A model generated the notes under the pieces. The model made no database searches, was not told the origin of the DNA, and was given only the letters and a program-made list of their open reading frames with translations. This document shows, piece after piece, positions 1 to 64,000 of a stretch of 64,000 nucleotides of DNA. A program made the translations under genes and the position numbers. Within the stretch, counting starts at the first letter, position 1. Every line of letters begins with the position of its first letter. This stretch comes from Lingula anatina (Eukaryota > Animalia > Brachiopoda), in NCBI GenBank assembly GCA_051362555.1, contig CM120648.1:18782587-18846586 (forward strand), written 5' to 3'.

Positions 1-228
1 CTGGATGCCATTTTAGTCATATATTTGTATATATATATATATAAACATTACCATATTTTTTATATCTCTTTTTGTACAGACTGCATTATGATTTAAATTA
101 GCTTTTTGAATGGTCAAATGACCCCTTGTTTTTCTTGTTCTGTTTATTTCAGTCATTGGCATATTATCATTATTCATAAATTTCAATTATCACGAAACAG
201 ATACAACTGTAACAGTGAATTTCCCTCT

Positions 229-2022
229 TAGTCTGGATGACTGGTGCTATATTTTGGCCAAATTGCTCAAAATGTGGAAAAAGCATGAAACTTTGCACAA
301 ATGTTCTTTGGTCTATACTGATCATTTTCAAGGGCAGTGCCCAAAATTTCAAAGCGTTGCTTAGCAACCGTTGCTATGGAAGTGAATTTCCTTAGTAACA
401 AGCTAATTAGACCTTTCTTGTCCAGTTTAAATGGTTTAGAAATGCTAATAACTATGTTACAGGGCATCAGAACTATCACTAGACTATTCAAAAGTAATTA
501 AAACCCAAATTAACCTAAGCCATGATTGCTAGGCAGTATATTACCCTAGCAACAAGCATTTAAAGTTGCGTTAGTCTATTAAGTAAGGCAAATCTATAAT
601 ACTAGCTAAGAACTATACTTTTGAGCAAGATATTCATACTTTTAATATACTTACATGCACACTAAACTTTACATGGCTTAAAAGACTTCTTTATGAAGAA
701 AATAAGAGTAAGTGGAGAACCTTTTTTCTCGGCGAAATGTCAGGAATTGGTAGTAACAAAAGGTGGATTAAAAATACTAAAAGCAGCTTCTTATCACTTT
801 TGGAAAAGATTAATGGTTCTTTGAGTGAAGTTCAGGAAAATTGCATTTTAACCCCAGACGAAATCCTATCACAACCATTATGTCAAAACTCAAAAATTGA
901 AAGAAATTGAAAAACTGTTTTCCATAAAAGATGGTGTAAAAATGTTTTCTTTTTTTACACCAATGATATTATAAATGACATTTGAAATCCCCTTTGTCTA
1001 GAGGAACTCGACAAAAAATTAACCTTAACACCAACTTTCTGGGCTAATTCAGCATCCAAAAAAGCTTACCATCTGAATGGCTATCTCTTCCCATGGAAGG
1101 AAATTGAGCATAGCAATCCAAGAAATAATTGACTCAATTAAACAAGTTACCAAACCATCCAGATATTTTTTCGCAAAAATCCTCCAAAGCCATATAATAT
1201 CACTAGATAAAGGTGTAGGTGAATGGCAGACATATTTAAAAAAAAAACCTTGAGTACTGATAATTGGGAACTAACATTTAGGAAACAGATCACAAGAAAA
1301 TGAAGTTTCTCCAATTCAGAATAAATCATAGAATATTCAATACTTATGCTTATCTTATGAATTTGAGAATTTTGCAATACTGCTAGGGAAAATATTCAGT
1401 TTCTGTTCGTTTTTTTGGATTGTCCACATGTAAAAAATGTTTGGATGTGCATCATTTGCCCAGCTAAAGATAATTTAGGTGTGGTCATTGATAGATCTCC
1501 AGAGATATTTGTATTTGGGTTTGTGCAAGCATACACTATTTATGTACCTATCTTAATAACTAAGAAACATGTGAGTATATGTAGAATGAGAACAGAAAGA
1601 TGGGAAGGAACTGGAGGGTATGTAAAATGCTACAGAGATACCTGTAAATATATTATTAAATATATATTATTAAATATATATTATTAAATAAATAATGTTT
1701 AATACTTGTTGCTAGGGTAATATGCTGCCTAGCAACTGTTGCAATGGTTTACTTGGATTTTTAATGTCTTAAAATAATATAGTGATAGTTCTGATGGCTT
1801 GAAACATTATTAAGAGCCTTTTTAAATCATTTAAACTGAACAAGAAAGGTCCAATTAGCTTGTTACTAAGGTAAATCACTTCCTTAGCAACGGTTGCTAA
1901 GCAACGCTTTGAAATTTTTGGCACTACCCTTGAAAATGATCAGCATAGTCCAAAGAACATTTATGCCAAGTTTCATGCTTTTTCCACCTTTTGAGCAATT
2001 TTTGCACCAGTCATCTAGACTA
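229..2022. mobile_element. Non-autonomous TIR DNA transposon, Academ-like (TAG...CTA termini, 3-bp TSD)
   Basis: Imperfect inverted repeats of ~330 bp (229-~563 vs ~1698-2022), starting tagtctggatga and ending tcatctagacta. Flanked by TCT at 226-228 and 2023-2025. No intact internal ORF. Confidence 0.8.
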
Positions 2023-2523
2023 TCTGGGTTTTAACTGTTGTTCATATTTAACAAAAAGAAACAGCACTATGCTGTCAAGTGCAAGGAGCCAAGTTGTTTT
2101 AAAATAGGTTGTTCTGTTAAAATAGACCGAACTGTTTTTATACGCTGTGGTATACAGTGTTTGTCCACATAAATAGAATTCCTCTCTCTTCTTTAGAATG
2201 TCAATTTAATACTTTTGATTTACTGAACAGCTGTGGCCAACAAACATATGTTATCTCTATCTTATAAAGTATAAGGGTGTGTGTATGTGTGTGATCATTT
2301 GTGGATATGTAACCACTGACGAAAATAGTTTGACCTAGTTTACATAAGCCAATCGAATCCAAGTTTCAAAATTTTTCACCAAAGTTTGGTGAAAACGCTG
2401 ATTGGTTGACCGTCAATCGGTAATCCTCGGCTGATTCCGCAAGCTCCATACCAACAACAAAGTTACTGTCGAGTGCGGAGACATCCGAGTAGTGCCGAGT
2501 GCATAACCGTACACAAAGAAAGC

Positions 2524-2700
2524 ATGGCGTCTTCTACGAGTGACTACGTAAAATAATGTGTTAAGTTATCTCTTGATTCTTTGCAAAATATGAGTATATC
2601 GGAATTGAAACCAGAGCAGTTTGAGGCCCTGCATCATTATCTACTGAGGGATGATGTATTTTGCGTGCTGCCCACAGGTTACGGCAAGTCCCTGATATTG
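2524..2700 (+). pseudogene. RecQ-like SF2 helicase N-terminal fragment (Q motif + Walker A), probably transposon-borne
   Basis: Translates as MASSTSDYVK*CVKLSLDSLQNMSISELKPEQFEALHHYLLRDDVFCVLPTGYGKSLI. LKPEQ...LPTGxGKSL is the RecQ motif 0/I signature. One in-frame stop; truncated after motif I. Confidence 0.7.
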
Positions 2701-3020
2701 AGCCTTATCTCTGATTGGTCCGGATTTGAACAAAGCGCGCTTTGACTCGTTCGCGTTCATTGGCTAGATCGCTCAATGAGTCATTGAGTGCGGGCTTTAA
2801 ATTTGATTGGCGGGCGGCGGGGGCAATCGAATGTGGTCAGAGGTAACTTGACACGATGAAGATAGGCTATTGTGAAGAGGTTAGTGTCAAGTTATCTCTG
2901 AAGCTCAGGGTGCATGATTTACATAATGTGCAAAAATCAAAGACACTATGTACTGCCAAATACAAATAACAATAATAAACACAATATCACACTTGACTAT
3001 AAACGATGGCATCGCTATAC

Positions 3021-4585
3021 CTGTACTCACGTGTAACGCCTACCATACACAAGGTAACAGACACCCCAGAGTTAAAGAGAGCCAGTTCCTGTACTTACGT
3101 GTACCTCCCACCATACACAAGGTAACAGACACCCCAGAGTTATAGAGAGCCAGTTCCTGTACTTACGTGTAACTCCTACCATACATAAGGTAACAGACAC
3201 CCCAGAGTTATAGAGAGCCAGTTCCTGTACTTACGTGTAGCGCCTACCATACACAAGGTGAAAGACACCCCAGAGTTATAGAGAGCCAGTTCCTGTACTT
3301 ACGTGTAGCGTCTATCATACACAAGGTAACAGACACTCCAGAGTTATAGAGAGCCAGTTCCTGTACTTACGTGTACCACCTACCGAACACAAGGTAACAG
3401 ACACCCCAGAGTTATAGAGAGCCAGTTCCTGTACTTACGTGTAGCGCCTACCATACACAAGGTAACAGACACCCCAGAGTTATAGAGAGCCAGTTCCTGT
3501 ACTTACGTGTAGCGCCTATCATACACAAGGTAACAGACACTCCAGAGTTATAGAGAGCCAGTTCCTGTACTTACGTGTACCACCTACCGAACACAAGGTA
3601 ACAGACACCCCAGAGTTATAGAGAGCCAGTTCCTGTACTTACGTGTAGCGCCTACCATACACAAGGTAACAGACACCCCAGAGTTATAGAGAGCCAGTTC
3701 CTGTACTTACGTGTAGCGCCTACCATACACAAGGTAACAGACACCCCAGAGTTATAGAGAGCCAGTTCCTGTACTTACGTGTAGCTCCTACCATACACAA
3801 GGTAACAGACACCCCAGAGTTATAGAGAGCCAGTTCCTGTACTTACGTGTAGCGTCTATCATACACAAGGTAACAGACACCCCAGAGTTATAGAGAGCCA
3901 GTTCCTGTACTTACGTGTAGCGCCTACCATACACAAGGTAACAGACACCCCAGAGTTATAGAGAGCCAGTTCCTGTACTTACGTGTAGCTCCTACCATAC
4001 ACAAGGTAACAGACACCCCAGTTATAGAGAGCCAGTTCCTGTACTTACGTGTAGCGTCTATCATACACAAGGTAACAGACACCCCAGAGTTATAGAGAGC
4101 CAGTTCCTGTACTTACGTGTAGCGTCTATCATACACAAGGTTACAGACACCCCAGAGTTATAGAGAGCCAGTTCCTGTACTTACGTGTAGCGTCTATCAT
4201 ACACAAGGTAACAGACACCCCAGAGTTATAGAGAGCCAGTTCCTGTACTTACGTGTAGCTCCTACCATACACAAGATAACAGACACCCCAGAGTTATAGA
4301 GAGCCAGTTCCTGTACTTACGTGTAGCTCCTACCATACACAAGGTAACAGACACCCCAGAGTTATAGAGAGCCAGTTCCTGTACTTACGTGTAGCTCCTA
4401 CCATACACAAGGTAACAGACACTCCAGAGTTATAGAGAGCCAGTTCCTGTACTTACGTGTAGCTCCTACCATACACAAGGTAACAGACACTCCAGAGTTA
4501 TAGAGAGCCAGTTCCTGTACTTACGTGTAGCTCCTACCATACACAAGGTAACAGACACTCCAGAGTTATAGAGAGCCAGTTCCTG
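3021..4585. repeat. Minisatellite, 68-bp unit x ~23, derived from an exon 3' end plus splice donor
   Basis: Unit gtacttacgtgtagcgcctaccatacacaaggtaacagacaccccagagttatagagagccagttcct, near-identical copies. The last copy overlaps the SDR exon. Confidence 0.97.
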
Positions 4586-4662
4586 CCTGAGGACTCCAAA
4601 GAACCCCTGGAGAGCGTACTTAGTGGCGGTGTACACGGCTGTATGTGGAGTGGCGGTAACTC
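4525..4662 (-). CDS. Exon of 11-beta-hydroxysteroid dehydrogenase-like SDR (catalytic YxxxK exon)
   Basis: tttcag acceptor; (G)VTATPHTAVYTATKYALQGFFGVLRQELALYNSGVSVTLCMVGAT; gtaagt donor. The YTATK motif and GFFxxLRxEL match the HSD11B1/HSD11B1L pattern. Confidence 0.88.
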
Positions 4663-4807
4663 CTGAAATAACAGCGTGGTGTGAATTAGTACATACGCTG
4701 TAGTGACTTATTACTTATTATTATTATATATACAGTCATCCAGAGGAAACAGTTCAAGTCTTATGATGTTTACTGCTATGAAATACGCACACTGGTCTGG
4801 AAGAAAT

Positions 4808-5120
4808 ACAACAGTGGTAAAAAAAGTTGTCCCACCCCCGGTTTCATGTGCTTTTATTTATAAATGATCACATCACAGGAGTTAATTGCTATAAATTGTG
4901 TTTTTCATTCCAGATACCATAGCTAACTTGATTAGTGGTAAAGAAAATACAAACTAGCGGTGAAGATACCAACATTTAATACCATTTATTCACATTTATT
5001 ACGTGTACCCCCTCAAATCCGACGTTTCACTGTGATTTTCACAGAGGTAAAGAAATGCATGTCCATTAAATTGAAATGACACAAGCGCTAGCACATGAAA
5101 CCTTTTGACCAATGTTGTAT
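4808..5120. mobile_element. Tc1/mariner-type MITE remnant, related to 30343-30950
   Basis: Starts tacaacagtggtaaaaaaagttgtcccacccc and ends ccttttgaccaatgttgta, the same termini as the element at 30343. Confidence 0.6.
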
Positions 5121-5315
5121 ATACCATAAAACTAAGAAGAGCTAGGTCGTGATTATTTCAAATGAATTCAATATTAAATCAAAACACTCAACCTGTCTGA
5201 AAAGGTCTTCTGCAAGAATGTTGTTCGAGACTGAACAAACGGTAATTTTTTTTTCATCTTCTTGTTATTTGAGACATTTTATTTCAAGTGATTGACAGGC
5301 AGACGACATACCCAC

Positions 5316-5529
5316 CCGCAGTAGAGGAGACCACAGAAAGGTGACCACGACTATTAGTCAACAGAGGTAGTGCATGGGACGCCAGATGAACAAATGACCG
5401 GAAGTTAACGTCCATACTGGTGGTCAGTCTCGTGAAGTTATCCTCTGTCCCCAGCCACGGCTGGACGTTAGGCGATATAGCATGGTTCAAAATCAGTATG
5501 TCCAGCCCGCCGAGTTTGTTTTCCGTAAA
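5316..5529 (-). CDS. Exon of 11-beta-HSD-like SDR
   Basis: FTENKLGGLDILILNHAI...MDVNFRSFVHLASHALPLLTNSRGHLSVVSSTAG. GGLDxLILNH is typical of the HSD11B1 family. The phase-1 donor joins in frame to the 4525-4662 exon. Confidence 0.88.
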
Positions 5530-6193
5530 CTTGGTTTATGAAAAAAACAACAATGTTTTTATAATATTTAACCAATCGTTTGTTGCAATTCTAGAGACAT
5601 TTTGCAGTTGTGCACACTTTAATTGCTGTACTGTTTTCACTGTTCGTTTAAAATTGCTTTCGTTTAGGTCACAAAAGTCGTCACGCTTGTTTCCATGAAT
5701 ATTATATTAATGATAAAAAACTAAACTTGGCATCTAATTGCTCATTATTCAGACATCTTCTTGTATATTTGACAATACTGTCATTCACAACGTTCACATT
5801 GTTCAGGACCCATATACTGTAACCCCTCTACCCATGATGACTGCCGAAATTGATAATGCCAAAAGTTTAGCTGGGTCCCCGATCTTAATTGCCCTGAGTG
5901 CCAGAAACGTATCATTCTCATCTAAATCGTTATTAGATCTTAGCTTTAGGCAACTAACCAGAAATATCCGAAAGGCTAACCTTTCTCGCTGATAACAATA
6001 CATCCATGGTTTAATAATTTTACTTGCTGTCAAAAATATCCAACAATAAACACGAGCATAAAAATCCCGCACACTACACTCTCTCCCCGAATGCGCATGC
6101 GTACAACTTTTCGTAGCGACTTACAACAAAACGATCGGACTTACGTGAAAAGTTACAATAATTTGTAAGTTACAACCTTTCGAGAATACGGCC

Positions 6194-7232
6194 CCAGTTG
6201 TTAATAGATGGCGCAGCGAGTAGTTTTTAGAGGACATTGTGTTTTTGGTGCAAAGATGAAAAACCACCTTCGTCGGGGTTTACAATTGTATTTTTTATGG
6301 ATTATGCGATATAGGCCTATTTCTATTATTTTCTTTTTACCTACACAGTTTGGTAAAATGCTTTTTCTCCTTGATTATATCGGCTTATAGAAATATAAAT
6401 TTTAAAAAATTGTTTGAAAAAAATGAATGTAAATTTGAATTTTTACAAGTGTCAGGGCCGTAGCCTCCGGGGGGGCAGGGGGGGCAGCTGCCCCCCCTGG
6501 AATTTGGAATTTTACACACCACACCCACCCCCCTCGGTAGCTTGCCCCCTCGTGTCCGCTTACTGCCCCCCCTGGCATTTTGCTCAGGCTACGGCCCTGA
6601 GTGTTAATTTCTATAAACATATACAGTAGGTTCAAGCTCTATTTAAATAAAAGAGAAAAATAACAGGAATAAAAGTTTAAGCAGAGTTTCGAATTGTTGA
6701 TATCGAATATAAAAAAATAATGGGGGATATTTACTGGTCGTTGATGCTGTTTCCCCTCTCAAGCTCTGACTTAGCGTAGTGGAAACTAGATTTGAAGAGT
6801 GACAAGCCCCCGAGTGTCCAGACCCCGAGGCCCACGCTAAGGAGGCGAGGGCCATTCCCTAAAAACGCCCCCCCCCCCGGCAAATAACCTGTATCGGTCC
6901 ATGCGCCCCCCCCCCCTTCAATGAATCCTGGATCCGCGGGGAAGAGGGGCATGAATCTCTGTCAACTCCTGCCTTCGCTTTCTATAATGATCTCTTCACA
7001 CATCTGGAACCAGTTACATTTAGGTGAAAACGGCACAGCAGGCCAAGAAATCTTTTACGTTAATAATTTTGATATTGTCATTTTTTCATTCTTACAAAGA
7101 TTTTTAAAAATACTGTCTCCTAGACATTTCTGTTAAATATATCCCGACTTTTCTTTTCTTTTTTAAATTATATAATCTTATATAGAAATGAAAAAATGAG
7201 TTCAGGAATTAAAGCCGAAAAGTTATTGAATG

Positions 7233-7276
<44 letters not shown>

Positions 7277-7745
7277 GTGTGTGTGTTTTGCCTTATAACT
7301 CCTACCTCCGCTTTCAAAAATAAACTCTCCAGCCGTGTGGTATACATTTGGGAGAAAAGGACACTACAGGTCAGGACATCTGGTACATTAATATTTTTGA
7401 TACTTTTCTTTTTTCGCTTTTACAAAAATTTGTAAAAATTGTATCTTCTCGACATACATATATCGGTTAAATATCCCACTAAAATATCCCCAAGTTATAT
7501 AATCTTATAGGCCTATAGAAATGAATTAAATGATTACCCATGATATGATAGATTTTTGTAAGATACTGGGGGGGGAGAGAGAGAGAAGCGGGGCGAAATT
7601 GTGCTGGAATTTTGGGTGAACTCGGACTGGCTGTGGTGTAAAAAAAATGGACATCGGACTCAGGTCGGACTTGAAGAACAAAACAAACAAGCACAAAACA
7701 AGCACGAACGAAATCTCCTCTCAACTCATCTAACACACTCACGTG
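6194..7745. repeat. Dispersed ~1.5-kb repeat, copy 1 (copy 2 at ~59480-64000)
   Basis: Colinear high similarity from ccagttgttaatagatggcgcagcgag through aaaacaagcacgaacg. Includes a (GA)n tract. Confidence 0.85.
6453..6599. mobile_element. MITE with CAGGG termini and 5-bp TSD (hAT5-like)
   Basis: TIR cagggccgtagcc...ggctacggccctg, TSD agtgt on both sides. The empty site is visible in the paralogous copy at ~59727. Confidence 0.85.
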
Positions 7746-7770
7746 GTCAAATACACCCCAGGTCAGCCTC

Positions 7771-8290
7771 CAGGGGTCATGTAGATACTCCCCCGCACCG
7801 ATAATCCCCCTTAGTAATTTTTTGTATTACGTGCATCGATGCGACCCCACACCGATAGATCCACGCAACGGTAGCCTACATCCCCACACCAATACTCCCC
7901 CGCACCGGTACTTACCCTCAGTAGGCCTATGTTTGTAATTGTGGGGATATACAGTAGGCCTACCGGTGCGGGGGAGTATCGGTGCGGGGACGTATCGACA
8001 AGTAAACCGCCTGCCAGATAACATGCCACCAGTGGGTCACCTGTGGCTATAAACAGCAAACAGCCGCCGGTGGACCACTGGTGTACCGCTGGTGGTTAGC
8101 TGGTGGCAGGTTGCCGTTTATAGCCGCCGGTGGACCACTGGTGTAGGGCCTACTGCTGGTGGTTAGCTGGTGGCAGGTTGCCGTTTATAGCCGCCGGTGA
8201 GCCACTGGTGTAGGCCTACTGCTGGTGGTTAGCTGGTGGCAGATTGCCGTTGGTAGGCCTAATGTAGCTGGTGACCGGTCCACCGGTGAC
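7771..8290. repeat. GC-rich transposon-terminal repeats (ccccgcaccg family, plus three ~62-bp gccgccggtggaccactggtg units)
   Basis: 7775-7870 matches 38697-38830; inverted ccccgcaccg/cggtgcgggg arrays; tandem units at 8062-8250. Confidence 0.65.
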
Positions 8291-9864
8291 CCATTCGCGA
8301 TTTTCTCATCGTAATTGTTAAGTGTAGCTTTTTTTTTTTCAAATACGCGTATGTGTATTGTAATAACGTTACCTCATTTCGGCGGAAGTGTTTTTTTTAC
8401 CTTTACTCGTTTGGGAGTGCGCAATTTCCAAGCATTTCATTGGCCTATAAAATTAACGTGACGTAGACTTACTGCACGCGACGGCTGCACGTGACGTCTG
8501 CGTCGACCACTCTACTCCGCCTGACTGCTGCCACTGGGCTTCGATTTCACTATATTTCATGTAAAATAGGTAAGCCTCATAATAATCAAATACACTGATT
8601 GCCAGATCTTTTCAATGTAGGCCTACATGAAGGAAAAATGTTGATTTATAAAACAGCTTTTTTAAAAATAAATTCTGGAAATTAGAACATTGTTATTGAG
8701 TGGAAGAAACAAAACGCGAAAGCTCCACCTAGGCCTACTATAGCCCTATAAGATATAGGTATGAAAAAAATTGATTATAAGATTCGTATTTTGTATTTGA
8801 AAGTCTGGTATTTTTTGCCTCTTGAAAAGATCGAGTCAATTAAAAGGTATATATTTTCAAAGGGTATATATTTTTTAAAAATAAAAATGTAGTTAATCAA
8901 TGTGTTATGTAGGGTTTTCTGTGGCTTTTATTTAAGTAAATTTCATTTTAATAACAATTAAAATGGAAAAGACCCATAACAGATTTATGAATTATATTGA
9001 TAACAATTGGAAAAAGTAAAGTTTGTATCTTAAAATAAACCTTGGGATATAACCAGTGAACATTGGCCCTTTTTCTTATGTGGTCTACCCTGAGTGTCAG
9101 AGCAACGTAAAAGCTAGCTTGCTAAATATACCTTGTGGTGGAGTCGCTTTTACTAGTGCCTGGTATTGCTACTATGAGTTATATATGAAATCAAGATCGA
9201 GCTGGCAATACTGGAATCTAGAACCTAGGGTAATGTGGTCCTGCCTAGCTAAATATTATTATTAAAATATCGGCAAAACGTCTGACATATGTACAATGAC
9301 TTGAAAACTGCGCTGCACTCCAACGAGACAGATGCGACTAATTGCTCATTCAATTTGGTAGTTGTGCCGCCACCTTTATTTCTTATTTCAATTTATTAAA
9401 CCCTTGACCCCAACGGCTCATCAGAATGGAATACAATGACAATATAAAGTCATATCAACGAACTACCACAACAACAAAAACTACTACTGATACAAATAAT
9501 AATAATAATAACAATAATTCATTATACTGACGCTAATCTTAGCTCCGATGCACATTGTAGGTATTTCCCGAAGTTGTTTAATTGTGAGACATTGTTAAGT
9601 GATAATAATTTAATTAGTTTGAAGACTGCGAGCTTTTTGACCTTTTAATATATATATATATATATGAAGCCAGGGATCTTCTCTTGAAATAGTATTTATT
9701 TCAAAACATGTAGGCCCTACACATCACGGTCTCCTCTGCATTCACAGCAGCGAGGCGGTCCGGTTCGCTAAAATTCTCAAGAGACTTGCTTAAATTTGTA
9801 AAAATAAATAAATAAATAACTCTCGCTGAGATAAATTACTACTAACAGTATTTTTTTTATTCAG

Positions 9865-11243
9865 GTTAACTAAAAATTATAAAGATGGTGAAGTAGCCAT
9901 TCCTACGGATCATGTAGAAAGGTGATGAATAAGAAAATATATGGAAAAATTGGTCGTTTATAACTGACCAATATCTGAAGAAATAATACAGTTTACATTC
10001 AAGTTGTTTTGTGTTCTGACCACCAATATCTGGCATATGCATATTTGTCATATTAAGATTTTTCATGTTTTTTAAAAGGCAATTCGGTGTTAATTAAATT
10101 AAGACTAGCCATAAGGAAGTGCACATGGTGCATTTTGTGCGTTTTGGTAGTCATTTTAAGGTATTTTCATTAATTCCAATCAGATTTCTTTACCGATAAA
10201 TTATTCGTGTTATGGTTTTCAGAGATCGTTTCATCTTCACCACCCTCCTGCAGATTAAAGCTATGCTGAAGAATAACATTATTGTTCTTACAAGGTTAGA
10301 GCAAAGATTGAAACAGAACAGAAGTCCTGATGACAATATTGTCTCAACTGACGAGTTTGCATTTCCTATGGAGACTAGAGAAGATGTGGCAAGGGTTGAA
10401 AACATACTTAAAGATAAGCATAATGAAATTACTGGTAAGTAAAAAAAATAATAGTGTGATTAAAATTAATGTAGTGATTGTTGTGCTGAAGCTACATATG
10501 GGAAAAATAATAAGTTGATTTTTAAAATAGTGGTTATTTGATAAATGATTAATATGACATTTTAATCTGAACACGTATCATTTGTTGTATGAATAGGGCC
10601 TATATATAAATGTGCTTTACTTATTAAGAATATTTTATATTTATTTCAAAGGTCAAACCACCTTGCCACACTGAGAGGGTTTTCCTCTTAGGAAATGGTA
10701 CAGTGTAGATAGGATCATGTCTACTATTTTTAAAACTAACATATTGCATGCCAGTGTAACTGGATTGGGAAGTGCGGAAAGGTTGCACTAAAAAACCTGG
10801 CCTTTACAAAAGCAATGGAATGTTTGCATTTCGTAATGATCAAATAATGTTTGCTCAGATATATTTTTACATATTAATTGTGTATTATTATGATCCTGAA
10901 GTAAAGTTACAGTTCAAAATATAAAGGTTGTTTCTTCTGAACAACTTTGTCTTTTTATGGTTTTTACCTATATTCTCTTAAGGATAAACGCATATCAACC
11001 TATTTCTGTCCTTTGATGAGACCATTCCGTTTTGTAACTCCTTTTTGAACCATTTTTGTTTACTGTCCAATTTAGCACTGTTAAGATAGGAGGATTAAGT
11101 TAAGTTTTTTTATATTTTCACAGATGCAGGTAGATCGAGAGCTACGGAGGCTGAATAAGACATGCATCAAATTGTGGCTCAAAAATGCGCATGGTAGGGA
11201 TGGCGGCAGAAAATTGAGGGCAATCAAAACAAGGAAAAAATGA
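9865..11243 (+). pseudogene. Degenerate spliced ORF, possibly a DUF4806-like transposon accessory gene
   Basis: Exon-like pieces ...FAFPMETREDVARVENILKD..., VNHLATL.G.....RIMSTIF...ACQCNWIGKCGKVAL, ...WLKNA..RDGGRK, with stops and frameshifts. Family assignment is from motif memory only. Confidence 0.4.
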
Positions 11244-11251
11244 GGTAAATA

Positions 11252-11505
11252 AACACATTGGACAAAAGAAGTGTCACCCCCTGCAGAGTAATGAAAGTTA
11301 TAATGCCTGGGTCTACTCTTAATATGACTATTGAATATAAAACCGCTGTACTATGGAATTGTATTTTTTTTTATTTATTATTATTATTATTATTTTTTTT
11401 TTTTTGTGAATTTTGATGTTTATAAAATGATACCAGGAGCATATCATTCCAGAGTCATTTATCTCCCCCAAAGTATTGGTTCACTTCTATTGTCCAGTGT
11501 GTGTA
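11252..11505. mobile_element. MITE: internal-deletion derivative of the Tc1 element at 44122-45586
   Basis: Shares both ends (cacattggacaaaagaagtgtcacccc...; ...gtcatttatctccccc...ctattgtccagtgtgtgta) with the Tc1 copy but has no transposase. Confidence 0.8.
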
Positions 11506-11529
11506 ACAAAAAAAAAAAAATAATAATAA

Positions 11530-11568
<39 letters not shown>

Positions 11569-11754
11569 AAATAAAAGAAAAATAAAAGAAAAATAAATCA
11601 AAATAAAATAAAAGAAAAATCACTGTTAAAGGTGATAATTGTGATGAGAAATATTAGTTTTACGCATATCTATTTTATCTGATATTAAATAATTATTTTC
11701 CAGTTACCTTTGTACGTTATTTCTTTTGCGCGTCTATAGTTTTGATATGAAAAA

Positions 11755-11835
11755 AATACCGGAACTCGTGTTGCGCAAAGGATTATGGTCTATATGAATG
11801 AGGCGCCATTTTCTTCAACAGCCAGGAAGTAACAG
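11755..11835 (+). promoter_or_regulatory. Candidate promoter region of the ROCO-caspase gene
   Basis: CpG-containing patch ~200 bp upstream of the ATG with ccggaa and caggaagt (ETS-like), ttgcgcaa (C/EBP-like palindrome) and gcgccatttt (YY1-like). Motif matching only. Confidence 0.3.
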
Positions 11836-12011
11836 GACGGAGATTGTGGAATAATGTTGAACATATTTGACAAAGAAAGAGATATGATCTGACTGACTTG
11901 TAGGTATATGAAGCAAGTGTTTATGTTACTGTGATCTCCAAGCTGCAGCACCAGAAGTGAACATAAAGTTTAGCAATCGCTGACAGAAATATTACAGGAT
12001 CTACTGTCGGA

Positions 12012-12945
12012 ATGGAAGCCATGTTAGGGCAGTCTAGACGAGGTGTAAATCCAAGATCAGGACAGGTGACAGTACAGACACAACCTCCATTAGCTGAACA
12101 GGAAACAAATACAACATCAGCTACACATCCTCGTGTTTTCTTAGAGAAGGCAGAATGTGTGCGTTCCTTCAGTCCTAAACTGGAAGATGATAGAAGAGGA
12201 ATATTCATAACTGGGTTAGCCATAGATAAGGAACACATGTTTGTTGTGGATAGATATAACAACAGAACAAAAGTATTCACACATGAAGGACAATTTAAGT
12301 TTGACATTAAAGTAAACGAACCATATGATGTGGCTGTGTCACAGACTGGTCACCTGTATATAACATCAGAGGGTGACAGTTGTGTTCAAGTGTACTCCAC
12401 CAGAGGTCAGCAGGTGACAACCATGGGTCAGGGTATACTGGACTTACCACAGGGTATTACACTGAACAGACAAGGTCATGTGATGGTTTGTGACAGTTTA
12501 AAGAAGTCCATCTTCACATTCCATGCAGACAGTGGACAGCTCCTGAACACTATTCCACTCAGTATGTGTGGATACCCATACTACATCACAGTGAACAGTG
12601 TGAATGATAACATTGTGATATCAGACATGGGGGGATACTGTGTACATGTGCTGTCACCTACTGGTGATCATCTGTACCAGTATGACGGCAGCAGAGAAGG
12701 CAGTGAACTGAGTTATCCACATGGAGTGTGCACAGACAGCTATGGTCACATCTTCATTGCTGACAGGGGTAACCACAGGATAGTGGCACTGAGTCCACAG
12801 GGACAGTTTATCAGATACATTGTCACTAAGGATGATGGGTTGAAGTTTCCCTGGGCAGTAGTCATCAACCCTGCTACTGGTCAGCTGGTGGTGGGAGAGG
12901 TGAGGGGCAATGTTAAGACATTCAAGTATACTGAACTGAAACAAG
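12012..12945 (+). CDS. Exon 1: NHL-repeat six-bladed beta-propeller (TRIM-NHL-like)
   Basis: Repeated NHL blades (PYDVAVSQTGHLYI, LDLPQGITLNRQGHVMVCD, LSYPHGVCTDSYGHIFIADRGNHRI, LKFPWAVVIN). The ORF ends over a strong phase-1 donor, AAG|gtgagt. Confidence 0.92.
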
Positions 12946-15900
12946 GTGAGTAACATGTATTAACTGTGGATAGATATGTTTATCATGTAAAATATTTGAA
13001 AGTTAATTAGTCTTACAATGTTTTTATCCATAAATATGTTTGCCTTTATTTCAATAAAAAACTTTTTAAGCATATTTAAATTCAGTGAGCACACAGCTGT
13101 GCTTCAGTAAAAATGTATGTAGAGTGGAGACATTTTCTATAGTTAATACTTTACTGTTACTGACCAATTTCTATGAACCCATTATAGTGATTAGGATTTT
13201 GAATAAGGATGAAGAACTGTTTTTAATGGAATTTATAGTATGCTTTATTTGTATTTTTATTAAGTCACAAGAAAAACATCTTACATTGTTTAATCCCTGA
13301 ACTTCTTGTCCATATGTCAGTAAAGAACAACTCAAATCTCACAACAGAACAGTCCAATTCTTCATATTCTTCATCTTGTAGCTGTTCATGAAAGCTTAGA
13401 TATACCTAAATTCTCAAATGTATTTTGTCAAATTTCTTGATGTCTTACCACTTCTAGATTCAAAGACATTTCATCACCAGTTTGTTGTTAACACACACAA
13501 ATAAATTAAATGTTGAAGTACTTTGGATGATACCTTATTTTCCTGACTTTGTGGATTGTTGTTTGCAAATAAAACTAGCAGACGACCATTTTTCATGAAA
13601 TGGAACTACTTTTCACAGGAAGTAGTGTATTCATACACAACAGTGACCTTGAGTTTGAAATACAAAAAAATAGTACATGCATTCATACTGTCACAGCATG
13701 CAAATTATAATGAAATATACAAAACTAAACACATTTTTATGTAACACAAAAAGTTAAATGCATTTTTATTTATTTATTTATTTATTATTATTATTATTAT
13801 ACTGGATAAAAACCTTGATGAAATGATTTTGATCACCTTTTTGGAAATTTTAAACTGCATGCTGATGGACCCACTTATTTATGTCATACACACTAAACAT
13901 AGATGAGAAATAATATATCACCATGAACATAAAGTAACTTGTATATAAATATATATATTTATATATATCATGCCTAATATGTATGCACTACAGGTTTAAT
14001 TCCAAATGTTATTCTTTTAAAAAAACCATATAAATAAAAACAATTTCTTAGAATGCTTGAAAGTGAAAATTTCTGAGTATGATTTATTTTAAACAGAACA
14101 ACTTTATGGCTGTTGACACTTCTGGAAAGTCCAATTATATAGGCAAAATAAACCATAAAGCATCCTGCTATTGGAATTAATAACAAATCATAAATAAACA
14201 TCAATGCTGCCATATCATACATAATACAAGAAAAATGTACGTCTACAGTGTTTTATTTACAATTTGGAACTAGAGAGTCAGATCACTCACTGACACTACA
14301 GAATACGAGTAATTTTTTACTTTCAGAAGTCAAATTTTTCCCACCTTTTTTGAAAGGGAATTTTAACTAGTAATGATGTGTACAACCATATATTATGTAA
14401 ATAAATTGTATATGAGTTGGTGTTGTTTATTAGTACCACCAGCGTATACGAGTAATTTTTTACTTTCAGAAGTCAAATTTTTCCCGCCTTTTTTGAAAGG
14501 GTAATTTTAACTAGTAATGATGTGTACAACCATATATTATGTAAATACATTGTATATGAATTGGTGTTGTTTATTAGTACCACCAGCGTATACGCTGGCG
14601 GTACTCATGGTTTTAGTCCCGACCTGTCTCGTACGGCTCCTGCGGCTCCGCCGGCTCTTGCGGCTCCGCAGTCGGGCGCAGTCGGAAACGAGTCACCGAA
14701 AAAAAAACATAACAGTTAAAATGGTCCAATCAAGGAGATGTTCAAATTGACCTAATTGACCTGTGTTTTCCTATCACTGATCACTCCTTTGATTTTCTAG
14801 ACAATAGGCCTATTGGTTTTCCTTGAAATGCATTATAAGTATTGCATATTTTTATGACTTTCCAGCAGCATTTTTATGTTGCTGGAGTACTCCTGCTACA
14901 CTCCGGGAGTACTTAGGCAACATTTTACGTTCTGTAAATGCATGCATTTCTAAGTTTTATAGTAAGCACACAGCTAGGTGTTAGTAAAAATGTATGTAGA
15001 GTGGAGAAACTTTTTACTGTTAGTGACCAATTTCCATTGAACCCATAAGAATTATTAGTGAGAATGAGGCACCTGCCCATCAGGCAAGTACAATATGTCT
15101 GTAAATCTACTTGCCCTGCTCCAAATGTACTTGGTCTGCTCCAAATTAAAAAAAAATGGGTGTTGATAAAATGTATTCTGAACAGTCTATAGGCAGATTC
15201 AGTACAATGGCATATGTATTTGTAGGTTGATAAGTTATTAACTAAAGAAAAAAAAAAACTTCATGTAATAATCATAATAGTGATACATAATACATGTATG
15301 ATGATACATTTCATCACATTATGATGCAACCACCATCAAATGGAAACAAAAATAAACTTGTTATTAAACCAACTCAGCAAATGTTTGGGCCAAGCAGATA
15401 TTTAGCATTGTACAATATACATGTATGCTGATTGCCATTTCAAGTCTAAATTAAACAAACATCATTGTCGCCTACAAAACTGATACAACTGCACCAAATA
15501 TCTCTTGCTATACGAAATACTTGTTGAAATGATGTTTTCAATAGAACTTATTTTTTATTTTATTTTTTTTTTATTTAATCATGAGAAAAACATTCTAAAA
15601 TGTTGATTCCCATTTCTTAGTATTATCATTATGCTTCACATATATATATCAAGGCTGTTGCAATGTTTTTTTTAACTAGTAAACAAAATCTCTGACATTG
15701 CTACAGCACATCATCTACTAGCTACAATTTTTACATCTGATGGTTTTTAGAAGTTACTGTCCCTGTGATTCATCAGCTAATATTGTTTTTATCTCAAGGT
15801 CAAACAGGCCAAAATCTCCTAAAAATGGGGGTTTAAAAAATATATATATATGTTTGTGCCAATTTTTAGAAACTACACTGACCTAAGTGGGGGGATTACA

Positions 15901-18095
15901 TTTTGGGACTTCATCTTCGGGAGTTTGGGGTCAATCGGTGCATTTTCACAGGAGAGGCAGCCATTAGATGCCAAAGCTGAAAACTCTCCATAAAACTGGA
16001 CCTGGAATAAGAAGTCACATACTGGCAGCCAAACTGTGACCTTGAAATTTACCTTTGACCTACTTTTCATCATAAACTAAGTCTTGCAAATTTTTTGCCT
16101 CTTAAAAAAAAACCAAAACATTTCCACCAATTTAGAGTAGGTACGAGGGAGTTTTTGTGCAGGGACGGAGCGATAAGGGGTAGTATCAGTGCAGGAAAAT
16201 ATAAGTACAGGAAGTATTGGTGTGGGAAATTTAAACTGTGACGTACCTTATACACATGTAGGTACTGGGAATTGTCGGCACGGGGGTTGTATAGGTACGG
16301 AGGAGTATTTGTGTGGGGAGTATCGATCAAGGGACGTACACGGAAAGGTACTGAGAGAATTGGTGCTGGGGCGTTTAAGGTACGCTGCAGTTTAGTAGCA
16401 GTAGCGAGAGTGTACCATTATTATGTTAAAAATTTGTCGTTGTGACAGGAAAGGTAGTTTTAATGGGTGGATTCAAATATGGTCGTAGGCACGATCTGTA
16501 CATATTTTTGTAACATACATTGAGCACTCCAATAACCTTTTCCCAGCCTATTTTGTCTTGATATTATCCTCCTCTGTGCTGCTCCTTCATTGTACCACCA
16601 GCCTAGGCGCTGGTGGTACACATGGTTTTAGTCCCGACCCGTATGTTCCACCGGCTCCGCCGGCTCCTGCGGCTCCTGCGGCTCCGCCGCCAAGTCACCG
16701 TTACCGCTTCTCCTCCTAGACTGTAAGGGCCTCCATACCCATCTCTTGGATTTAGGTCACCTATAATCTCAACTCGTTCCACGTAAAATTTGGGCTTTGT
16801 CGGTATTGGGGTCTAGGTGTGGCACTCATTGCAATGGACCCTTGTCCAAAAATGGCAAAATTAAATGCTAATTATCTCCCCTACGGAAGGAATTATGGAA
16901 AAAATTTCTACATACAGCTTTCCAAAAGTCATATGTGTAGATTTCAAATATGCCCTTGGATTTGACCTTTGACCCTTATTTCAAGGTCAAACGGGCCGAA
17001 ATTTTCAAAAAAACAAAATTTTTGCGCTCTTATTCAGACACCACACAGACTTAACTAATAATATTAATGGAAAGTGTTACTCTTTGGGTCATCTTTCATC
17101 TCTGTGAATTTGGGGTCAATCGGTGCATTTTCAAGGGAGTAGCGGCCATAATGTATCAAAACTGAAAACTGTCTCTAATTCGGGAACCGTTAATGCTAGA
17201 CACCCATTCTTTTTTTGCATTTTGTAGAGCATGTAAAGCCCAACACTGAATGTGGTCTCCGTTTTTTTTGTATTCCGTACGGTTTTCGAGTTAAGCTTTA
17301 TCAAAAAGTACATATTGGTGGTGAAAGCAAAATGTGCAGTATGGTAATGGATAATGAATTTTGAACTCCCGAAAAATAAAACATAAGGCTTGGCAAAGGA
17401 AGTCATATACTGGCAATCTAAATGTGAACTTAAAATTGACCTTTGACCTACTTTTCACCATGAACTGAACTTTGCAAATTTTGCTTCCCTTTTATCTCCA
17501 AAACTGGCAGAGATAGGTCCATAGTTACTATTGAACTTGAATAGGAAGTCATATACTGGCAATTTACTGTGACCTTAAAATTGACCTTTGACCGTCTTTT
17601 TACTATGAACTAAACTTTGCAAATTTTCTTTCTCCTTTATGTACAAAACTGACAGAGGTAGGTCCATAGTTACTATTGAACTTGAATAGGAAGTAATACA
17701 CTAGCAATCTGTGACCTTGAAATTGACCTTTGACCTACTTTTTATGATGAACTGCTTTTTGCATGTTTTCGGGCCTTTAAATCTGCAAAATTGGCAAAGA
17801 AATGCCCATGGTTGCTATTGAACTTGAATAGAAATTCATATTCTATGATATTGAAATTGACCTTTGACCTACTTTTTCACCATGAACTAAGCTTTGCATA
17901 TTTTCTTGCCTCTCATATCTTTCAAACTAGAAGAGATGTGCCCCTTGTTGCCCCTAGGTTTTCTCTTTTGTCAGCATATATGCACCATTGACAACACTTT
18001 TCAAGGAAAACCAATAGGCCTTTTTTCTAGAGAATACAGGAGTGATCAAGGGTAGGAAAATGCAAGTCAATTCGAAAATCTGCTTGATTGTATCA

Positions 18096-18133
<38 letters not shown>

Positions 18134-21100
18134 ATATTTTGAGAACTCTTATTGATTGCATCTTATAGAGCTTGTCAAGCACAAGACTGGTGATGGTGTC
18201 CCTTTTTGGAATGTGCTTCCTCCAGCTGGTGGTACAATATCCGGAGGCAGTATCGCCTCTCTGATCCTCTAGTTTACTGTTTAAATTCACTTCCTTTCTT
18301 GATTGACACTCCTTCCATCATCTTATCATCATCATTTAGACATAGCTGTTCAGTCTTGCTACTACTCACCTCCATCCTGTTACTCTCAAGCACATATGCA
18401 GGCATCCACCTCTCTAGATTTTCTCTCGCTTCCTCTCTGCTATCGCTTCACAAAAAATATAACGTCTGCAAACATCATCGTTCACCTTAGGCTTATCCAT
18501 GAGTCCTTTTGTCAATCTGAAGCATAACATTTGTATTACCAGGTGAGTTTAATGAACGGCTTCGCAGTTTGTGTGAAAGTGGTAAGATTCCAGTATACCG
18601 ACAGCGAGTAGCTATTGTTGGACCTTACGGTGTGGGAAAGACTCATCTCGCCAAGCGCCTCATCCATGAGGAATATATCAAAGAAGAAGATGCAAATACA
18701 ACTGGCGTGAATATATACCGCCATAGGTGTGTTGTCCATAAAGCTGGCCGATCCTGTTGGATCAGAGGAAAAGGTAAGCAGAATATAGGAAAACGTTTGA
18801 CACATATGGAATATGTTTATAAAGAATACAAAGAACAGAAGATAAGACATTTTCAATTTTACCGCATAATCCACAATAAGGAATTATACATACATGTACG
18901 TGTGGGTGTCGAAATGTGTCCTTCCCTATCTTAGTATGGTAGACGAGGGGCTGAGTGAAAAAGTACCTAAATAAGTGGTGCCTTTGTATTGTTATCAATC
19001 AGTTGACATACATGACACTTTACAATCTACTCCTACGTCCATTAATTATTTTTTAACTGGGTACAAACACGATAATTTCATTCTTTGTAAAAACACCATG
19101 CTTTATTTGACTCAATATTGAATTGAATTTTTCAGCGGTGTAGCCTGATACGTACACTCAGAAAGGGTACATTTAGATACAATGCTTGATCTACCTGTAT
19201 GATCCTTCCAACTATTTTCAGATGATCCAAAAGACCAGTTTGCACAAAACATGGCAATTGGAGTACAGAATTTAGATACGTTTTGCGAGCCGGACTTAAC
19301 AGTATTGGACCAAATGCCACTACAGGAATCCCTACCACATTCGGAAGAGAATATTAATAATATGCTGACAAATAGAGGTATTGTACATGATTGTCTCGAA
19401 TAGTTCATAGTTGGTGCAATTTAAACAGATATTTGTAGTTATTCTTCTTTTTTGCCAAGAGATTCCACCTTCTGTGTGTTTTTCGTTGGCCATTCTTCCT
19501 TGAAGACTGCATCCCAAATTTTATTTTATATGTTTAAATTTTGTAAAGAAATTCCTTTCTGAATTCTTTTATCCTAGCCATGTTTTTGTTTACTTCAAGG
19601 TTGAGTCATTTTCTGCTAGAATGGTGTTTGATATTATTCTTCTCTTTATTCTACAGCCGCTCCCCCTGATGACAGTGAATCACCTGCCTCTCCTGACAGA
19701 GCAGCAGGTAAGTAGTTCACATGTAGTAAAACAAGATTCTTGTGTATTGCTCAGAATGTTCGGGAGTTTTTCTTAGCTTGCCAATTAGGTATGTCAGGGT
19801 CTACATTCTTATTTTCATCAAACTGGGACTTAGAACTGAAACGGACATGAAGCCCAGTGGTAATCAAATTTTCTTAATGTCCATGTTTTTACTAGAAGAT
19901 GATTAAAATTTTGTGGTATTTTTACAGTTGACCATTATTGCATCAAAAACCTACTTTGTGCACTATCACCATAACGTTATAAAATGAAAACTGTTACCTA
20001 TTTTTTTATTTACAAAAAATGGTTCTTAGGATTGACAAACAGCTTAAATTAGAAAACCAGCTCTTTTGAATTATTGTTTTTATCAAATTATGCATTTTTT
20101 GTGAAATTTTTATTTATCTCATTCTGGTGTGAGCTTGAACTCTCATGGGCCTGAAGCCTTATGCTTACATCGTTATATACTGTTGTGCATAATTAAATTT
20201 TGGGGTTGACTGTGCAGTTAAGCATTGTATTACATTAGAACTGACAGCCTCCTATTTTGTGCATTATTATTTTCTGCTTTTTTAAAATTGTGACTTAGAT
20301 ATTTCATGGGCCTGAATACTGTTGCTAGTCACATTTGGGTGACAAGCCTCTAATCTTCCATTGGGTAACTACTAGCTAAATTCAGAGCTATAAGTTCACT
20401 TGCCTAAATTAAGTTTCAAGTGGCAATAAAATGAGATCATATAAAACACACATGTTGAGATTCCCTGTAGACTCCCATAGGTTAAGTTCTCTGCCAGATA
20501 ACAGTGTCCATAATAGGGAAGCAGTGATAATTATGCAGATAAATGTTGTTTAATTTTGCAAATTAGTTTTCAAAAAATTATTTTGTATAATGCCAACATT
20601 AATGCTAGTTTTAAAAGCAGCTTTACTGAAATGTTTTGTTTTTAATTTCTTTCAAACACTGAGGGTTTCAACTCAATTTTTAACTCCCCTCCACCTGAAG
20701 CTCTGCACATTTTCTGTTTTCCCACAAAAGCAGTTGTATTGGTATTTATGTATTTCAGCATTATGTAACATTATATTATTCTATGCACTGCTTTCATATG
20801 TCAAATATTGTGATTTTCATTACTAGTATGTGAATTTGAACTTTCGTGGTCCTGAAACTGTAATCTTATCATAGGGGCAGATTGGGATCGTCCTCAAGGT
20901 TTTCAGGAAGACGGTCAGATTTTAAAGTTAACATTGACGGGTATCTATTTTTTTTGTTGGAAGACCATCTAAAATGGAGGGTGGATTAACAAAGATATTT
21001 TAAAATACTGTCAGAAAATACATTTGGATCCGCTCCTGTTATTGACCATGTTACCTGTTGTGCATGACTTAAATTCAGTGTCGATTGACCGTGCTATTAC

Positions 21101-23462
21101 AAGTATTATTTATTATTGCATCAAAATGAGAAAATAACCTATTTTTTGCATCTTTATTTATTTATTTATTTATTTATTTATTTTGTCTGTAGACTTGTCC
21201 TTCAAGAAATACATGCCTTCAAGAAATCGACGAAAACTGGAAGTGCATGTTTTTTGCACTGTTTTTCCTGTCATGCCCATCGTAAACACTGTGTTGTCAA
21301 GTAAAAGGAAGCATCTGATACAAAGTATCAAACGCGGCATTGACGTGCTTGCTTGCGATGTGTTCAGTACACTTTGTTTACACTGACAATTCGAGGTCAG
21401 AAATGCACAATGTTTTTCTATGTAATTACGCAGTTTCAATTTTGATTAGTGAATTTTCTTTTATCTGCATGGTCATTTTCCGAACATTTGTATAAGCTAC
21501 GAAATATTTCTCATCGGAAAATCACCCAGCAGCTTTCCAAGTACAAGCGAGTGACGTCATGACGCACTTCCGGTTTTCGTCAAGATCTTGAAGGGATTAG
21601 CGTTATGGTTTGCTGCACATTTAAAGCGTTCTGTCTCTAAATGTACTTGACTGCTTGGATTGAAATTTACAGAACTTATTCCTCACATGATATCACACAT
21701 ATGTGCTTAATTTGAGAGCTTTAGCTGTTATATATTTTCTACAGTGCCCATTCAAAATTGAAAAAGAGCTATTTTCCGTCAATTTTTCTTGAAGGGCAGG
21801 TCTACATTTGACAGATTTGCTGTCTTGTTTTATCTGGGTACAAACACGACAATTTAATTTTCTGTAAAATAAGTCTTCTTTATATGACTGAGGATTATTT
21901 TTCTTTTTGCCAAGGGATTCCACCTTCTATGTGTTTTTTGTTGGCCATTATACCTTATGTGCCTTGAAGACTGGGCACTTGATACCAATTATACTTGATC
22001 TTATTAGACGCATTTTCGATGTAATTTATTTATTTTTATACAATATTTATAGACCAATATCCCAAAGTTATATGTTAAAATTTTGTAAAGAAATTCCTTT
22101 ATCTTAGCCACATTTTTGTTTACTTTAAGATTGAGTCATTTTCTGCTAGAATGGTGTTTGATATTCTTCTTCTCTTTATTCTACAGCCGCTCCACCTGCC
22201 TCTCCTGACAGAGCAGCAGGTAAGTAGTGCACATGTAGTAAAACAAGATTCCGTCTTTTGCTCATAATCTGCGAGAGTTGTTCTTAGCTTGTCGATTAAG
22301 TATGTGAGTTCCTGCATTCTTATTTTCATCAAACTGTATTAATAATGTTATATTAAAATTGACTATACCTTACAATTTTAATTGATTTTAATGAATGTTA
22401 AAACATTCAGTATTTATCACCCAGTTATGTTTTGAGCTTACTCACTTGTATTCAACAGAGAGGATACATTTTTAAGAAAAAAATGTTTTTTTTTTGGAAA
22501 TTGCCGATAAACCTTCAGAAACAGATGAAAGCTTCTAATTTATTTGATAACTGTTTCACAAAGTTAATTGACACTAAATACATTCAAATTTTGTCAATGA
22601 TTACAATACTTTTTTATGCTAAAAAGTTTTATTTTAACCGCACTGTTTATTGTACAGTCCTTTCCAAAGGTGAAAGTGGATCTCATACCTCTGGGGAAGA
22701 AAACATGAGTAGTATAAGAATGTTGACGATATGTCGATGTATGAACAGTCCCTGACAAATGAAATAAATTAGATTGAAAGCATGTCTATAAAGATTAAGG
22801 TCTAGTCTCTCTCTCTCTCTCTCTCTCTCAAACCCCCCCCCTTGAAGAAGGCACATCAGTTGAAAACTCAATTGGGCGCTTGATACCAAATATACTTATT
22901 ACGTGCATTTTCAGTCTAATTTATTTATTTTTATACAATATTTATACAATATACTGCGGGATTAATACGATGATTTAGATGAATATGCATGCATTGTAAT
23001 ACATAACAATATGCATTATGCTAAAATCAGTTAGTTTGGACATAGCTTATTGTATTCCTTGCAGTGGCAGAAAGGGACCATCTAGATGATATTGACAAGG
23101 AGCTATTGGAAAAAATTGAGAAAATTGCTCGAGGAGAACATGTGGAGCCAGAGAAACAGGTCACAATTTGGGATTTTGCAGGACAGGATGTCTACTACAC
23201 CACGCACCAAACATTCCTCTCAGAGCGGATCATCTACTTGTTGGTATTCCGACTTGACCAGGACCTCGATGATAAAATCCGTGTATACAGGGGAGAGAAG
23301 ACGCTGAAAGGTATTGTTGAGCTTTATGTATATATCTTTTTAGTATTAGTTTTTAGTAGTGATAATTTTAAATGGTTCCGATGAGTGTTTTAGATTTTAA
23401 TATTGTAGTAATTTTAAGGATTTTAGTTATATTATCCATTGTAAGCCGCCCAATAAGAAACA

Positions 23463-23513
<51 letters not shown>

Positions 23514-26500
23514 TAATTGGTGCTATTTTTTAGCAATGCTGAGGAGAAAACACTGATTAATATTCATCTTTGCAATAACCTCAAGGCTTTATATGTATTT
23601 TTCAGAGTTTATTATGTTTTGGTTAAACTCAATCCATATGCACACTATTGGAAAATTGAGGGAAGAAGACAAAAATGCCATGCCATACGTCTTGATTATT
23701 GGAACTCATAAGGACATGTTATGCCCACAGGTGAAAACACTTTTCTTATCACAATTATTCAATTACTACCATACTTATTCTATGTATAATTTCTATCCCT
23801 TCAACCATATCACATTGTGATTCCTGATGAGTGATTTAATTATTGTACCACCAGCGTTAGCGCTGGCGGTACACATGGTTTTGGTCCCGTCCAGATCGTT
23901 CTGCCGGCTCCGCCGGACGGCTACCGTTACCGCTTCTCCTCCTAGACCGTAAGGGCCCCCGTACCCATCTCTTGGATTTAGGTCACCTATAATCTCAACT
24001 CGTTCCACGTAAAATTTGGGCTTTGTCGGTATTGGGGTCTGGGTGTGGCACTCATTGCAATGCACGCTTGTCCAAAAATGGCAAAATTAAATGCTAATTA
24101 TCTACCCTACGGAAGGGGTTATGGGAAAAATTTCTACAGACGGCTTTCCAAAAGTCATATGTGTAGATTTCAAATATGCCCTTGGATTTGACCTTTGACC
24201 TTTATTTCAAGGTCAAACGGGCCAAAATTTTCAAAAAAATAAAAATTTTTACGAAAAAAATTTTTTTTGCTCTGTTATTCAGACACCACACAGACTTAAC
24301 CAATTATATTATTGGAAAGTGTTACCCTTCAGGTCATCTTTCATCTCCGTGAATTTGGGATCAATCGGTGCATTTTCACGGGAGTAGCGGCCATAAGATG
24401 CCGAAACTGAAAACTGTCTCTAATTCGGGAACCGTTAATGCTAGAGACCCATTCTTTTTTGCATTTTGTAGATCATGTAAAGCCCAACACTGAAAGTGGT
24501 CTCCGTTTTTTTTTTATTCCAAACGGTTTTCCAGTTACGGTATCAAAAAGTACATATTAGTGGTGAAAGCAAAATGTGCAGTAGGGTATAGTCAGGTGGC
24601 TAAGTCCAAATTTTATCCAGAATTGTGAGAAAGATGATAAAAGCATGAAACTTTCCACGATGAATGACCATTGGGTGTTCATCTTTTTTGGATCGGGGGG
24701 GTTGACAAACACATAATGGTCATTCATCGTGGAAAAAATTTCATGCTTTTATCATCTTTTGCACAATTCTGGATAAAATTTGGACTTAGCCGCCTGACTA
24801 CTTTTCACCATGAACTAAACTTTGCATATTTTGCTTCCCTTTTATCTCCAAAACTGGCAGAGATAGGTCCATAGTTACTATTGAAGTTGAATGGGAAGTC
24901 ATATACTGGCAGTCTAAATGTGACCTTGAAATTGACCTTTGACCTACTTTTCACCATGAACTAACCTTTGCAAATTTTGCTTCCCTTTTATCTCCAAAAC
25001 TGGCAGAGATAGGTCCATAGTTACTATTGAACTTGAATAGGAAGTCATATACTGGCAATCCAAATGTGACCTTGAAATTGACCTTTGACCTACTTTTCAC
25101 CATGAACTGAACTTTGCAAATTTTGCTGCCCTTTTATCTCCAAATCTGGCAGAGATAGGTCCATAGTTACTATTGAACTTGAATAGGAAGTAAAACACTG
25201 GCAATCAAAATGTGACCTTGAAATTGACCTTTGACCTACTTTTCACCATGAACTGAACTTTGCAAATTTTGCTGCCCTTTTATCTCCAAAACTGGCAGAG
25301 ATAGGTCCATAGTTACTATTGAACTTGAATAGGAAGTCATATACTGGCAATCCAAATGTGACCTTGAAATTGACCTTTGACCTACTTTTCACCATGAACT
25401 GAACTTTGCAAATTTTGCTGCCCTTTTATCTCCAAATCTGGCAGAGATAAGTCCATAGTTACTATTGAACTTGAATAGGAAGTCATACACTGGCAATCTA
25501 AATGTGACCTTGAAATTGACCTTTGACCTACTTTTCACCATGAACTGAACTTTGCAAATTTTGCTGCCCTTTTATCTCCAAATCTGGCAGAGATAGGTCC
25601 ATAGTTACTATTGAACTTGAATAGGAAGTCATACACAGGCAATCCAAATGTGACCTTGAAATTGACCTTTGACCTACTTTTCACCATGAACTGAACTTTG
25701 CAAATTTTGCTGCCCTTTTATCTCCAAATCTGGCAGAGATAGGTCCATAGTTACTATTGAACTTGAATAGGAAGTCATACACTGGCAATCTAAATGTGAC
25801 CTTGAAATTGACCTTTGACCTACTTTTCACCATGAACTGAAATTTGCAAATCTTGCTGCCCTTTTATCTCCAAAACTGGCAGAGATAGGTCCATAGTTAC
25901 TATTGAACTTGAATAGGAAGTCATACACTGGCAATCTAAATGTGACCTTGAAATTGACCTTTGACCTACTTTCCACCATGAACTGAACTTTGCAAATTTT
26001 GCTTCCCTTTTATCTCCAAAACTGGCAGAGATAGGTCCATAGTTACTATTGAACTTGAATAGGAAGTCATATACTGGCAGTCCAAATGTGACCTTGAAAT
26101 TGACCTTTGACCTACTTTTCACCATGAACTGAACTTTGCAAATTTTGCTGCCCTTTTATCTCCAAATCTGGCAGAGATAAGTCCATAGTTACTATTGAAC
26201 TTGAATAGGAAGTCATACACTGGCAATCTAAATGTGACCTTGAAATTGACCTTTGACCTACTTTTCACCATGAACTGAACTTTGCAAATTTTGCTGCCCT
26301 TTTAACTCCTAACCTGGCAGAGATAGGTCCATAGTTACCATTGAACTTGAATAGGAAGTCATATACTGGCAATCTTACTGTGAAATTGACCTTTGACCTA
26401 CCTTTTGATGAATTTAACTTTGATTGTACCATTTTAAGTTATATATATTTTTTTTGCATATTTTGAAAATTCTTGTTGATTGCGTTTTTACAGCTTGTCA

Positions 26501-29500
26501 AGCAAAAGACTGGTGGCTGTGTCCCTTATTTTGTGTATGTGGGGGTCTATATGAATGTGCTTGCTCCAGCCGGTGGTACAATATTCGGAGGCGGTATCGC
26601 CTCTCTGATCCTCTAGTTTAGAAACTTTTCACTATGTGACTATTTGTGGATGGCATGATTAAATGTTGGGGGAAAAGGGTGTTCCTTGCCCCCTGTACTC
26701 CATCCTAATTTTATAGGTTGACCGTTCATTGCAACATACCCCATTTCTCAACTTGAACAAAGTGGACTATATCATATACACACATACACATACACACACC
26801 CCAGTAATTGTTTTCTTTCACACTGACAATTTAACATTATTATATGGTAATGAAGAACAGCTACAAAAATGTCTTAACTAGTTTTTATTCACAGGGCGAC
26901 GTTGAAAAGATTTTTGATAAACTCAAGAAGTGTCTCGACGACAGGCAGGTACTCAAGGACCACGTCTACCGATATTTTGCCATAAGCAACTTGGCCGAAG
27001 ATGATGGGGAGTTCGCTGAAATAAAAAAAGCGATCGAAGATTTGTGCGGTTATAGCAGCAACAGTATTGCTACCGTTCAACATCTTTCAGTGAATTGGAT
27101 TAAATTGGAAATGAATTTGGCAGAGAAGAGTGAAGAAACCCCCATCATATCTATTGAAAAACTGAGGGAAATGGCAAAAAGGGTAGGACTCCCCGATGAA
27201 GAATTACAAGAAAAATTCATTCCTTACCATCACCGTCAAGGCGACATCCTACACTTCAAAGTTGATGGACTGGAAAATGTCGTCATAATAGATCCACTTT
27301 GGTTAGCAGTTGTGTTTTCTGCCATCATGACCAATGCCAGCAGTCAACCTGGAGGCAGTCACTTTGATCTCCTGAAAGACGATCTGAAAAGAGGAGTGCT
27401 CAATGAGGAGGTATTTGATGAATATCTAAAACAAATCAAAATGGCCGAAAAAAAGACTGAAATCATTCAACTTATGCTGCATTTCGACTTGATGTTAGAA
27501 ATATCCCAAGCAGTTGAAAACCCTCTGCCTGGGTCTGGAAAGAGAAGATTCGTCGTGCCCAGTATGCTGGTATCCAATATCAGTGTAAATAACGCCTTGT
27601 CTGAGACGGATCCACAGAAATATTTGCTTATCGCATTCCCTCACATTCTGTTTCCTATCGGGTTGTTTCATCGTCTGATAATCCGTCTTCTTAGGAAGTA
27701 TAGAGCTCAGGAATATAAACATAACATTCCAGTTGTTGGGTTTGACTATGCCTCCTTCCGTTTGGGAGACGAACAATCGGTGCTCCATCTCGCCATTGAA
27801 GAAAGGGCCATGAGAATGATGATAACAAATGCTACTGGAAACAAACCAAAACCTGACATATACTCCAACGCACGGGAAACTGTTGAAAAAGAACTGTCAA
27901 CTCTTAAGGACACGTACTGTCCCAGTATGCAGTTAGGCTTTCGCATTCGGTTAAATGACAAAGGAAAAGATATTCCAATAAAAGCAGAAGACGTCCAAGA
28001 AAACGATGAGATATGTAGATCTGTAGAGGGCACTGAAATGCCAATTGATGTGACACCGTATCGTGTTTGGTTTTCAGGTAAGCATTAAAATTTTAGGTAG
28101 TTTTACTGTGAACAGACATTATGTTCCTGAATATAATTAGGGGTAATGTAGTCATTGAAATCGGTGATACTTAAACTGATGTAAATGCAACTAATCATAT
28201 TGGGTGATGTACTATGATGTACATGAAGAGAATTAATATTTCAAATTGTTGCCAATAAACCAAACTTCATATATTTTAAAATAATGTAACTTGATAAATA
28301 CCCAAAGGTATTTTTTATAATCCCCGAAAATGATATCTTTACAGATCTTATCAGCATTTTTCCCCTTGGCAAATTTTTGCCCATCGCCTTTGTTAGAACA
28401 GTATAAATATCGCCCACAAAGTCATGCAATTTATATTTTAATCATTCCAACAAAACAAGTTTTACATGGGCATCAACGTCTGTGTGAGGGTAAGACTGTT
28501 GCAGTTCTATGTGCCGAACATTTTTATGTACAGAAACAGATGTGTCTGTACACATAGCCGTCACCTGCGTCTGTCGTCGCAGTTGCCGTAGGCTGTCACC
28601 ATTGTCGCCGTTGCCGTGCACTCAGCAATAACACGATAAGTGGAATACCATTTTACATTTTGTATTCAAATTTGCATATATGTAGCACTGATAACACAAT
28701 ATAAGAAAAACAGATGGGCAAATTGCCATTATACTCACAGGACTGGTCAACCTTTCTAAAACGTAGGACGAGTTCGAAAATCAGCATAATCGGGCCATTA
28801 TTTTTTAAGTTATGCTGTTTTTTCACATTTCTTCAGATTCAATTCTTAGGCATGTTAACAGTCTCATTATTTAACTAATAAGATACCTAAAAGTGTTTGT
28901 TTGACATTTCCTGCATCTTTACAACATTGTTAGTTGATTATGTAAAAATGATGGTAAACTTGTTATCATGTATTGTATAATAAAGTGTCAAAAATGGAAA
29001 TAAACTCATATAATTGCAGTTTGTAAGATTCAATCATTCACTATGTTCAGAAACTCAGAATGGAGGAAATTGGACATAAAACACTGTTCTATTGATATTT
29101 TTCACATCTCATCAATTTTCTAAGTTGATCATATGAAAATGGCAGTAAACTGTTAATTTTGTTATATGTTAAAAAATTGTCTACATTTTGGCATTTTCAA
29201 GGTGTGACTTTGAAGTTCCATGGGCCTGAAGACCTTTGCTAGTCACATTTTCTGAATATCCGTGATACTAATATTTTATTATTAAAGATTGATGGTTATT
29301 ATCCTGTTAAACATGTCAGTGAGAGATAAAACCAAAATTAACAATCATTTCGGAACGACACTTGGATTTTGCAAGGAAAAGTACGGCGTAGGATAGGACA
29401 TAAAGTATTTTGATGGGGCCCTAGAGGCCAAGTGCCAATATATAATATATATTAGGCCAATCTTACCATTTTAGCAGCCCCAGAGAATCAAGACCGTCGT

Positions 29501-32500
29501 GCAGCCAAGTGTCCTGAAAACGAGGCAAGTTATGAGCTTTTAAATACGTTTGTGTCTAAGTACTGTGCAGCAAACACAGAACGTTATTATAACGTTACCA
29601 TATCATATGTCCAAAAACATTTTGGTAACATTATAGGAACATTCTGTGTTTGCTGACCATTATCCTCACTTGCACAAGTTTTAGTAAGACCATGAAATTA
29701 AATATACTTGTATATACACAATCATAAGAAAAATTGGATACACTTAGGCATAAATGCGCACTTTTCACTCTGTTACACTTGCTATACGACCTCCGATATT
29801 TCTAATGATAAATTTCACATAAAGACAGTGTATGTGTGCGTTTCAGTACAAGAACGATTCCGAACCGAGAGGTCGTGCACTCATTATCAACAACAAGACA
29901 TTTTCCGTGGACTGGCTTCCAGAACGTGATGGTACCGAGGTAGATGTTGTTGCCTTGAGGAAACTATTCCATTACCTCCATTATGAGACAGACGTTATCA
30001 GTAACCTGACTGCAAATGTGAGTTCATTAATAAGATCATGGTGTGTTTGTAATAAAACGAACATCGTAAAAGCCAAATGGCTTTTAGGTTTCAAAGAAAG
30101 ACTAACATACTTTTTGGTGATATCTAAATATATTTATCAGTGACACAAAGATGATACAATTGATACTTGAACCTTTTGGTTCAAAACAGGTGTTGTCAAA
30201 CAAACTTTTCGGTCACATTTTATTATGTTTATCTATTTCACTGCAATATATTTTTCTACCAAAATGAAGCTTTTCACTCGTTTCTGTTCATTGCATGTAT
30301 TTGTATTTATTTGAGAGACATATGGTACACTGTATAGTTATACAACATTGGTCAAAAAGGTTGTCCCACCCCTATTTCCATGTACTTTTATTTACAGGTG
30401 ATCACCTTACAACTATAAATTGTTAGAAATAGATCACTGAATTGGAGTGTGCAATGCAAAGGAGAACTAACCCCATAAAAACCTGGGCCAAATCCCCCAT
30501 CTTGTTTAAGAAGAATCGGACAATATTCCACAAAGCAGAATTGTAACCCGTGTTGAAGGCTTGTCGCGCCGTCTACAGGAGATAATTGCAGTACGCGGTA
30601 GACGCACACGCTGTTAGGCACGTGACCTTTAACAAGCATACACTAATGCTAATTGTGTGTGAATTTGGTGACATTTGATGGCGTCTTTTCAATTTTATAG
30701 ACATTTCTTTACATCTGTAGAAGTCACAGAGAAACAGTCGATTTGAGGGGGTTCCTCTTATAAATTTTACTAAATGGTATAAAATATGTATATTTTCACC
30801 ACTATTTTGTATTTTTTAAACCATTAATCACGTTAGACACGGTATCCGTAATAAAAAGCACTATTTCTAACAATTTATAGCTGTAAGGTGATCATCTGTA
30901 AATAAAAGTACATGGAAATAGGGGTGGGACAACCTTTTTGACCAATGTTGTATACAGACAGACATGGCGCACAATCTACAAATATACCACCATATGTCCG
31001 TCCTCGGTGGCTACTGCCTTTCACATTCTCTGTTAGCGTCAAGTATGAATTGATGCTGCCATTTTGCTTTACGCTGTCGTTGATAACCCAATTCCGTATG
31101 TACCACGTCTCTGCAGTCATTGCATGCTATTTCATTTGAAGTACACTATGTTTTTATGTCACTACTTCTTTTATTTTAATGTGTAAAGGAAATGAAGGAA
31201 GAAATAGAACAAGAAAGTCAAAGAAACGATCACAAGATCTACGATTCTTTCATCTTGTTTCTACTGAGCCATGGTACCGAGGGTGCTGTTTATGGAACGG
31301 ATGGCTATCCTTTACCCTTCAAATATATCAAAGCCATTTTGAATAACAGGAAATGTCTTGGCCTGTCGGGCAAACCGAAAATGATATTTATTCAGGCTTG
31401 CCAGGGAAGTAAGTTATGGAATGTATTACACAAGCTTGAATACCTGTGATGAAAATAACATGCAAAATTATTAAACAAATGTATTGGGATATTAAACTGT
31501 ATTAAGTTTGTCTCCTTTAAATTATATTCAGCCACACGAAACGAATGACGCTTAGTATTATGTAATTGTTTAATTAGTTAATACTGATATCAATTCTAAC
31601 TTATATGTAAACATGTAATCCACATAAGGGTGTATGGGGTATTTCATTTTTTTTCCATATTCACCCAGAGATATTGGACAGTGGGTCACTCCTGGACGGA
31701 CAAACAGTTCAACAACCACAGCAAGCACCACCTGCAGCAAACCTTGGCGATGAGGTACCCGATGCTCCACACGAGATTCCAAAGCCATCCAATGATCCGA
31801 CTATGTCTGATTTTCTCGAGGTCCATGCGACTTCACCAGGTACTTTAACCGTGTTTCTTTGTATGCCATTTTACTTAGGCCTTACAAATGTGTTTTTCGT
31901 CAGAAAAAAAAAAATCAAAATGATAAGGTGCACGTGGTGATGCTGGGATTATGGCATTTTGCCTCAGGTAGAAGATGGTGTGCATTTTGTGGTCTTTCGA
32001 CATATTGTGGAGAACTGTATTGTACGCACTACATTACTGCACCAGTAAATACTGAAAATGGTGCATGTATTTTTATACAGTATCAAATAAAATATATGTG
32101 CCAAATTTAATTAAAATGTACGTACATTTTTACCATAATGCTTTTAAAAATGCGTTCACGATCACTAAGAAAAAGGAAAGTGTGTCGAGACGTTACCTTA
32201 TTGTATTTGGGAAGCTGTCAGACAATTTCTTTTGATAAAATAGACTTTGTAGCTTATGCAAATGTTGAGAAAAAAACATGCCGATTATGGAAAATTCATA
32301 TATCAAAATTTAAACTATGTATTTCGACAGATTTTAATTTAATTTAATTTAAGAATCGCGATCGTGTATTTCTGACATTGAATTCTCAGTGTGCACAAAG
32401 TGTAAGCATCGAAGGCATTCATGAATGTGGACATGTTTGATTCTTTGAATCAGACGCTTCATGTTACTTGATAGCGCAGAGGCACGCCAGGGAAAACAGA

Positions 32501-33533
32501 GGGAGAAAAACAAGTTCTGGTTTTTCTTGATTGAAGGCTTTGATTTGTTGAAGGGCAATTCTGTATAGCCTGGTTTCCAAAGATCGTGTCGCAGGCATAT
32601 CAGCAAAACAAAATGCATCGCCAAGGACCCGAATGCCATGGCAAAATGTTTTAAGTTTACTTTGTTATTTTGATACAAATAAGCTTCTGGTTGACATAGA
32701 TTTGACTGGTCCTCAACTTTCCATGCTGCACTGTGCCTGACCGAAAAAAAAAAAAACCCTTAAAATGAGTAGTGATTCAGTGTTCCAATCATGCCTGCGA
32801 CAGCTAGAAATGTGACCCATATTATTTGCCTTTTGGAGATCATTTCAGGTCGGTTCACTGTAACACTATCGGCAAATAAACTTTACTAATAGTTCCTCGA
32901 TCTACGCGATTTATGAAATTTGCTTTTCCGCACTCTCAGTGACACTAAGTACTGTTATATTAACAAAATAAAAATAAACAGTACCGTTGCATCTACGAGT
33001 AAATAATTCGTTAAGGCTTCAGTATTTTCTGTTTCAGATTACGTATCTTGGCGACACACGGGAAAGGGAACATGGTTTGTTCAATCCATTGTCGATACAT
33101 TTTATCGTGAAGCACACAAATATGACGTTTTACAAATGCTGGTGAATGTAAGTACTGAAATAACCTGAACTACATTATTTTACATTGAAAGTGTGTTAAA
33201 TTCATTAGAACACCAATCAAATATAAAACATAGCTACCAGAAGAAGTGACATGTCGTAAGAGGTGACTTATGTAAATACAGTCCAACATGCACAGCCTTT
33301 TTAAGAAGCAGTGAAATGCTTTTCTGTATATTTTGACTGTTTAATCAGAACTGTTCACTTCATGTAATATTTTATTTCACCAGGTCAATCACGCGATCTC
33401 TCAAAAGCAAACAACAATGGGCAATAAACAGGCACCAGAGATAGTTACCAGCTTACGCAAGAAAGTTTTCTTCAACATAACTCCAGGTAAGCAAAAAGAA
33501 TCACATCTTCCCGAGGTGTATTCGGCCGAATAA
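12012..33533 (+). CDS. Multi-exon gene: NHL beta-propeller - ROC GTPase - COR - caspase fusion (~1276 aa)
   Basis: Exons 12012-12945, 18543-18773, 19222-19377, 19657-19707, 22187-22219, 23065-23310, 23606-23730, 26895-28077, 29475-29524, 29847-30017, 31189-31408, 31669-31839, 33038-33147, 33384-33533. All junctions are phase-compatible, total 3831 nt, no internal stops. Confidence 0.78.
14304..14592. repeat. Tandem duplication, ~143 bp x2
   Basis: tacgagtaattttttactttcagaagtc...tagtaccaccagcgta occurs twice in succession. Confidence 0.85.
16586..18274 (+). mobile_element. Helentron/HINE-like non-autonomous rolling-circle element, copy A
   Basis: Subterminal inverted motif ttgtaccacc...ggtggtacaa, 5' hairpin and ccggctcc microrepeats, 3' hairpin gaggcagtatcgcctc, ends ctagt before T; 3-4 diverged internal satellite units. 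Partial copies at ~14570-14830 and ~15790-16100. Confidence 0.75.
18543..18773 (+). CDS. Exon 2: ROC GTPase N-part (G1 P-loop, G2)
   Basis: ttaccag acceptor (phase 1); RVAIVGPYGVGKTHLAKRL...ANTTGVNI; donor AAG|gtaagc. Confidence 0.88.
19222..19377 (+). CDS. Exon 3: insertion within ROC
   Basis: ttttcag acceptor; DDPKDQFAQNMAIGVQNL...LTNR; phase 1-1, 156 nt, open. Confidence 0.65.
19657..19707 (+). CDS. Exon 4: low-complexity micro-exon within ROC insert
   Basis: Polypyrimidine tract + ctacag; AAPPDDSESPASPDRAA; CAG|gtaagt; phase 1-1. Confidence 0.7.
22187..22219 (+). CDS. Exon 5: duplicated micro-exon (paralog of exon 4)
   Basis: AAPPASPDRAA with splice sites identical to exon 4 and an 18-nt in-frame deletion; flanking intron is also duplicated. 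Confidence 0.6.
23065..23310 (+). CDS. Exon 6: ROC G3 motif
   Basis: [31 protein letters not shown], the canonical ROC WDFAGQxxYxxTHxxFL; phase 1-1. Confidence 0.93.
23606..23730 (+). CDS. Exon 7: ROC G4 motif
   Basis: EFIMFWLNSIH...PYVLIIGTHKD; phase 1-0. Confidence 0.9.
24589..24800. mobile_element. Foldback MITE with TAG...CTA termini (Academ-like), nested in the HINE
   Basis: tagtcaggtggctaagtccaaattttatccagaattgtg / cacaattctggataaaatttggacttagccgcctgacta. Shares aaaagcatgaaacttt with the 229-2022 TIR; absent from HINE copy A. Confidence 0.8.
24801..26400. repeat. Satellite array, 146-bp unit x ~11
   Basis: cttttcaccatgaact...gaaattgacctttgaccta recurs at 24801, 24947, 25093 and so on. 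Confidence 0.95.
26895..28077 (+). CDS. Exon 8: ROC G5 + COR domain
   Basis: FAISN (G5), WIKLE, YHHRQGDILHF, VIIDPLWL, FVVPSML and FPIGLFHRLIIRLL are COR-type motifs; phase 0-1; donor CAG|gtaagc. Confidence 0.9.
29475..29524 (+). CDS. Exon 9: COR-caspase linker micro-exon with GC donor
   Basis: ttttagcag NAGNAG acceptor; AAPENQDRRAAKCPENE; donor GAG|gcaagt. It converts phase 1 to phase 0, exactly as needed. Confidence 0.62.
29847..30017 (+). CDS. Exon 10: caspase large subunit start
   Basis: YKNDSEPRGRALIINNKTF...ERDGTEVDVVALRKLF...NLTA; S1 Arg in RxGT; donor gtgagt. Confidence 0.93.
30343..30950. mobile_element. Tc1/mariner-type MITE in a caspase intron
   Basis: Near-perfect ~85-bp TIRs caacattggtcaaaaaggttgtcccaccc...; TA on both sides. 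Confidence 0.88.
31189..31408 (+). CDS. Exon 11: caspase catalytic His/Cys
   Basis: DSFILFLLSHG...VYGTDG...LSGKPKMIFIQACQG; donor gtaagt. Confidence 0.96.
31669..31839 (+). CDS. Exon 12: caspase intersubunit linker and start of small subunit
   Basis: KILDSGSLLDG...DEVPDA...PTMSDFLEVHATSP; phase 1-1. Confidence 0.85.
33038..33147 (+). CDS. Exon 13: caspase small subunit
   Basis: DYVSWRHTGKGTWFVQSIVDTFYREAHKYDVLQMLVN, with SWR and GxWF motifs. Too short for the ORF track; read manually. Confidence 0.93.
33384..33533 (+). CDS. Exon 14: caspase C-terminus
   Basis: VNHAISQK...KQAPEIVTSLRKKVFF, then NITPGKQKESHLPEVYSAE*. An internal CAG|gtaagc at 33486 could splice further. Confidence 0.88.
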   Translation, partial: VNHAISQKQTTMGNKQAPEIVTSLRKKVFFNITPGKQKESHLPEVYSAE

Positions 33534-35659
33534 TAAAGACTATGGAACGCCATTCACGCAAAAAATGCAGAAGTCAATTCAACAATCTATCTGCACTATT
33601 TAACAGCCAAAACCTACTTCAACTATCTAAACTTAATTCTACTAAATTAGTTTTTGTCATTTTAATCATTCGTCAAAATCTAACAATCAATAAACGATTC
33701 AAAAGTCAGTTACTGCAACTCAACAATCAGTCACCGCAACTGAACAATGTATTTTTGCGTGAATGGCGTGAATGCATGGAACGCCATTCACGCAAAAAAT
33801 GCAGAAGTCAATTCAACAATCTACCGGCACTATTTAACAGCCAAAACCTACTTTAACTATCTAAACTTACTTCTACTAAATTAGTTGTGGTCATTTTAAT
33901 CATTCGTCAAAATCTAACAGTCAATAAACGATTCAAAAGTCAGTTACCGCAACTCAACAATGCATTTTTTGCGTGAATGGCGCGAATGCATGGTGCGCCA
34001 TTCACGCAAAAAATGCAGACGTCAACTCAACAATCAGTTGCCGTAACTTGACAATCAGTTGTCGCAAACGGTCATTCGCAGACTTAACACCAGATGGCGT
34101 GCGCGCACCGTCAGCGATCTGAAACGTCCTTGACCTTTTCCATGTTTTCAATTCCGCATATTATGCGCGTACATGTGGTTCATCGTGTTCGTATTGTCAT
34201 GATATAGTTAATTATATAATAGTAGCATTGCGTTCAATCACATCATACTGAAATTAGATATGGCAATGAACCACATGTAGTTCCTACTCGCATAATATGC
34301 GGAATAGCACAGGTCTCAAACTACTGCGCATGCGCGAAAAGTACGCTGTTTGAAATAAACAAATGCATTTATTTTCTCTTCACAAATAGGGTAATTCCTT
34401 TCGCATTTATAGTGTTATATGTGGCACCAAGGGGATTTTCCACCCCTCCCCCACTCTTGATTAATAAAATTATCCATCGGGAGAAAAGAAAATTATATTG
34501 CAAAATACCGTATAGCTAAAAAAAAAACGACTATTGGTACGCGTATGATCGATAACTGATTTAATTCTCGTAAGATTACCATCCGCCCCCTTCCTCATGA
34601 ATAGGTATTACTTTATTAATACAATGCTACCGTCGTGTAGCCGCATGTTAGAAGACAATGTTTGATTACGCACAGCAGTAGGAGGCCGCTACCCCTTCCC
34701 AGCAAGGAGTCAACACAGCAGCGCGTAACCCAGGGTTAATTAGGGGTTATTAGCTGTCCCCTTATGATCGGTATTGTTCGTCTTGATTGCAGCACACTTC
34801 CTACTCACTATTGGTTCGACCGCCTCTTCTTAAATGCTCTCTCAAACCTTTCCTCAGTCAGCCGAGAATGGAAACACGTTTATCTGCCGATAAACTACGT
34901 CGTTGATGTATTATTTGGCATCATTCTACAGTGGGTCATAAGGCTCTATCTATCATTTTTTTCGTCTCGCATTTTACCAGATTAAGCTGACGCTCGAAAA
35001 CTTAATTTAATGAATAATTTCTCACGTGCACCGTATCCAGCTAATTTTACGACAATAACTACCACGGCACCTCCGCCATTTGCAATTGTAGACGAACCAC
35101 GTGTTTCCAACTGATAGGCCAATACAACTATACCAGACCCATTGTACGAGAAAAGACCGTTCATATTTAATGAATTAAAAAACATTTGAGGATTGCGATT
35201 TTCTATTGATATACTATCGATGGTATCCCTGTATTAAATCATCCACTGCTACCCCCTCTTTTGTAGTGTAGCATGACTCGTATCACAAGATGGCCTTAGA
35301 AATGAAGTAAGACAGGCCTACACTCTGATAGTTTTTAGTCTATTATTAACCCTAATGTCGTTGCTTGTCATTCATTCTAGAACTCTCTGCCAGGACATTT
35401 ATAGGCTACTTCTTAACGGATTTTTTTTTATTTGCACGGATTATTTTTTATTTGCAAAATGTTCGAGGACGTCTCTGTCGTTATCGCCGTTTCTCGGACG
35501 CAGTCCCAGGCAAAGGATATCGGAAAGTTTCTAAATAAAAGAACTTATAAATGCTGCCACTAGCCATCCTTATTGTTCCTAAGTAAAGAGAGGCGATAAT
35601 GATCTTTTCTTTCTTCTAGCTTAGTCTGTCGACTAAAATGAACAATGTTAGGCCTACAA

Positions 35660-36710
35660 TGCAACCACCTATTATTACGACCATTAATGAGGTTGTTTAC
35701 TACACTCCCTTTCTTCATGATCGCGAAACCAGTGGGGTGCTGTGTTTTAAATATATAAAAAAGGGTCTCGCAAGGTGAAGCTATAATAATGAAATAAAAA
35801 AATCCAATGAATAGGCCTATCTAATAAACCATGAAGCACGTAGTCTAGGCCTCTTCTTTGACCGACATCACATTTTTACATTCTTTGTTTTAATAAGAGG
35901 ACGAACGTGGTCTAATTTGTCTTTTGGTGGTGTGTGATTTTGCTCGAAGTAGCGGAGTCAAGTAAATCGGTGATTTACCGTTGGTAAGAGTAGCGATCAT
36001 CGCTCCTGCGTCCTCATAGATTACTTTCTAATCACCCGTAATTAACGCAGTCAGGAATAAGCGCTCAAATAGGGGTTTTGTATCAGGGAAAATTTTAGTA
36101 TTAATCTTATGTTATTATGTATCTGTATTATGTAATCATGTAACTCATTTTCCCAAGGCAACCACCAATTATGACGACCATTAATGAAGTTCTCTGCTAC
36201 ACTCTCTCCTCATGATCACTTGCTCGATCGTGAAACCCTGGAGGTGTGGTATATATATTTGGGGTAGTTTACTATAGCATGCTACACTCTCCTCATGATC
36301 AGCTGCTCGATCGTGAAATCTGGAGTGAAACCCATGGTTTATCTAACAATGGTTTAAATAAATAAAAAGGGTGTCACGGAGGTGAAGCTGCTTAACTCAT
36401 AAGAATAACGAACGAAAAAATACGATGAACATTTAATAAACCACGAAGCACGTATGTTTTGACCGTTATCGCCTTTTTTCCATAAGTTGTCTCAACAAGA
36501 AGGCAGATGTAGTCCAATTTGTCTTTTGTTGGTGATTCTGCTTCAGGTGGCTGAGATTAGTTGATCGGTGATGCACCGTTGGTAAGAGTAGCAATCATCA
36601 CTCCTGCGTTCTAACGGATTACTTTCAAACCCCCCATAATAAACGCAGCCAGGAATAGGCGCTGAAATAGGGGGTATTAAATCAGGAATTAATTTTTGTA
36701 ATTATGTATC
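35660..36710. repeat. Diverged direct duplication (~450-500 bp x2) inside the IS3EU-like element
   Basis: gcaaccacc..attacgaccattaatga...ccgttggtaagagtagc.atcatc.ctcctgcgt is seen at both 35660-36100 and 36157-36700. Confidence 0.75.
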
Positions 36711-37904
36711 CGTAAAATAAGAATCGTAACATTATCACGTATTTTTCCTGATGGAAAATATCATAAATTATGCACACTGATCGAATTATAAAGAAAATCT
36801 CCAGATGTAAACAAAGGTCAGTCAAGTATCACTCATCCCAGGCTGCAGGGCAGATATAGAGAATTGAATGAAGCGCCAGTGCAGTGATCTGGCAACCCTA
36901 CAAATTTGTCATAATGATTCATGGGCAAACAATAGAAGCATGAAATTAACACCTTTTACAGTGTGAATGACGACACCTTATGAGGCTTTTGTTTCTTCCC
37001 CTGGGTTGGCATTACAAAGTAAGTATGTTGACGTAAGTGTGTTGACTTTTGCATGTTCAAAGGAACAATGGAAATGTCATTTCAAAACAAAGAGCCACAT
37101 TTCCCTACTTAGGTGGCCAAAATATTGTCAATGAAACGCAAAAAAGACAAAATCACCAGTTGTTACTGACTGAGTCTAACTCAAATGCAAAAAGGTACGC
37201 ACAGCGACAAAGCGCTATTGTAAACAATGACCCGACGATAAGATCAATAAGATGTATAAAATGACTATTTGTACTATAAAACTGTACCCCTGCCCCTACT
37301 TGTATATTATTACACACACAAGGCCACCCTATACCAGAGTTACAGATTGATTTTTCATTACACAGTCTCTTGCATTGAAGAAAAATACTCATAATTAATT
37401 TGCGACCCTAGTAGAGGTCTTCTCTCGCTTTCTCTCAAATCAAAATAAACTAGCAAACATGAAAATTGGCAAAATGTATTAGAATGTAAAGTGTTGCGAA
37501 CCCTTTAAACAAGGTGAATGGTAATATGCACGTTTAGACAAATTTTAATTTTAATTTCAATTAAATTTAATTTTAATTAAAATTGATATTACCAAAATTA
37601 GTAAATGTCGTTTGCGTCATGTATCAATATTTTTGCGCATAACGGTACCTACGTTATAAACATTCAGCAAAGATATTTGGAAGGCCGCTCTTTTGTTGTT
37701 TATATCAAAGGAAAACTATTTGATACCCATCGTATCAATCATTATACCATGATAAGAGATTAGCATACTAATTTATGTCCCCAGTAATAATAACTTTAAC
37801 AATAACAACAAACCTTCCTACTGTGCTTTCCGTTGCAAAAACAATTAGCCACGACTGTTTTATATATTAATAGATATTTATAATAATGACAATTTCAAAA
37901 TTTT

Positions 37905-37985
37905 CAAAAGTACCGACAGGGACACGAACTCACGTCGGGAAGGTTGCAGACGACTCAACGACGTTAACCGTTGTTCCACCAATTC
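37905..37985 (-). mobile_element. tRNA-derived SINE-like head remnant
   Basis: The minus strand shows an A-box-like ggtggaacaacgg and a B-box-like gagttcgtgtcc; no intact cloverleaf. Confidence 0.35.
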
Positions 37986-38694
37986 TATTGTTCACGCATA
38001 TAGATATCGACAGCTCTTTATTGCCGCGCATGCCGAAGCTTTGCGGAAATTGCCGAAGGCTAGGAAAATTCTTCAAAATATACTTTTATTACATTTAATC
38101 AAATCCAGACTATCTCCCACTGCCCTGAGGTATGGCTAAAGGCTTTCAGTTGTCATCAGACTTTGTAATTTGGGAGAAAAAGTGAAACAGTAACTTCTGG
38201 TGATGAATAATAGGTAATAGTGCTGCAAGGTGTTGTTTTTTATCCCTGATGTACGGGTAGCTTTTTCTACAGTTTCTATAATTCTCTTAACGTATGAAAA
38301 TATGCAGGTTTTCTGATATAATAAGACATTGATAAAATCAAAACCAATAATACTTTTAAAGTCGAGAGTCGGGATAAATATCGGCAAGGTGGAGATATGT
38401 CCCGCCGGCGCTTCCGCAACAGCAAGACTGAAGGACGCAAGTTACAAAGCAAAACATGTTTAGTCAAGTTAAAGACTTAATTACCGGTTTAACTTCGGCG
38501 GCAGTGCCTACTGCTGTGAGCAACATGCGCTGTCCATCGTAATCCCCCTATCATTAACACTGTCGGGGACGTGCGCATTAGCGCGTCTGATGTAGACAGC
38601 ATGTGCTATTAAAGTGACCGGGGACTTATTAGCTATAGTGTACATTAAAAAGCGTAGGAAGGTTAATTGCAGATAATGCTGTGAGGATATTCTA

Positions 38695-40485
38695 GGGGGT
38701 CATGCTGATACTCCCCCGCACCTTAACTCCCCCGTACTAATACTCCCCCGCACCGATACTTCTCCTTAGTAAATTTTTGCATTATGCACATCGATACGAC
38801 CTCACACCGATAGATCCCCGCATCGATAAATCCCCTCTAAAATTGCCGTTATACACACCTCGCAACGATACTCTCAGCATTATTACTCCCCCTATGCAAT
38901 TTCCACGAAACTGAGGGTCTGGGTAACGGAGAGTCATCCCTTTATTTAATTATAGGCCTACAGGTTAGGGTCAATCGACGTAAGTGGGTCAAAATCTAGG
39001 GCGGGGCTGAATTACCTATGCAAATTGATGGGAACTGGACTGTCTATCATGGGAGAGTCTGTCACCTTGCATCAATTTTTTTCACATATAGATTTGAAAA
39101 ATTGGTCAACGACTTGGAAGCACGGCCTACATTGTATAAGAAATACTTTTTTCAAATGGAAAAACGCTTTGGATATTGGTGAGATAAGTAAAAAAAAAAT
39201 GACCACAGGGAGATCCTTGGTGATGTTGTTTTTATGCTATTGCACAGTGCATACAACTCTTAATTGCTTACAATTGAACATCGATATTGTACAAAAGAAG
39301 CCGCAAAGTTCCTAAAAAATCTTGGGCAACAACACATTAGTCTCGGTCACAACCGGCCGCACGGGCTCTTACGACCCGTTTGAGTCCAAATTTTGCGGAG
39401 AATCTCACGTGCCAAGCAAGTCCTGTATGCGAAATTACGAGTTCGTATGCACGTATGTAAGCACGTACGGAGGATACTAAACATTTCCAATAGATTCTAC
39501 AAATAATCTTTGTTACGCTTTATTCTACAAATAATCTCAAGTTACGCTTGCGGCCTCGCTGTTTAAATAATCTTTAAACAGCGAGGCCGCAAGCGTCACT
39601 TGCTCCCTTCGCAAGGAGTTTGCAAGTGAGACTTGCGTGGTCCAAGATGCACGTCGCAAGCAATGAAAGAGAAAGTGCCCTTTGCGTGTTGAGTACTGCG
39701 CACGCCCTCACATCTATGACGAATTAAGTCGAAAACACGGCGGGACTGGGAGAATAATAGTTGTGCTCACGACGCATGCTCGTATCTCTACAATTTCGTT
39801 GTCCAACAATTTTCAAAAATTTTGAATTTTGCTCAATTCAGATTCTAATGTGCCTCCAAAAGACAAGGGAAAGAAGTTTAAGAGCAGAAAAGAAGGTTGG
39901 AGGAAGATAACAGAAAACGAAGCGCTTTAGCACTGCTTTTTTATTATTTAATAATTTAACAAAACCATCGTTGCCTGAAGAAAAGACATAGCTGCGTCAT
40001 CTTAGATTAAAACTAACTTTGCCTTAAGTAAATAAATATAAGGGCATATAATATAAATACGGTAACTACAGTAGGAGAACAATATTAATTTTGCACAAAC
40101 ATTACTCAAATTTACAAGGCATAGCTGTAGGCCTACGTACTGTTAAGCTGCACGCAAAGTCTGAGATCGACTTCGAGTAACGCCCTTTATTTTCCCCAAT
40201 ATATTTCGAATAAAATGTGTCAATTATGTGTCCCAAGAGGGTGGTGCATCTTTAAAAAAAAGTAGCATAATATAAAGGGTTTTGAATCACGATTTGTGTT
40301 TACAAAGCCCAGGGAATCTTTGCTTTGGGGGAGTAGTGTTTTTGCAGAGTATTGGTAGGCGGGAGCATCAGTGGGGGGAAGTATCGATGCGAGGATGTAA
40401 AGAAGCGGGGGAGTATCGGTGCGGGGGAGTATTGGTGCGGTGATGTAAAGAAGCGCGGGAGTATCGGTGCGGGGACATATAGGCA
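38695..40485. mobile_element. Nested element with inverted ccccgcaccg subterminal arrays
   Basis: atactcccccgcaccg arrays on the left and cggtgcgggggagtat arrays on the right; attctag at both flanks; related to 7775-7990. Confidence 0.55.
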
Positions 40486-40925
40486 TTCTAGACGGGGGCG
40501 AACTCGGCCAACATAAAAATTTTAACTTCGTCTTACGATTTTGGAGCGCCTGTTCTAATTTTTAAAAGCGAGGCAATGGAACCAAACAATACGAATCTCA
40601 AAAAAATTGATATTTCTTAATAGAGGTTATAGCCGGGCGTACATCAAAAGGCGGCTCGTTTATTATTGTGATATGTAATAATAATTTATGTAAAAGATAC
40701 GATATAATAGATTCCTGTCGATTAGCTTTATTGATTTTTTAAGTATTTGGAGACTAAAAACACAATTTAAGCTGAATGGTTTCAAATCGAGGCACCACGT
40801 ATTTTAATACTGTTAAAACCATGTAAAGGTCAAGGACGTTTCAGATCGCTGACGGTGCGTGCGCGCCATCTGGTGTTAAGTCCGCGAATGACCGTTTGCG
40901 ACAACTGATTGTTGAGTTGCTGTAA

Positions 40926-41148
40926 AGCCCCCTTTACACTGGACGGCGTCCTTTCTGCGTCCAGCAGTCCGGTCCCATTTGAGAGTTAAAAAATTATAAT
41001 ATTATACATGTCGACAACTGGCCGATCATTGAGCATTCATTCTGATACAAAATTAATGCTCGTGCCTCCTTTTTAAGACCACAGCGATGCCAAATTTCAT
41101 GGTCGCAGAAAGGATGCAGAAAGGACGCCGTCCAGTGTAAAGGGGGTA
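40926..41148. mobile_element. Harbinger/Tourist-like MITE (TAA TSD) inserted in the right TIR of the IS3EU-like element
   Basis: TIR ccccctttacactggacggcgtcctttctgc; TAA on both sides; absent from the left TIR. Confidence 0.8.
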
Positions 41149-41539
41149 TAACTGATTGTTGAGTTGCGATAACTGATTGTTGAGTTGCGGTAACTGACTT
41201 TTGAATCGTTTATTGATTGTTAGATTTTGACGAATGATTAAAATGACCAAAACTAATTTAGTAGAATTAAGTTTAGATAGTTAAAGTAGGTTTTGGTTGT
41301 TAAATAGTGCTGATAGATTGTTGAATTGACGTTTGCATTTTTTGCGTGAATGGCGTTCCATAAAAGACTCGAGATCAAAAGTAAGCAAAAACAACGAACC
41401 TGGAACGTGTTAAGGTACAAACAACGCTGCCAGTCCTGCTGAAGATCTCATCCTTTTATCAAATGTCTCAAATCTCCAACCCAGTTGCAGACCCCACCTA
41501 CAAAATTGTTTCCCAACTTCAATAAATTATTCCCAACTA

Positions 41540-42850
41540 AAGCTGGAACTTCAAGGTTATGATCTTCATAAGGTTATTTTTCTCATCAATGTTATTTCTA
41601 TGTGTTTCCACCTAAATTGCACCACAACTCCTAGCATTCACGCACCTCACATTCATTTATCAGTACTTACTCCTCCTGAAGTGATATGGGACTACATTGA
41701 ATCAGGTTATCCTTTGGGCGGATTGCTGGCACAATTTAGTCTCCTTCTTACAGATTTCAAATATTCAATGTTACATGTTGTCCCTAAATCTGATCTTCAC
41801 AAAACTCGTGTAATTTACGATCTTTTTTTTTATCCCAACCTGGTCTCGGTTGATTCTAACATTCCAAGAGAGTTCTCTGTGGCACAGTACGACTTCATTG
41901 ATGCTGTTATCGCACATGTCCAACATTTTGTTCGTGGTGCTCTTTTAGGTATATCTTATATTCAAGATGTTTTCCACATTTTACCGATTATCAACTGCGT
42001 CCATCCCTTAAAGGCCCAGTGGGTCACCTGTGACCTACACGTTTGACACGTCCCCACCCACACCACACAAAATGAATCCACTTCATTTTGCCATTTCCTA
42101 TTCCTTATGTACTAGTTTATCCTTGTTGACCAATAAGAAACTAGATCATTATCCTTCACTTACTCAAATATGTCTGCCTCCATAAGAAGGAGTAAATGCT
42201 ATTGTCTAGTGGGTTTTTATGTGTCTGTATTGTCATCTCAAGGTAAATAATAATTTCAATATTCTGGCTTTTCATTATAAATACAATAGTCTTAAACCAC
42301 ACAGAAATGTTTTATACAGTTGTTAGCTATGCTTCCGGGTTTAAATTTATTTTTTATGTTGTTATTGTAATAAAAAGAGGTTTGTGATATCTTGAAACTT
42401 AGTCATTTGTTTACCTCTAAAGCCCAGTGGGTCACCGGTGGAACATAACCAAAAACTAGGTCAATGTTGCCCAAAACATTTTTTTCAACATTTATTGATA
42501 AATATGCTTATCACAACCCTATTACCTAGGTATTAAACTTTTCATGCAAGAAAAACATGTCTTGGGCCTTTAAGGGTTTTTCCTGGAATGATCTGTTTTA
42601 TTATGAGAAATGTTTGCCAATAGGTGCAAGTTGTTTGTGCCAGATTTTTTAATCTATGAGTAAAGCTATGCAATGGATTATGTTGGAGAGATTTCATGAT
42701 TCGGCCATGTCCCGTATACTAGATGATATCTGTTTCATTGGACCTCAAAATTCCAAGAAGTGTCAGGTTGATTTTTCTTGTGTTATGACATGGATAAACG
42801 TTTCCATTAACGCAGTAAAAACCTTTACTCTGACCACTTGTTTAACGTAA
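41540..42850 (+). pseudogene. DIRS1-type retrotransposon reverse transcriptase remnant
   Basis: VVPKSD..KTRVIYDL..P...SVDSNIPREFSVAQYDFIDAVI.......GALL...IQDVFHILP, then GFSWNDLFYYEKCLPIGAS...SKAMQWI...ILDDICFIGP. This is the RT_DIRS1 pattern with frameshifts and stops. Confidence 0.8.
42012..42569. mobile_element. Kolobok-like non-autonomous element (TTAA TSD) splitting the DIRS RT
   Basis: ttaa|aggccca...tgggcct|ttaa; RT homology resumes directly after it. Confidence 0.75.
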
Positions 42851-44121
42851 ACAACCTTTACTCTGACCACTTTTCTTTATTTTATCTCATTGAAATAGAT
42901 ATAATACAAATGAAACCTTGGATAGGCTTTTAGGGTTTAATCTGAAATAAAATTTCAGGCATCGGTCAAATGTGTCTAATTTGGTTCAGTTTTGTTGTGG
43001 GATATGGTTGATTGGGCGAGTAATAACCCACCCACTTATTGTCCATGTGGTTCAAGTATGGTGATTTTGATGATCAAGGTAACTGCTTACTCCCTTGTTT
43101 CATTAAGTTATCTGCTATTCGAGGTTCTCTGTTCGAACCAGTAATCTCATTGTACAACCTTAAATTACTCCTAATGTGCCCCCTAGTCATGCGATTCCCA
43201 GATTATAACTTACTTTGATGTGTTTAGGATCTTATTATTTTTTTACTATTAAAAATGATAATTTTCAGTCATATGCACTTTTTTACCTCATTTGCCTTTG
43301 AGCAAAAACAGAGCTGCGTTGTGCTAATGATCATTTGGCTACATAAAACAGCAATTTAGATAATTGTGTTTATGTAGGGAATGTCTACATCAGTGAGATT
43401 TAAGTCATCCAGCTTTTTAGCTGCTTGATATTTACCCGCATTGTTACGTAGTGCAGTTTAAGCAGCTACGCTGGAAGATTACTTGCTTCGTTATTTAATT
43501 TTTATTTGGACACATTCCACCTTCCCCCATCACCCGCCTTAGTCCTTGTGTTTTTCTCTATTTTTTTCTTTTTTTTACTAACCAGAGTCTCTATTTCTGC
43601 GCCAATTACTATTGTGGTTTCATATATATTTTATTCTGAATTTATCTTGGTTGCACCCATTAAACTATATTATTATTATTTATATTATGACATTTATATA
43701 GCATGGGGTGTATGATAATCCCCCATTTTTGTAAGTTTATATCTCATTATCTTCGTCATTAATAAATGACAATTTTCAGTCATATGGACTTTATGCTATT
43801 TACCTTTGAGCAAAAAGCTAAGCTTTGTTGTGTTGGTGTGATTATTTGGCTACATGAATAGAATATTTCATCCACAGAGGTGTCTCTTGGTTGTAAGATA
43901 TATGAAATAATATTCAAATAAATCTGAACTGAAAAAAAAAATTAATTAATTCTATAAAACGCAATATTTTGAAGAAACATGTTGTTGTAAAGAACAGTTT
44001 TCTTGCTGCTGTCATATCACCTGGTAATTGTTTGTGTTCTAGGTGAAGAAGAGCGAGTCCAAGACCAAAACTAAAGACGGCTGTCGACGGTTTCATGCAC
44101 AGAGAGCCCGCAAACGAAGTA

Positions 44122-45586
44122 CACATACTGGACAATAGAAGTGTCACCCCCTAAATCAGAGCAAGGAGTTATCTCTTATAACTCCTTGATCAGAGTAATA
44201 AAAGTAGGCAGATCTTCGGTACTTATAATGTCTGGTCTACTTATAATGTGACTAATGAGTATAAAACCGCTATACCATGGAGTTGTGTTGTTGGTCTTCA
44301 ACTTGTACATGTACAGCAAATATTATTCCTGTCTTCCTCCAATATGGCAAGATACAGGCAATTACATAACGGTTATATGCCTCAAGTTTTAAACCTGAAG
44401 AGACGGAATATAGGCAATGTCAGAATATCGATACAATTGAATTGTTCAGTCAGAACCGTGCAGAGGGTCTGGTCTCGGTATGGAAACACTGGATCAAGAG
44501 ACAAATTGCCTCTGATGGGTCGTCCAAGAAAAACTACTGGCCATGAAGACCGACGACTGATTTTGATGTCCAGGTTGTCAAAGTTCGACACTGCTTGTCA
44601 GTTGACAAGACAGTGGAACAATTTTACACATAAGAATGTGTCTGTGAAAATTACTAGGCGTCGGTTAAATGCTCAGAGAGTGTATAACAGGGTAGCAAGA
44701 CAAAAAAAACTCATATATCGTTACAAAACAGGCAAGGTAGAGTGAACTAGGGTCAACAGGATCTGGAACTGGACAGTCCATGGCAATTGGTCCTATATAT
44801 TTTTTTCTGGTGGGTGTCGCTTTGGTCTGACCTCTGATGACAGATGGGTACGATACTAGCGAACTGCTGGTAAAGCATTTGAAGCACATGCACTGAATTT
44901 TCGAACCCGGAGCAGCATATTTATCATGGTGTGGGGCTGCATCAGCATCCATTGCGTGGGCGAATTGGTAGTGGTTGATGGAAACATGAATCACTAGAAA
45001 TATATCGATGTTTTGGAGTCAGGCTTGCTACCATCTATTACTAACATGTTTGGTGACAGGAGTTATCCATTTGTTCACCAGGATGACAATGCTCCTTGTC
45101 ACAGGCCCAGAGCAGTTGATGATTGGTTTGAACAACAGGACATTCGCAGGTGATGTGGCCTGCCCAGAGACCGGATGCAAGACCGGATGCAAACATACCT
45201 GTAATAGAAAATGTGTGTAATGATATGTCAAAACTTTTGACAAATGTCCGTCTAACCAGTAGAGAATAATAGTTATATTATATAGAAAATAGTTATATTC
45301 AGTGTTTCACGCTTGGGCCAGCATAATCCCTGAACTCATCAGACAATTATATGAAACCTTGCCTAGTAGGCTGGCACCTATTATTAGGTCACTTGGCTAT
45401 GCCACAAGGTACTGGACCTGAAAGTGCATATTTTGGTAGAATGTATACTTGGTTCTCATTTTGTGTTTTTTTTTTTGTGAAATTTGATGTTAATAAAATG
45501 ATACCAGGAGCATAATATTCCACAGTCATTTATCTCCCCCATAGTATTGGTGCTGTAGGGGAGACACTGCTATTGTTCAGTGTGTG
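44122..45586 (+). mobile_element. Full-length but decayed Tc1 transposon
   Basis: TA TSD; TIR cacatactggacaatagaagtgtcacccc. Transposase remnants from ATG 44344: GRPRKTT, MVWGCI, GNMN, HQDDNAPCH, WPAQ.PD, IEN; frameshifts and stops. Confidence 0.92.
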
Positions 45587-46775
45587 TACTTGCATTTTTT
45601 ACTAGATTCTATTTTAAAATGGAGATATTAGGCAGTTCTCTATGAACATTTCATTCGCCTTTGGTGTAAATATTACAAAGGATTACGCAGTGCAGAGGTC
45701 AAATGTCTGATATTAGGGACATTCTGTCCAGCTCTTAAGGAATTATGGGGTAACATTTCATTAAACAGACTTGTAATTATTTCTGAATATATGTCTCACC
45801 GTCTACAGGAGACACATGCAGCACTTAGACATTAGCTTCTAAATAACGCAGTCTGATGCGGATAAAATATATGCTCTTGTTGATAATGTACATAAATTTG
45901 GTGATAGTTGGCGGGGTCTTATCACTAAATGAATATTTTTACCTCTCCGGAAATCAATATAGAATATCAGATAAGATGGGCATGAATAATCTAAATCTGC
46001 AATGTGGTATAAGATATGGATTTTCACACTGGTATTTTGTTTTATGTACCTTAGCCCATGTTGATTACAATGTCTGCAATAAAAATATTAGAGACAGTTA
46101 ACAGGTCTGATGCGATCATTTGTAAACGAAAGCACATGCAATTGGAGGCGTGAAAACCTTTTTGATAAGTGGGTATGCTGTAATAGAAATATAATATACG
46201 TACAAAGAAAATTTTGTAATAGACTTGCGTAGTTGGTTCTGATTTTTATTCGAATATTAAATGTAACAAATGTATTACAAAACATTTGTTTATTTATATA
46301 AGCTGTGAATACCTGTAGCTACGATGTTAATTCAAATGTCTGCCGGGCATTCTATTCATAGGCGTCCGATTTCCAACAACTGTACCAGCACAGCTTTTTC
46401 TGACCGTACCATTGGTGAATCCACTGGGGCAAAGTAAGCCCTCTCCCTCATTTCTTAGCGACGAAACCACATGTGGGCATGTATTATCCTTACCCCACTC
46501 TTTCCCTAACAGACAAAACCAGTCAATATTCCAATTCATGCGCTCTTTATTACAATAAAATTGTCCTGGGCTCGGAACCTCAAAAGGATCGCTATGTTGC
46601 GCACGCGCTATAGCATGGCTAGCGTGCGCTATCCCGTATCTCAAAAGCTTCACAAATCCCGGCCGTGCGCTAATGTCCAAATCGCCATTAGTTTCGAGGC
46701 TATTATTTGCGGCCATACAAACTAGACACAAGTGTTTTTACACATGCGTACTTGGTCATTATATTGAAATCGTCA

Positions 46776-47586
46776 TGGCGGCTAGTTTTGTTGTTATAAG
46801 AGAAAAATGCCAGGAAAATGCTAAAAGAAAGTGTGTGAGACATATAGATCCTATGGTAGAGTTCCAACCCCATATTTTTCATAAGAGATACTGCATGACA
46901 CAGGAGAATGTGCTCAAACTGACCAATATTATTGAGGAACCTCTGAAAAGACCAACTACGAGGTCTTGAGCACTGTCACCCACTACCTAAGTTCTTGCTG
47001 CTTTACGTGTACTTGATACTGGGTCAGATCACAAGGTGGTCGGCGACAGCCTTGATCTGTCACCAATGTCGGTGTCCAGAAGCCTCCATGCTGTGGTAGA
47101 TTCAATTTTAAACAGCCATGACCCAGCACTGCAGATCCAGTTTCCAACTGAAGAGGCAGATGTTAGGAGAGTGAAGAAGCAATTTTACAATATTGCAGGC
47201 TTCCCTAATGTCATCGGTGCCATCGATGGTTCTCTAATTCCAATAAAAGCTCCATCCCAAGATGAGAATTTGTTTGTGTGTCGTAAAGGCTTCCACGCTC
47301 TTAATATTCAAACAATAGTGGATGCCAAATTGAAGTAAGTTAATTAACATTTTAAAGGCATTCAGATATTAGAAAAACCTTTAGATCTACCCTTTGGCTG
47401 TTTCATGTTTGTTTCTATTAACTTGTTAATTTCATTACATTATATAGGTAGTGTAATATACTGCATTATTATCCAATGTTATTTTATTACCACTTATCAA
47501 ACTTATATCTTGAATTATTATTCATTTTAAATACCTCAGAGAAAATTAAATTTCAATGTACATTAGCTTAAAAATATTATTTATCT

Positions 47587-47645
<59 letters not shown>

Positions 47646-47735
47646 ATTTTTATTTTCATTATTTTTATTATTTTAGGTTTACAAATGTAGTTGCAAAATG
47701 GCCAGGTTCAACTCATGACAGCTTCATTTTCACTT
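46776..47735 (+). pseudogene. Harbinger DDE transposase (HARBI1-like), truncated
   Basis: FYNIAGFPNVIGAIDGSLIPIKAPS....FVCRKGFHALNIQTIVDA | intron | FTNVVAKWPGSTHDSFIF; in-frame stops at ~46966 and ~46988. Confidence 0.9.
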
Positions 47736-49029
47736 TGATCTGACCCAGTAGAGACTACATGTAAAGCAGCAATAATTGGTGTAGCAAGCACTTGTGACAG
47801 TGTTTAAGACCTCGTGGTCAGTCTTCTTTAAGGTTCTTCATTGATCCCTTGAGTCAGTTTGAGCACATTCTCTGAAGTCATGCAGGATCTCTTATGAAAT
47901 AGATGAGGTTGGAACTCTAGCATAGGATCTCTGAGTCTCACACACACACTTCCATATTCTCCTGGTATTTTTCTCTAACTCTCAGTTGGATCATTTATGA
48001 ATCATTGTGGGATGAATACGGATTATTGTTTCATTAAACAAAAAAATGAAATTTGATGTTCTCTTTAAAATGTCATAATTTATTATATTTTGCATATAAT
48101 ACTAAGAACTGAAATTTAAAATAAGTGTACAAAATGACAAAGGTGTACAGGTTTGATTTAATATAGCAGCTAGTGTTCATGCAGGAAATTTAATAACAAA
48201 TTCCAGGAATCAAAAAGACTGATACTTTAAGTCAATTACTTTTGAAGTACACTTTCAATGCAAATAGGGCAAAATAAAATCACTTTAAAGTTTATGTAAG
48301 AAACAAAACAGACGGTCAAGTTATGTTTTACATAATTTTTTTTATTTCATGAAATAATAACATTATGAAAATATAAAATATAAAAATATTATAAACAATT
48401 TTCTAAATGTATATTCTTGTCTAAATTAAAGTTAATAAGTACAATATAAAAATAAAGTCCTTTTCAAGGACAAAAGCAAATGAAAACCATCCCTTCTAAA
48501 AGATTTGTAACAAATTCCAGTTCTTTGCCGAGGTCATAAACTTAGTTTAAAATACAGCACTGAATGATCAAACTGATTCACATATTGAAAATTACTGAAT
48601 GAAAAATACTGAAAAATTATCAAAAAGAAATTGCATAAATTAAAGGAAAAAAAATAATACAGTCAAGTTGGCATGTATATCCTTATAATCATTCTTGTAC
48701 GTAAAAAAATAAGTAACAAAGTTTTATTTTTCATTATATTTGTGGTGGCAGGGTCCACAATAGGGATTTTGCCAATTTTGATGCAATATAACATAATACT
48801 CAACAGCATATTCACTACAAAATTAAAATAATATAAGTATATGTGAAAGTTCACAGTACAGGGATGATGACTGCAACAACAGATGCAACTAATGGCTAGT
48901 ACAGTGATGTACAGTAACATACAGCTAGTATGTGTCTTGGCAAAAACATAAAATATCATGATCCCAATAAGATGCACTCACTGGTAAGTATCTACAAGAG
49001 AATCGCACTTCATTACATCCAACTTCATT

Positions 49030-51810
49030 TCACAGTATTCTGTTATTTTTTCAAATAACACTTAGTTACTTTTGTCAATTTCTAATCTCTCCCTTTCTAG
49101 TTGTAAACGCTCTTTTTCTACTTTCAACCTCTCCTCCTCTAATGCTAAGCGATCCTTCTCTACGTTGTAAAGCCTTTCACTTACATCTGAAATTTGAAGA
49201 TGTATGTAATTAATAATTAAATATAAAAATGATATAATAAGAACTCAATCTTTTCAATATTCTAAATTTTACAGATACTGTACTTTTAAATCAATGTGAT
49301 AATTTTTCATAAATGAACATATTCCTGTTGAGTTGCAACAACAAAAATGAAAAGCCGACCATCTGACAATGATGAACGCTTTCATAAGCTATATGTTTGA
49401 AATTACCAATAAAGTTTCATTTGTTAATAGGTATAGAAATAATTAACTCATATGTTTCAACCAATAATAGACTGAAAAGTACACCTGACTGCCCATAGAT
49501 GGTAATGCCTATCACAGCCCTCATTTCCCTGATGAAGTCTGGCTGTAAGCAAACACTATATACATAGGTATAAACTCCCCGAACAAATGATTTAAAAGCA
49601 TTACTTATTCAAACACAAATGTAAATATTAATGTTTATATACCTTGTGATGATGTATGCACCTTCTTCTTTCTATTGGATGAACCGGTTGCTGAAATCGG
49701 CATTTACATGTTAAAATTAGCTGATATAAATAATAATAATGAAAATGCACTTTGATCAAGTGATTATGTAATGTCCTAAATTCATGTGTTAAAATGGGTG
49801 ATGTAATTATAAATTAAAATATGCAAGTAATCAGAAGCAGTGAACATTGATTGGAAAACATAAAATAAATACATATATTTTAATAAAGTCTAAAATTAAA
49901 TATAATAAATACCTCTTCTTTTAAATGGTACATGGCAGGAATGTTCATAGCTAACAAAGAAAATAGCAATACTATATATGAACATATGATGATTACCTTT
50001 CCCTGATGTTAACAAATAATATATCTGTATAAGGATGGGTCCCACTCTGCAGTGACTCTTGTAAAGTGTAATCTGCATAACTGAATGACATGCCTCCTCC
50101 AGCGGCTACAGGGTACTGAACTTGCATGCGTGCTCAGATTAATTACCTCCTAGGTGTTGAAGAAGGCAAGTCACACAGTAAAGGTATAAGGATCTCACAC
50201 AGAGTTGTACCAACCCAACTTAATGTAATAGGCTGTGTTTCCCTGTATGGGGATCTAGGAGATTGCATTCTTTTAATTTTAATTTCAATGTTTCTCTCAA
50301 TATGATAATTTATATTGTTTATATTGTTCATAATGTTCAAAAAGGGCAATAGAAAAGACATCAAGAATTACAGACCCATCTGCCTACTTTCTAACTTGTA
50401 CAAGATTTACACCAAAATATTGACTGAAAGGCTAACAAGACAACTAGATGAAGCACAGCCAAAGGAACAAGCAGCTTTCAGAGGCCAGTACACCACTACC
50501 GATCATATGCACACTGTCAACCAGCTCAAAGAGAAATGTCTCGAGTATAACATTCCACTATGTGTAGCATTCGTTGATTATGAAAAAGCCTTCGACTCAG
50601 TAGAAACCCAGTATATATTGGCATCCCTGCAAGATCTAGGGATCGAAGATGGATACATAGACGTCCTCAGAGACATATACACCGATAGCTCTGTAACAGT
50701 CAAACTGCACAAGACCACCAATAAGATCAGGATCAAGAAAGGTGTACGCCAAGGAGATACAATCTCTCCTAAACTGTTCACAGCAGCATTGGAACGTATA
50801 TTCAGGGATCTAGACTGGCAGGACAAGGGCATAAACATAGATGGTACCAAGCTCAATCACCTTAGGTTTGCAGACGACATCATAATTGTAGCAGATGATG
50901 CAAAAGACCTCGAAGAAATGCTGCAGGCGTTAGCAGATGAAAGCATAAAAAGTGGGCTAAAGATGAACACCAGCAAGACAAAGGTGATGTTTGGACCACT
51001 AACCACCCCTTGCACAGTGAAGGTCAATACCAAAGAAATAGAAGCAGTAGAAGAGTATATATACCTTGGGCAACGGTTCAGCCTTAGGGATCGAACACTG
51101 TCACAGAGTCAGTCTAAGTTAATTACTCTACTTAATATCATCTTGATGTTCTTAAAGCAATTAAATATAAAACGAAGTTAGCCATTGTGCAATTTAATAT
51201 ACAAATTCATTTTTTTGAAATAAATAACAAAATAACACCTTCTTCCACTCTGACAGTGGACTGGGCCCCACACCACCACCTGTCTGCCGCATTGCTGCAC
51301 GGCGTTTGGCCTCTTTGCGTTTAGTGCGAGACGTGAGGTCATGCCATTTTTTCCTGACCTCTCGGAAACTCCTCTTTATATGTGAAACACTGTTAACTCT
51401 AAAAGGAAAGCATTCATAATTTTAATAAAAAAATATATAAGAATCACCACTTTATTGCTTCATCATACTGTGCATGACCATGTCAAGATGTGTTAATAGA
51501 GAGCAATTACAATTACTTTTATTGAATAACTACAACAACATACCAAACTAAATCATCAATAAGCAATAATTAAATATAATGGATATAATTTTAACATGGC
51601 AAAACAGACTTCGATTAATAGAAAAGGATTGTTAATCATAATTATTCAACTTACTTTTCGGCAACTTCAGCCCATTGTTTTTCTTTGGACTTTAGAGTCA
51701 CGGTGTTGGTGAAGGGGCTAAATAGTGTAGGTCTACACGAGACCTCCTCCACCAACACCGCGAGCTCATCGGTTTTATAACGCTCCCTGCTGTGTTTCTC
51801 GATTTCACGT
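49030..51810 (-). pseudogene. Harbinger Myb/SANT-like DNA-binding accessory gene (spliced)
   Basis: Exon ~51810-51655 SRERYKTDELAVLVEEV...LFSPFTNTVTLKSKEKQWAEVAEK; exon ~51398-51238 VNSVS..KRSFREVRKKWHDL...RQTGGG; coiled-coil exon ~49187-49040 VEKDRLALEEERLKVEKERLQLERERLEI. Confidence 0.82.
50318..51095 (+). mobile_element. RTE-clade LINE reverse transcriptase fragment
   Basis: KKGNRKDIKNYRPICLLS, EQAAFR, FVDYEKAFDSV, GVRQGDTISP, LRFADD, YIYLG; open frame but no endonuclease domain or 3' tail. Confidence 0.92.
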
Positions 51811-52102
51811 GCGATTTACTATCGTCCCTCAAAACAAAAAAGAACCGCTAGGCGTACGCGTGTGTTCTAGACTATAATTGTACATTGTACTTCCGGACAG
51901 GCATTTATTGCGTTGCGTTTGCTAAGGCTTCGAGATATCAGGTGGGTGCAATCGCACTAGCAAATAGCGCACGCTAGCTATGCTATAGCGCGTGCGCAAC
52001 ATAGCGATCCTTTCGAGATTCTGAGCCCAGCTCTCTCCAACACTACGGTCCTGGCAACAAACACAGCAGACACATCAAAGCCGAATACGTCCTCACCTGT
52101 CC

Positions 52103-52270
52103 CAGGCCCGTAGCCAGCAATTTCAAAAGGGTGGTTCTTTTTCTGAAAAAGTGGACCTTTTCCAATAAAAACTTCATGTACCTAGATCAAATTTTACCCA
52201 GAGTGGACCTTTTTCCAGCAAGAGGGGCGGTTCTTTCGAACCCCCCGAACCCCCCCTGGCTACGGGCCTG
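52103..52270. mobile_element. hAT5-like MITE (168 bp, 5-bp TSD)
   Basis: caggcccgtagccag...ctggctacgggcctg; TSD tgtcc. Confidence 0.88.
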
Positions 52271-52911
52271 TGTCCCGATGGCAATCACAGTGCTATCCCC
52301 GGGACAAAGTCCAATCCGGAGACCAATCGCAACGAGCAAGGCTCACTCAAGACGATCGACACAAATGTCTCTCTAACGAAGCTTAATAAGCACTTCGTGT
52401 ATCTATACGTACAGGTAACTATCAGTCGTTACGATGACAAATTGACGATTACTTTGAGATCTCACCTTGTAGAAGGGTGTGACTGGTTGAAAATCCGTTC
52501 CCTCCCATACGGTGGATGGAATGTGCTATTGTTCAACTGAGAAGTACAGTCACCGTTTGTTTGCTATCTACCCAAGATCTCCGTAAAGTTCAGAGGATCG
52601 TCAATATCGTTGAAAACAGGAAAAGCTGAATCCTGTCGACTGCGCCATTTGTAACCGAGTATCACAACAAACATCGACTGAATCTCAGAAGAATCAGCTT
52701 CTTTATTCCTGTACATACATACATGCCAACGTGACAGTGTGAGTAAAAATAACTCAAGAATACTGTTGGGCGGGTAATTTATATTTCCCGCTCACGTGAC
52801 TAACAAAGCTCACGTAACCGCCAAAAGGGCAGTGTTGTAGATAAAGTAATAAAACTTGCTGGTTCAATTTTTTTTATTATTATTGTACAGTTTTACATTA
52901 CTTCCACGTGT

Positions 52912-55900
52912 TGTAATGAACCTTTTACATATACCTTTGACAAATGTCCTAAACTTATATAATTCAGAACGCTTAATTCAAGCGTGGGCTCGAAATAGGA
53001 CATTACGTTTTAGACTAACTTAGTGGATAACGCCATCCGAAGATGCCACGGTTCGTGTCAGATTTACGTAAGGTCGCGCAAAGAAAACCCAAGTCCACAT
53101 AATGACCAGTTAAATGATTTATTCGTTGACGCTCTTAACTACATGTTCTATAAGTGAAGTCTTCAAATCCTAACTACGTCTCGCTCCGTACACCGTCGCT
53201 TCCAACCTCCTCCTTCGTTGCTTCCTTCTACATGACTCCCGAATATCTCCCAAGGTATTGCTTATATCCTTATTCCTTATCTACAAGTATGGTCCATGAC
53301 GCAAACTGTAACTACCTTTAATTGTATAATTAATTTCTTTACCTCGGCGTCATACACAGAGACCGCCGCATTACTCAAGAGCTATTAGACTACAAGACAT
53401 TACGTCATACGACTTCGTATGATCTTTATGTCGGACCCGACATATTCCTTCCATTTTTTCCAGAAAAAAAAACTTTTTTTTTTCATAACTCATGTTGGAG
53501 ACGTTCACTCTAAATAATAATATATACAATATTTACAAAGATTACGAAAATTACACATAATTACATGTTTTAGTGTACGCCCGGGGGAAAACCAGAGATA
53601 AAACCCTTTAATTTATATCTTTCTTTATCAAAATTGGGAAAAATAGCTCTGGAAACCGGGCAGCTGAGCGTCTTATAATCAAAGTCTTTTCACATGGAGA
53701 TAACAGTATTTTAGAGTCTTTTAACACTGGCGTTAACACATTAAATTATTAAAAGTCTTTTAATTGAAATCATGAGGATTATCGTCGAACGGCAGGGCGA
53801 TGTGCACATCGTGGCGTCATCGAGGTCCACCATTCAGCTGTAGAGTTGATTGCTTTCAAGGATGCAGGTCGAAGTACTCAAACTCTGCTACGGACACAGG
53901 GCAGGCGGGGGGCGTTGTCACAATCCAACCATCTGAGAGCCGGGGACACAGCCACGGCGATGCACAGACCATTTAGTTCCACCTAAAATGATATTCAAGG
54001 AAAAATAAACTTTCTTCATTACAACATTTATATAAGTTAAATAATATTTTTCTTTTTATTCTTAAACTACGCTGTTTCAGCTTTATTCGCACTAATGCTG
54101 AACAGAAAACTGGCAACAGATCTCACAAAATCAAGAAAGAATCCCGTTCAGACCTGGGAGATGGATCCTTTTCGCCCATATCCCCTCCTATAGGCACGTC
54201 CAGCGGGCCAAAGAAAGTTTGCGGAGAATCCTTAAGATAATGGAAACTGCTCTCCAATATCTGACGTCATTGTACAATTTAAAAGTATAATTGAATATCA
54301 ATTCATATTGGATATAACCATTTAATCCAGGAAAACTATCCCTGAACGAGCTCGCCTTTGTTTTAAATAATAATTAACACCAAACAGTGCTAACATAATG
54401 AGGAAAAATAACACCTAAATCAAAGAAAACCCGTCCTATCCATTCAATTATGGCTGGCTACTCAAGACAACAGCAACAAAAAAAAAAAAAAAAAAAAAAA
54501 AATAGATCTTAATCTACCCAGTTCCAACAGAACACCCGTTCTGTTACCTAACCCTTCCTTGGGCAGGCCTCAACATAAAATCCCTGGTCTCAAATACCAG
54601 TTTCACCACTCCAACCCGGAGCATGGTATCCTTAAATTAAAATGTCCGGTCTGACTTTCCACGTCGCAACCAAGGACGCGTAGCTTTCTCACTAGCTCAC
54701 TTACTGGCTCATTCGTTTTCAGTTTGCTAGGGCCTGACTGTACATTGAGCTGAGCGCGGCTGCTTTTCTTAAGTCTTACTGCCCTCTGCGACCCAACCGG
54801 CCGGTGACCCAGTCGATAGCGATCACTCAATCCCGTAGAGCTAACCAGGCTCCCAGGGAGCAACCGACGGTCTTATCCCGGGCCCAATGCCATGGGTTAT
54901 CGGAACTTTGACCGTTTTCACCAGCCTTGCCTGTTCGCCACCGTGTCGGAACCACATCAACATCGTCTGGCTATAGCTAGGTGAGGACTGTCGTCCCCGT
55001 ACCACTCAGTGAACTCGTTAACACTGAGCCGACTAGACGGTACCACAGTATCCTGTTAATTCAGGATTCGAGACACAGTGGGCCTTCTGTCTCTCTCCCA
55101 CAGCACTATAGATCGTTTTTATGTGCCCCTGGAGCCTTGCGACTCCACTGCCGCCTGTTAAATACAGCCTCGGCAGGCCCGTAGCCAGGGGGGGTTCGGG
55201 GGGTTCGAAAGAACCCCCCTTTTGTGCTGAAAAAGGTCCACTCTGGGTAAAATTTGACATAAGTACATGGGGATTTTTCGTTAAAAGGTCCACTTTTTCA
55301 GAAAAAGAACCCCCCCTTTGAAATTGCTGGCTACGGGCCTGCTCGGGGAGCTTATCCCCCTCGCTATCTGTCGATCCAAATTTTTTGACAAGCAGTCCTG
55401 ATTGCGGCTTGAAACTTTCAGACCTTCCATTCACTCCATTCTAGGAGTAAGATACCTTTTTAAATAAATAATTAAATATCTGGTGTTACTTGCATTTATC
55501 CATCTGCGGACCTAAATTGACAAGCAGCCCTAATACTCCTAGAAGCTAACCAGACCTTCCACTCAGAACTTAGAGGAGGGTAACCTTTTAAACAAAATAA
55601 AATACTGGGTTTCCATCCTCACCTCGAGGTAATATAAACTGACCTGTTTCCATTCACCACGCCATATGAGTCTTTTTTTTATGAGCCCTCAAGATATTTA
55701 ATTAACCGTCAATTACTTCCTTAATTAAAAGTCCTAAAGTAGGGGCCTACGCTTGTCGCGTGTTTGTCTGTCTGTGTGTCTATTTTTAGTTTCTGTCTGG
55801 CTACGCGCGTGTCTTGTCCCGACCGGTTTTGTCCGGTTTATTTCACCGTTTTTTTTTTTTTTCAATATCTCCGACGCATCTCTACCTTTGATGTTACCTG

Positions 55901-57090
55901 TGCATTCAAATGTGCCCTTTGTTGAATAATTTACTGCCACGAATTTGTTTTTAACTAAAAATCACCATATTCCGACGTTATCTCCGGCCATTAACTCGTT
56001 ACCTCCGATCTTTATCTCGATCGGCGCAAATTTTGAACACCTGAATTTCGTTATCTAGCCCTCTGCCTTTGTCAGCACTTGATTGACTTCACCGGCAATT
56101 GTAATTGATAATTTGTTCACTCTTAAAGTCACCTTTCGTTATTTACATAATATAGCTTGAATACGCACGCTATAACCAAAACAATTAACGTAAACGAATA
56201 CCACACGCAAAGGAACCTATTCTACAACGCAGGAATCTTCCTTATAGCTAAATATCCATATGATCGACAAAGCAACAATAACCCGAACACATGATATCTT
56301 ACAACAACATTAACACGAAAACACGACATAATACACCAACGTCGCAAAACTCGTCGTTCTCATTTACGCGGATCGACGATCTCCTTCCTATACCGCAAAA
56401 TTCGTCTACTCATTTACGCAGATCGACGATCTCTGCCTATACCAAAAATTATATTAACCTGCCCGTTCCTACCACGTATCAATTGTGCGAAGTTTCTTAC
56501 CGACAAATACGTTTTCCGTGCACTTACGATCTCTAGTTTCTTTTGAAAACTATTTAACCTGTCCATATGCTTAACACGTACTTTTAATACGCGACCCAAC
56601 ATCGAAAATGTTTGAGATTCCCGAATAAAATCGACTATATAAACTACAGAAAAGCCATAAAGTCCCTCTCTACCGACCATGAAAATTTACCTTAAATAAG
56701 CTAGACTTTGAAACCAAAAATTGCACTCTGACGATCATAAAACAATTTACGTTAAATAATCAGATCTCTCCTATTTTTCACCGAATTTGAAAACTTAATT
56801 AACCCTAACGTGATACCGCGGCAAGAAACGAACGAAAAGCCGCCGAATACTTAACCTCAAAATTTATACAGAATTTAGCAATTTACCAAATATTAGTTCT
56901 GACAATATAAATAGCATTCATACTTACCCCAACCGGTCCGGTGATACTGCCGGCCAGCCGATCTTCGTCGTGCGAAGTTTTACCTTTTCTCCTACACTTA
57001 CCTTTCCTTCTGGCCATTTTGTGTTTGAATGGAAACCTTCTTTGGGCGCATTTTAACGTAAATTGGCGAGGGTCGCCAAATATGTAATGA
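52912..57090 (-). mobile_element. LTR retroelement remnant (non-coding or decayed internal region)
   Basis: Minus strand: ...TTACA followed by PBS-like TGGCGACC (57083-57065); purine tract atggaaggaata abutting TGTCGGGG at 53441; TATA-like and AATAAA motifs inside the putative 3' LTR. A matching 5' LTR was not recovered. Confidence 0.45.
55174..55341. mobile_element. hAT5-like MITE (168 bp, 5-bp TSD), opposite orientation to 52103
   Basis: Same TIR; TSD ctcgg. Confidence 0.88.
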
Positions 57091-58544
57091 ATTGCAATTA
57101 AGCGAGAATCCCCTTGGAGATAGTTCAATCCAAAGTTAGTACGAGAGGGTCTGGGAATGGTCTCTTATACTTGTGGACAAGCTGGATGATTATGCTGTAG
57201 CAATTTCATTTTACTTGTATTTTTATATCCATGCTATCATTACTGTCGAGTAAAATAAAGTAAAGACGTTTTAGATGATCAAAAACTTAAGGGAAAACAG
57301 AAGCTTTTTTTTTCAACATTATTCAAGGTTGTCTACTAAATGTGATGATGGTATTGACTTTTGTCTTTTGCTAATATGCGTGGTAGCATATACGACTCAG
57401 TTATAGTCGTTCTTATTATTCATTAACTACTTTCCAGTTGTTACCAGTGCCGCTTCCTGCATTTCTATTTCTACCTCATGCAATCTCTAGCAGCCTTCAC
57501 TCCGTTTGCATTACATTAAAAATACCATAAGAGCATGTCAATCAACTGAAGTCACTCTACAAAACACTCCCCACTCCTGCATAAGTCATTCTAATAGATC
57601 GAGGGACTTGTTAACAAAAGCGGCCATCACAATACCATTTGAATATTAAACTTGTGTTTGTCTTTAATTGTTGCTGTTCATTTCAACCAGTCGAGGGACG
57701 AAGCGCGGGAAGGCGTGTGAGAGGCGGAGAGACCGTTAATGGATTAAGCAGTCTTCCTTTCATGTAGGACCGCCATATTTAGGTCGCGGCCTTAATAGAC
57801 CTCGGCTCTTCTCGATGTGAATGCTCCCATAAATTGTTGCTTTTAGTGTGCATTAGGAGACATAAAGGACACATACGTCATCAAAGGGATTTAATCTCGG
57901 CTCCGATGTTTAATTGCAAGTCCCCTGCAGCGGCGGCGCATGTGGAGGCGGGGAGACCATCGAGAATCAGCGGCAGCTCTTGTGAAGTGTGGTCGGCCAT
58001 ATTTAGTAGGCGGATCAGTTAGTACTCGGATCATCTATTCTAAAATGGAGCCTTAATCTGTGTTTGTTATTCAACTTCTATTGAAGTGTCTAGACTCATA
58101 TTTTGTTACTTACATCATAAGATACAGTGGCGGATTAAGAATAAGTGATCGATTTGACAACAAATTATTACTGGTCATTATCAAAAATATTCCTTTCTCT
58201 TCAAATTTTGCTTTAGAATATTAAAGTTTACTATTTAGATTGATTTAGATTCTTTGGAATGGTGTCTATTGACATCTGTATTATAGTTTCACAAGTTTAT
58301 TCCTTTCTATTCACTTTTAAAGTCTTTAAAATGATGTTCAGGCGGGGATGGTCATAGTTCTCTATCCTTTACCAGCTACGCCACAGATCAAACTTGAATG
58401 GAGTCAATAGCTAATCCGGCATGGCAGCATGCATGCATGTCGTACTACCCTTTCAACAAAAGCAAGAAGTGTTTTTTTTTTTTTTCAATAGTCACGTTGC
58501 CACTATTGCTTAATCCAAACATGCTCTTGCTTTTTTTTCATACC

Positions 58545-58785
58545 CATCCCCCTTCGTAAGGACCTGACCCCCCCTTCGATTTCTGAAAAAAATCAAACCA
58601 ATGGTCCCCTCTTGAAATTAGAATTTTGACTAGCTGAATCATAGTTCTAAGCCGTACCAAATGGCACCGTTTGCCCTTTGAAATACCAATTTTTTCTGGT
58701 CCCTTCAGCGGGCCCCAGACCCCACGGCAAGGGTCCGCTGACCACCACCCCCCCCCCCCTTCAAAAAACCCTGGATCCGCCCCTG
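58545..58785. repeat. Short interspersed MITE-like repeat (second copy ~61990-62325)
   Basis: ccttcgatttctgaaaaa...cccctcttgaaattagaattttgac.agctgaatcatag...tggatcc.cccctg occurs at both loci. Confidence 0.7.
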
Positions 58786-59479
58786 TCATAGCAAAAAAAG
58801 TAATATATCTAGGAACGCTCTTTTTTCAGCTTTTCAAATAAGAGCTCGTGTACATGATGAACTTTAACAACAATGATGAAAATACTATGTTCGCAGACTG
58901 GCGATGCACGGTATGCAGTGCATATGTTCGGCTCACGGCCTATTGATTGTTATAGCAGATATATACATGAACAGCCAAACTGGCCCTCTCTTTAAGAAAG
59001 TAGAACGTTTCCATTTGATCCGCAACCTTCCAACGAAGCTTTGTGGCTCCGTGATAACTCCGTCGTCTTGGATACAAATACAGTAGACACTCACACGCGG
59101 GATCGAAGCCTAAGATTTTAAACGTAATTTATTTTAGCTCGAAATGATTTCTAAAAAACATGCTTTTAATTACTAAAAGATGAAACTCGTACGTATGGTG
59201 GTTGGCGGGTCACTTACGGCGCAGTCGGTAGCGTGCTTGATTGCAAAAAAAAAAAAAAAAAAAAAGCAAACCATGGAAACGGCAAGTCACGAGTTCAAAT
59301 CCCAAATGAAGGAGCTGGTCCCGCAATCGAATACGACTGCAGGTTCGCGTGGTCTGAGATGTCGTTTTTGTTTCCAACTTCTTTCCCATCTCGACGCTTT
59401 TCCTAATCATAATGCCTCGCTTTAGAAGAAACGGCAGGACGGGTCAGAAAATGGCACCACAGGCCACAGGTACTACAGG

Positions 59480-62400
59480 CCAGTTGTTAATAGATGGCGC
59501 AGCGAGCAGTTTTTAGAGGACATTGTGTTTTCGGTGCAAAGATGAAAAAAAAAAAACACTTTCGTCAGGGTTTATAATTGTATTTTTAAGGATTATACAA
59601 TATATTTCGATTTTTTTTCTTTTTACCTACACAGTTTGGTAAAATGTTTTTTCTCCTTGATTAAATCGGCTTATAGAAATTTAAATTAAAATTGTTTTGA
59701 AAAAATTAATGTAATTTTGAATTTTTACAAGTGTTAATTTCTATAAACATGTATGTTCAAGCTCTATTTAAATAAAAGAAAAAATAACAGGAATAAAAGT
59801 TCAAGCAGAGTTTCGTTTTGTTGATATCGAATAAGAATTAAAAAAAAATTATGGTGGATATTTACTGGTCGTTGATGCTGTTTCCCCTCTCTAGCTCTGA
59901 CTTGAAGAGTGACAAGCCCCCGAGTGTCCAGACCCCGAGGCCCACGCTAAGGAGGCGAGGGCCATTCCCTAAAAACGCCCCCCCCCCCCCCCCGGAAAAT
60001 AACCTGTATCCGTCCCTGCGACCCCCCCCCCCCTTTCAATGAATCCTGGATCCGCGGGGAAGAGGGGCATGAATGCCTGTCAACTCCTACCTTCGCTTTC
60101 TATAATGATCTCTTCACCCATCTGGAATCAGTTACATTTAGGAAAAAACGGCACAGCAGGCCAAGAAATATTTTACGATAATATTTTTGATACTGTCTTT
60201 TTTTCTCTCTTACAAAGATTCGTAAAAATATTGTCTCCTAGACGTATCTGTTAAATATCCCGACTTTTCTTTCTTTTTTAAATTATATAATCTTATATAG
60301 AAATTAAAAAAATGAGTTAAGGAATTAAAGCCGAAAACCTATTGAATGATCAGAGAGAGAGAGAGAGAGTGTGTGTGTTTTGCCTTACAACTCTTACCAC
60401 CGCTGTCAAAAATAAACTCTCCAGCCGTGTGGTATCAATTATATTTGGGAGAAAAGGGCACTACAGGTCAAGACATCTGTTACGGTCCGTGTATGGGGGG
60501 GCAAAGTGATTTCTATTTCGTCAGAAAATGAAAAAACGGCCGTTTTTCATTTTCATTTTATAGAAATGGCCAAAATGTAATGGAAAATGAAACTCAGTTT
60601 TCGTTTTTCCATTTAAAATGAAAAATGGAAAAACGGAAATTGCCCTCGCTTTTTATATTTTACTATAAAATGCAAAATACAATATCAAAAGATCCCCGAT
60701 GCGATAGAAAATATAAATATCAACCGTTTTCGTTTTTTCTAATGTTTAACAGGTGAAATAAATCATAAAATGCCCTTATATTCCTGTCTTTGAGGAAATG
60801 ACAGCTTCAAAAAGTGTTCATTATTCAATTTCCGAATCAAATAGAAAAACGGAAGTCCGTTCGTTTTTCTGATTTTCATTTTATGAATGAAAATGGAGAA
60901 ACGGACGTGCAGACACACAGACAGAGAAATGGCAGCCGCTTCAAGTTTATAAGTTATTGGTGACTAAATTCTGTCAGATAAAGCTTAAATGCAATGAATT
61001 AATTTTATAAATAATGCAGAATTTTGGGATATGCTGTTGACGTTGGTCTAAAACTTCCACTTTAAGGCATAACAGAAACGGAGATCCATTACAAGTGTGC
61101 ACAAGAGAGTTCAACTTTGTGCAACAGACTGGTATATTGCAAACAATGCATGTGCCAGCTGTTTGTGTGCTGAAAATATATTCTAATCAGACTGTTTTAA
61201 TCCTCTACCCACTGTGAATAACTTTCATGGACAATAAGGTTTTAATAAAGTATTTGATTATTATCATATTTTTGTTGTTGTTTATTGTAGATCCGCTGAT
61301 TTGTAGATAATATAGGCCTACCATTTAGCTTCAACGGCACGATTTAAAACTTTAACAATTTGTCTTTGTTCTCATCCTTGATCAGTCTTACTTCTTTAAA
61401 AATCAGTCTTATTGTTTAATGATTTATTGCAGCGCGTGTTTCCTCTTATTTGAAAGTTTGGTCAGAAAATGCTGATCAGTTATCTACGGTCAAAGGGCCG
61501 AAAGGGAGTAGGAGGGCTATCTGTAAGATAGAACCAAAATTATTATCGTCTATCCTAGCTGTAAGCAAATTTTTAAGAGAGAAAAACCCACCAAAACGGT
61601 TTTCAAAGGCCAGAAAGGCGTCAGGAACATTTTATGATTAAGGGGGGATGTAGGTTAGAGACTTTCTCTTAAAATAACGGTCGTAGTTATTTTATTCCTG
61701 TCATATTCATTTAATGTACCTTCAAAACATCTAATTATGCTTGAAACACAGCTACGGGCTAGGAAGTCAAGAGCTTATTAGATAATATACTCAGTACTCA
61801 TTCACTCCTTCAGAAGATCGATACAGTTATATAATTAATTTATTCCTGGTACAGCTGTATATCAAATCCATATCTTGATGTCCCATTTTATTTCATTCAT
61901 TTAATTTTTTACTCTTCTATTATTCTCAATTATTTCTTTTTAGGTTGGTGAACATTTTAAGTGGAGAAATTTATGGGGGTATTAGGGGGATCCTGACCCC
62001 ACCTTCGATTTCTGAAAAATATCACACCAATGATCCCCTCTTGAAATTAGAATTTTGACCAGCTGAATCATAGTTCTAAACCATACCAAATGGTACTCTA
62101 TAAAATAAATACCAACATTTTTCGGAGCCCTTCAGCGGGCCCCGAAACCCACGCCAAGGAGGGGGGGGGGGGGGGGGGGGGGGGAGGGTCGGCTTCCCCT
62201 CCAAGATCTGTTTTTTGAACTTCTTTATTTTCTTGAAAGGTTAAATATTAAAATATTACAATGACACGCTTACCCGCGGACTCCCCCCCCCCCCCCCCTT
62301 CAAATAATCTTGGATCCACCCCTGTTTTGTTACTTGATTAGTTGCTGGTTTGTACAGTAACAGCAGTAAAAACTGAAACAAGAGAGAAATCTTGCACTTA

Positions 62401-64000
62401 TTTTTCCTTCTATGTACAGATTATTTTTATCGACACGACGAATATTTGAGATTGTCCGACCCAACGCTCGTATTGCAGTAAAAAAGAGAGTCAAACTCAA
62501 GATGCAAATGTGTGAATTTTTATAAAATAAAATACCCCCCCCCCCCCAAGGTTGCATTAAAATGTTTAGGAAGAGGAAATGCATAATATGTTTATTAGTT
62601 TGTGATTACGTACATGAGATAATAAAGCAAATGCATTGCGCAAAGAGCCCTGTAGGTTTGTAAAAACTAACTCAATAACCTCTTTGACTAAGGTACAATA
62701 ACATTCAACAGCAACAAGACGCAGTGGTGTAAAGATTCTAACAAACATTTTATTAATTTATCCAGTGTTAACCACAGAAACACAGCTACAAAATTTTTGC
62801 AGCTACATGACTGCTTTGCCCAGTCGCACGCACCAGTACTTAGTTAAAAGAACATCGAATTGAGGCTATACCAGCACTACAGTCCAGGCGACTTAATAAA
62901 CATTCAAATATTTCTCTCATGATAAAAATTTCTACTTTCTATCAAAATCTTGTCACAAAAAGTCCTTACAGAAACAGATCCAACCTTCATTTCTTCTCCA
63001 CTAAGACCTAGGCACTAACCTAGGGGCCTATTTCATATTTCTAAACCACACACACACACAGCGATGGCGCATTGTTTTTCCATAATTGTCCACAGTTTTT
63101 AGATTTTCTGAAATTCCTTAATTCATTTTTCTTAAAGTTGTTTACTAAATCTCCGAATACTTATACAAAACCAGGAATACTCCTAGTCTTGTGAAGTCAA
63201 AGTTTCAAGGACTGCCATTTTTCTGTCTGTATGTCTTTATATACTTCCGTTTTCCAATTTTTATTTTCAAAATGAAAATCAGAAAAACGAACTGGCTTCC
63301 GTTTTTCCATTGAAACCATAATGGCAAAAAATGAACATGCTTCGATACTTCATTTCTTCACAGAAGGAGAAAAGGACGTATTTTTTAATATATTTCACTC
63401 TCTTGACACGGGAAAACAGTGGATGTTTCTATTTTCTATCACGTTTGGAAATCTGTCGTTTTTTGTTTTTTTTATGTCATAAAAAAGCGGAAAAAAACGA
63501 AAAATAATCTCGTTTTTCCACTTTTCATTTTAAAAGGAAAAACGAAAATCAAGGTTGATTTTCCATTTCATTTTGACAATTTATCAAATGAAAAGGAAAA
63601 ACGGCCGTTTTTTCATTTTCTGACGAAATGGAAATCACTTTGCCCCCCCATACACCGACCTGTTACATTAATATTTTTGATACTTTTTTTCGCTTTAACA
63701 AAAACTTGTAAAAATTGTATCTCCTTGACATTCTTGTATCTGTTAAATATCCCACTACAATATCCCCAAGTTATATAATCTTATAGGCCTATAGAAATGA
63801 ATTAAATGATTACCCATGATACGATAGCTTTCTGTAAGATAAGAGAGAGAAAGAGAGAAGCGGGGCAGAATTTTGCTGGAATTTTTGGTGAACTTGGCCT
63901 GGATGTGGTGTGAAACAATGGACATCGGACACATTTAATCGGACTTGAAGAACAAAACTAACAATCACAAAACAAGCACGAACGTAATCTCCTCTCAATT
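59480..64000. repeat. Dispersed repeat copy 2 (of 6194-7745), split by a 3.2-kb insertion
   Basis: 59480-60483 plus 63661-64000 are colinear with copy 1. Confidence 0.85.
60484..63660. mobile_element. Unclassified non-autonomous TIR element, GGTC termini, 6-bp TSD
   Basis: TIR ggtccgtgtatgggggggcaaagtgattt / aaatcactttgccccccca tacaccgacc; ~450-bp imperfect inverted homology; TSD tgttac; empty site (tggtac) in copy 1 at ~7381. Confidence 0.88.

Follow-up and report, generated by a model that had tools for sequence, protein, structure and literature searches.

A single gene of 14 exons, predicted to join an NHL propeller, a ROC GTPase, a COR domain and a caspase in one chain, is confirmed as an observation in the brachiopod Lingula anatina. 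The window, which is the whole stretch of 64,000 nucleotides that was analysed (contig CM120648.1, positions 18,782,587 to 18,846,586), carries the gene on its + strand, and assembly of the exons gives 3,831 nt encoding 1,276 aa with 0 internal stops. The product is rather likely to be a one-chain intracellular immune receptor, in which the variable top of the propeller would bind a ligand, ROC-COR would dimerise and two caspases would activate each other. APAF-1 has not been found in molluscs, annelids or brachiopods and is reported as undetected in L. anatina (PMC11463336), so the way in which their caspases become active is an open question. A receptor that contains both the switch and the caspase would offer a testable candidate for caspase activation without APAF-1. 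In addition, a fused protease activated by dimerisation would give the ROCO field a direct in-cell read-out of dimerisation, and the variable propeller face may be a new animal scaffold for pattern recognition.

Gene structure and transcription

All motifs quoted by the earlier note were located on the + strand, and its 14 phase-compatible exons form an open frame in which each of the four domains scores above the Pfam cut-offs on exon ORFs. Splice acceptors are AG at 13 of 13 exon joins and donors are GT at 12 of 13, with a single GC donor after 29524. Exon 1 (12012..12945) encodes the start Met, a disordered tail of about 40 aa and the predicted six-bladed propeller (aa 1-311; NHL 79 bits, cut-off 20) and ends in phase 1; an in-frame stop lies upstream of its start. 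Exon 2 (18543..18773) holds the N-terminal part of ROC with G1 (GPYGVGKT, 18620) and the G2 Thr (18698), and is 96% identical to P0009 (RefSeq LOC106159696). A long insert within ROC, at about aa 389-500, begins in exon 3 (19222..19377) and continues in exon 4 (19657..19707), which comprises 51 nt of low complexity with a counterpart in P0009 and P0001. Exon 5 (22187..22219, 33 nt) is a shorter duplicate of exon 4, P0009 having a longer second repeat at the same place, and may be optional, as the frame is kept with or without it. An exon 3 start at 19136 was discarded as it breaks the frame, and 19222 was picked to restore it; this boundary was afterwards matched by the RefSeq model P0009.

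Exons 6 (23065..23310, G3 WDFAGQ at 23169) and 7 (23606..23730, G4 GTHKD at 23701) share 99% identity with P0009 and 98% with P0001, and exon 8 (26895..28077) carries G5 (26979) and the entire COR and ends in a phase-1 donor, with identities to P0001-P0005 of 83, 73, 69, 63 and 58%, respectively. Pfam Roc scored 28 bits over exon 2 and 34 over exon 6 (cut-off 27), and COR-A 77 (cut-off 35). All five nucleotide-binding motifs, G1-G5, appear intact, G2 and G5 being named by position and by consensus, and Roc stands immediately before COR, the order that defines a ROCO protein. The 50-nt COR-caspase linker, exon 9 (29475..29524), is the least supported exon, placed by phase fit with a GC donor and no read or homologue match. 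The caspase p20 begins in exon 10 (29847..30017; first S1 Arg at 29925; Peptidase_C14 36 bits, cut-off 21) and extends through exon 11 (31189..31408; 71 bits; 83% identity to P0204), with the catalytic His at 31270 and the QACQG Cys at 31399. Exon 12 (31669..31839; 79% identity to P0204, with equal exon span) holds the linker between the subunits, in which the Asp at 31761 is a candidate for cleavage, and the beginning of p10, which continues with the SWR motif (second S1 Arg, 33052) in exon 13 (33038..33147; 53% to P0006) and ends with the stop codon in exon 14 (33384..33533). A strong donor inside exon 14, at 33486, makes a further last exon possible.

The closest proteins to the window product are those of Lingula anatina itself. 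P0009 starts at the same Met and shares the NHL>ROC join as well as exons 1-7; across aa 312-592 it differs by 9 substitutions, and its tail equals a read-through of the window's intron 7. P0009 and the window gene resemble alleles, or duplicates of very recent origin. A further NHL-ROC-COR protein is P0008, and the start Met is common to P0008, P0009 and P0010. COR is joined to caspase in Lingula P0002, P0006 and P0048, as well as in Owenia (P0038, P0039), Branchiostoma (P0060) and Exaiptasia (P0065, P0191). The one-gene architecture claimed by the earlier note thus finds support in RefSeq relatives that show these joins and are gene models rather than cDNAs, and within the window there is no other ROC copy to which the caspase could belong. 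The caspase as N-terminus of a downstream ROCO was ruled out, there being no second ROC or COR within the window. Among 189 fetched proteins, 12 carry a ROC(-COR)-caspase fusion (with the caspase N-terminal to ROC in 3) and 0 combine NHL, ROC-COR and caspase. The five closest Lingula paralogues change sequence exactly at the exon 8 donor, after the last COR motif, and close paralogues have exchanged N- and C-terminal modules at the phase-1 exon borders on either side of ROC-COR. The gene family looks unstable, with truncated models and a Cys-to-Asp caspase copy beside P0001, and repeats are present in the introns of the gene.

Four of nine raw RNA-read runs from the same species were mapped onto 8300-24750, the part with exons 1-7. 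Among the 15 of 182 joints shown, all between 17289 and 21105, 0 lay at an exon boundary, and of the junctions that the earlier note had named as a check (12945>18543, 28077>29475 and 29524>29847), of which only the first falls within the mapped part, none was seen. Repeat-derived joints crowded out exon junctions in the mapped reads. In run X4, sense-strand depth on the NHL exon was 20-34 (32 reads at 12386), and the depth of 37-39 on exon 3 was similar, with the following intron bins near 1; depth was <0.5 at 9398-11044, upstream of the start Met. The X4 reads over exon 3 carry the four P0009-type residues, and a near-identical, P0009-type copy is therefore transcribed, the allele in these reads being a different one from the window's own. 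In runs X7 and X8 the NHL exon reached a depth of 11-19 per direction and exons 3-4 at most 0.56, and as exons 3-4 are hardly covered, the NHL reads may stem from other copies.

The propeller and its variable face

The AF2 model of the NHL part (pLDDT 87) predicts six blades and 24 strands, with TRIM3/TRIM2 NHL as the best Foldseek match and a TM score of 0.85 to the TRIM3 NHL. The propeller has its origin in TRIM-NHL proteins, the nearest of which are 65-69% identical to it; no RING, B-box or coiled coil precedes the NHL, and the start Met is the same as in three RefSeq relatives without RING or B-box. By definition, the b-c and d-a loops form the ligand face (PMC4015489). Variability was measured on the protein sequences of paralogues. 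In four NHL copies that are about 86% identical, variation affects 36 of 71 positions of the top-face loops, 24 of them with at least three states, compared with 2 of 53 in the bottom-face loops, 0 with at least three states (top vs bottom P=3e-9), and with just 4 of 42 in the disordered tail (P=6e-6). Moreover, the propellers of the window and P0009 differ at 27 of 70 top-loop positions and 0 of 52 bottom-loop positions. A point against the sensor reading is that in 17 Lingula TRIM-NHLs of more remote kinship, too, the greatest variability lies in the top loops (entropy 1.77 vs 0.78). One-sided variability of the top face among copies is a new observation here, and it lends weight to the earlier proposal that the propeller is a sensor, the ligand itself being a prediction. 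The window's top face has 11 K+R and 12 D+E in 81 positions (8-13 vs 9-14 in the four copies), and because it is not net basic the ligand is more likely to be protein or glycan than RNA.

ROC-COR core, caspase and proposed mechanism

The ROC-COR family profile matches LRRK2 at E 2e-38 and CtRoco at 1e-35. In quick tree searches with long branches, from which P0060, P0091, P0124 and P0159 were left out as having no regex G3 match, the window ROC-COR is sister to that of the HEPN-ending P0001 (SH-aLRT 99-100), and grouping it with the caspase-ending P0002 was rejected (p-AU 4e-7). A single origin of all caspase-bearing ROC-CORs was likewise rejected (p-AU 8e-4), for a group named after the first tree and with long branches. 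Among Lingula paralogues, closely related CORs precede caspase, HEPN_DZIP3 or a weak RHIM (E 0.007), and 37 of 58 fetched ROC/COR proteins, a set biased by the caspase-bearing query, have a caspase, death-fold, TIR, HEPN or RHIM-like partner. These domains all work via dimers or oligomers.

The window caspase appears complete, with the His-Cys dyad, QACxG, two S1 arginines, p20, linker and p10. The modelled caspase of the 73%-identical paralogue P0002 matches caspase-8, -9 and -3 at Z 32-33, only caspases being among the Foldseek matches listed for this model. No Pfam match to a CARD or DED prodomain was obtained in the 8 gene ORFs scanned, the other exons being of 33-156 nt or p10. In a quick tree, which left out P0138 and entries with several or short caspase matches, the window caspase falls near Owenia P0038/P0039 and a Lingula PARP-caspase (SH-aLRT 88-94). 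The catalytic Cys is lost in some fused caspases (P0073, P0138) and likewise in the close relative P0204.

Initiator caspases fire as dimers, and activation would therefore take place between two chains and not, as the earlier note had supposed, in cis. The ligand, foreign or linked to damage, would be bound on the propeller's variable top face. By analogy with the Chlorobium Roco, the resting state would be a GTP-bound monomer, and ligand binding would favour hydrolysis or nucleotide loss and hence the ROC-COR dimer; the two attached caspases would then activate each other. On the pattern of initiator caspases, forced proximity would lead to dimerisation, cleavage of the linker and then cell death or processing of cytokines or pore-formers. 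As the best-studied Roco, that of Chlorobium, is a monomer with GTP and a dimer in the GDP or empty state (PMC5714945), the firing state is likely non-GTP, and the active dimer would probably hold GDP or no nucleotide instead of GTP. Which LRRK2 ROC-COR state is 'on' is still debated (PMC6337361).

The same protein might work otherwise, with ROC-COR as an autoinhibition or membrane-targeting switch and a multivalent ligand or outside scaffold, not COR, dimerising the caspase, which we regard as unlikely. With GTP bound, CtRoco is monomeric, open and active (PMC11052575), and such opening by GTP is also proposed for LRRK2. Geometry at the COR end cannot apply in 3 of the 12 fusions because the caspase sits N-terminal to ROC, and exon 8 has no Pfam COR-B match; nevertheless, the P0002 model predicts a full COR fold, aligning with CtRoco COR over residues 262-593 (VIA-align; Z 19.4, rmsd 3.0, 284 aligned). 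Two copies of the exon-8 product, modelled together without an alignment, scored 0.00 twice, which counts neither way for binding. That the propeller recognises RNA or a polymorphic marker of self (allorecognition), and not a pathogen product, is hardly credible. Allorecognition genes differ strongly between alleles, and the 27 top-loop differences separate sequences that are allele-like or very young duplicates, but no signal peptide is evident by eye and Lingula lives as a solitary animal. Descent from TRIM-NHL stock would suit RNA, which the Brat top face binds, although the window's top face is, unlike that of Brat, not net basic.

Alternatively, two genes or an alternative last exon could be present, with NHL-ROC-COR ending at 28088 and the caspase separate downstream. 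The COR exon does run into an in-frame stop (28086-28088) three codons beyond the donor, a poly(A)-type hexamer lies at 28254, an in-frame ATG stands five codons upstream of exon 10, RefSeq separates the similar caspase P0204 from its neighbour and no junction reads were seen in the mapped part. This is nonetheless improbable, given the consensus donor (CAG/gtaagc) at 28077, at the exact switch point of the five paralogues, the distance of just 1.8 kb between the parts, the COR>caspase fusion in three Lingula paralogues, and tree neighbours of the caspase with long N-terminal domains (CARD, PARP, ROC-COR), where a lone gene would have none. The instability of the family, the intron repeats and an allele in the X4 reads that differs from the window's would fit a gene without function that exon shuffling produced recently, in a family evolving by birth and death. 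Against this, and making it improbable, stand 1,276 codons without a stop and with all catalytic motifs intact, strongly non-random variation of the propeller, transcription of a near-identical copy and retention of ROC-COR-caspase in an annelid, a cephalochordate and a cnidarian.

Taken with its relatives, the one-chain receptor favoured here allows a tentative wider reading, which we put forward as possible. Marine invertebrates would own a second, GTPase-based class of NLR-like receptors, in which exon shuffling equips ROC-COR dimer switches with hypervariable sensors and proximity-activated effectors, and caspase-fused members would be adaptor-free platforms for caspase activation, replacing the apoptosome where APAF-1 was lost. 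The sensors and effectors of such a class would include the NHL from TRIM proteins here, and caspase, HEPN RNase, death fold, TIR and RHIM; its caspase-fused members would include the Bcl-2-ROC-COR-caspase common to Lingula and Owenia.

Comparison with known systems

The earlier note knew of no characterised protein with this architecture, which holds for the NHL form, on which no paper was found, although a 2018 paper on the Lingula immune system (PMID 29278680) may describe these genes. The ROC(-COR)-caspase part is already partly in print, being predicted in bacteria as LRR-Roc-COR-caspase (PMC8195603) and recorded in Owenia within the caspase-Y group (PMC11463336); the supplements of both papers may list more such architectures. 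The bacterial LRR-AP-GTPase(Roc)-COR-effector conflict proteins, the function of which is predicted, resemble the window protein in a fast-evolving N-terminal repeat sensor, a Roc-COR core and C-terminal effectors, caspase included, that vary among paralogues of one genome (PMC8195603). The window protein, however, has NHL in place of the N-terminal LRR and a metazoan-type caspase rather than a bacterial one, and comes from an animal gene with introns at module borders. In Owenia fusiformis, P0038 and P0039 likewise have ROC-COR ahead of an intact caspase, but in P0038 a Bcl-2 domain and not NHL stands in front and ROC-COR is about 26% identical to the window's; PMC11463336 treats the Owenia ROC-caspase as a species-specific oddity, COR being unmentioned in its main text.

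The Roc-COR tandem is shared with human LRRK1/2, DAPK1 and MFHAS1 and with the Chlorobium Roco, from which the window protein differs in having no kinase, LRR, ankyrin or death domain, and in its ROC insert and protease output. Brown-algal LRR-ROC-COR proteins (PMC11378527) are also ROCO candidate immune receptors with a diversifying sensor, and the ROCO-TIR of the mollusc Aplysia (PMC9334734) is a ROCO fused to an immune effector domain; as these are described there, neither has caspase or NHL. TRIM-NHL proteins share the six-bladed NHL, whereas the window protein is without their RING, B-box and coiled coil. With the STAND receptors of the NLR/APAF-1 type it has in common the logic of sensor, switch and effector, a variable sensor and a caspase output. 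Pfam gave only P-loop-sized, sub-cut-off matches to NACHT (14.6 of 26.7 bits) and NB-ARC (13.3 of 23.5), and the window protein has a Ras-like GTPase that is likely to dimerise rather than an AAA+ ring, a caspase fused directly without CARD or DED, an N-terminal sensor and a C-terminal effector. It may work like an NLR, though it is not an NLR.

Gene model and transcription

All motifs quoted in the earlier note were found on the + strand in the region it had assigned to them, and its 14 exons join from 12012 to 33533 into 3,831 nt encoding 1,276 aa with zero internal stops. In this translation the G1-G5 and caspase catalytic residues are intact, as had been claimed. The 13 introns all end in AG, and 12 of them begin with GT and one with GC. 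Pfam matches on the exons (NHL, Roc in two pieces, COR-A, Peptidase_C14 in two pieces) all exceed curated cut-offs. The exon 3 boundary was placed to keep the frame open and exon 9 by phase fit alone. A strong internal donor lies at 33486 inside exon 14, and the gene may really end with an exon beyond this one. The gene model is real and intact, and its protein belongs to the ROCO family and to the caspases, being neither an NLR nor a TRIM.

The COR exon has six matches, all of them RefSeq proteins of Lingula anatina (58-83% identity in five, 23% in one), and Roc is present in 2 of the 31 longer proteins matched by the NHL exon. The RefSeq protein P0009 (LOC106159696) has the start, the NHL-to-ROC join and exons 1-7 in common with the window's gene, with nine substitutions within aa 312-592; its tail reads through the window's intron 7, save two substitutions and one indel. 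Judged by sequence, P0009 is an allele of the window's gene or a very young duplicate. The COR-to-caspase join recurs in three Lingula models (P0002, P0006 and P0048). Among 189 fetched proteins, whose counts are lower bounds because one search contributed the best 150 of 9,305 matches, none unites NHL, ROC-COR and caspase; at least 12 join ROC/COR to a caspase (behind in nine, in front in three) and at least two join NHL to ROC. The reading of all parts as a single gene is very probable.

Four of nine RNA runs on offer were aligned over 8300-24750, with the COR-caspase half outside this region. At each of four exon-3 sites, 37-39 reads of run X4 carry letters that encode exactly the P0009 residues; thus a copy near-identical to the window's gene is transcribed, although not provably the window's own allele. 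Read depth over the NHL exon (20-34 in sense-strand X4 bins, with about 1 in the intron bins after; about 2 or less in X1) is not safely assignable to the window's gene, given that reads of X7 and X8 reach the NHL exon and not exons 3-4, a pattern that fits NHL copies joined to other partners, as in the Lingula proteins P0008 and P0010. None of the 15 RNA joints listed, of 182, lies at an exon boundary.

Intronic repeat elements hold 146-bp tandem arrays of 3.6 copies (17397-17905) and 10.9 copies (24798-26383); the RNA depth of 900-2,300 over the former probably comes from copies elsewhere. Exons 4 and 5 are located in duplicated intron segments (19420-19830 and 21830-22340), an arrangement by which the ROC insert lengthens as micro-exons are duplicated. 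Elsewhere in the window are short-chain dehydrogenase exons (4466-6120, - strand, Pfam adh_short) adjoining a 68-bp x 23 tandem array (3020-4585), and transposon remnants comprising a weak Tc1-like HTH (44182-44745), a weak DDE_Tnp_4 (46991-47338) and a reverse transcriptase ORF (50309-51181; RVT_1, E 1e-34).

A variable propeller and exchangeable effectors

The AF2 model of the NHL is a six-bladed propeller (pLDDT 87), with TRIM3/TRIM2 NHL as closest structural neighbours, followed by Thin, Brat and LIN-41. The propeller probably derives from the TRIM-NHL family, without RING and B-box, since its closest TRIM-type relatives by sequence are Lingula TRIM-NHL proteins (65-69% identity). Strands a-d were assigned from the model, the top face being the b-c and d-a loops as defined in PMC4015489. 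A protein-level comparison of four close NHL copies shows variation at 36 of 71 positions in the top loops (24 with three or more states), against 2 of 53 in the bottom loops (none with three or more; P=3e-9). Mere lack of constraint is argued against by the disordered tail, where 4 of 42 positions vary (P=6e-6 versus top loops), although gene conversion could also homogenise the tail. Top-face variability is not to be over-read, as among 17 more distant Lingula TRIM-NHLs, too, variability is highest in the top loops. The window's top face is charge-neutral with several aromatic residues, whereas the RNA-binding face of Brat is basic.

Exons 1 (NHL) and 8 (COR) both end in phase 1, and the same NHL is coupled to a distant ROC-COR in P0008 and to an unrelated region in P0010. 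Five close paralogues diverge immediately past the last COR motif, continuing as caspase, HEPN_DZIP3, a weak RHIM match or a short tail; in P0005 HEPN is placed in front. The window's ROC-COR is sister to that of HEPN-ending P0001 (SH-aLRT 99-100). A constraint grouping it with caspase-ending P0002 was rejected (p-AU 4e-7). In p20 the window's caspase shares only 49% identity with that of P0002; its identity to P0204, a caspase fragment with Asp where the catalytic Cys is expected, is 79-83%. The accession of P0204 adjoins that of P0001 and their contigs are equal in length, and tandem ROCO genes with different ends are therefore suggested. An older gene model joins the fragment (P0204/P0205, ~80% identical to the window's caspase) to the ROC-COR-HEPN downstream of it; lying next to P0001, the fragment is possibly a decoy or a decaying tandem copy. 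The hypervariable NHL sensor and effector exchange lift the gene above a domain curiosity.

Proposed mechanism and comparison with known systems

The earlier note had the caspase fire in cis; activation is instead placed between chains. Ligand binding would move ROC-COR towards a dimer, which would pair two caspases, and these would then cut a linker Asp near aa 1165. The predicted structure of P0002 has a full COR fold (Z 19.4 versus the COR of Chlorobium CtRoco). By analogy with the Chlorobium protein, the firing state is likely the non-GTP state. The mechanism as a whole is favoured with moderate confidence.

ROC-COR-caspases occur in Owenia (P0039, and P0038, whose N-terminus carries a Bcl-2 domain), Branchiostoma floridae (P0060), Exaiptasia (P0065 and the RefSeq model P0191, with HEPN and an AAA-type domain before ROC, COR and caspase) and two ENA records. 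Potamilus, Antedon and Branchiostoma have forms in which the caspase comes first, and two of these forms lack the catalytic Cys. On quick trees with weak deep support the fusion label needs eight changes for the caspase and eight for ROC-COR, suggesting that fusion or loss happened repeatedly. The window's caspase clusters with the ROC-caspases of Owenia and with Lingula caspases fused to CARD, PARP or RIG-I (SH-aLRT 88-94, not starred), a group that matches caspase-Y of PMC11463336. Bcl-2-ROC-COR-caspase in one chain is seen in Owenia P0038 (Bcl-2 score 82 bits) and Lingula P0006 (a weak 18.7 bits), which are 42% identical over ROC-COR-caspase; it is a candidate mitochondria-linked caspase activator in animals without APAF-1, which is reported absent in L. 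anatina (PMC11463336). Partners among 58 fetched ROC/COR proteins, from the best 150 of 9,305 matches, include Death domain (at least 18), DED (at least two) and TIR (at least two), and the ROCO-death-fold repertoire of invertebrates is large and little described.

The earlier note had put the architecture forward as one with no known characterised example. This holds for the NHL form, as searches of mainly open-access literature turned up no paper on NHL-ROCO or NHL-ROC-COR-caspase, and ROCO-caspases were not found in the available parts of PMC4104024 or PMC13012124. It does not hold for the ROC-COR-caspase theme, which has precedent. Bacterial LRR-Roc-COR proteins are described as carrying at least 24 effectors, caspase included (PMC8195603), and one Owenia ROC-caspase is noted (PMC11463336). 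Brown algal ROCOs have been put forward as immune receptors (PMC11378527), Aplysia ROCO-TIR proteins noted (PMC9334734) and caspase grafting published for Lingula RIG-I-like receptors (PMC8998645). In function, the window's protein likely works like an NLR.

What the first reader, a model, noticed from the sequence alone, without database searches (positions are those of the whole stretch)
28077..29847. COR-caspase fusion depends on a 50-nt GC-AG micro-exon
Seen: the COR exon ends in phase 1 and the caspase exon starts in phase 0. The bridging exon I found (29475-29524) has a NAGNAG acceptor and a non-canonical but consensus-strong GAG|gcaagt donor. Inference: skipping it frameshifts away the caspase, and intron read-through stops after FSGKH. 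Both give a caspase-less NHL-ROC-COR that could act as a dominant-negative dimer partner. Gene predictors that ignore GC donors would split the gene, which could explain why the fusion is overlooked.
Basis: partly seen in the sequence, partly recalled or inferred. Interest (0 to 1): 0.7.

Follow-up and report, generated by a model that had tools for sequence, protein, structure and literature searches.

The report
Real GC-AG exon, shuffled Roco-caspase gene
RNA reads show that a 50-base exon with a rare GC splice donor routinely joins a LRRK2-type GTPase switch to a caspase, with no skipped form seen, so the exon itself is ordinary; the more interesting point is that this likely brachiopod gene appears to be pieced together from sensor, switch and effector modules swapped among related genes, likely for immune cell death.

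Summary
The exon is real. In three RNA runs, 86 reads join 29524 to 29847 across a GC-AG intron, and it is the only joint listed. No skipping and no use of the second NAGNAG acceptor was listed. Intron read-through is about 1-2%. The proposed caspase-less dominant-negative isoform is therefore not supported in these samples. The fusion is not overlooked by annotation either: 3 of 4 Lingula RefSeq models with this caspase exon already carry the exon's peptide. What stands out is mosaicism. The reads join this exon to two different COR ends, this gene's (34 reads) and one not in the window (44 reads). The window's COR is 90-98% identical to a HEPN-bearing paralog, its caspase 95-99% to paralogs whose COR ends are only 55-57% alike, and its NHL exon 86% to a Roco whose COR is 25% alike. 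In the gene model, phase-1 introns flank the Roc-COR core. Best reading: a constitutive phase-adapter exon of a caspase cassette in a recombining Roco family. Function is untested.

The parts
12012..12945 (+). Predicted exon 1: NHL beta-propeller, ends in a phase-1 donor (AAG|GTGAGT); likely sensor module
   Evidence: Pfam NHL E 1e-22; 86% identical over 311 aa to RefSeq NHL-Roc-COR P0023, same start and same end. The junction to Roc was not tested with reads.
18543..23730 (+). Predicted exons 2-6 (18543-18773, 19222-19377, 19657-19707, 23065-23310, 23606-23730): Roc GTPase with G1, G3 and G4 motifs
26895..28077 (+). Exon 7: end of Roc, COR-A and COR-B; phase-1 donor
   Evidence: Pfam COR-A E 1e-21; model pLDDT 87, best fold matches C. 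tepidum Roc-COR 3DPU/3DPT, E 2e-14; depth about 42 in X4
28078..29474 (+). Intron 7 (phase 1), the inferred swap point between COR and effector; holds a high-copy repeat at about 28515-29316
   Evidence: Window COR resembles the HEPN-type paralog up to its last residues, then switches; repeat reads
29475..29524 (+). Exon 8: 50-nt linker exon, phase 1 to phase 0, GC donor
   Evidence: Depth 44/23/57 in X4/X5/X6; loose ends to two COR-end types, 34 and 44 reads
29525..29846 (+). GC-AG intron, 322 nt
   Evidence: 86 junction reads, only joint listed; intronic depth 0-6 outside a short repeat at about 29568-29606
29847..33533 (+). Exons 9-13 (29847-30017, 31189-31408, 31669-31839, 33038-33147, 33384-stop 33533): caspase with SHG and QACQG catalytic motifs
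   Evidence: Pfam Peptidase_C14; open frame; motifs; exon 9-10 junction in 25+17+48 loose-end reads; exons 10-13 covered in X4

Best explanation
The 50-nt exon is spliced in through a GC-AG intron in the three runs that express the gene, and is likely a constitutive linker exon that converts the phase-1 end of COR to the phase-0 start of the caspase, likely travelling with the caspase as one cassette when related Roco genes recombine. Shown: inclusion, the GC-AG boundaries, use of the first acceptor, and joining of the same exon to two different COR ends. Inferred: U1 accepts the GC donor because 7 of 9 positions match the consensus, which is no weaker than most GT donors of this gene. Also inferred: unequal crossing-over or gene conversion among paralogs, with breaks in the phase-1 introns around Roc-COR and once inside COR, produced NHL-Roc-COR-caspase here and Roc-COR-HEPN or other combinations elsewhere. 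Predicted function (about 45%): the NHL propeller senses a ligand, Roc-COR cycles between monomer and dimer with nucleotide, and the dimer brings two initiator-type caspases together to start immune cell death.
For: 86 junction reads, no skip or second-acceptor reads listed. GC-intron depth is like that of the neighbouring GT intron. Donor matches. The exon's peptide is 100% identical in P0007, P0008 and P0014, and absent from HEPN-type and older caspase-type paralogs. COR trees put the window with HEPN-bearing P0015 (96/96, and 100/100 on the longer segment). AU tests reject one clade of the exon-plus-caspase bearers (p 8e-5, 8e-7, 2e-5), while their caspases cluster (93/93). P0008 and P0014 show a breakpoint inside COR (permutation p 0.0006 and 0.0002); the window shows none there (p 0.56). 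NHL 86% against COR 25% with P0023. Variable C-terminal effectors on bacterial Roc-COR: PMC8195603 section 15. Nucleotide-driven monomer-dimer cycle: PMC5714945 abstract.
Against: Only 3 of 7 runs laid expressed the gene, all from one study, with about 6% of each read. The 86 reads mix both gene types, so they cannot all be assigned to this locus. HEPN-type and NHL joins rest on RefSeq models, not on my reads. The RefSeq models may include uncollapsed haplotypes. The AU groups were named after I saw the identities. [quoted passage not shown] No functional data.
Confidence: 0.78

Rival explanations
1. The weak GC donor is a regulated switch: in some tissue or on infection the exon is skipped or intron 7 is read through, giving a caspase-less Roc-COR that blocks its partner.
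For: Frame logic holds. An AATAAA lies at 28254, 170 nt after the read-through stop. GC-AG introns are enriched for alternative events in mammals.
Against: 0 skip reads listed against 86 inclusion reads. Intron-7 depth is 0.5 against 26-44, and X1 and X2 show 0.9-1.5 there with almost no COR depth, so it is likely repeat spill-over. The skip product has a stop 592 nt before the last junction.
Confidence: 0.08
2. The two COR ends joined to the exon are two deeply diverged alleles (haplotypes) of one locus, not two genes; the mosaic is then allelic recombination.
For: Both forms occur near 1:1 in all three runs (0.42, 0.54, 0.41).
Against: The two ends are only 55-57% identical in protein over 94 residues. 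RefSeq holds them on different contigs. All three runs carry both, and X4 shows several caspase-exon variants at 14-33%, suggesting more than two copies or pooled animals.
Confidence: 0.1
3. One locus splices its COR exon to alternative effector exons (caspase here, HEPN further downstream), or several COR genes splice to one shared caspase cassette.
For: COR-end depth in X4 (about 48 over the exonic part of the bin) exceeds what this exon's own-type reads explain (about 19). Caspase and Roco-HEPN genes are neighbours on one RefSeq contig (P0018, P0001).
Against: tblastn found no HEPN exon and no second COR exon in the 64-kb window. Near-identical HEPN-type paralogs exist and explain the surplus.
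Confidence: 0.06

Closest known systems
GC-AG introns of the major spliceosome
   Same: GC donor with otherwise strong consensus, AG acceptor, efficient removal; about 0.8% of junctions in a mouse data set (PMC13149111 passages)
   Different: Nothing unusual; no alternative use was seen here.
Bacterial AP-GTPase (Roc)-COR counter-invader proteins (Kaur et al. 2021, PMC8195603; section 15 and supplement search)
   Same: N-terminal repeat module, Roc-COR, and a variable C-terminal effector that includes caspase; several paralogs with different effectors
   Different: Those have LRRs and the COR+CASPASE rows shown were bacterial CHAT-type; this is an intron-rich animal gene with an NHL propeller and a caspase closest to animal caspase-3/9/8 structures, with swaps at exon borders.
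Roco family: LRRK2, DAPK1, C. tepidum Roco (PMC6337361 passages)
   Same: Roc-COR tandem by Pfam and by fold
   Different: No LRR, kinase or death domain; fits none of the three topology groups of that review.
Brown algal ROCO genes (PMC11378527 abstract and passages) and Trichoplax and Aplysia Rocos (PMC4104024, PMC9334734 passages)
   Same: Expanded, candidate immune Rocos with shuffled parts; some algal ones end in a peptidase
   Different: Algae shuffle single LRR exons; here whole sensor and effector modules appear to be exchanged. No C-terminal caspase was mentioned in the passages read.
Lophotrochozoan RLR domain grafting, including Lingula RLRs with caspase domains (PMC8998645 passages)
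   Same: Caspase domains grafted onto an immune receptor in the same genus, linked to exon-intron changes
   Different: Helicase receptor with N-terminal grafts, not a Roco.

Membership tests
GC-AG (U2-type) intron | Spliced boundaries read GC...AG | tested here: met
   Joint fits 29524->29847; no C>T listed at 29526 in about 4-5 unspliced X6 reads, which is weak
GC-AG (U2-type) intron | Strong match to the U1 consensus at other donor positions | tested here: met
   7 of 9; the gene's 11 GT donors score 5-9
Regulated cassette exon | Skipped form present in RNA | tested here: not met
   0 listed against 86 inclusion reads in 3 runs; other conditions untested
NAGNAG alternative acceptor | Both AGs used | tested here: not met
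   Loose ends fit only 29475; listing threshold 3 reads per run
Roco proteins | Roc followed by COR in one chain | tested here: met
   Pfam Roc and COR-A, G1/G3/G4 motifs, fold match to 3DPU; exons 2-7 joined by model and by RefSeq paralogs, not by listed joints
Roco proteins | GTP hydrolysis and nucleotide-dependent dimer cycle | not testable with these tools
   Needs biochemistry
Caspases (peptidase C14A) | His-Cys dyad and Asp-pocket arginines | tested here: met
   SHG, QACQG, RDGTEVD and SWR present; paralog P0014 matches caspase-3/9/8 structures at E about 1e-35 to 1e-39
Caspases (peptidase C14A) | Proteolytic activity on dimerisation | not testable with these tools
   Needs an assay
AP-GTPase-COR counter-invader systems | N-terminal LRRs | tested here: not met
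   NHL instead; works-like claim only
AP-GTPase-COR counter-invader systems | Paralogs with different C-terminal effectors | tested here: met
   Caspase, HEPN_DZIP3, Death or none among Lingula paralogs

The most novel reading that the evidence does not exclude
Lingula carries a recombining Roco immune family in which sensor (NHL, HEPN, others), GTPase switch and effector (caspase with its 50-nt adapter exon, or HEPN_DZIP3) are exchanged as cassettes at phase-1 introns, so that nearly identical switches fire either a protease or a putative RNase: an NLR-like combinatorial repertoire built on a LRRK2-type GTPase, in which paralog heterodimers rather than splice isoforms would tune caspase activation.
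Probability: 0.4. Interest if true: 0.68.

Novelty: new variant of a known kind. Interest (0 to 1): 0.42.

Why it matters
The splice site is ordinary, and showing that removes the proposed dominant-negative switch. The gene matters more. A caspase wired directly to Roc-COR would give a simple protease read-out for the open question of how the Roco monomer-dimer cycle controls an output domain. Paralogs with 90-98% identical COR but different effectors are natural swap experiments. If the cassette exchange holds in a phased genome, it is a clear animal case of recent sensor-switch-effector shuffling outside the NLR, TLR and RLR families.

Tried and rejected
No whole genome was held, so paralog loci and their donors could not be read as DNA. 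No RNA holder was listed by the run index; raw-read runs of the same species label were laid instead. The first lay was swamped by intronic repeats, so its joint and loose-end tables did not show the splice junctions. GT-donor bridging exons: none plausible. The nearby GT at 29529 would give a 54-nt exon out of frame, and no such joint was listed. A second COR exon or a HEPN exon in the window: not found. Complex prediction of two COR-exon chains gave no answer, score 0.00, no evidence either way. The protein atlas did not answer. My first exon model had wrong coordinates and was corrected. Literature: searches listed no paper describing an animal Roc-COR-caspase or NHL-Roc-COR-caspase; I judged most hits from listings and abstracts only. 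Gerdol et al. 2018 on Lingula immunity (PMID 29278680) is not held and may describe these genes. In PMC8195603 I saw only the first two supplement hits per term and file, and file 13 was not searched. Earlier-findings look-ups were blank.
Full report
Observation. The COR exon ends at 28077 in phase 1, the short exon is 29475-29524, and the caspase exon starts at 29847 in phase 0. Among 140 frame-compatible single exons in the interval, the four best share the GC donor at 29524. 7 of 2000 shuffles did as well, and no GT candidate of 20 nt or more came close (the scoring matrix is recalled and approximate). Pfam finds NHL, Roc, COR-A and Peptidase_C14 in order on the + strand. A 13-exon model gives one open frame of 1265 residues with 11 GT-AG introns and this one GC-AG intron.

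RNA test. No genome was held. Nine raw-read runs with the same species label were offered and seven were laid. Three (X4, X5, X6; one study; about 6% of each read) cover the gene. On 29360-30140 the only joint listed is the GC-AG intron, with 35, 20 and 31 reads. Depth is 44/23/57 on the short exon, 45-70/20-30/45-70 on the caspase exon, and 0-6 in the GC intron outside a short repeat, similar to the end of intron 7. The only loose ends at the caspase start are tails of the short exon (4 and 3 reads), so no skipped form was listed. That bounds skipping at about 3% if truly zero, or about 7% (95% bound 12.5%) if two reads per run hide under the threshold. The loose ends upstream fit the first acceptor only. 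In X4, depth just inside intron 7 is 0.5 against 26-44 in the COR exon; X1 and X2 show as much there without expressing the gene, so it is probably spill-over from a repeat. Limits: one study, unknown tissue, and NMD could hide a skipped mRNA.

Annotation. All close relatives are Lingula anatina RefSeq proteins, so the window is likely Lingula. Of four models with this first caspase exon, three (P0007, P0008, P0014) contain the exon's 17 residues unchanged after a COR end; P0009 does not. P0002, P0006 and P0053 are further single-chain Roc-COR-caspases with different linkers, and Owenia P0022 is Bcl-2-Roc-COR-caspase. So the fusion is in databases. Among 144 distant COR hits, 2 had a C-terminal caspase, 1 a C-terminal HEPN and 1 an N-terminal NHL by my local search; 15 of them scanned with Pfam also showed Death, DED, TIR, GT4 and OTU tails.

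Mosaic. The reads join the short exon to two COR ends: this gene's (11+7+16 = 34 reads) and a DLRPYRVWFS type (15+6+23 = 44 reads) that is not in the window and matches P0008 and P0014. Those two paralogs are 95-100% identical to the window in the exon and most of the caspase (92% in P0008's last block), but 55-57% over the last 94 COR residues. P0015, which ends in HEPN_DZIP3, is 90-98% identical across the whole COR exon, and P0010 and P0012 are 98-100% at its end. Trees of COR place the window with P0015. AU tests reject one clade of exon-plus-caspase bearers (p 8e-5 and 8e-7 without, 2e-5 with the mixture model), whereas the caspases cluster. Nine or ten rows were used; short or distant models (P0006, P0007, P0009, P0011-P0013, P0016-P0019) were left out of the COR trees, and groups were named after seeing identities. 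An informative-site scan finds a break inside COR in P0008 and P0014 but none in the window, which puts the window's break in intron 7. At the other end, the NHL exon is 86% identical to that of P0023, whose COR is 25% identical, and P0005 has HEPN at that position. In the model, introns 1 and 7 are both phase 1. The direction of the exchanges is not determined. The caspase side is shown by reads. The HEPN and NHL sides rest on RefSeq models and on the unverified exon 1-2 junction, and RefSeq may hold uncollapsed haplotypes.

Mechanism. Splicing: a consensus-strong GC donor (7 of 9) used constitutively; shown for three runs. Evolution: the exon is likely the caspase cassette's adapter from phase 1 to phase 0, moved with it by recombination between paralogs; inferred. 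Protein: the COR exon folds as Roc-COR (pLDDT 87; best match C. tepidum Roco, E 2e-14), and GTPase and caspase catalytic motifs are intact. Bacterial Roco is dimeric with GDP or no nucleotide and monomeric with GTP (PMC5714945, abstract). Initiator caspases are activated by induced proximity (recalled), and the linker has EVPD/A, like the caspase-9 self-cleavage site (recalled). A sensor-gated dimer switch for cell death is therefore my preferred function, at about 45%, untested. If a caspase-less partner exists, near-identical HEPN-type paralogs are likelier candidates than splice forms.

Comparison. GC-AG is the commonest non-GT class, about 0.8% in a mouse set (PMC13149111, passages), and is linked to alternative splicing on average (PMC7242645, passages), but not here. 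Roc-COR with variable effectors including caspase is described for bacteria (PMC8195603, section 15). Shuffled immune Rocos are described in brown algae, Trichoplax and Aplysia (abstract and passages). Caspase grafting on Lingula RLRs is cited in PMC8998645 (passages). Searches listed no description of this animal architecture, but the main Lingula immunity paper was not available and supplements were seen only in part.

Verdict. Observation confirmed; exon ordinary and constitutive as far as tested; regulatory and annotation claims not supported. The gene is a new variant of a known kind, and its interest lies in recent module exchange. Interest 0.42.

Noticed in passing
window 29469-29475 (RNA loose ends): More than half of the upstream-joined reads (44 of 78) come from a different COR end that is not in the window.
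   Followed up: yes
window 12012-12945: The NHL exon is 86% identical to that of a Lingula Roco whose COR is only 25% identical, suggesting recent transfer of the sensor module.
   Followed up: partly
window 24798-26383 and 17397-17905: Related intronic elements with 146-bp (10.9 copies) and 145-bp (3.6 copies) tandem arrays; the first is covered hundreds-fold by RNA reads, strand-biased in three runs, likely from other copies.
   Followed up: no
window 28515-29316: High-copy repeat inside the inferred swap intron; could seed recombination between paralogs (untested).
   Followed up: no
P0022 (Owenia fusiformis): Single protein with Bcl-2, Roc, COR and caspase domains: an apoptosis regulator and a caspase on one Roco.
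   Followed up: no
P0018, P0001, P0019 (one RefSeq contig): A partial caspase gene lies next to a Roc-COR-HEPN gene, and an older model fused them; fits tandem arrays of these paralogs.
   Followed up: partly
window 29847-30017: Many variants at about 14-45% frequency in the caspase exon per run, so more than two gene copies or pooled animals contribute.
   Followed up: no
window 44182-44745, 46991-47338, 50309-51181: Transposon remnants: weak Tc3-type HTH hit; the other two ORFs look like a Harbinger-type nuclease and a LINE reverse transcriptase by eye (recalled, not scanned).
   Followed up: no
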